Assembly (NCBI GenBank): GCA_033581555.1
Contig: JAVQSZ010000008.1
Location: 3,001-27,000 of the forward strand
Source of the DNA: Nitrososphaerota archaeon
Lineage (GTDB): Archaea; Thermoproteota; Nitrososphaeria_A; Caldarchaeales; Calditenuaceae
Reading direction: 5' to 3'
DNA length: 24,000 nucleotides
The number at the start of each line of letters is the position of its first letter. Position 1 is the first letter of the stretch. Shown in pieces: positions 1-24,000 of this stretch. The translations under genes were made by a program, and so were the position numbers. The notes below the pieces were generated by a model that saw nothing but the letters and a program-made list of their open reading frames with translations, was not told the origin of the DNA and did no database searches.

Positions 1-1049
1 TCCTCGACGAGCCGACCTCCGTGCTCACGCCACCTGAGATCGAGAGTTTCTTAGAATCCCTGAAGGCCCTCTCGAGGGAGAAGATCACCTTGGTCCCCTT
101 CGTGACCCACAAGCTCCCCGAAGTCTTCTCGATATGCGACAAGGTCACCATCTTAAGGAGGGGCAAGGTGGTCAAGACGCTCGACGTCAAGGAGACCACT
201 GCCAACCAGCTCGCTGAGTACATGGTCGGCAAGGAGGTCTCCCTCTCTATAGAGAGGCAGGACTCCATGTTAGGGCAGGTGGTCCTGAGGGTCGAGAATC
301 TCTCCGCGATGAACGACAAGGGGCTAATGGCCTTCAGCGGCGTCACCTTCTCACTGCGCGAGGGCGAGATTTTCGGCATAGCGGGCGTCAGCGGGAACGG
401 ACAGCACGAGCTGGCGGAGACCATCTTCGGCCTGAGGAGGCCCCTCTCCGGCAGGATCCTCTACAACGGTCGCGACATCACTAAGTCCTCGGTTCTCGAG
501 CGGCTACGGATGGGGATCGCCTACATTCCGCCAGAGCGGCTGGGGGTCGCTGCGATCGGCGAACTGAGCCTCGTCGACAACGTGCTGCTCGCGTACTATT
601 TCGAGGGCGCGGCGTCGAGGAACGGGTTCGTCAACTACAAGCTCGTAAAGGGTCTGACGGAACGGATCATCTCCGAGTACGGCATCGTCGCCCTCGGGCC
701 CGCGGCTAAGGCATCGCACTTGTCGGGCGGAAACCTGCAGAGGCTCATCCTCGGCCGCGTCCTCTCCAGGAACCCGAAGATCGTCATCGCAAATCTCCCG
801 ACGCAGGGGCTCGACGTGGCAGCCGCCCAGTACGTGAGGAGGAAGCTGATGGAGTGCAAGCAGCGCAGAGCCAGCGTGATCCTGATCTCGGAGGACCTCG
901 ACGAGATATTGCAACTCAGTGACAGAGTAGCTCCCATCTACGAGGGGCGTTTCGTTGACGTCCTCGAGAACGCGGCCCTCCGTAAGGAGGAGGTCGGTGC
1001 GATGATAGCTGGCGCCTACGCCGGGAGGGGGACGGGCCTTGCTCGGTGA
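1..1049 (+). CDS. ABC transporter ATP-binding protein, tandem-NBD type (BMP/CUT2-like nucleoside or sugar importer). The 5' end is truncated by the window edge.
   Basis: The frame is open from the window edge, and nt 3-23 read LDEPTSV (Walker B of the first NBD). The second NBD has GEIFGIAGVSGNGQHEL (a GxxGxGQ-type P-loop typical of RbsA/YufO-like proteins), the LSGGNLQRL signature and a PTQGLD Walker B. Two BPD_transp_2-type permeases follow directly. Confidence 0.9.
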   Translation, partial: LDEPTSVLTPPEIESFLESLKALSREKITLVPFVTHKLPEVFSICDKVTILRRGKVVKTLDVKETTANQLAEYMVGKEVSLSIERQDSMLGQVVLRVENLSAMNDKGLMAFSGVTFSLREGEIFGIAGVSGNGQHELAETIFGLRRPLSGRILYNGRDITKSSVLERLRMGIAYIPPERLGVAAIGELSLVDNVLLAYYFEGAASRNGFVNYKLVKGLTERIISEYGIVALGPAAKASHLSGGNLQRLILGRVLSRNPKIVIANLPTQGLDVAAAQYVRRKLMECKQRRASVILISEDLDEILQLSDRVAPIYEGRFVDVLENAALRKEEVGAMIAGAYAGRGTGLAR

Positions 1050-2121
1050 GGCCCACTTCAGGATCAAGCTGGAGAGGCTCCCAACCGTATCAGGTTGGAG
1101 GGCCGTCAGGGTATCGTTTTACTCGATAGCGTTGTCGTTCCTTCTGTTCAGCAGCGTGTTGATGTATGAAGGTTCCGATCCGCTCGTGGCTTATCAGAAC
1201 ATGTTCTCGTTCGCCTTCGATCCCAAGTTGGGACTTCCGCTGACCATTCATAGGTCCATGCTGATCCTCTTGTGTACCCTCGCGTTCATCGTCCCGTTGA
1301 GGGCGGGGCTCTGGAACGTCGGGATGGAGGGGCAGTTCTATCTCGGGACCATCGGAGCCTTCTTCTTTGCTTACACCTTCTCGACCTATCCCTCGGAGAT
1401 TCTGATACCCCTCATGATCTTGGGGGCGACGGGCGGAGGGGCGCTTTACGGGGCCATCGCGGGGTTCTTACGCGGTCGGTACAACGTCAACGAGGTGGTG
1501 GTGTTACTCATGCTCAACAACATAGCGTTCTGGATCGTGTACATGCTGGTGGTCGGCGGTCCGTGGGCGGGGATCGCTGAGTCGTCGAGCAGGCCGTTGC
1601 CCAAGTCTGCCCAGGCCCCGTTCATCTCCATAACGCCCTTCACGAGTTACCTCATCGTTGCCCTCGCGGTGCTCGTCTTCCTCCTCCTCACCAGGACGAC
1701 CTTCGGCTTCAAGCTCCGGGTCCTAGGACACAGCCCCGTGGCCGCGAAGATCGCCGGCATAGAGGAGTTCAAGATCTCTGTCCTCGTGATGAGCGCAGGG
1801 GGTGCTCTAGCTGGTCTAGCTGGCTACCACATGTGGGCGGGTGATCCGGCGTATTATATGATCCCGCGACCGGAGGCATACAAGGCGATAGGCGACCTGA
1901 CCTACTGGGGCATAATAATCGGGCTGGTCTGTCTGCTCAACCCCATTCCCGCAATACCGGCTTCCCTTTTCATGGGCTCTGTCATAGTCGGCTCGACCGT
2001 GCTGGTGAGGAGGCTACGGCTGCCCTTCGGGCTGGACTTCCTGCTGCTTGGGATCATCTCGATAACCTTCGCCGCCTTCCAGCTGTTCTACAACTATAGG
2101 ATCCGGGTGGTCAGGAGATGA
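1039..2121 (+). CDS. ABC transporter permease (BPD_transp_2 / YufP-NupP-like)
   Basis: 360-aa polytopic ORF containing GLWNVGMEGQFYLGTIGA, the motif typical of this permease family. The TTG start overlaps the ATPase stop by 11 nt, so the exact start is uncertain. Confidence 0.85.
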   Translation: MLGEAHFRIKLERLPTVSGWRAVRVSFYSIALSFLLFSSVLMYEGSDPLVAYQNMFSFAFDPKLGLPLTIHRSMLILLCTLAFIVPLRAGLWNVGMEGQFYLGTIGAFFFAYTFSTYPSEILIPLMILGATGGGALYGAIAGFLRGRYNVNEVVVLLMLNNIAFWIVYMLVVGGPWAGIAESSSRPLPKSAQAPFISITPFTSYLIVALAVLVFLLLTRTTFGFKLRVLGHSPVAAKIAGIEEFKISVLVMSAGGALAGLAGYHMWAGDPAYYMIPRPEAYKAIGDLTYWGIIIGLVCLLNPIPAIPASLFMGSVIVGSTVLVRRLRLPFGLDFLLLGIISITFAAFQLFYNYRIRVVRR

Positions 2122-3011
2122 TCGAGTTACCTCCTTCGCTCTGGCCCTTCACCACCAGGTTCTTAGAGGTCTCCTCGATCCTGCTCCTCGCGGCCGCCGG
2201 CGAGCTCCTCGCTCAGCGATCGGGCGTGATGAACGTAGGCATCGAGGGCCTCATGCTGTTCGGCGCCGCGACGTCGTTCATGACCGCCCAGCTCTTCGGT
2301 CCGCTCGCAGGGTTCATCGCGGGCTCGCTCGTGGGCGCCCTCCTAGGGCTCTTTCACGCCGTGATGTCGGTCTCGCTGAGGGTCAACCAGATCATCAGCG
2401 GAATGGGGGTCTGGCTGTTCGCGATGGGGTTCGTGACTTACTGGGCTGACAGGTATACCGGTCCTCTCCGGGCGTCGGTCCCGCGCATAGCCGGATTGAC
2501 CCCTGCCCTATTCATCGCGATCGCCGTGATTTTCACGATCTGGTTCGTGTTGAACAAGACGCACTTCGGCCTGAAAATACGGTCCGTGGGGGAGAACCCG
2601 GCAGCCGCCGAGGTCTCCGGTGTGAACGTCAGTAGGGTGAGGTATTTCTGCACGGTAGTCGGCGGCATGCTGGGCGGCCTTGCAGGATCGGTCCTGCTCC
2701 TCTCTTACCTCGGAGCCTGGAGTCATCTACCTACGAAAGGGCTCGGGTGGTTGGCGTTCGGGCTGGTCATGTTCTCGCTCTGGAGGCCTGGAATCCTGCT
2801 GGCTGGGGCGCTCGCCTTCGGCTTTGTCTGGCAGTTCGCGATCTCGCCAGAGTCCGTCTTCCCCGGATTCCCTGCTCCCCTGCCGGTCAACAGGATGCTC
2901 CCGTTCCTAATGACAGTCGTTATACTCACGATAATCTCGACTGAGCGTTTCAGGAGGAAATGGGCTCTGCTGAAACCAGAGGCGCTCGGACAGCCTTACA
3001 TAAAAGAGTGA
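2118..3011 (+). CDS. ABC transporter permease (BPD_transp_2 / YufQ-NupQ-like)
   Basis: 297-aa polytopic ORF containing GVMNVGIEGLMLFGAATSF. Its ATG overlaps the upstream stop as ATGA (2118-2121), which suggests translational coupling. Confidence 0.88.
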   Translation: MIELPPSLWPFTTRFLEVSSILLLAAAGELLAQRSGVMNVGIEGLMLFGAATSFMTAQLFGPLAGFIAGSLVGALLGLFHAVMSVSLRVNQIISGMGVWLFAMGFVTYWADRYTGPLRASVPRIAGLTPALFIAIAVIFTIWFVLNKTHFGLKIRSVGENPAAAEVSGVNVSRVRYFCTVVGGMLGGLAGSVLLLSYLGAWSHLPTKGLGWLAFGLVMFSLWRPGILLAGALAFGFVWQFAISPESVFPGFPAPLPVNRMLPFLMTVVILTIISTERFRRKWALLKPEALGQPYIKE

Positions 3012-3037
3012 CGAGTTCGAACGTATAAGACCGCGCT

Positions 3038-4384
3038 TTACTTCAGCAACACTATTCCGTCGAGCATGAAGTTGAACCTGCCTAGGAGCCACTCGTCGGT
3101 CGGCATCTCCTTCGCGGGCTTCACCACGGTCCCCTTCGGAGGCACCTTCAGGTTGAGCTCCGGTATCTCGATGCCCTCGCCGCTGCTGACCAGCTCGTGC
3201 TCGTAGAACGGGTCCCAGGCTCCGCTCATCATCTGAGCCCTCCTGAGCTCGATGAGCTTCAGGACCCTCTCGGGGATGAGAGGTCTGGCCCGCGGGCTGA
3301 TCGCCTCGAGTCCCACCTTCATGTTGTTCTGCAGGTCGATCGCCAGCAACCTGGTCTGGCCCGGCATGATAGGGTTGTTCTCCGGGAGCGAGATGTGCGT
3401 GTTCATGCCGAGGAAGTAGATCCTGTCGGGGTTGGTAGTGCCCGCGAGGTACTCCTTCAGGATCCGGTCGAAGAGGACCTCCCACCTGGTGTCGAAGGAC
3501 ACGGCCACGGTGTCGGTGGTGGACCACTTGTAAAGCCCCACTATGTCCATGTCCTTCCCTACGAACCAGATCTTTTTCTCCTCCGCGACCCTGAGGGGCT
3601 CGACCGAGTCCGTGTAGTGGGTCAGGACGTCTACTCCGGCGTCCACCAGCGAGAGCGATACCTCCTTCTCCTTGGGCGGATCGAACCACTCGCCGACGTA
3701 CTTGATGTACAGCGTCGCGTTGGGGTTCGCGTCCTTTATCCCCAGGTAGAACGCGGCCATCCTCCTGAAGTTCTGCACGGCCGCCGGCCCCACCGCTATC
3801 CCGATCCTGTTCCTGCGCGTTATGGCGCCCGCGATCAGGCCCTCGAGGTACATCGCCTGGTACTGTCTGATGAAAACCCTCATGAAGTTCCTTCTCGAGG
3901 AGACGTCGCTCCCGACGATGCCGAGGAAGTAGACGTTGGGGTTTTCGTCGGCTATCCTGTGGAACGCGGGGACTGCTGCGGGTTCCCAGCTCCCGAAGAT
4001 CACGTTGGCCTTGCTGACGGTGATCAGGTCCCTAGCCGCCGATATCGGGTCCTTGCCCTTCAGGATAACGCCCTCGTCGTATACGTAGTCGAACCAGGGG
4101 TAGAGCTTCTTCAACCTCTCCGCGGCCATCACCTGGCGCCCGTCCCACGTCGAGCCCTCGACGTATCCCCCCAGGACCATCCCAAGGACGACCTTCCTGC
4201 CCGCCGGGGCCTCGCGGGCCACTGTCGTCGTGAAGGTCCTCGTCTCGGTCACCGTCCTTGCAGGAGCCGCAGAGCCTCCAGCGAAGTACCCCGCGACAGC
4301 TCCCACAACTCCCGCTCCAACAGCGGTCGCCGCGACCTTTCCAGCCGTAGTTATGGCCTCCCTTCTGGTTACCTTTCTATTCAC
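3038..4384 (-). CDS. BMP-family (Med/PnrA/TmpC-like) ABC transporter substrate-binding protein
   Basis: 448-aa ORF. The N-terminus MNRKVTRREAITTAGKVAATAVGAGVV looks like a twin-arginine-type signal or membrane anchor. The body shows a periplasmic-binding fold pattern resembling the BMP family (IGIAVGPAAVQNFRRMAAFYLGIKDANPNA..., DVLTHYTDS). It starts with GTG and is convergent with the ATPase/permease genes. Confidence 0.8.
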   Translation of the reverse strand: MNRKVTRREAITTAGKVAATAVGAGVVGAVAGYFAGGSAAPARTVTETRTFTTTVAREAPAGRKVVLGMVLGGYVEGSTWDGRQVMAAERLKKLYPWFDYVYDEGVILKGKDPISAARDLITVSKANVIFGSWEPAAVPAFHRIADENPNVYFLGIVGSDVSSRRNFMRVFIRQYQAMYLEGLIAGAITRRNRIGIAVGPAAVQNFRRMAAFYLGIKDANPNATLYIKYVGEWFDPPKEKEVSLSLVDAGVDVLTHYTDSVEPLRVAEEKKIWFVGKDMDIVGLYKWSTTDTVAVSFDTRWEVLFDRILKEYLAGTTNPDRIYFLGMNTHISLPENNPIMPGQTRLLAIDLQNNMKVGLEAISPRARPLIPERVLKLIELRRAQMMSGAWDPFYEHELVSSGEGIEIPELNLKVPPKGTVVKPAKEMPTDEWLLGRFNFMLDGIVLLK

Positions 4385-4401
4385 GTGGGCTGCTTTGCGA
4401 C

Positions 4402-4415
4402 GGTTTTATTTAACC
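4402..4415 (-). promoter_or_regulatory. TATA-like box upstream of the BMP-protein gene
   Basis: The plus strand reads ggttttatttaacc, which is ggttaaataaaacc on the minus strand. It is centred about 24-25 nt upstream of the GTG at 4384, in an otherwise GC-rich context. This is consistent with a leaderless or near-leaderless transcript. Confidence 0.45.
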
Positions 4416-4427
4416 TTTTTACACTAA

Positions 4428-6752
4428 CTAATATCTTCGTCGATTAATAAATTCATAGAGCTTGTGGGGTTGCAGCGGGCTCTCGAGGGGGACGACGGCG
4501 TTGTCGAAGGCGTCCTGCACGGCTGAAGCGATGACCGCAGCTACCGGAATCGCCCCGGCCTCTCCAACGCCCTTCACGCCCAGCGGGTTGAGGGGGGACG
4601 GCGTCTCGATGTGTTTTATGGTTACCTCGGTCGGAGTCTCCAAAGCGGACGGAACGAGGTAATCGGCGAAGCTCGCGGTCAGAGGCTGACCGTTCTCGTC
4701 GTGCACGATCTCCTCGAGCAAGGAGAACCCCAGCCCGTTCGATAGACCTCCGAGGATCTGGCCTTCTACTATCACCGGATTTATGACTTTTCCACAGTCG
4801 TGGACGACTACCATCCTCAATATCTTAACGGCGCCCGTCTCTGGGTCTACCTCCACCTCCGCTGCGGCCCCTCCAGAGGAGAACACCGAGTGGACCGGGC
4901 TGAAGTACTTGGTGGCCTCGAGCCCCGGCTCCCGCTTTATCAGGCCTCTCAGGGGGCGAGAGCGCTCAGCGAGCTCACCAAGGCTAACGGACTTGTCAGG
5001 CACCCCCTTGACGTACACTCGTCCGCCCTCGAACTCCAAATCGTCGGGGCTGGTCTCGAAGATCTGCGCAGCCAGCTCTGCAGCCTTCCTCCTGACCTCC
5101 AGCGCCGCCAGGTAGACCGCGTTCCCGGCCACGGTGGCCGACCTGCTGGCGAACGTCCCAATCCCCCATGACATTTGGGCCGTGTCCCCGACGCTCACGT
5201 CCACGTCGTGCACGTCCACTCCCAGGACCTCTGAGACGATCTGAGCAAAGGTCGTGAACTGACCTTGACCCTGGGTCCCGACGCCAGTCGTGACGCTCAC
5301 CTTGCCCGACGGCGTCACCGTCACCCTTGCCATCTCGTAAGGACCTACCCCACTCCCCTCGACGTAAAGGGCTAGTCCGAGACCGACGAACCTGCCCTCC
5401 CTCCTGTACCTCTCCTTCCGCTCTGGCCATCTCCCGTAGTCTATCGTGTCGAGGAGCGTCTCGAGGAGGAGCGGGTAGTCGCCGCTGTCATACTTAACCG
5501 GCCCGCCGTCCTGATAGATTATGCCCGTGTCGTACGGGAACTCGTCGGGTTGAATGAGGTTCCGCCTCCTTACTTCAGCCCTGTCGAGTCCAAGCCTGTG
5601 TGCAGCTATGTCCATTATCCTCTCCATCACGTAAACGGCCTCCGGCCTTCCGGCACCTCTGACCGGACTTACGACGGTCTTGTTCGTGTAGACCGACGCG
5701 AACTCTACGTCGAACGCCGGAATTTTGTAAGGCCCTGGCATAGTCCCAGTCGTGATGATGGGCACCATTATCCCGTAAGGCGTGTACGCTCCCGTATCGA
5801 CTAGGAAACTGTCGCTCAGTCCCAGTATCTTCCCGTCCCTGCTAAAGGCCGCCTTCACGTAGTGAACCTGTATCCTCTGCTGGTTGGCCGCCATCATGTT
5901 CTCCCTTCTATCCTCTATCCACTTGACGGGACGGCCCAGCCTGATCGCTGCGAAGGGAACGAGGATCTCCTCGGGATAGAACAGCATTATCTTCGGACCG
6001 AACCCGCCGCCCACGTCTGGGGCTATCACCCTCACCCGATTCTCGGGGATTCCGAACAGCTTTGCAAGCCCGTTCCGGATCGGTATGGGAGCCTGAGTGG
6101 AGTCCCAGACCGTCAACGTGTCCGACCTCTCATCGTGGTAAGCCACCACGCCCCTGGTCTCTATGGACGCCCCCGCGCCCCTGTTGAAGACGATCCGCTG
6201 CTCTATCACGAGGTCTGCGCGCCTGAAGGCCTCGGAGACGTCTCCGACCCTCACCCTGTGACGGGCCGCTATGTTGTTGGGAACGTCGTCGTGAACCAGC
6301 GGAGACCCGGGCTGAATCGCCCTCTCAACGTCGACGACGGGTTCCAGCGGATCGTACTCCACGGATATCAGCTCCAGCGCGTCCCTCGCGATGTACCTGT
6401 CCTCGGCGACGACCATCGCGACCGGTTCCCCCACGTAACGCACCTTGTGCTTCGCCAGCGCGTAATGAGTCCTCATGTAAGGGATAGGATATTGGGGCAA
6501 TGGAGTGATCGAGGGGGGAAGAGGCCCGTTCAGGGCCCCCAAGTCCTCGGCCGTATAGACGGCCACCACCCCGTTCAGCCTCTCGGCCCCCGACTTGTCG
6601 ATCGATATTATCCTCGCGTGAGCGTGGGGACTCCTCAGGATCGCGGCGTAAAGCATCCGAGGGAGGACCACGTCATCAACGAACAGGCCCTTCCCCATTA
6701 GGAGCCTCCTGTCCTCCAATCTGGGCACGGAGGCTCCTATTACATTCCTCAT
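4428..6752 (-). CDS. Xanthine dehydrogenase / aldehyde oxidase / CoxL-family molybdopterin-binding (large) subunit
   Basis: 774-aa ORF. The N-terminus VPRLEDRRLLMGKGLFVDDV...MLYAAILRSPHAHARI is characteristic of this family. The active-site-loop region is VSPVRGAGRPEA, which is like the form-II AYRGAGR motif and not the form-I CODH VAYRCSFR motif. The C-terminal GVKGVGEAGAIP carries the conserved Glu. Confidence 0.92.
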   Translation of the reverse strand: MRNVIGASVPRLEDRRLLMGKGLFVDDVVLPRMLYAAILRSPHAHARIISIDKSGAERLNGVVAVYTAEDLGALNGPLPPSITPLPQYPIPYMRTHYALAKHKVRYVGEPVAMVVAEDRYIARDALELISVEYDPLEPVVDVERAIQPGSPLVHDDVPNNIAARHRVRVGDVSEAFRRADLVIEQRIVFNRGAGASIETRGVVAYHDERSDTLTVWDSTQAPIPIRNGLAKLFGIPENRVRVIAPDVGGGFGPKIMLFYPEEILVPFAAIRLGRPVKWIEDRRENMMAANQQRIQVHYVKAAFSRDGKILGLSDSFLVDTGAYTPYGIMVPIITTGTMPGPYKIPAFDVEFASVYTNKTVVSPVRGAGRPEAVYVMERIMDIAAHRLGLDRAEVRRRNLIQPDEFPYDTGIIYQDGGPVKYDSGDYPLLLETLLDTIDYGRWPERKERYRREGRFVGLGLALYVEGSGVGPYEMARVTVTPSGKVSVTTGVGTQGQGQFTTFAQIVSEVLGVDVHDVDVSVGDTAQMSWGIGTFASRSATVAGNAVYLAALEVRRKAAELAAQIFETSPDDLEFEGGRVYVKGVPDKSVSLGELAERSRPLRGLIKREPGLEATKYFSPVHSVFSSGGAAAEVEVDPETGAVKILRMVVVHDCGKVINPVIVEGQILGGLSNGLGFSLLEEIVHDENGQPLTASFADYLVPSALETPTEVTIKHIETPSPLNPLGVKGVGEAGAIPVAAVIASAVQDAFDNAVVPLESPLQPHKLYEFINRRRY

Positions 6753-6770
6753 ACGACGCCAGCTGCTGAT

Positions 6771-6803
6771 CCTTTTATTTATGTTTATTTTCTGATATAA
6801 TAG
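6771..6803. promoter_or_regulatory. AT-rich divergent promoter region between the Mo-enzyme gene (-) and the DUF2877-like gene (+)
   Basis: The sequence ccttttatttatgtttattttctgatataatag is the most AT-rich stretch nearby. The minus-strand reading ataaataaaa is centred about 25 nt upstream of the ATG at 6752. On the plus strand, ttttattta and gatataata are candidate boxes for the rightward gene. Confidence 0.5.
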
Positions 6804-6897
6804 CTTGCGATCGCACTTCGCCTCCGAAGCGGCCTCATACCTCTCTCCGCGAGAACCGCGCGCTCCACGGACTCCTTCTCAGGTGGGCCCCCGAGCT

Positions 6898-7803
6898 ATG
6901 GAACCGAGCTCGGGCGAACCTTTTTCCAGCGAGGGAGTGCGTTACGAGGCGATGACGTTCCGCGCGCTGACTCACGAGGAGGGATACAGGCTCCTGTCGG
7001 AGGGCGGTGGAACGGTTGAGGCTTTGGGAGACAGGGCATCGTATGTGATGACGCCTGTTGAAGAGGTCGTAATACTGACGGACCGGCCGCTGACGTGCTA
7101 TTCGGTCTCCTTCTTCGACGGCTGGAGGGACTTGAGGGGGATCATCGAGGAGGGTGATCGCGTCTCGGTCGAGCGATCGGCGCTGACGGTCGAAGGAAAG
7201 CTCCGGTTGCCGCTGAGGGTGCTGGGAGCTTGTCAGAGGGTATCGGGCTGCTCCGGACTGAGTCCTGAGTCCCTGAGCGCAGCGTATCGTATCTTCCGAG
7301 TGCTCGCCTCCGTCGATGAGCCAGACCCCGTCATCGAGCGGGGTGTGGAGATCCTCTCAAGCAGCACGAGCCTGATCGCGCTCCGCGAGTCTCTGAAGGA
7401 GGTTGTGGGCATGGGTAGAGGGTATACGCCGGTTGGCGACGACTTCGTCTCAGGAGTTATCATCGCCCTCAGGCTTCTTAACCGTGAACTCGACTTCTAT
7501 CCGCTGGTCGAGTACGCAAAATCTCACTCAAGGTGGCCCAGCTGGCGGATGATGGAGCACTCTCTGCACGGGTGCACGTTCTTTCCAGTAGCGCGCTTGT
7601 GTGCCTCCTTCACAAGCGGGTCGGACCCTATGCCTCACCTAACGAGAGGGTTGAGAGTTGGCAGCTCAACAGGAGTCGCCATACTGACAGGACTTCTAGA
7701 GACCCTTCACCTGTATTATAAGAGTTTATCAAGTATGTGTTTGAGTTCGTCTTCTATCTCTACAGGAGGCGTCCACTCGACGTCGACCACTTCGACTCCC
7801 TGA
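6898..7803 (+). CDS. DUF2877-like protein (YlbF/AllH family candidate)
   Basis: The motif VGMGRGYTPVGDDFVSGVIIAL, followed by VGSSTGVAILTGLL, matches my recollection of the DUF2877 signature (GxGxGxTPxGDDFxxG). The genomic context (FdrA and DUF1116 nearby) agrees. The track ORF opens at TTG 6805. I place the start at ATG 6898 because it is the first ATG, AGGTG sits 12 nt upstream, and GC3 is weaker before it. GTG 6883, ATG 6952 or TTG 6805 cannot be excluded. The last 30 or so residues are Ser/Thr-rich and lie antisense to ORF 7716-7871. Confidence 0.65.
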   Translation: MEPSSGEPFSSEGVRYEAMTFRALTHEEGYRLLSEGGGTVEALGDRASYVMTPVEEVVILTDRPLTCYSVSFFDGWRDLRGIIEEGDRVSVERSALTVEGKLRLPLRVLGACQRVSGCSGLSPESLSAAYRIFRVLASVDEPDPVIERGVEILSSSTSLIALRESLKEVVGMGRGYTPVGDDFVSGVIIALRLLNRELDFYPLVEYAKSHSRWPSWRMMEHSLHGCTFFPVARLCASFTSGSDPMPHLTRGLRVGSSTGVAILTGLLETLHLYYKSLSSMCLSSSSISTGGVHSTSTTSTP

Positions 7804-7871
7804 TCCCTGAGGCTATCGGAGAAAATCGATATACCGAGGCATAATACTTTTTTGACCTCATTCAGAGTCAT
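7716..7871 (-). CDS. 51-aa ORF resembling the detached C-terminal segment of FdrA-family proteins
   Basis: This ORF is not in the supplied track because it is too short. My hand translation is MTLNEVKKVLCLGISIFSDSLRDQGVEVVDVEWTPPVEIEDELKHILDKLL*. Its ATG (7871-7869) overlaps the FdrA TGA stop (7870-7868) as ATGA. The pattern G-[LI]-x-x-F-x-x-x-L-...-V-V-x-x-x-W-x-P matches what I recall of the extreme C-terminus of E. coli FdrA, which the 523-aa upstream ORF lacks. Confidence 0.6.
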   Translation of the reverse strand: MTLNEVKKVLCLGISIFSDSLRDQGVEVVDVEWTPPVEIEDELKHILDKLL

Positions 7872-9415
7872 GACACCTCACCCAATATGAAACTCTCGAA
7901 TAGATGATCTAACACCGACGCATCCTCCTTCGCGCAAGCGGCGGTGAATGCCGCAGCCATCGCGTTGGAGCTAGCGAGTATGAGAGGGTACTTCGCGAGC
8001 ATCGACGTCTGAGCCCACTGAGGATCCTCGCTGGTGCCGACGATCCTGATCGCAACCCTCTTACTCGCGTTGGCCTCCAACGCAGGCCCTATCTCCCCTA
8101 AGGTCCTAGAGGTTACGTCTTTCGGAGCTCCGTACCCGATGATTAAGTCAAGCGCGATCGATCCGGTCTCAGGCGACATCAGCTCCTGAGCTATCCGCCT
8201 GTTCCTCAGCGAGGGATCTATTATGGGATGAACCCTGCCAACGGTGAACTCCTCCGACCCGTAATCGACCACAGTTGCCCCCTTCGAGCGCAACGGGTCG
8301 TCGAGCTTTCTGGTCCAAGGCAGTCCTAGATTCGAGTGTACCTCGATTCCCGCCTCGTTCCACAGGAAGGCCGTCTCAGTCGCGAGCGTCCCGCCGCAAA
8401 AGAACCCACGAGGATATCTACCTCCGTCGACCTTCAGTTTGAGCGAGTCCACTTCCTTCTCAAGGGCTGAGAGGGCTCTGATGTAGATTTGAGGCGAAAT
8501 AAGAGAACAGGCTTTCAGCGCTGCTGCGTGTAAGGTTGAGAGCTGTGGATGATCGCTGATCTTCTCTTTATGTCCGAGCAGACATAGCAATAAGGGCTTG
8601 TTGATCCTTATATCTTCTAGAATTCGTCTCACAAGTTCCGCGTCTGACTGCTTAGCTAACAGCGCGACGACCTTCGTGTTCTTGTCCCTGTCCAGGAGCA
8701 TCAACGATTCACGCGTCATCAATCCGCCTACGTCTCTGGTCATGTCGCGTCCTCCCACACCGATCGCGTGGGAGATGCCCACGCCTAAGTCGTGCAGTAT
8801 GACCGACAGCTCCTGAATGCCCGAACCGGACGATGCGACGACTCCCACTGGCCCCCTGATGACCCTGTTTGCGAACCCGAAACCCACGCCCTCGATTATT
8901 GACGTCCCGGCTTCCGGCCCCATCACGAGGAGGTTCCTCGCGGCGGCCTCGCGCTTCATGGCCACCTCTACTTCTATCGGGACGTGGTCGCTGAAGACGA
9001 AGAGGTTGACTCCCTTCTCGAGGAGCTTGAACGCGACGTCCTTCACGTGATGTCCGGGGATCGATATCGACGCCATCCTTATGTCCGGGTTCTCGCGCAG
9101 GGCGTCTTCTACGCTCAGGTATCTGGCGGTTCGGGGCTTCACCTGGAACAGGACCTCTCTGGCGCTCTTCAGAACGTCCTCTGTTAGCCCGACTCCCTTG
9201 AGCGCAATCAGTATGTCGTTTGGCCCTGCACGGTCGCCCTCCGGCGTTAAGATCCCCTGCGACCTCAGGAGGTCCTTGTTGGCTTTGGTGGCCATGACGA
9301 CAGCGACCTCGATCACCCCTGGCAGCCTCTTGATCGCCTCTGAGGCCTCCATCAGCTGCACCGAATCCCGGTAGAGGCCCCGCACCACCAAGTTGATTAC
9401 ATCGACTGAACCCAC
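7868..9415 (-). CDS. fdrA: FdrA-family protein (succinyl-CoA-synthetase-alpha-like, 'acyl-CoA synthetase FdrA' / AllF-like)
   Basis: The motifs YRDSVQLM, LLVMGPEAGTSII, ASSGSGIQEL, SHAIGVGGRDMTRDVGG and EFTVGRVHPIIDPSLRN closely parallel E. coli FdrA as I recall it. The track ORF extends to TTG 9439, but that codon abuts the TATA box at 9441-9450. GTG 9415 gives an N-terminus matching homologues in length and sits about 30 nt from the TATA centre. Confidence 0.88.
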   Translation of the reverse strand: MGSVDVINLVVRGLYRDSVQLMEASEAIKRLPGVIEVAVVMATKANKDLLRSQGILTPEGDRAGPNDILIALKGVGLTEDVLKSAREVLFQVKPRTARYLSVEDALRENPDIRMASISIPGHHVKDVAFKLLEKGVNLFVFSDHVPIEVEVAMKREAAARNLLVMGPEAGTSIIEGVGFGFANRVIRGPVGVVASSGSGIQELSVILHDLGVGISHAIGVGGRDMTRDVGGLMTRESLMLLDRDKNTKVVALLAKQSDAELVRRILEDIRINKPLLLCLLGHKEKISDHPQLSTLHAAALKACSLISPQIYIRALSALEKEVDSLKLKVDGGRYPRGFFCGGTLATETAFLWNEAGIEVHSNLGLPWTRKLDDPLRSKGATVVDYGSEEFTVGRVHPIIDPSLRNRRIAQELMSPETGSIALDLIIGYGAPKDVTSRTLGEIGPALEANASKRVAIRIVGTSEDPQWAQTSMLAKYPLILASSNAMAAAFTAACAKEDASVLDHLFESFILGEVS

Positions 9416-9440
9416 GTCAGTCGCGCTCTGGAGGTGCAAT

Positions 9441-9450
9441 ATTTATATTA
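9441..9450. promoter_or_regulatory. Shared, near-palindromic TATA box for the divergent fdrA-like and cyclase genes
   Basis: The sequence atttatatta is the only AT-rich element in the short divergent gap. GTG 9415 (minus strand) lies about 30 nt from its centre and ATG 9478 (plus strand) about 32 nt. This fits archaeal TATA-to-TSS spacing with leaderless mRNAs in both directions. Confidence 0.55.
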
Positions 9451-9477
9451 GTGTCCCGAGGCGTGATGATCGCGACC

Positions 9478-10275
9478 ATGTCTGCCGTCGTAGATTTATC
9501 AAAGGTGAAAATATATGACTTGTCCCAGCCGACCAGCGCCAGAGCTCCGCCGTTCATGTATTACCCTCCGTTCAAATGGACGTGGATCAAGAGGCTTGGC
9601 GAGCATGGCGTCAACGCGATGTACATCGAGGGGCCGCTTCACACGGGCACACACTTCGACGGCCAGCTGCACTTCATGACCGGAGGGAAGGACATAGCCA
9701 GCATCGACGTCAGCTACTTCATCGGTGAGGGGGTCATAATCGACATCAGCAAGCACGTCGGCGACTACGACATCTATACTAGCGACGTGATCGAAGAAGC
9801 GGCGAGGGAGGCGGGCCTTCAGATAAAGCCCGACGACATACTCCTCATCTACACGGGTTACAGCCGCTACGCATGGTGCGGCCCGGAGCCCGACGAGGTG
9901 CGGTACATGTGCAAGCACCCGGGTCCGGACATCAGGTTCGCGAGGTGGTGCATAGAGAAGAGGATCAGGTGGCTCGGCGTCGACGCGATGTCACAGGACC
10001 ATCCGCTGAACACCGTTGTCAGGAGGGCGAGGCCCGACCTGGTGGCTGAGGCTGAGAGGAAGTGGGGCAAGAAGATCGACGAGGTGTTGCCCTGGCCCGA
10101 GAACTACCAGGTGATGCACGTCATGCTCTTCCCGAGGATGATTCTTCACGTCGAGAACCTGGGCGGGGAGATCGAGAAGGTCGCCAACAGGAGGTGCCTG
10201 ATCATAGCGCTGCCGTTCAAGTTCGAGGGGGGAGAGAGCGCGTACTGCCGAGTGGTGGCCCTCACCGCTGAATGA
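9478..10275 (+). CDS. Cyclase-family protein (PF04199-type metal-dependent amidohydrolase, kynurenine formamidase / isatin hydrolase-like)
   Basis: HTGTHFDGQLHF matches the family's HxGTHxDxxxH metal-binding motif. LGVDAMSQDHP and HVENL are also family-like. The track ORF opens at GTG 9451, directly abutting the TATA box, so ATG 9478 (MSAVVDLSKVKIYDLSQP...) is the likely start. Confidence 0.8.
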   Translation: MSAVVDLSKVKIYDLSQPTSARAPPFMYYPPFKWTWIKRLGEHGVNAMYIEGPLHTGTHFDGQLHFMTGGKDIASIDVSYFIGEGVIIDISKHVGDYDIYTSDVIEEAAREAGLQIKPDDILLIYTGYSRYAWCGPEPDEVRYMCKHPGPDIRFARWCIEKRIRWLGVDAMSQDHPLNTVVRRARPDLVAEAERKWGKKIDEVLPWPENYQVMHVMLFPRMILHVENLGGEIEKVANRRCLIIALPFKFEGGESAYCRVVALTAE

Positions 10276-10281
10276 GCGGGC

Positions 10282-11544
10282 ATGGAGGCGCTCAAAGAGG
10301 AGATCGAGAAGGCGAACAACAAGTGCCTCGACCTGATGATGGAGGCGAGGCCCCTTCTCGTGGACGTCGTAGAGGCGCGGAAGGTCATACCATTCCTCGC
10401 GAAGGAAAACTGCCTCACGCACGCGGGACCGCCGATCGACTGGGAGAGGGCCAGTGGTCCCCTGAGGGGTGCGATAATCGGGGCCGCGATCTACGAAGGA
10501 TGGGCCGAGAACGAGGAGGAGGCGACCAGGCTCGCGGAGAGGGGTGAGATAGTCCTCGAGCCCAACCACCACCACTCGGCGGTCGGTCCGATGGCTGGCG
10601 TCATATCCCCGTCGATGAAGGTCTTCGTGGTCAGGGATAGCGACCTGAGGACTTACAGTAACCTCAACGAGGGACTTGGGAAGGTCCTGAGATACGGCGC
10701 CTACTCCCCCGACGTGTTAGAACGCCTCCGGTTCCTGAACGAGGTCGTCGGCTCGGTTCTCTCGGAAGCGGTGAAGGAGCACGTCCGCGATAAGGGGGGT
10801 ATAGACTTGAAGAACATAATGGCTCAGGCGGTCCACATGGGCGACGAGTGTCACAACCGGAACGTCGCGTCAACGTCTCTGTTCTACAGAGAGATTTCGC
10901 CCTATGTTATCGACGTGACTGATAGAGAGACGGCCAAAACGGTGCTCAGGACGATAGACTCCAACATCTTGTTCTTCCTGAACATGGCGATGGCGGCCTG
11001 TAAGCTGATGGCTGATAGGGCCCACGGCGTCAGGCACAGCACGATCGTGACCGCGATTGCGAGGAACGGCACGGACATCGGCATCAGGGTGAGTGGGCTC
11101 GGGGACCGGTGGTTCACGGCTCCGGCGACTGTACCGAAGGGGCTGTACTTCCCCGGATTCGGGGAGTCTGACGCTAACCCCGACATAGGCGACAGCACGA
11201 TAACCGAGACCGTCGGACTCGGTGCGGCTGCTCTCGCAGCTAGCCCGGCGATCGTGAAGTTCATCGGCGGGGACGCGAAGACAGCGATCGAGATCACCGA
11301 CAGGATGGCGAAGATCTGTCACGGCAGGCACCGTTACTTCACGATCCCCTACCTCGAGTTCGAGGGTACCCCCACTGGCATAGACATCAGGAGGGTGCTG
11401 CGACTCGGTCTTCCGCCCGTTGCCGACACGGGCATAGCGCACAGGGAGGCAGGGGTGGGGCAGATAGGCGCAGGGATCGTCGAGCTGCCGATCGAGCCCT
11501 TCAAACAGGCCTTGAGGAAGTACGCCGAGGTCTACGGGGTTTGA
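10282..11544 (+). CDS. DUF1116-family protein (YlbE/AllG-like)
   Basis: The 420-aa length matches the roughly 419 aa of E. coli YlbE. The N-terminal region ...VIPFLAKENCLTHAGPPIDWERASGPLRGAIIGAAIYEGWA resembles the DUF1116 family as I recall it. The start is 6 nt after the cyclase stop, so the two genes form an operon. Confidence 0.7.
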   Translation: MEALKEEIEKANNKCLDLMMEARPLLVDVVEARKVIPFLAKENCLTHAGPPIDWERASGPLRGAIIGAAIYEGWAENEEEATRLAERGEIVLEPNHHHSAVGPMAGVISPSMKVFVVRDSDLRTYSNLNEGLGKVLRYGAYSPDVLERLRFLNEVVGSVLSEAVKEHVRDKGGIDLKNIMAQAVHMGDECHNRNVASTSLFYREISPYVIDVTDRETAKTVLRTIDSNILFFLNMAMAACKLMADRAHGVRHSTIVTAIARNGTDIGIRVSGLGDRWFTAPATVPKGLYFPGFGESDANPDIGDSTITETVGLGAAALAASPAIVKFIGGDAKTAIEITDRMAKICHGRHRYFTIPYLEFEGTPTGIDIRRVLRLGLPPVADTGIAHREAGVGQIGAGIVELPIEPFKQALRKYAEVYGV

Positions 11545-11631
11545 ACGCAGCAACTCCGTGCGGCGACCCGCGACCGCCCTTCGGACTCTTCGCCAATCGC
11601 TCGGCGCCTCGCGACGTGATAGATCGCTCGA

Positions 11632-11719
11632 TGGACCGGGCGGGATTCGAACCCGCGACCTCCCGCAATTTGGAATGCCGTCTCGCCAAGCGGGCGATCT
11701 ACCACTGATCTACCGGCCC
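11632..11719 (-). tRNA. tRNA-Ala (anticodon GGC) with a 16-nt intron in the anticodon loop; CCA not encoded
   Basis: The minus strand reads GGGCCGG-TA-GATC-AGTGGTA-GATC-G-CCCGC-TTGGCG[intron region AGACGGCATTCCAAATT]GCGGG-AGGTC-GCGGG-TTCGAAT-CCCGC-CCGGTCC-A. All four stems pair. The G3:U70 Ala identity pair is present. The intron contains CCAA, complementary to TTGG of the loop/anticodon. Confidence 0.9.
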
Positions 11720-11741
11720 GCCATCATTTAACATCAGAGCA

Positions 11742-11750
11742 GAATTTTAG
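11742..11750 (-). promoter_or_regulatory. TATA-like box for tRNA-Ala
   Basis: The minus strand reads ctaaaattc, centred about 27 nt upstream of tRNA position 1 (11719). Confidence 0.45.
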
Positions 11751-11793
11751 CCTCGCTCTCCGATAGCCTATAAACTCGGTCTATTGGGTGGGC

Positions 11794-12603
11794 TCAGACC
11801 CGAGAGAGAAGCCTGAGGAGTTCTCCTGCTCGCCTCTCACATTCCGAGAGGTCCTCGTTGAGGGCCCACACCCAGTAGAGCTGGAAGACGCCCAAGGTGA
11901 TCAGCGTCAGGAGGGCGTAGAGCAACGTGCTCCTCTTCCCGATCCTTCTCCTCTTGACTGAGTCGCTGACGGGCACTAACCTCGAGACCGACTCGAAGCT
12001 GAAGCTCACTGACCGGTCGAGGACGCCGAGGAGCCCGTTCAGCGAGTGAAGGGCGTAGAGCAGCAAGACCACGTGGAGGAGGGCGATGACCAAACCGACC
12101 GTTCCCAGCGCCATGATCAGCGAGAGCTCCTCGACGGCCGCGAGGGGGTCCGCCGCGACCTCCAGAGCGAGCGAGGAGACGACCGTCGATAGCGGTGCAG
12201 ACGCGACGAGGAGCGCCCCAGCGACGACCAGAAGGGGCCACGGGTTCTGGAGGACGGAAGGGTTAGCCAGCTCGTCCGAGACCCTTTCGAGGCTTCCGGC
12301 GACCAGCGCCCGAGTCGCATCTCCCGACGACTTGAGCTCGACCGACTTCCCGCGCAGCGCGTCGACCAACTGAGCCGCCGTGGACCTCGCCTCGGACCTC
12401 ATTACGCCGAGGAAGTAGACCGTCATCAGGCCCCAGAGGAGACCGATAGAGGTCGAGGCGACCGACAACCCGAATACGGTGGGAGGGGGGTCCTCACCTG
12501 TGAGGCCGGCCGAGAGCTGAACCAGAACCCATGGAACTGAGATCGTGCCCCCCACGAACCAGACCAGCACCCAGACGACCATCAACGGCCTTGGGACCGC
12601 CAT
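11794..12603 (-). CDS. Hypothetical polytopic membrane protein with a DUF4234-like C-terminal segment
   Basis: 269-aa ORF with several hydrophobic helices. The C-terminal STLLYALLTLITLGVFQLYWVWALNEDL resembles the DUF4234 motif as I recall it. Its start overlaps the 3' end of sppA by 22 nt, which implies co-transcription. Confidence 0.6.
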   Translation of the reverse strand: MAVPRPLMVVWVLVWFVGGTISVPWVLVQLSAGLTGEDPPPTVFGLSVASTSIGLLWGLMTVYFLGVMRSEARSTAAQLVDALRGKSVELKSSGDATRALVAGSLERVSDELANPSVLQNPWPLLVVAGALLVASAPLSTVVSSLALEVAADPLAAVEELSLIMALGTVGLVIALLHVVLLLYALHSLNGLLGVLDRSVSFSFESVSRLVPVSDSVKRRRIGKRSTLLYALLTLITLGVFQLYWVWALNEDLSECERRAGELLRLLSRV

Positions 12604-13577
12604 ATCCGTATCTCCTCCGAGAACAGGAAGTGCGCCACGTGTGAGGGCTCGATGTACAGGACCTTCATGCCACCCGGAGAGAGCGGCTCCCCTCCAGCCG
12701 GGATCGGTATCGGGAGACGAAACGCGGTACCGGTGGCCACCCTCAGCTCCCTCACCGGGGCGTCCCTGGGAAGCCCCGCGAGTTCCCTCGCCCTCGAGAC
12801 GGCGTCCTCGTAGGTCCCGACCTCGTCGATGAGCCCGGCGTTCAGGGCCTCCAGTCCCAAGAAGACCTTCGCGCTGAAGACGTCCCGCTCGTAGGCCGGG
12901 TTGAGTTTGTCTCTGGTCTTCCTCACCACTTCCGCGAACTGCCTGAAGGCCGCGTCCACGAGCTCCCGCAGGAACCTGACATCGGTCTCGGTGATCTCCC
13001 GGAGGCTGTTCCCGACGTCTTTGTACTCGCCGCTCTTGACGGTGACGACGTCTATCCCCAAGGTGTCCAGAAGCCCCTTGAAGCTCACCAGCGTTCCGAC
13101 CGCTCCGACCGAGCCGACCATAGATGCGGGGTTGACGACGATGTGGTCCGCGGCCAACGAGATGTAGTAACCGCCCGAGGCCGCGAGCCCGCCGACGTAA
13201 ACGACGACCGGTGTTCTGGTCTCGCGCCTGAAGTTCAGTATCCTGACGTAGATCTCATGGGTGGCGGCCACATCTCCTCCGGGGCTCTCCACCGTGAAGA
13301 CCAGCGCCCTGCAACCCTCTGACCTGGCCCTCTCGAGGACCTTCCTGACGAGCTCCGGTGTGATGGAGTCGGACCCCGTGAGCAGCGACGGCTCCGCCAC
13401 GGTCACTATCGGGCCCTTCAGCGCGTAGGTGCAGACCGATTGGGGCTGGAAGAGGGCGACGGACGTCCTCGGGAACTGCGTGAGGCCGAAGATCAGGCCG
13501 AAGAGGGCGCTCACCAGCAATATAATCGCGAGCGGCAGAAGATGCCTCCTCAGACCCGAACCGAGCTTCATCGTCAT
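12582..13577 (-). CDS. sppA: Signal peptide peptidase SppA (S49 family, 36K type)
   Basis: There is an N-terminal TM anchor (LLPLAIILLVSALFGLIFGL). GGLAASGGYYISLAADHIVVNPASMVGSVGAVG carries the catalytic Ser, and KSGEYKD carries the catalytic Lys region. Confidence 0.9.
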   Translation of the reverse strand: MTMKLGSGLRRHLLPLAIILLVSALFGLIFGLTQFPRTSVALFQPQSVCTYALKGPIVTVAEPSLLTGSDSITPELVRKVLERARSEGCRALVFTVESPGGDVAATHEIYVRILNFRRETRTPVVVYVGGLAASGGYYISLAADHIVVNPASMVGSVGAVGTLVSFKGLLDTLGIDVVTVKSGEYKDVGNSLREITETDVRFLRELVDAAFRQFAEVVRKTRDKLNPAYERDVFSAKVFLGLEALNAGLIDEVGTYEDAVSRARELAGLPRDAPVRELRVATGTAFRLPIPIPAGGEPLSPGGMKVLYIEPSHVAHFLFSEEIRIWRSQGR

Positions 13578-13648
13578 CCGGATCCTCCCGGATCTATTAA
13601 CAGTTGAGCCGTTCTCTGGGCCACGAGCCGACGTCTCAGCCCCCGAGC

Positions 13649-13660
13649 GATTTACTTATC
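13649..13660 (+). promoter_or_regulatory. TATA-like box for tpiA
   Basis: The sequence gatttacttatc is centred about 28 nt upstream of GTG 13683. Confidence 0.45.
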
Positions 13661-13682
13661 CGGCCGGAATCCAGCGACGGTC

Positions 13683-14393
13683 GTGAAGGGGTGGTCCTTT
13701 CCCGTCGTGGTCCTGAACTTCAAGGCGTACAGGGAGGCGGTGGGAAGCGGTGCGGAGAGGCTCGGGTACGTCGCGGAGACCGTCTCGAGGGAGCTCGGGG
13801 TCACCATCGCGGTCGCGGTCCAGCCGACCGACGTCTACAGGCTCTCCGGCAGGCTCGAGATACCCGTCCTGGGGCAGCACGTCGATCCCCACGAGGAGGG
13901 GAGCTGGACGGGGCACGTGACCGCGTTCGCGCTGAGGGAGGCGGGAGCAGCGGGGAGCCTCCTGAACCACTCCGAGAGGAGGATAGGGCTCTCCGAGGTC
14001 GCGGCCGCGGTCGAGCTCCTGAGGAAGGAGGGGCTGAAGTCGATCGTCTGCGCCGACACGCCGCTGACCAGCAGGGCCGCGGGCGCTCTGAGGCCGGACA
14101 TGGTCGCGGTCGAGCCTCCGGAGCTGATAGGGACAGGGATATCGGTCTCGAGGACCAGGCCGGAGGTCGTCACCGACGCGGTGAGGATGCTGGCCTCTGT
14201 CGAGCCGAAGGTCCCGCTCCTCTGCGGCGCGGGCATCTCTACCCCTGAGGACGTCTACAGGGCGATCGAGTTGGGAACGGTGGGCGTGCTGGTCTCGTCG
14301 GCGTTCGTGAAGTCCAAGGACCCCCAGCAGACCCTCACGGGCTTCTGCGAGGCGGCGCTGAAGGCATTCGAGCGGAGGGTCAATAGACTTTGA
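13683..14393 (+). CDS. tpiA: Triosephosphate isomerase, archaeal short type
   Basis: 236-aa ORF containing VVVLNFKAYREAVG, LLNHSERR, AVEPPELIGTG and LCGAGIS, the hallmark motifs of archaeal TIM. It starts with GTG. Confidence 0.93.
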   Translation: MKGWSFPVVVLNFKAYREAVGSGAERLGYVAETVSRELGVTIAVAVQPTDVYRLSGRLEIPVLGQHVDPHEEGSWTGHVTAFALREAGAAGSLLNHSERRIGLSEVAAAVELLRKEGLKSIVCADTPLTSRAAGALRPDMVAVEPPELIGTGISVSRTRPEVVTDAVRMLASVEPKVPLLCGAGISTPEDVYRAIELGTVGVLVSSAFVKSKDPQQTLTGFCEAALKAFERRVNRL

Positions 14394-15024
14394 TCGCGAC
14401 CAGCTGAACAGGGACGTAGGAGTCGCTCGGGACCACCGCTGCTACCCTCTCCTCCACCTCGACCTCCACCTCCTGAATCGCGCCCGGGACGAGCGACTGC
14501 CCGAAGTATCCGAAGTCCTCCCTGTAGGGAGCGAGCCTGACGGGAGAACCGTCGGAGAGGTACGCGAGGACGACCGGAGAGGAGGCGAAGGCGCGTGCCG
14601 CTTCGGGGACCGCGACGAGGGCCTCGATCTTCGTCCCGTTCTCGCCCACGGTCAGTCTCACCTCCTCGAGCCTGACCCTCTTGATCTCGAAGGTCATCTC
14701 GACGGTCAGGTCCCTCTCGACGCGGACCTCCAGCACCACGACCGCGAACCTCGAGTCCGGAAGCTTCACGTATGAGCTGTAACGCCCGGGGGCCGCGCTG
14801 AACCTGAACGTCCCGTCTCCGCCGGTCATCCCCTTCTCTAGCCCCAGGGCCACGAGCGCGCCCTCAACGGGCCTCGGTCGGCCGTCCTCCGACATCAGGA
14901 CCCTGAAGGTCACCTCACGGGCCAGCGAGAGGCCAAAGCCCTCGCTGACGCTCCCCGACGAGCTGAAGGCGGTCAGGAGGAGGATCAGCGCCGCGCCGAT
15001 CGCGGCCACCCCGGCCCACCTCAT
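14380..15024 (-). CDS. Hypothetical secreted or membrane-anchored protein, possibly with a carboxypeptidase-regulatory-like beta-sandwich domain
   Basis: The N-terminal signal/anchor is MRWAGVAAIGAALILLLTAF. The segment PVEGALVALGLEKGMTGGDGTFRFSAAPGRYS resembles the CarboxypepD_reg pattern. GC3 bias supports this frame. Confidence 0.6.
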   Translation of the reverse strand: MRWAGVAAIGAALILLLTAFSSSGSVSEGFGLSLAREVTFRVLMSEDGRPRPVEGALVALGLEKGMTGGDGTFRFSAAPGRYSSYVKLPDSRFAVVVLEVRVERDLTVEMTFEIKRVRLEEVRLTVGENGTKIEALVAVPEAARAFASSPVVLAYLSDGSPVRLAPYREDFGYFGQSLVPGAIQEVEVEVEERVAAVVPSDSYVPVQLVAIKVY

Positions 15025-15131
15025 ACCCCAGTCGGACTCGGGGCTCAGCCATTAACGTGACTCAACGGTCACCCCCGGACGGTCTAGCCTCCATGGAAAC
15101 TCAAATCTCTGGGCGGTGGGGTGGGTCCGTG

Positions 15132-15842
15132 ATGACCAAGGCCGTCATCCTAGCGGGAGGGTTCGGGAAGAGGTTGAGGCCGCTGACGGACACGCTCCCC
15201 AAGCCTCTGCTAAGGGTCGCGGAGAGGCCGATCATCGAGTGGCAGATCAGGTGGCTGGCCTCCTATGGCATCAAGGGCGTCGTCGTGTGTGCTGGCTACC
15301 TGAAGGAGAAGATGGTGGAGGAGCTGGGAAGCGGCTCGAGGCTCGGGGTGAGGCTGGGTTTCGTCTTCGAGGACGAGCCACTGGGGACCGCGGGAGCCCT
15401 CAAGAACGCCGAGCACTTCCTCGCCGGAGAGAGGTCCTTCCTGGTCTTGAACGGCGACGTCCTGACCGACCTCGACCCGACCTACGTCCTCTCGGCAGCC
15501 GAGCGCTATCTCGCCTCGATGGCGGTCGTGCAGCTGCCCTCCCCGTACGGGATCGTCGACCTCGACGAATCCACCGGGCAGGTGAGAGGCTTCAGGGAGA
15601 AGCCGATGCTCGGAGAGTACTGGATCAACGCGGGCGTCTACGCGATCAGGGGGGAGCTGCTGGCGGAGCTTCCGGAGAGCGGCGACCTCGAGAGGGAGGT
15701 CTTCCCGAGGCTGGCGGCGAGGGGGCAGCTGGTCGCAGTCAGGTACGAGCACTGCTACTGGAAGTCCATCGACTCCCACAAGGACCTCGAGGAGGCCTCG
15801 GTTCACTTCAGGGAGCTCGAAAGGTCCAAGGCCATCACGTAG
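15132..15842 (+). CDS. Sugar-phosphate nucleotidyltransferase (NTP_transferase family; glucose/mannose-1-phosphate nucleotidylyltransferase-like)
   Basis: MTKAVILAGGFGKRLRPLTDTLPKPLL is the canonical N-terminal GGxGxRL motif, and EDEPLGTAGAL is also present. The track ORF opens at 15057, but family members start just before the AVILAGG motif, and GGTGGGGTGG precedes ATG 15132. Confidence 0.88.
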   Translation: MTKAVILAGGFGKRLRPLTDTLPKPLLRVAERPIIEWQIRWLASYGIKGVVVCAGYLKEKMVEELGSGSRLGVRLGFVFEDEPLGTAGALKNAEHFLAGERSFLVLNGDVLTDLDPTYVLSAAERYLASMAVVQLPSPYGIVDLDESTGQVRGFREKPMLGEYWINAGVYAIRGELLAELPESGDLEREVFPRLAARGQLVAVRYEHCYWKSIDSHKDLEEASVHFRELERSKAIT

Positions 15843-16315
15843 GCGTCCTCGCCGTCGAGGTAGTAGTGCTTGATCGTGTCGACTACGGAGAAGCCCAGGG
15901 ACTCGTACATCCTGATCGCCGGGTAGTTGGTGACCCGGACCTCCAGGAAGACCTCGTCGCAGCGGTAGACGTCCCTCATTGCCCTGATCGCCTCCAGCAT
16001 CAGAGCCCTCCCTATCCCCCTCCTCCTGTGCTCGGGGAGGACCGCTATCGAGATCACGTGCCCCAGCCTCCTGAACCGTAGCCCTCCGAACTTCGAGAAA
16101 CCCCTCTCCACCCTGCACATGATGTACCCGACGACCTTGCCCTCGAACTCCGCGACGACGAAGCTCTCGGGATAGGACTTCGCGACGCTGAGGAAGAACG
16201 AGTAGGTGTAGTTCTCGGGCAGGGTCAGCCTGTTGACGTTCATCACCTCCAGCAGGTCCTCCTCCCTTGCCGGCCTCAGGACGTACTGCGCGTCCTCGCG
16301 CCTCAGCACCTCCAC
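15803..16315 (-). CDS. rimI: GNAT N-acetyltransferase, Ard1/Naa10-RimI type (protein N-terminal acetyltransferase)
   Basis: RLTLPENYTYSFF is the LPENY motif of the Naa10/Ard1 type. AVLPEHRRRGIGRALM is the acetyl-CoA-binding RxxGxG/A motif. The gene starts with GTG and its 3' end overlaps the nucleotidyltransferase by 40 nt. Confidence 0.85.
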   Translation of the reverse strand: MEVLRREDAQYVLRPAREEDLLEVMNVNRLTLPENYTYSFFLSVAKSYPESFVVAEFEGKVVGYIMCRVERGFSKFGGLRFRRLGHVISIAVLPEHRRRGIGRALMLEAIRAMRDVYRCDEVFLEVRVTNYPAIRMYESLGFSVVDTIKHYYLDGEDAYVMALDLSSSLK

Positions 16316-16417
16316 GAACGCCTACCTCTCAAGCACGTCCCTCCCCGACCACTTAAGACTTTCCCGGAGCAATAACTTGATAAGACGGCCGTCCATGCAA
16401 TTCCTCTAGGTTCTGCG

Positions 16418-16765
16418 GTGGTGATCTTGTCGTCCCCGGAGGGAGTCTCTCGTCCCAAGAGGTCCACCAAGCAGCCCAAGCCCCGGCCCGCGGCGAAGCA
16501 GGAGCCCGCGAAGGCACCGGAGGCCGAGCGGGTGGTCGTGGTGGAGCTGATGGGTTGGAGGATCGAGCACGAGCTCCTCGACAGCGCCGAGGCCGAGCAG
16601 GTCCTCAATCGCTACAAGGCCACCCGCAACCAGCTCCCGAAGATCCTGGTCACGGACCCGGTCGTGAGGAGGATGGGCGCGAAGCCCGGCGATATCATAA
16701 AAATCACGAGGACCTCGCCTACCGCAGGGTTGACCGTCTACTATAGGGTGGTGGAGGAGGCTTGA
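16418..16765 (+). CDS. rpoH: DNA-directed RNA polymerase subunit H (Rpo5)
   Basis: The C-terminal 70 or so residues, EHELLDSAEAEQVLNRYKATRNQLPKILVTDPVVRRMGAKPGDIIKITRTSPTAGLTVYYRVV, are canonical RpoH. The start is uncertain: GTG 16418 adds a roughly 44-aa Lys/Pro/Ala-rich extension, and ATG 16550 is the alternative. Confidence 0.92.
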   Translation: MVILSSPEGVSRPKRSTKQPKPRPAAKQEPAKAPEAERVVVVELMGWRIEHELLDSAEAEQVLNRYKATRNQLPKILVTDPVVRRMGAKPGDIIKITRTSPTAGLTVYYRVVEEA

Positions 16766-19700
16766 AGGTCAGACCATCTCCTGAGTCCCTCACCCACGAA
16801 GAGCTCTGGGCCGTCGCGAAGGCCATCGTCGAGGAGGAGGGCCTGATCGCCCACCACTTCAGGTCCTACGAGTACTTCGTCAGGGAGGGGCTCGAGAGGC
16901 TCCTCAAGAGCATGAGCCCCCAGGAGATCAAGACGAAGCAGGGCGTCGCGTACCTCTACTTCAGGGATCCCGAGATAGGCCCGCCGACGATAAGGGAAGT
17001 CGACGGGTCAGAGAGGCACTACGTAACGCCCAACGAGTGCAGGCTCAGGAACCTCAGCTACACTGCTCCGATCTACGTCAGGATCACGCTCAAGCTCGAC
17101 GACCAGGAGATCGTCAAGAGCGAGAGGGTCCAGATCGGAGTCCTGCCGATCATGGTGAAGTCCTCTGTCTGTCCCCTCAGCAGGATGACCGACGAGGAGC
17201 TCGTCGCGATCGGAGAGGACCCCGCCGACCCCGGGGGTTACTTCATCATCAACGGGTCCGAGAGGGTCATAGTAGCTATTGAGGACCTCGCTCCCAACAA
17301 GGTCCTGATCACGTCGAAGGAGCAGGACGGAGGCGTCCAGTACTCGGCCGCTGTGATCTCGATCTCCTACGGGAGGCAGAGTAAGGTCGAGGTCACCTAC
17401 AAGCCCGGCGGGCCGGTGAGGGTCTTCTTCGCGAAGATCCACAAGGGCATACCGCTGATCGTCATGCTGAGGGCCCTCGGGATGGAGAACGACAAGCAGA
17501 TCGCGGAGTTCGTCTCGCCGCTCCCGGAGGTCCAGGAGATGCTGATCGAGAGCTTCAGGGAGGCGGAGGGGATCGAAGACAAGAAGGAGGCCCTGAGGTT
17601 CCTGGGGAACAGGGTCGCCTTCGGGTACGCGGAGGAGTACAGGATCGAGAGGGCGGAGCAGATGCTCGACAACAACTTCCTCATCCACCTCGGCACGAGT
17701 AAGGACGCCAGGTTCAAGAAGGCGGTGATGCTCTGCGACATAGTCGGAAAGCTCCTCGAGACGGCCGCGGGCATCAGGAAGCCTGACGACAAGGACCATT
17801 ACGCCAACAAGAGGCTCAAGCTCGAGTCGCAGCTACTGACGGAGCTCTACAGGTCCGCCCTCAACAAGCTCATCAGGGACATCAGGTACCAGCTCGAGAG
17901 AATACTCATCACCAGACAGCCCGTCTCCCTCTCCACGTTCATAAGGCCCGGGATAGTGAACGACGTGGTCCTGACGGCCTTCTCGACGGGCAACTGGCCA
18001 GGTGGGAGGGTAGGAGTGACGCAGATACTCAACAGGACCAACTACCTCGCGACCGTCAGCCACCTGAGGAGGGTCCAGAGCCCGCTGAGCAGGAGCCAGC
18101 CCCACTTCGAGGCCAGGGACCTCCACGGGACCCACTGGGGGAGGATATGTCCGGCCGAGACGCCCGAGGGAGCGAACGCGGGTCTGGTCAAGAACCTGGC
18201 CTTGGGCGCCGAGGTCACGGTCCCGCTCCTGAAGGACGACGAGGAGGCCCTCAGGGAGAAGCTCTGGAAGCTCGGGCTGGTCAGCTGGACGTCGATCATC
18301 GAGAAGAAGACCGCGGCGAGGAGGAAGGAGCTCAGGACCAAGGTTTACATCAACGACGAGCTGATCGGGTACCACCCTGACGGGAAGAAGCTCGTGAGGG
18401 AGCTGAAGAGGATGAGGAGGGGCGGCGAGGTAAACCAGTCCGTCAACGTCCTCCTCAGGGAGTACGAGCACCTCTCAGAGGTCTACATCTACTCCGACGA
18501 GGGAAGGGTCAGGAGGCCCCTGGTGGTCATCGAGGACAGCGAGGTCAAGCTCAAGCGGCACATGGCCGAGTCCGTCGCCCAGGGGACGCTGAAGGCGAGG
18601 GACCTCGCAGCGATGGGAGTGATCGAATACCTAGACGCCAGCGAGGAGGACAACGCCTACGTCGCCCTGAGTCCAGAGGACGTCACCAAGTCCCATGACT
18701 ACCTCGAGATAAGCCCGCTGATGATGATGGGCGTCGTTGCCGGGATCATCCCCTTCAGCAACCACAACCAGTCGCCGAGGAACGTCTACGAGGCCTCGAT
18801 GGCGAAGCAGGCCCTCGGCCTCCCCGCGATCTCGTACCCGGTCAGGACCGACAGCAGGCTCCACGTGATGATCTACCCGCAGAAGGCCCTCGTCAAGACG
18901 AAGGCGATGGACCTCCTCAGGCTCGACAGGAGACCGATAGGTCAGAACTTCGTCGTCGCGGTGCTGACGGGATACGGCTACAACATCGAGGACGCGGTAG
19001 TGCTGAACAGGTCCGCGATCGAGAGGGGGCTCGCGGTCACGATGAGCTACAGGACCTATGAGGTCGAGGCCAGGCAGTACCTCGGCGGCGAGAAGGACAG
19101 GGTCGCGATACCGGACCCGAACGTCAGGGGCTACAGGGGCGAGCAGTACTACAGGGTCCTCGACAGGGACGGCCTCGCGGTCCCCGAGTCCGAGGTCACC
19201 GACGGTATGGTCCTCGTCGGGGTCGTCAGCCCACCCAGGTTCATGGAGGAGTACGTCAGGACCCCGGCCAGGGAAATGGTCTGGAGGGACGCCTCAGAGG
19301 CGGTGAGGCCCTCCGAGGTCGGGATCGTTGACGAGATATTCGCCTCGAGGAACGTCGAGGGCAACGCGCTCATCAAGCCCCGGGTCAGGGCCCTCTGCTT
19401 CCCCGAGATCGGCGACAAGTTCGCTTCCAGGCACGGCCAGAAGGGGGTGATCGGAATGGTCTTCCAGCAGGCCGACCTGCCCTACACCGAGAGCGGGATC
19501 GTCCCGGACCTCATCATCAACCCGCACGCGTTCCCGTCCAGGATGACAGTCGGCCAGCTGATCGAGAGCCTCGCGGGTAAGCTAGCGGCCCTCAAGGGCG
19601 AACCTGTCGACGGGTCTCCGTTCGTCGGGAAGGGCCTCGAGGAGATCAAGAGGGAGCTGGAGGAGCTGGGGTTCAAGAGCACCGGGACCGAGGTGATGTA

Positions 19701-20148
19701 CGACGGCCTTACCGGTAGGAGGTACGAGGTCGAGGTCTTCATCGGCGTCACGTTCTACCAGAGGCTCCACCACCTCGTCAGGGACAAGATCCACGCGAGG
19801 TCCAGGGGCCAGGTCCAGATGCTCACCCGCCAACCCACGGAGGGCAGGGCTAGGGGAGGAGGTCTGAAGTTCGGGGAGATGGAGAGGGACTGCCTCCTCG
19901 CTTACGGCGCGAGCTACCTGCTCCTCGACAGGCTCCTCGAGCAGTCCGACAAGTACACCGTCTACTTCTGCGAGAAGTGCGGACTCGCGGCCTACTACGA
20001 CCTGAAGCAAGAGAGGCTCGTCTGCCCGATCCACGGGAAGAACCCGCCCGCGAAGCCGGTCACGCTCTCCTACGCCTTCTACCTGCTGCTGAACGAGCTG
20101 CTCTCGATGGGCATCTACCCGAAGGTCATCTTGGAGGAGGTGGCCTGA
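16762..20148 (+). CDS. rpoB: DNA-directed RNA polymerase subunit B (Rpo2), unsplit
   Basis: 1128-aa ORF containing GDKFASRHGQKGV, NPHAFPSRMTVGQLIE and a C-terminal CEKCG...CPIHG zinc ribbon. The TTG start overlaps the rpoH stop as TTGA, with GGAGGAGG immediately upstream. Confidence 0.97.
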   Translation: MKVRPSPESLTHEELWAVAKAIVEEEGLIAHHFRSYEYFVREGLERLLKSMSPQEIKTKQGVAYLYFRDPEIGPPTIREVDGSERHYVTPNECRLRNLSYTAPIYVRITLKLDDQEIVKSERVQIGVLPIMVKSSVCPLSRMTDEELVAIGEDPADPGGYFIINGSERVIVAIEDLAPNKVLITSKEQDGGVQYSAAVISISYGRQSKVEVTYKPGGPVRVFFAKIHKGIPLIVMLRALGMENDKQIAEFVSPLPEVQEMLIESFREAEGIEDKKEALRFLGNRVAFGYAEEYRIERAEQMLDNNFLIHLGTSKDARFKKAVMLCDIVGKLLETAAGIRKPDDKDHYANKRLKLESQLLTELYRSALNKLIRDIRYQLERILITRQPVSLSTFIRPGIVNDVVLTAFSTGNWPGGRVGVTQILNRTNYLATVSHLRRVQSPLSRSQPHFEARDLHGTHWGRICPAETPEGANAGLVKNLALGAEVTVPLLKDDEEALREKLWKLGLVSWTSIIEKKTAARRKELRTKVYINDELIGYHPDGKKLVRELKRMRRGGEVNQSVNVLLREYEHLSEVYIYSDEGRVRRPLVVIEDSEVKLKRHMAESVAQGTLKARDLAAMGVIEYLDASEEDNAYVALSPEDVTKSHDYLEISPLMMMGVVAGIIPFSNHNQSPRNVYEASMAKQALGLPAISYPVRTDSRLHVMIYPQKALVKTKAMDLLRLDRRPIGQNFVVAVLTGYGYNIEDAVVLNRSAIERGLAVTMSYRTYEVEARQYLGGEKDRVAIPDPNVRGYRGEQYYRVLDRDGLAVPESEVTDGMVLVGVVSPPRFMEEYVRTPAREMVWRDASEAVRPSEVGIVDEIFASRNVEGNALIKPRVRALCFPEIGDKFASRHGQKGVIGMVFQQADLPYTESGIVPDLIINPHAFPSRMTVGQLIESLAGKLAALKGEPVDGSPFVGKGLEEIKRELEELGFKSTGTEVMYDGLTGRRYEVEVFIGVTFYQRLHHLVRDKIHARSRGQVQMLTRQPTEGRARGGGLKFGEMERDCLLAYGASYLLLDRLLEQSDKYTVYFCEKCGLAAYYDLKQERLVCPIHGKNPPAKPVTLSYAFYLLLNELLSMGIYPKVILEEVA

Positions 20149-20150
20149 AG

Positions 20151-23100
20151 ATGGTGAAGGGCTCGATAGCCGCGATCAAGTTCGGGCTCCTCTCGCCCGA
20201 GATGATCCGGAGCATGGCCGTCGCGGAGATCTCCAACCCCGAGACCTACGACGAGGACGGTGCCCCGATCGCGACCGGTGTGATGGATCCGAGGCTTGGG
20301 ACCCTCGAGCCCGGACAGAGGTGCAAGACCTGTGGGAACACCTACCTCAACTGCCCGGGGCACTTCGGGTACATCGAGCTGGCAGTCCCGGTGATACACA
20401 TAGGCTACGTCAAGGTCATCCACGAGCTCCTCAGGTCTACGTGCAGGTCCTGCGGGAGGCTCCTGCTCCCCGAGGAGCAGATCGCCAAGTACAAGGCCGA
20501 GGTCGAGAAGCTCAAGTCCGAGAACAGACAGTACAGGCACGTCTTCTACAGGGTCAAGCAGATAGCGATGTCGACCAACGTCTGCCCTCACTGCAGCGAG
20601 AAGCAGGTCAAGGTCGAGCTGGAGAAGCCTATGACGTTCTACGAGGCGACCGCGCAGGGGATGGTCAGGCTGACCGCGAACGTCGTCAGGCAGAGGCTCG
20701 AGAAGATACCTGATGGGGACCTGGAGCTCCTCGACCTGGACCCGAAGAGCGCCCGCCCCGAGTGGATGGTCCTGACGGTCCTTCCCGTACCGCCGGTCTA
20801 CGTGAGGCCCTCGATCACCCTCGAGACCGGTTACAGGTCCGAGGACGACCTCACCCACAAGCTCGTCGACATCCTGAGGGTCAACCAGAGGCTCAGGGAC
20901 GCAATAGCCTCGGGCGCTCCTTCCCCGGTGATAATCGAGCTGGCGGACCTCCTCCAGTACCACGTCACGACCTACATCAACAACGAGGTCCCGAACCTGG
21001 CCCCGGCGCAGCACAGGTCCGGGAGGGTCCTCAAGACGTTGGCCCAGAGGCTCAAGGGGAAGGAGGGGAGGTTCAGGCTCAACCTCTCCGGGAAGAGGGT
21101 CGACTTCTCCGCGAGGACCGTCATCTCGCCTGACCCGAACATCGACATCGACGAGGTCGGAGTCCCGATAGAGGTCGCGATGCAACTTACGGTCCCCGAG
21201 TCGGTGACGCCCTGGAACAGGGAGAAGCTCAAGCAGCTGGTCAGGAACGGCCCCTACGAGTACCCGGGGGCGAGGTACGTCATAAGGCCCGACAAGAGGA
21301 TCATCAGGCTGAAGTTCGTCCAGGACCTGAACGAGCTCGCAGAGCAGCTGGACGTCGGGTGGGTCGTCGAGAGGCACCTGATGGACGGGGACATAGTGCT
21401 CTTCAACAGGCAGCCCAGCCTCCATAGGATCTCGATCATGGCCCACAGGGTCAAAGTTCTCCCCTTCAAGACCTTCAGGCTCAACCTGATGGTCTGCACG
21501 CCCTACAACGCCGACTTCGACGGAGACGAGATGAACCTCCACGTTCCTCAGAGCGAGGAGGCCCAGGCCGAGGCCAGGCTGTTGCTGCAGGTCCAGAGGA
21601 ACGTGATCTCGCCGAGGTACGGCGCCCCGATCATCGGCGCCATCAGGGACTTCCTCACCTCCTCCTACCTGCTCACCGCTAAGGCGGAGCTCGACAAGCA
21701 GTTCGTGGGCCACCTGCTCGCGGCCGCAGGCTACTCCGGGCCCCTGCCCCCGCCGAAGGGGTCGGGAGGGGGGTGGAAGGGGGCCCAAATCTTCAGCCTC
21801 CTGCTCCCGAAGGGCCTCAGCTACGAGGGCCAGGCCGCCTTCAGCCCGGACGACAAGGTGGTCGTAAGGAACGGCGAGCTGGTCGAGGGTTACGCCGACA
21901 AGGCGCTGATCGGCGTTGAGCGGCCCAACAGCCTCCTCCACCGGGTCGCGAGGGACCACGGGCCCGAAGAGGTCGCGAGGTTCCTCAACTCCCTGATCAG
22001 GCTCGCCAACACCTACATCAACCTCAGGGGCTTCACGCTGGGTATCGAGGACCTCACGGTCCCGCCGAGGCTCTACGAGGAGAAGGCCAAGTTGATCGAG
22101 CAGATGGAGCGGGAGTACCAGAACCTCTGGAGGAGCTACGTCGAGGGCACGATCGAGGTGGGTCCCGGTCAGACGCCGGAGAGGGCCTTCGAGGGCCAGC
22201 TCCTCGAGCTGCTCTCCAGGGTCAGGGACAAGATAGGCTCGACGATAAGGAAGCACTTCCCTCCGACGAATCCGATCGTCGTGATGGCCAGGGTAGGCGC
22301 GAGGGGTAGCAGCCTCAACATCGACCAGATGACCGCGATAGTCGGGCAGCAGGCCGTCAGGAGGGAGAGGCCGAGCAGGGGCTTCACCGACAGGGTCCTG
22401 CCCCACTTCAAGCCCGGAGACCTCTCGCCCCCGGCCAGGGGCTTCGTCTACGACGCGTTCATCACAGGCCTCGACCCGATCGAGTTCTTCTTCCACATGA
22501 TGGGCGGAAGGGACGGGCTCGTCGACACCGCGGTCAGGACCCAGCAGAGCGGTTACATGCAGAGGAGGCTGATCAACGCGCTCGAGTCGCTCTACGTCGA
22601 GTTCGACGGCTCGGTGAGGACCTCCGACACCAAGCGGATCGTCCAGTTCCTCTACGGCGAGGACGGCGTCGACCCGGCGAAGAGCGACCACGGCATGCCC
22701 TTCACCCCGAGCGTGATCGTCTCGAAGGTCCTCGGAGAGGCCAAGCCCTCCGGACAGCCGGCGACCGAGGAGGAGGTCGAGAGGGTCGCCTCCGGTTACA
22801 GGGACCTGATCCCACCGAAGTGGCTCGACGAGCTCGTCAGGACGGTGAAGGCGAAGAGGGTGCCCTCCGACGTTCTCGAGCAGGTCTTCAGGTCGGCTTA
22901 CCAGGCCTACCTCCAGAGCCTCGTCGAGGTCGGCGACCCGGTCGGGATAGTCGCGGCCCAGTCGATAGGCGAGCCCGGGACCCAGCTGACGCTGAGGACC
23001 TTCCACTTCGCGGGCGTCAGGGAGCAGAGCATCCTCCTGGGACTCCCGAGGCTGATCGAGATCGTCGACGCGAGGAGGGAGCCCTCGACCCCGATAATGA

Positions 23101-23942
23101 GGATCCACCTGAAGCCGCCCTACGACTCCGACCCGAAGCTCGCGAAGCAGGTCGCGAGGAACATCCAGTCCACCTACCTAAAGGACATCGTCACGTCCTT
23201 CAGCGTCGACCTGAGGAGGGGTCAGCTGGTGATGAAGCTGGACCCGGAGGCGATGAGGGAGCTCGGGGTCACCAAGAAGCACCTCGAGTCAGCGCTCAAG
23301 CAGTACTCCCCGCAGGTCCTCGAGAGGGAGCTCAGGGTCACGGTACCGAAGGCGCAGCTGACCGACGTGACCTCGTTCAGGGAGAGCGTCCTCTCGGTGA
23401 AGGTGAAGGGCTTGAGGAGGATCACGAAGGCCATCGTGAAGCGGGAGGGCGACGAGTACTACATCGAGACCGAGGGCTCCAACCTGAAGGAGGTGCTGAG
23501 CGTCCCTGAGGTCGACCCGAAGAGGGTCAAGACCAACGACATCCACGAGGTCGCGGAGGTCTTGGGCATCGAGGCCGCGAGGGCCCTCATCATCGACGAG
23601 ATCGTCAACGTCCTGAAGGAGCAGGGGCTCGACGTGGACGTGAGGCACATCATGCTAGTCGCGGACATGATGACCGTCGACGGTTCGGTCAAGCAGATCG
23701 GGAGGCACGGCGTCGTGAGGCTGAAGAGCAGCGTCCTCGCGAGGGCCGCGTTCGAGATCAGCGTCCAGACCCTCCTCGAGGCGGCGATGAGGGGCGAGAC
23801 CGACTACCTCAGGAGCAACGTCGAGAGGATATTGATGGGGAAGGAGGTCCCTGTGGGCACCGGGATGGTCCAGCTCTTGATGAAGTACGTCCCTCCGAAG
23901 GAGCCCCAGACCTCCGCAGATCAGCAGAGCGACGGGTCCTGA
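20151..23942 (+). CDS. rpoA: DNA-directed RNA polymerase subunit A (Rpo1), with A' and A'' encoded as one continuous ORF
   Basis: ATG 20151 lies 7 nt after GGAGGAGGTGG and 2 nt after the rpoB stop. The ORF contains the zinc motifs CKTCGNTYLNCPGH and CRSCG...CPHC, the catalytic NADFDGDEMN, the bridge helix GGRDGLVDTAVRTQQSGYMQRRL (A' features), then the trigger loop AAQSIGEPGTQLTLRTFHFAGV (an A'' feature). No stop codon intervenes. Confidence 0.96.
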   Translation: MVKGSIAAIKFGLLSPEMIRSMAVAEISNPETYDEDGAPIATGVMDPRLGTLEPGQRCKTCGNTYLNCPGHFGYIELAVPVIHIGYVKVIHELLRSTCRSCGRLLLPEEQIAKYKAEVEKLKSENRQYRHVFYRVKQIAMSTNVCPHCSEKQVKVELEKPMTFYEATAQGMVRLTANVVRQRLEKIPDGDLELLDLDPKSARPEWMVLTVLPVPPVYVRPSITLETGYRSEDDLTHKLVDILRVNQRLRDAIASGAPSPVIIELADLLQYHVTTYINNEVPNLAPAQHRSGRVLKTLAQRLKGKEGRFRLNLSGKRVDFSARTVISPDPNIDIDEVGVPIEVAMQLTVPESVTPWNREKLKQLVRNGPYEYPGARYVIRPDKRIIRLKFVQDLNELAEQLDVGWVVERHLMDGDIVLFNRQPSLHRISIMAHRVKVLPFKTFRLNLMVCTPYNADFDGDEMNLHVPQSEEAQAEARLLLQVQRNVISPRYGAPIIGAIRDFLTSSYLLTAKAELDKQFVGHLLAAAGYSGPLPPPKGSGGGWKGAQIFSLLLPKGLSYEGQAAFSPDDKVVVRNGELVEGYADKALIGVERPNSLLHRVARDHGPEEVARFLNSLIRLANTYINLRGFTLGIEDLTVPPRLYEEKAKLIEQMEREYQNLWRSYVEGTIEVGPGQTPERAFEGQLLELLSRVRDKIGSTIRKHFPPTNPIVVMARVGARGSSLNIDQMTAIVGQQAVRRERPSRGFTDRVLPHFKPGDLSPPARGFVYDAFITGLDPIEFFFHMMGGRDGLVDTAVRTQQSGYMQRRLINALESLYVEFDGSVRTSDTKRIVQFLYGEDGVDPAKSDHGMPFTPSVIVSKVLGEAKPSGQPATEEEVERVASGYRDLIPPKWLDELVRTVKAKRVPSDVLEQVFRSAYQAYLQSLVEVGDPVGIVAAQSIGEPGTQLTLRTFHFAGVREQSILLGLPRLIEIVDARREPSTPIMRIHLKPPYDSDPKLAKQVARNIQSTYLKDIVTSFSVDLRRGQLVMKLDPEAMRELGVTKKHLESALKQYSPQVLERELRVTVPKAQLTDVTSFRESVLSVKVKGLRRITKAIVKREGDEYYIETEGSNLKEVLSVPEVDPKRVKTNDIHEVAEVLGIEAARALIIDEIVNVLKEQGLDVDVRHIMLVADMMTVDGSVKQIGRHGVVRLKSSVLARAAFEISVQTLLEAAMRGETDYLRSNVERILMGKEVPVGTGMVQLLMKYVPPKEPQTSADQQSDGS

Positions 23943-24000
23943 ACGCGTCTACCCTCGTTCTGTCCCCTCGGGTTCCCTCTTCTCTTTCTCCCTTACTCTC

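Follow-up and report, generated by a model that had tools for sequence, protein, structure and literature searches.

An AllFGH-like gene trio linked to a cyclase-family hydrolase in a Caldarchaeales archaeon points to a candidate nucleobase-degradation route

In Escherichia coli, the N-acyl-urea oxalurate is phosphorolysed to carbamoyl phosphate and oxamate. The enzyme, oxamic transcarbamylase, is composed of AllF, AllG and AllH and is encoded with the carbamate kinase AllK in the allFGHK operon; the complex has been purified and assayed, and its assignment is no longer only genetic, as the initial annotation of the locus described here had assumed (Kim and Kim, 2024; PMC11326118). A metagenome study briefly notes an archaeal allFGHK with bmpA-nupABC (PMC12625717); the initial annotation, which knew of no description of the trio in archaea, needs correcting here. 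In E. coli the genes all run in one direction, with the carbamate kinase gene fused to them and allB, allC, allD and allE alongside. A second AllH/AllF/AllG-type trio is present in the E. coli yahE-yahF-yahG-yahI-yahJ cluster, an uncharacterised paralogue of allFGHK; a literature search found no functional study of this cluster, and its genes are still in the y-ome. A different ureide is formed in the oxidative pyrimidine pathway of Rhodococcus, which uses uracil/thymine dehydrogenase, barbiturase and ureidomalonase. This pathway is mentioned in PMC3758960 and PMC4051656.

The window, a 24,000-nucleotide stretch of a Caldarchaeales MAG from a hot-spring archaeon, carries the three AllFGH families in another setting (Table 1). 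Four ORFs are intact, and Pfam HMM searches place each one in the family proposed for it earlier (DUF2877, FdrA, PF04199 and DUF1116); their starts match those predicted independently on the source contigs, and their catalytic motifs are preserved. Unlike allFGHK, the trio is arranged in three transcription units, as had been described, and profile searches of the window agree with the initial annotation that neither carbamate kinase nor allB, allC, allD or allE homologues are encoded here; added instead are a dedicated cyclase-family hydrolase, a Mo hydroxylase and an ABC importer. This context is unlike the E. coli allantoin cluster and a different substrate specificity, one of the options raised at the outset, is therefore likely. 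The yah cluster differs from the window in having a carbamate-kinase-like gene and in lacking the cyclase and the Mo hydroxylase. Beyond the tRNA gene at the right-hand edge of the cluster lie unrelated housekeeping genes: a DUF4234 membrane protein, an S49 peptidase, TIM and RNA polymerase.

Table 1. Coordinates of the cluster and its flanks within the window
Feature	Position	Strand	Basis and remarks
ABC importer ATPase	21-1049	+	Pfam ABC_tran; window edge cuts 5' end
Two BPD_transp_2 permeases	1039-2121, 2118-3011	+	Pfam; type pairing with Bmp/PnrA binding proteins
Bmp/PnrA-like substrate-binding protein	3038-4384	-	Pfam PF02608 Bmp, E 3e-24; nucleoside/nucleobase-type binding-protein family
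Mo-hydroxylase large subunit, CoxL form-II/quinoline-oxidoreductase-like	4428-6752	-	Pfam Ald_Xan_dh_C, MoCoBD_1, MoCoBD_2
Divergent spacer, Mo-subunit gene/allH	6753-6897	.	AT-rich; read from sequence
AllH/DUF2877 subunit, 301 aa	6898-7803 (ORF from 6805)	+	Pfam PF11392, 59 bits, cutoff 25, E 9e-16
FdrA/AllF subunit, 515 aa	7868-9415 (ORF to 9439)	-	Pfam Ligase_CoA and CoA_binding; NCBIfam; PDB 3DMY
Divergent spacer, fdrA/cyclase, 62 nt	9416-9477	.	TATA-like ATATTTATAT at 9441-9450
Cyclase PF04199 amidohydrolase	9478-10275	+	Pfam, 123 bits, E 1e-35
AllG/DUF1116 subunit, 420 aa	10282-11544	+	Pfam PF06545, 301 bits, E 4e-90
tRNA-Ala(GGC)	11632-11719	-	ARAGORN and Rfam; right-hand edge of cluster

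AllG has 46% identity to E. coli AllG over the full length and 43% to YahG, a match to PDB 3CLQ at E 1e-102, and 118 positions at least 90% conserved among 77 relatives. For AllH, gene calling on source contig L001 gave identical coordinates, and the motif G-x-G-x-G-x-TP-x-x-DD (G171 to D182) is invariant among 53 family members, E. coli AllH and YahE included; an AF2 model (pLDDT 80) found no fold match in the PDB. FdrA is 36% identical to YahF (263 bits) vs 31% to E. coli AllF; it matches PDB 3DMY FdrA (E 3e-53) and the NCBIfam FdrA model PRK06091 (322 bits, E 5e-96, under the cutoff of 433). An N-terminal AllF domain is followed by succinyl-CoA synthetase (SCS) alpha-like CoA-binding and flavodoxin-like domains, to which residues 99-282 align, and by a C-terminal Ligase_CoA domain. 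The HAIGVGGRD loop noted previously is indeed present (residues 216-224). As a phosphohistidine loop it was rejected: it aligns with the SCS-alpha IGIGGD loop, and 43 of 60 family members have Gln in place of its His, which removes the ground for calling the complex a phosphohistidine-type machine. No equivalent of the SCS GHAGA phosphohistidine loop can be aligned in FdrA and, unlike in SCS, an ATP-grasp partner is absent; the family's only invariant His, His396 (G-R-x-H-P-M-I-D), belongs to the additional Ligase_CoA domain at the C-terminus.

The cyclase belongs to the kynurenine-formamidase/isatin-hydrolase fold family of two-metal amidohydrolases. It shares the HxGTHxDxxxH motif with KynB and isatin hydrolase (PDB matches at E 1e-8 to 1e-7) and is likely to be active because all six KynB-type ligands of the binuclear metal site are kept in the alignment (H55, H59, D61, H65, H214, E226). 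Unlike these enzymes, it has a subfamily insert of about 40 residues with its own invariant residues (D169, S172, D174, H175, P176), reaches only 44 bits against the NCBIfam arylformamidase equivalog (cutoff 223), and lies in a context unrelated to tryptophan/indole catabolism. Archaeal and bacterial members of the subfamily, which is dedicated to AllG/FdrA clusters, are 45-83% identical (alignment A1). As had been observed, the cyclase gene ends 6 nt before allG (last stop nucleotide 10275, ATG at 10282), and the arrangement suggests that the two are probably co-transcribed. The single TATA box proposed between the divergent fdrA and cyclase genes corresponds to ATATTTATAT: five Caldarchaeales-type loci share it unchanged although the surrounding spacer sequence has diverged. 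Each of the two start codons lies about 26-28 nt away, a spacing compatible with leaderless transcription either way, and the element may be used bidirectionally. Further promoters are probable in the AT-rich spacer that separates allH from the Mo-subunit gene.

Pfam agrees with the earlier description of the left flank, where a Bmp-type importer (21-4384) is followed by a Mo-hydroxylase large subunit, yet this subunit, previously assigned to the XDH family, resembles CoxL and quinoline oxidoreductase rather than XDH. It falls far under the NCBIfam XdhA cutoff (438 bits against 780), its best models being CODH_aero_grp5 (908 bits, cutoff 950) and glyceraldehyde DH alpha (698), and its top PDB matches are 8UEM CoxL, 7DQX 6-hydroxypseudooxynicotine DH and 1T3Q quinoline oxidoreductase vs about 157 bits for XDH structures. 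The loop reads VRGAGR; in the window, the large-subunit gene has no neighbouring genes for FAD or FeS subunits. The importer ATPase is 516 aa in the gene call on L001, where it overruns the locus end; importer genes also flank the cluster in L004-L006, and the Bmp gene adjoins the Mo subunit in L004-L006, L085-L087 and L090.

Neighbourhood comparison shows the linkage of the cyclase to the trio to be conserved in both search directions. Starting from AllG, the cyclase subfamily was found in 30 of the 80 closest genome loci (19 of the 30 archaeal); starting from the cyclase, 28 metagenome loci had 3 kb or more on either side, and AllG or FdrA was found in 27 of these well-flanked loci and Mo-hydroxylase subunits in 20, most frequently in the order FdrA-AllG-cyclase-MoFAD-MoFeS-MoL. 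Mo subunits occur in 19/30 cyclase loci vs 5/50 other AllG loci; because the loci share phylogeny, these association counts overstate independence. Conservation of the larger cluster covers Caldarchaeales (Candidatus Caldarchaeum subterraneum among them), Desulfurococcales, further Thermoproteota and several phyla of bacteria, and the FdrA-AllG-cyclase-Mo-hydroxylase set extends to Chloroflexota, Bacillota, Halanaerobiales and many metagenome contigs. The linkage is neither accidental nor specific to archaea, nor is the cluster peculiar to them. Non-conservation of the linkage had been named as grounds for dismissing the idea; since the linkage is strongly conserved, the idea is not refuted on that count. 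Candidatus Caldarchaeum subterraneum has a full cluster, also in three units: Amidohydro_3, ThiS, FeS, FAD, MoL, carboxyltransferase, MoL, a 246-aa GNAT-like protein, AllH, FdrA, cyclase and AllG. The window is a reduced copy of this larger cluster, without the FAD and FeS subunits, carboxyltransferase, GNAT-like protein, deaminase and TudS found in relatives.

Other trios have other partners: an AtzD ring-opening amidohydrolase in 8 loci and a BiuH-like isochorismatase-family hydrolase in 19. Neither was found together with the cyclase in any locus compared, as expected if each partner yields a different N-acyl-urea. Carbamate kinase is adjacent in 3-4/30 cyclase-type loci vs 33-36/50 others and in 2/28 well-flanked metagenome cyclase loci. 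None of the 80 genome loci has allB, allC, allD or allE, a lone allB or allC match occurs in each of 3/80 metagenome loci, and cyclase-type loci have no allantoin genes.

The window lacks the accessory genes, and the argument about substrate therefore rests on relatives. Xanthine/uracil permeases occur in 20 loci, and a PF01039 carboxyltransferase, mmdA-like or malonate-decarboxylase-like, in 15; a complete decarboxylase (alpha, gamma, biotin-carrier, OAD_beta) lies inside the cluster in L013 (Desulfurococcaceae) and in the bacterial L073 and L115, the most complete bacterial operons, where carbamate kinase is present as well. In the nearest relatives (L007, L008, L085-L087, L090), a TudS-like desulfidase gene neighbours that of the Mo subunit. 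A type III CoA-transferase lies beside AllG and the cyclase in 12/111 cyclase-type loci (bacterial L045, L063, L068, L077 and about 8 metagenome loci), its best model being CoA:oxalate CoA-transferase (397 bits, under cutoff), and a thiolase-like protein with a DUF35 partner recurs. Thirteen cyclase-type loci encode a cytosine-deaminase-like Amidohydro_3 protein that scores under all equivalog cutoffs and has about 24% identity to YahJ, likewise an Amidohydro_3. PucR regulators, Bmp binding proteins and NCS2 permeases fit purines no less well than pyrimidines. Among the accessory genes of the relatives, those for the cytosine-deaminase-like protein, the TudS-like desulfidase, the xanthine/uracil permeases and the PF01039 carboxyltransferase appear to point to a pyrimidine; they and the low XdhA score run counter to the earlier emphasis on purines.

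With a probability of roughly 0.45, the four genes form one functional module in which Mo-dependent hydroxylation is followed by ring opening and ureide cleavage, with uracil or thymine as the best candidate substrate; the order of the steps, their chemistry and the substrate are what we infer from the gene content. The Bmp-type importer would bring in a nucleobase or a nucleoside-derived heterocycle, which the Mo enzyme would hydroxylate beside a ring nitrogen to give a cyclic imide; the cyclase-family hydrolase would open the imide to a linear N-acyl-urea, and the AllFGH-like complex would remove the ureido group as carbamoyl phosphate, leaving an amide, the cleavage presumed to be shared with E. 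coli. In fuller clusters, the remaining carbon skeleton would become a carboxylated acyl-CoA and undergo biotin-dependent decarboxylation, in some with a membrane OAD_beta subunit of the Na+-pumping type. Most likely, uracil or thymine would pass through (5-methyl)barbiturate to ureido(methyl)malonate, which would yield carbamoyl phosphate and (methyl)malonamate and finally (methyl)malonyl-CoA. Such a route would resemble the Rhodococcus pathway in Mo-dependent uracil hydroxylation, hydrolytic ring opening and ureidomalonate cleavage; it would differ in that the ring opener is a PF04199 two-metal hydrolase, not an AtzD/TrzD-family barbiturase (absent from the window and never alongside the cyclase in the loci compared), and in that the ureido group would exit as carbamoyl phosphate, not as urea through hydrolysis. 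The scarcity of carbamate kinase is unexpected for carbamoyl phosphate as product: the compound would have to be used anabolically, or a kinase would have to be encoded at another place in the genome. Just as well, the cyclase could follow the AllFGH-like complex and act as an amidase on the amide that the complex leaves.

The same logic might serve another heterocycle, such as a hydantoin/imidazolone, parabanate, a creatinine-derived ring, a triazine-like compound or a modified base. N-heterocycles as diverse as quinoline and pseudooxynicotine are hydroxylated by the Mo subunit's closest structural relatives, the cytosine-deaminase-like family also includes creatinine and guanine deaminases, and sister contexts of the trio have cyanuric-acid-type and biuret-type hydrolases; this is nonetheless doubtful, as the acyl-CoA decarboxylase, TudS-like desulfidase and xanthine/uracil permeases fit uracil/thymine more simply. 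A dispersed E. coli pathway, with a canonical oxamate carbamoyltransferase acting on purine/allantoin-derived oxalurate and the cyclase converting oxamate to oxalate and ammonia, is unlikely. The AllG identity, the Bmp importer and PucR regulators, the CoA:oxalate CoA-transferase-like gene and the action of isatin-hydrolase relatives on alpha-keto amides would suit it, but it has to contend with the absence of allB/C/D/E from the window and the 80 genome loci, rarely linked carbamate kinase, an FdrA nearer the uncharacterised YahF than AllF, a Mo subunit that is not XDH-like and a PF01039 biotin decarboxylase that uses malonyl-type acyl-CoAs, not oxalyl-CoA.

Distinctly unlikely is a CoA-dependent complex that dispenses with carbamoyl phosphate, converting N-acyl-urea and CoA to acyl-CoA and urea or acting as an acyl-CoA synthetase-like enzyme. 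Such a complex would feed the CoA-dependent enzymes directly. The SCS-alpha-like CoA-binding and Ligase_CoA domains of FdrA, the anti-correlation of carbamate kinase with the cyclase and the recurrent carboxyltransferase, type III CoA-transferase and thiolase-like/DUF35 genes are in its favour; yet the sole characterised family member is CoA-independent and makes or uses carbamoyl phosphate (PMC11326118), an ATP-grasp or other nucleotide-binding partner is absent, L073 and L115 combine carbamate kinase with the decarboxylase, and the clusters showed neither urease nor urea amidolyase genes. Three transcription units, and the absence from the window of several partners known elsewhere, might suggest that the cyclase, Mo subunit and transporter are chance neighbours of a scrambled trio. 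This is effectively refuted by the linkage counts, which hold both ways and across two domains of life; the 6-nt gap between cyclase and AllG genes and the conserved shared promoter element also speak against it. The preferred reading remains the pyrimidine module: the cluster points to an undescribed nucleobase-degradation route, most likely for a pyrimidine.

Pfam and NCBIfam searches place four ORFs of the window in the families that the initial annotation had proposed for them, at the coordinates it had given. All three AllFGH subunit families (AllH/DUF2877, FdrA/AllF and AllG/DUF1116, together the trio) are present at full length, and a PF04199 two-metal hydrolase gene (the cyclase) lies between fdrA and allG. 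Pfam scores exceed the gathering cutoffs, among them the PF11392 and PF06545 scores for the DUF2877 and DUF1116 assignments on which the proposal had been staked in advance, and the start positions match independent gene calls. The window derives from a Caldarchaeales MAG (Nitrososphaerota, formerly "Aigarchaeota"). Proteins identical to its own are encoded on contigs from GCA_026413725.1 and from two hot-spring sequencing runs, and the closest genome locus is that of a Candidatus Caldarchaeales MAG (AllG identity 91%).

Positions of features in the window and in compared loci (L numbers denote genome or metagenome loci compared with the window)
Locus	Feature	Positions	Strand	Remarks
Window	Bmp-type ABC importer	21-4384		Left flank of cluster
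Window	Mo-hydroxylase large subunit	4428-6752	-	Best NCBIfam models CODH group 5 and glyceraldehyde dehydrogenase alpha
Window	AllH/DUF2877 protein	6898-7803	+	PF11392, 59 bits vs cutoff 25 (Pfam)
Window	Ser/Thr-rich AllH C-terminus	7750-7803
Window	FdrA/AllF-like protein	7868-9415	-	Ligase_CoA and CoA_binding domains; PDB 3DMY, E 3e-53
Window	TATA-like element	9441-9450		fdrA/cyclase spacer
Window	Cyclase-family protein	9478-10275	+	PF04199, 123 bits vs cutoff 23 (Pfam)
Window	AllG/DUF1116 protein	10282-11544	+	PF06545, 301 bits; 3CLQ, E 1e-102
Window	tRNA-Ala(GGC)	11632-11719	-	Right cluster boundary
Window	rpoH	16418-16765	+
Window	rpoB	16762-20148	+
Window	rpoA	19977-23942	+
L005	246-aa protein	5808-6548	-
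L005	CoxL-type copy	12873-15239
L166	CoxL-type copies	2881-5232, 6829-9147
L166	246-aa protein	9197-9937	-
L045	gatC-gatA-gatB	17901-21151		Halanaerobiales-type genome
L063	gatC-gatA-gatB	13948-17113		Halanaerobiales-type genome
L165	E. coli K-12 yah locus	3926-10508
L033, L035, L037, L040, L049, L053, L056, L066	AllG match	about 10001-11240 in each		Context A

The E. coli complex, the oxamate carbamoyltransferase OXTCase, was first presented to us as a genetic assignment, which understates what is known: Kim and Kim have purified the enzyme and measured its activity (PMC11326118). The E. coli proteins were compared by full-length alignments for FdrA and AllG and at motif level only for AllH. 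FdrA is a divergent family member (322 bits against NCBIfam PRK06091, under the cutoff of 433) and is nearer YahF (36% identity) than AllF (31%). AllG, whose match 3CLQ is the solved structure of an uncharacterised protein, is only marginally nearer E. coli AllG (46%) than YahG (43%), and the archaeal AllG sequences from cyclase-type loci (AllG/FdrA clusters with the cyclase subfamily) form a clade of their own apart from E. coli AllG in a neighbour-joining tree. Judged by sequence, the trio thus belongs to the AllF, AllG and AllH families and cannot be called an orthologue of OXTCase. The yah locus of E. coli holds a second trio of AllH, AllF and AllG type, the uncharacterised paralogues yahE, yahF and yahG, with carbamate-kinase-like yahI and the Amidohydro_3 gene yahJ.

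The surroundings differ as well. E. coli allFGHK is an operon that includes a catabolic carbamate kinase gene (allK), near the allantoin genes allB, allC, allD and allE, whereas the 24-kb window has no carbamate kinase (AA_kinase or AllK homologue) and no allantoin genes, as had been claimed for it (Pfam, tblastn). The Caldarchaeales relatives L004-L008 and L166 also lack a carbamate kinase gene out to 10 kb. Since tblastn with the E. coli proteins detects none of the four allantoin genes in the window or in any of 80 genome loci, the E. coli allantoin context is the exception among relatives. FAD subunit, FeS subunit and carboxyltransferase genes are likewise absent from the window.

A homologue search with AllH returned only five close Caldarchaeales relatives and served to locate the Ca. 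Caldarchaeum subterraneum locus. The AF2 model of AllH has a pLDDT of 80; Foldseek gives no structural match at E <= 0.001, and the protein has no solved structural relative. Its C-terminus is a low-complexity tail of about 22-25 residues (pLDDT < 50 at residues 280-301 in the AF2 model), absent from distant family members and largely kept among aligned close relatives; it may be a lineage-specific extension.

The HAIGVGGRD sequence of FdrA had been cited both as an SCS-alpha-like loop and as support for a phosphohistidine-type machine. The former stands: it aligns to the x-IGIGGD loop of succinyl-CoA synthetase (SCS) alpha. The latter falls: the sequence does not align with GHAGA, the phosphohistidine loop of SCS, and Gln replaces its His in 43 of 60 members of the family, so this loop is ruled out as the SCS phosphohistidine loop and lends the idea no support. 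The only invariant His of the family, H396, lies in the motif G-R-x-H-P-M-I-D of an extra C-terminal Ligase_CoA domain; a PDB search with this domain alone returns only FdrA itself and gives no tie between the role of H396 and SCS.

The cyclase carries the HxGTHxDxxxH motif, all six binuclear-metal ligands and a subfamily-specific insert. Every subfamily member keeps H55, H59, D61, H65, H214 and E226, at positions that correspond to the metal ligands of KynB. The protein is nevertheless no orthologue of kynurenine formamidase: its score against the arylformamidase equivalog TIGR03035 is 44 bits (cutoff 223), with the match confined to the N-terminal 80 residues. Archaeal and bacterial members of the subfamily share 45-83% identity.

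The Mo-hydroxylase large subunit, annotated initially as XDH-family, is a member of the broad xanthine-oxidase superfamily but not a xanthine dehydrogenase proper: it scores 438 against the XdhA model (cutoff 780) and about 157 bits against XDH structures, and no FAD or FeS gene adjoins it. Its nearest PDB entries, at 490-530 bits, are CoxL, 6-hydroxypseudooxynicotine dehydrogenase (Kdh) and quinoline 2-oxidoreductase (Qor). The active-site motif of form I CoxL is AYxCSFR; the translated window protein has VRGAGR in the active-site loop and scores 577 against the form I model TIGR02416 (cutoff 991), neither of which fits a form I aerobic CO dehydrogenase. This loop and the position of the gene in a nucleobase-type catabolic cluster favour N-heterocycle hydroxylation over CO oxidation as the function of the window's CoxL copy. 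Genome papers count the multiple CoxL copies of Caldarchaeales as aerobic CO dehydrogenases (PMC10547907). CoxL-type copies are also present at L005 and L166, and clusters of the Ca. C. subterraneum type have two different large subunits and a single FAD and FeS pair.

Co-occurrence of the cyclase with the trio is conserved in both search directions. At the 80 genome loci with AllG closest to the window's, where window proteins were mapped and neighbouring ORFs clustered, the cyclase subfamily is present in 30: 19 archaeal (Caldarchaeales, Desulfurococcales, Pyrodictiaceae, a "Thaumarchaeota" MAG and Ca. Scotarchaeum) and 11 bacterial (Chloroflexia, Frackibacter, Fuchsiella, Symbiobacterium, Halanaerobiales and other Bacillota). 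Conversely, when metagenome contigs were scanned with the cyclase alignment, AllG or FdrA was found at 27 and Mo-hydroxylase subunits at 20 of the 28 cyclase loci flanked by 3 kb or more on each side, although the shared ancestry of loci inflates these and all other association counts reported here. AllG lies directly upstream of the cyclase on the same strand in 34 of 55 loci with adequate upstream sequence, and the most frequent order at the metagenome loci is FdrA-AllG-cyclase-MoFAD-MoFeS-MoL. Ca. Caldarchaeum subterraneum has a compact twelve-gene cluster with the three-unit layout of the window: Amidohydro_3, ThiS-like, FeS, FAD, MoL, carboxyltransferase, second MoL, 246-aa protein, AllH (+), FdrA (-), cyclase-AllG (+). 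In light of this layout and the conserved linkage, the window carries a reduced version of a module that is widespread and not archaea-specific, and we are highly confident that the four genes and the Mo hydroxylase form a functional unit. A "conserved" cluster of 332-aa ORFs was discarded as the antisense strand of the cyclase gene.

Three recurrent partner sets surround the 80 AllG homologues. Context A (8 loci) combines an AtzD/TrzD ring-opening amidohydrolase, which exceeds the cyanuric-acid-hydrolase equivalog cutoff, with PucR, a xanthine/uracil permease and carbamate kinase; uracil phosphoribosyltransferase is sometimes present too. This set suggests phosphorolytic use of a ring-opened N-acyl-urea in Bacillota and some archaea. 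Context B (19 loci, including L038, L041, L042, L048, L055, L059-L062, L069, L079, L081 and L082) runs from a GntR or PucR regulator through a BiuH-like isochorismatase-family hydrolase and a tandem pair of an unannotated 514-aa protein to AllH-FdrA-AllG and carbamate kinase. Linkage of the 514-aa family is tight, and Pfam and NCBIfam give no match for it. Context C (30 loci) has the cyclase with Mo-hydroxylase subunits, the latter in 19 of 30 cyclase loci vs 5 of the 50 others. At none of the 80 loci does the cyclase occur together with an A or B partner (AtzD, BiuH-like), and the window has no AtzD homologue. The A and B partners are hydrolases whose known relatives make or act on N-acyl-ureas such as carboxybiuret, biuret or ureidomalonate, from which we infer that AllFGH-type complexes may cleave N-acyl-ureas in general, with various hydrolases upstream supplying them; by analogy, the cyclase would be the upstream hydrolase of context C.

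Accessory genes were surveyed at 111 cyclase-type loci. Xanthine/uracil permeases occur in 20, with Bmp-type ABC importers as the alternative, and a cytosine-deaminase-like Amidohydro_3 in 13; a TudS-related desulfidase adjoins the Mo subunit in the nearest relatives of the window, and Mo-cofactor maturation genes recur. A PF01039 carboxyltransferase (15/111) has methylmalonyl-CoA decarboxylase alpha and malonate decarboxylase beta/gamma as its best models, and the complete decarboxylase set (alpha, OAD_gamma, biotin carrier, OAD_beta) lies inside the cluster in a Halanaerobiales MAG, a related metagenome contig and a Desulfurococcaceae MAG. Type III CoA-transferases (12/111), CN-hydrolases (8/111) and a thiolase-like protein with a DUF35 partner (4/111) are also found. 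A 246-aa protein with an invariant QHELGG motif, encoded at L005, L166 and 17 further loci, adjoins AllH or FdrA in fuller cyclase-type clusters and is absent from the window; there is a hint that it is GNAT-like (best E 0.0016, in 4 of 10 members; 0.57 against PDB). An amidase-signature gene near two bacterial clusters, tried as a malonamidase candidate, is actually GatA of gatCAB. The position of gatC-gatA-gatB directly downstream of the cyclase-type cluster in L045 and L063 is probably coincidence.

The simplest reading of the gene set is uracil or thymine oxidation, since it combines a carboxylated acyl-CoA intermediate, cytosine- and thiouracil-to-uracil enzymes and a ureide-cleaving complex. 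A CoxL-like Mo hydroxylase would convert uracil or thymine to (5-methyl)barbiturate; the cyclase-family two-metal hydrolase, rather than a barbiturase, would open the ring to ureido(methyl)malonate; the AllFGH-type complex would phosphorolyse this to carbamoyl phosphate and (methyl)malonamate; and (methyl)malonamate would be converted to (methyl)malonyl-CoA and passed to a biotin-dependent decarboxylase. Of this route, the window carries genes for uptake, a single Mo subunit, the hydrolase and the trio, and for nothing further. The known oxidative pyrimidine pathway has an AtzD/TrzD-family barbiturase, which the window lacks, so that any resemblance is functional only and hypothetical. We give such a route, common to thermophilic archaea and anaerobic bacteria, a probability of about 0.3. 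The order of hydroxylation, ring opening and ureide cleavage is proposed with moderate confidence, and a pyrimidine as the specific substrate, the simplest reading of the gene context, with low confidence.

The main difficulty for a pyrimidine route with carbamoyl phosphate as product is carbamate kinase, which is rarer in cyclase loci (3-4 of 30) than in the others (33-36 of 50); if carbamoyl phosphate is made, it must in most carriers go into anabolism, or else the kinase gene must lie in another part of the genome. The complex may instead use its CoA-binding domains and cleave an N-acyl-urea on the acyl side, or the cyclase might follow the trio in the pathway and serve as an amidase for the amide that the trio releases. 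Nor do the regulators and transporters settle the substrate: the Bmp importer, from which a purine link had been drawn, is indeed present, but PucR regulators, Bmp proteins and NCS2 permeases fit pyrimidines too and do not separate the two classes.

The 62-nt divergent spacer between fdrA and the cyclase contains ATATTTATAT, unchanged in five related loci in which the remaining spacer has diverged, and situated about 26-28 nt from each start codon. This invariance and spacing make it reasonable to read ATATTTATAT as one TATA-like element driving two leaderless transcripts, in agreement with the divergent arrangement first noted for this locus; the 6-nt gap between the cyclase stop and the AllG start is likewise as first noted. 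Scans for bacterial sigma-70 promoters and terminators found nothing over shuffled expectation, as expected for an archaeon. G+C is 0.56-0.58 at 7001-10000 (allH, fdrA, cyclase) vs 0.60-0.67 elsewhere in the window, and the Chloroflexia AllG (L058) groups with the archaeal cyclase-type clade in the tree; together they hint at inter-domain transfer of the module.

Beyond the tRNA-Ala(GGC) gene lie unrelated housekeeping genes. The tRNA gene is 88 nt long, yet its Rfam match spans all 71 model positions, so about 17 nt are inserted, probably an archaeal tRNA intron. In the rpoH-rpoB-rpoA operon, one continuous ORF encodes subunit A of RNA polymerase, with Rpb1 domains 1-5 in one 1321-aa frame, its true start probably near 20150. 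RNA polymerase A is split into A' and A'' in most archaea; the unsplit form fits the Thaumarchaeota/Aigarchaeota lineage.

The initial annotation knew of no archaeal description of AllFGH. An archaeal allFGHK with bmpA-nupABC is mentioned in passing for a non-AOA Nitrososphaerales MAG (PMC12625717), but the cyclase/Mo-hydroxylase context is not described, for archaea or bacteria, in the searchable literature, outside which subscription-only papers fall. That literature contains neither a mention of the cluster in Caldarchaeales nor a functional link of barbiturase or biuret hydrolase to the AllFGH family. The interpretation offered in the initial annotation is supported in part. The protein families in the window are known ones, but the pathway context in which they stand is uncharacterised, and it is conserved across both prokaryotic domains. 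AllFGH, which dates as an identified enzyme only from 2024, has one known substrate, in E. coli, while its closest relatives occupy at least three other conserved contexts. If the proposal is true, oxalurate would be just one of several substrates of AllFGH-type enzymes, which would act as N-acyl-urea phosphorylases in general, a view that the parallel AtzD-linked and BiuH-linked clusters support. The module is a defined, portable gene set, of four genes in the window and twelve in Ca. Caldarchaeum subterraneum, and could expose a missing route of nucleobase degradation in thermophilic archaea.

Follow-up and report, generated by a model that had tools for sequence, protein, structure and literature searches.

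A predicted 51-codon gene behind an allF-like gene of a Caldarchaeales genome encodes a conserved, free-standing module homologous to the FdrA C-terminus and the YahG N-terminus

The window analyzed here is a stretch of 24,000 nucleotides from a genome of the order Caldarchaeales (1.43 Mb in 72 contigs, 90.6% complete). Homologs of AllF, AllG, and AllH are all present at one locus of the window, as identified with Pfam and with the NCBIfam model NF004760 (acyl-CoA synthetase FdrA, 555 positions), and the coordinates of the features discussed below are collected in Table 1. The large, FdrA/AllF-like open reading frame (ORF), which ends in ...GEVS-TGA on the minus strand, carries the Pfam domains CoA_binding, Succ_CoA_lig, and Ligase_CoA, which place it in the FdrA-type fold group, and aligns with positions 5–499 of NF004760 (E = 5e-96); its product is 36% identical to YahF and 31% identical to FdrA of E. 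coli. The AllH-like ORF is open from position 6805, with ATG 6952 as the likely start by comparison with a sister species, in which the orthologous protein of 283 aa begins at the equivalent methionine; the Pfam AllH domain ends at ORF residue 300, approximately at nucleotide 7705. The AllG-like protein is 46% identical to E. coli YlbE and 43% identical to YahG, the alignment to the latter starting only at YahG residue 58. Other neighbors encode a molybdenum hydroxylase, a cyclase-family hydrolase, and a BMP/ABC nucleoside-type transporter, and a carbamate kinase homolog (47% identity to YbcF) is found on another contig.

Table 1. Genes, overlaps, and signals around the small gene. Positions are those of the window; L numbers denote loci in other genomes.
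Feature	Position	Strand	Basis or detail
AllH/DUF2877-like gene, convergent	6952..7803	+	Pfam AllH (PF11392), E = 8.6e-16
Convergent coding overlap of the AllH tail and the small gene, 88 nt	7716..7803	both	ORF coordinates
Small gene, predicted free-standing FdrA-C/YahG-N module	7716..7871	minus	51 codons + TAA
ATGA stop/start overlap of the large and small genes	7868..7871	minus	read directly; ATGA also in L004–L007 and L010; TTGA, with a TTG start, in L008 and L011
Shine–Dalgarno-like GAGGTG within the final codons of the large gene, separated from the ATG by 2 nt	7874..7879	minus	perfect 6-nt complement of the 16S 3' end
FdrA/AllF-like large subunit without the C-terminal module	7868..9439	minus	523 aa in the longest ORF; 515 aa if started at GTG 9415
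Gene for a cyclase-family (PF04199) hydrolase, placed between allF and allG with its end close before allG	9451..10275	+	Pfam Cyclase, E = 1.4e-35
AllG/DUF1116-like gene (420 aa), N-terminal module absent	10282..11544	+	Pfam AllG (PF06545), E = 4e-90

The product of the 51-codon ORF is MTLNEVKKVLCLGISIFSDSLRDQGVEVVDVEWTPPVEIEDELKHILDKLL, with the stop codon TAA at 7718-7716. The start codon (ATG, 7871-7869) and the stop codon of the large ORF (TGA, 7870-7868) overlap as ATGA, and a TGA at 7880-7878 closes the frame of the small ORF three codons before the ATG. The features and coordinates given in a preliminary description of the sequence all proved correct. ORFs of at least 30 aa are common in this region, 67 of them overlapping positions 5000–12000, so that a length of 51 codons is by itself not significant and the case for a gene rests on homology and conservation.

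The 3' end of the 16S rRNA of the same genome reads ...GGATCACCTCC, and a 6-nt complement to it, such as the GAGGTG preceding the small ORF, occurs at just 4.7% of control positions within the large gene. The spacing of 2 nt between this motif and the ATG is short and was counted as a point against its use. An upstream match to the 16S rRNA of 5 nt or more is present in 18 of 26 loci with a free-standing small gene, and the match extends over 6–10 nt in 13 of the 26. By these motifs, the small gene has its own predicted ribosome-binding site within the last codons of the large gene. In archaea and bacteria, termination-reinitiation coupling is possible at stop/start overlaps, and the window pair, with its overlapping codons and upstream Shine–Dalgarno motif, has the sequence features of translationally coupled genes.

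NF004760 matches the 51-residue product on its own at positions 507–554 (E = 0.0013), the sole match among 18,950 models, and, in combination with the match of positions 5–499 to the large ORF, this makes the two ORFs colinear with single-chain FdrA. The FdrA body ends where the module begins, the small ORF starting at the stop codon of the large one. The module is nevertheless not part of the same polypeptide as the FdrA body: it occupies a separate ORF in another frame, with a stop upstream in its own frame, and the split is kept in relatives. No BLASTP alignment was obtained between the 51-mer and E. coli FdrA, so that the link to FdrA needs profiles. A profile of 18 orthologous small proteins (profile A1) found E. 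coli FdrA chain 3dmy_A, residues 428–473 of 480, as its top match in the PDB, and hhalign aligned the small-protein profile with E. coli FdrA 509–554 at E = 4.8e-6 (5.4e-6 with 61 sequences). The likeness to the FdrA C-terminus, first proposed from the residue pattern, is thus borne out by profile comparison (NF004760, 3dmy_A, and hhalign), if not by BLASTP.

The same comparisons lead to a second, closer homolog. The small-protein profile aligned with residues 4–52 of E. coli YahG, the DUF1116 paralog encoded in the yahEFG cluster, at E = 3.2e-11 (probability 97%), and BLASTP of the 51-mer against YahG recovered 40% identity over 42 residues (E = 2e-10). By these alignment scores, the YahG N-terminus is a nearer relative of the module than the FdrA C-terminus. 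The original view of the ORF as an FdrA tail is thereby supported and refined: the FdrA homology stands, and the module is equally a detached N-terminus of YahG-type DUF1116 proteins. Protein lengths in E. coli are YahF, 515 aa without the module, and YahG, 472 aa versus 419 aa for YlbE/AllG. A Pfam scan of the 51-mer returned just a B12-binding match that is not significant (E = 0.19), and a B12-binding identity was dropped.

AlphaFold2 (AF2), run on the 51-mer with 61 sequences, predicted a strand at residues 8–12, a helix at 18–23, a strand at 27–31, and a helix at 37–50 (pLDDT 85.8), and the product is, according to this model, a beta-alpha-beta-alpha mini-fold of approximately 45 residues. 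The same arrangement appears at residues 7–47 in the model of a natural module–AllG fusion, P0123 (pLDDT 94.6, pTM 0.90). In that model, the module is less confidently placed than the AllG core (pLDDT 63–92 versus 95–98), for which reason docking of the module on AllG is putative. The AllG core of P0123 superposes with a TM-score of 0.96 on PDB 3CLQ, a 420-aa DUF1116 structure without the module, implying that the module is an add-on to an AllG fold that is complete by itself. A Foldseek search with the model of the 51-mer ranked 3dmy_A first, the match being not significant (E = 0.44, rmsd 6.2 Å).

The distribution of the split was assessed in a Caldarchaeales sample of 61 genomes, comprising 60 relatives and the genome itself. 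The large gene is present in 19 of them and the small gene in the same 19 and no others, and in each of these genomes the match to the 51-mer lies in an open frame of only 50–91 aa. A small ORF of 48–65 aa follows directly after the large ORF in every locus, the 18 relatives concerned representing 4 families of the order. Comparison with orthologous loci in related archaea, suggested at the outset as a check, therefore returned the same split in all 19 large-gene genomes. A 400-genome sample added 9 free-standing copies, likewise directly behind the large ORF, from other families of the phylum, and no module fused to AllF was found in 401 genomes of the phylum. The nearest public relative, the sister species “Candidatus Caldarchaeales archaeon DT_Bin_10,” has a large protein 83% identical to that of the window and an identical ATGA architecture; it was the single true relative returned by a locus scan with the large protein.

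Across genomes, the module occurs in three states: free, at the C-terminus of AllF (E. coli FdrA and two FdrA proteins of 575 and 586 aa, P0145 and P0148, with a near-identical module), and at the N-terminus of AllG/YahG. The third state is represented by E. coli YahG and, in the same phylum as the window genome, by L046 and L047, in which the module forms the N-terminus of a 462–471-aa AllG whose gene follows a module-less allF, with an ATGA overlap in L046. A search with the AllG-fused N-terminus found at least 75 PF06545 proteins of 455–485 aa with the module (Bathyarchaeia, Solirubrobacteraceae). In L040 and L043, allF, the small gene, and allG are three separate genes in this order. The order allF–module–allG is kept across the three architectures, and the stop codons alone move. 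In the family of the window genome and a neighboring one, allG has moved away and allH is convergent to the small gene, which is still with allF. The allG of the window is separated from the small gene, on the opposite strand and past the cyclase gene, an arrangement that speaks against a role of the module as an adaptor to AllG. PF27530 is listed for the fused FdrA proteins and for neither the free nor the AllG-fused module proteins, so that it probably covers a region of FdrA other than the module.

We are highly confident in the overall explanation of these data, namely a genuine, separate module gene expressed together with allF, to which an adaptor role is added by inference. Sequence comparison identifies the 51-codon ORF as a genuine, conserved, separately encoded micro-protein gene homologous to the C-terminus of FdrA and the N-terminus of YahG. 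The small gene would be transcribed with the large allF-like gene and translated from its own ATG, the GAGGTG and the ATGA overlap probably serving it, so that its output would be approximately 1:1 with that of the large subunit. The most likely function of its product is structural: as a small adaptor subunit, it would bind the AllF-like protein and connect it with the AllG-like protein, within a carbamoyl-transferring complex of the AllF–AllG–AllH type. The window AllG is probably the partner of the module. A tether role is suggested by the fusion of the module to either partner in different lineages and by the constant gene order allF–module–allG. That the module links the AllF-like and AllG-like subunits as an adaptor, and is produced in step with the former, has in our estimate an even chance of being right. 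The same balance of probabilities applies to the broader proposal that FdrA/DUF1116/DUF2877-type enzymes have it as an obligatory fourth component, in the form of a detachable tether of the AllF-like dimer to the AllG-like dimer. The carbamoyl transfer itself (oxalurate/oxamate) is putative for the window system, the identities being split between YahF and FdrA and between YlbE and YahG.

A different function can be assigned to the same gene. The module may serve AllF only, for example, in dimer stability or folding, in which case the AllG/YahG fusions would be accidents of gene order. The small gene does stay with allF in the window genome while allG has moved; the deposited chain of the E. 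coli FdrA crystal 3DMY, which has no AllG, includes the module sequence, with the resolved chain being the best fold match; and 3CLQ shows a complete AllG core fold in the absence of the module. Archaea and bacteria alike, however, carry the module widely and stably at the N-terminus of DUF1116 proteins (at least 75 clusters and E. coli YahG), and a piece unrelated to AllG would not be expected to persist on DUF1116 proteins. Moreover, in the AllG-fused cases the AllF partner is without the module altogether, as seen in the 515-aa YahF. We consider this AllF-restricted role possible and rather unlikely.

The small ORF might alternatively be a decaying, non-functional remnant of a once-fused FdrA tail, a reading with which its lack of annotation in the window genome and the sister species and its antisense overlap with the tail of the AllH ORF would agree. 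In the overlap, the AllH tail is a Ser/Thr-rich antisense sequence, and the same long tail is found in the sister species, L006, and L010, whereas in L007, L008, L009, and L011 AllH overlaps the small gene by 0–16 nt before its stop; the small ORF is retained throughout. Because it is the length of the AllH tail that varies, the tail is best viewed as incidental antisense read-on and the small ORF as the constrained partner. Six 51-aa orthologs differ at 0.13–0.22 per site nonsynonymously (pN) against 0.69–1.0 synonymously (pS), synonymous sites being saturated, and G13, F17, Q24, W33, P35, and L47 are invariant in 61 full-length aligned sequences (the 51-mer and 60 database members). According to these substitution patterns, the module is under purifying selection. 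With the strict co-occurrence with the large gene and the confident fold given by AF2, this makes a remnant very improbable. Readthrough and pseudogene readings were dropped on the same purifying selection in relatives and on the diversity of the junctions.

The junctions also bear on the proposal that the two ORFs are joined into a protein of FdrA length by programmed ribosomal frameshifting (−1/+2) close to the stop. The ORFs overlap, and fused forms exist elsewhere, as in E. coli FdrA. A shift in the window would, however, be confined to approximately 9 nt (GGTGTCATG) between the small-frame TGA and the large-frame TGA, where there is no slippery heptamer. In relatives, the ATGA and TTGA overlaps (Table 1) give way in L012–L020 to spacers of 8–15 nt with a GGAGG/GGTGA-type motif and an ATG, and the frame of the small ORF is offset from that of the large ORF by 0, 1, or 2, some in-frame cases having two stops in between. 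No single recoding mechanism is thus conserved among the relatives, and most junctions have an ATG or TTG start after a Shine–Dalgarno-like motif, which makes frameshifting still less credible than decay. Least probable of all, and close to negligible, is that a sequencing or assembly indel of 1–2 nt split one continuous FdrA of about 570 aa: although the window comes from a 72-contig draft and the ORFs overlap by 4 nt in different frames, 27 other genomes of the phylum sample have the same split with differing junctions in all three frame relations, several of them with a spacer carrying its own Shine–Dalgarno motif, ATG, and two in-frame stops, the sister species has the identical ATGA, and the AllF-fused form was not found in the 401 genomes.

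The differing junctions and the three frame relations mean that no single indel or recoding event explains the pattern of the split. Three origins had initially been considered for it; the indel and the frameshift are rejected on these comparative data (varied junctions, frames 0/+1/+2, and spacers with stops), and the genuine gene split is upheld by its conservation in 4 families of the order and others of the phylum, the varied junctions and frames, the purifying selection, and the co-occurrence in 19 of 19 genomes.

Free-standing homologs are numerous. A profile search of 5.8 billion proteins, limited to lengths of 28–89 aa and E ≤ 1e-3, yielded at least 1001 clusters, mostly of 57 aa, from Nitrososphaerota, Caldarchaeales/Aigarchaeota, Thermoplasmata, and bacteria, and a HMMER search of 1.84 billion representatives gave 1056 matches at E ≤ 1e-3, and almost every match among the top 150 is 46–125 aa long. 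The window ORF matched profile A1 at E = 1.4e-25, but is itself a member of the A1 alignment. As a protein-search query, the single 51-mer returned no candidate sharing words, whereas the alignment query did retrieve homologs. Some free-standing homologs are labeled “fdrA domain protein” by NCBI and others hypothetical. A collection of 15 billion proteins contains the Ca. Caldarchaeum ortholog as a “hypothetical protein” and neither the exact 51-mer nor the sister-species ortholog, in keeping with the early warning that annotation pipelines may miss the ORF; a plausible reason for gene callers to skip it is the 88-nt overlap with AllH together with the ATGA junction. Since homologs are already named in databases, the kind is known and the window copy is simply unannotated. 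The split first seen here is real but, with more than 1000 free-standing homologs already in databases, not special to the window genome; it is an ordinary, widespread fission/fusion of a small module, missed by annotators in this genome. Full-text literature searches found no paper that uses or discusses “fdrA domain protein” or the split, the AllFGH paper (PMC11326118) does not mention the split, and neither does a paper on allFGHK in nitrifier metagenome-assembled genomes (MAGs).

A conserved gene for a 51-aa subunit is accordingly missing from the protein sets of the window genome and its sister, and it is passed over when archaeal pathways are reconstructed by counting “allFGH.” The occurrence of the module free, on AllF, or on AllG/YahG provides a concrete hypothesis on which surfaces meet, and a natural “split” system for testing it. 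If the adaptor reading is true, the three architectures would mark the AllF–AllG interface of oxamate carbamoyltransferase and of uncharacterized relatives such as YahEFG.

In the NDP-forming acyl-CoA synthetase superfamily, which includes succinyl-CoA synthetase and ADP-forming acetyl-CoA synthetase, the same domains are spread over different polypeptides depending on the lineage. FdrA belongs to the same fold group, whereas the window piece is a tiny accessory module outside the catalytic domains and corresponds to none of the five canonical subdomains.

The closest functional counterpart is the AllFGH oxamate carbamoyltransferase, which was assigned to genes only in 2024 and whose quaternary structure is reported as unresolved (Kim & Kim 2024, PMC11326118). 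Homologs of AllF, AllG, and AllH are common to that system and the window locus. In the AllFGH system, however, one allFGH–allK operon includes the carbamate kinase (PMC11326118), whereas the window genes lie on both strands in at least 3 units, with the kinase on another contig.

The free-standing “fdrA domain protein” micro-proteins of NCBI MAGs (e.g., P0003, P0021, and P0082) belong to the same family as the window product, are 46–65 aa long, and likewise follow a module-less fdrA. Most of them have 57 aa, an extra KLF-containing N-terminal turn, and a Shine–Dalgarno-bearing spacer, whereas members from the genus of the window genome have 51 aa, the ATGA overlap, and a Cys in place of a near-invariant Asn, the window copy being unannotated.

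The C-terminal ~48 residues of E. coli FdrA/AllF (3DMY 428–473) share the pattern (V/I)xN(I/V)GL..F...L..Q.V.VV.V.W.P with the window module, and in both cases the module comes right after the SCS-alpha-like body of FdrA. In E. coli, this tail is part of one chain, whereas the window encodes it separately, with a start codon of its own and ~26% identity to E. coli FdrA. The same module makes up the N-terminal ~55 residues of E. coli YahG, the closest match from a characterized organism, and of other module-bearing DUF1116 (PF06545) proteins of 455–485 aa. YahF (515 aa) is without the module, as is the large ORF of the window, and yahF and yahG also share a stop/start overlap, TGATG. YahG combines the module and the DUF1116 body in one covalent chain, whereas the DUF1116 gene of the window (420 aa) is without the module and lies on the other strand, ~2.4 kb away.

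The free-standing module, a 51-codon gene next to the FdrA/AllF-like ORF, carries the motif V-x-N-I/V-G-L, in which the Asn is otherwise near-invariant but is replaced by Cys at codon 11 of the small ORF (window positions 7839-7841). All six 51-aa orthologues, from this genus and a neighbouring family, have Cys at this position (VLCLG, VLCIG, or VVCVG), and other close relatives have Asn, Ser, or Ala.

The convergent AllH-like ORF runs into the small gene, and the overlap gives its product a Ser/Thr-rich tail of approximately 30 residues (...KSLSSMCLSSSSISTGGVHSTSTTSTP). Judging from the sequences compared, this tail looks like an incidental antisense extension, because only some of the relatives have it. 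At the other end of the ORF, the first 49 codons are probably untranslated, since the orthologue from the sister species is a 283-aa protein whose initiator Met matches the ATG at position 6952.

Features of the AllH-like ORF and of the gene neighbourhood (window positions)
Feature	Position	Strand	Content
AllH/small-gene overlap	7716-7803	opposite strands	88 nt of the small gene read by the AllH/DUF2877-like ORF
AllH-like ORF, upstream open stretch	6805-6952		frame open from TTG 6805; 332 aa is the length of the whole ORF from there
Transport neighbours of allF/small gene/allH/allG	1-6752 and 9451-11544 (joint range, all neighbours)		BMP-type binding protein, ABC ATPase, two permeases
Enzyme neighbours of allF/small gene/allH/allG	1-6752 and 9451-11544 (joint range, all neighbours)		XDH/CoxL-family molybdenum subunit, PF04199 cyclase-family hydrolase

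By their gene content, these surroundings fit a putative nucleobase/ureide breakdown cluster. A carbamate kinase homologue with 47% identity to E. coli YbcF/AllK is encoded elsewhere, on a separate contig (G000:C7:90354-91286). At the family f3 loci of Caldarchaeales relatives (L012-L020), tblastn (1e-4) found neither allG nor allH within 1.5 kb 3' of the small gene, so this family shows yet another gene order beyond it.

In the precomputed Pfam lists, PF27530.1 is assigned to the C-terminally fused FdrA proteins P0145 and P0148. The domain probably corresponds to some FdrA region other than the module, because it is absent from the lists for the free-standing and AllG-fused module proteins.

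Both fused states of the module occur within a single organism, E. coli. The module forms the C-terminus of the 555-aa FdrA. In the paralogous yahEFG cluster it is missing from the 515-aa YahF and makes up the N-terminus of the 472-aa YahG. At the K-12 yahF-yahG locus (L055, 4779-7744), the two genes are joined by a TGATG stop-start overlap, which is preceded by a GGGGAGGAAG motif.
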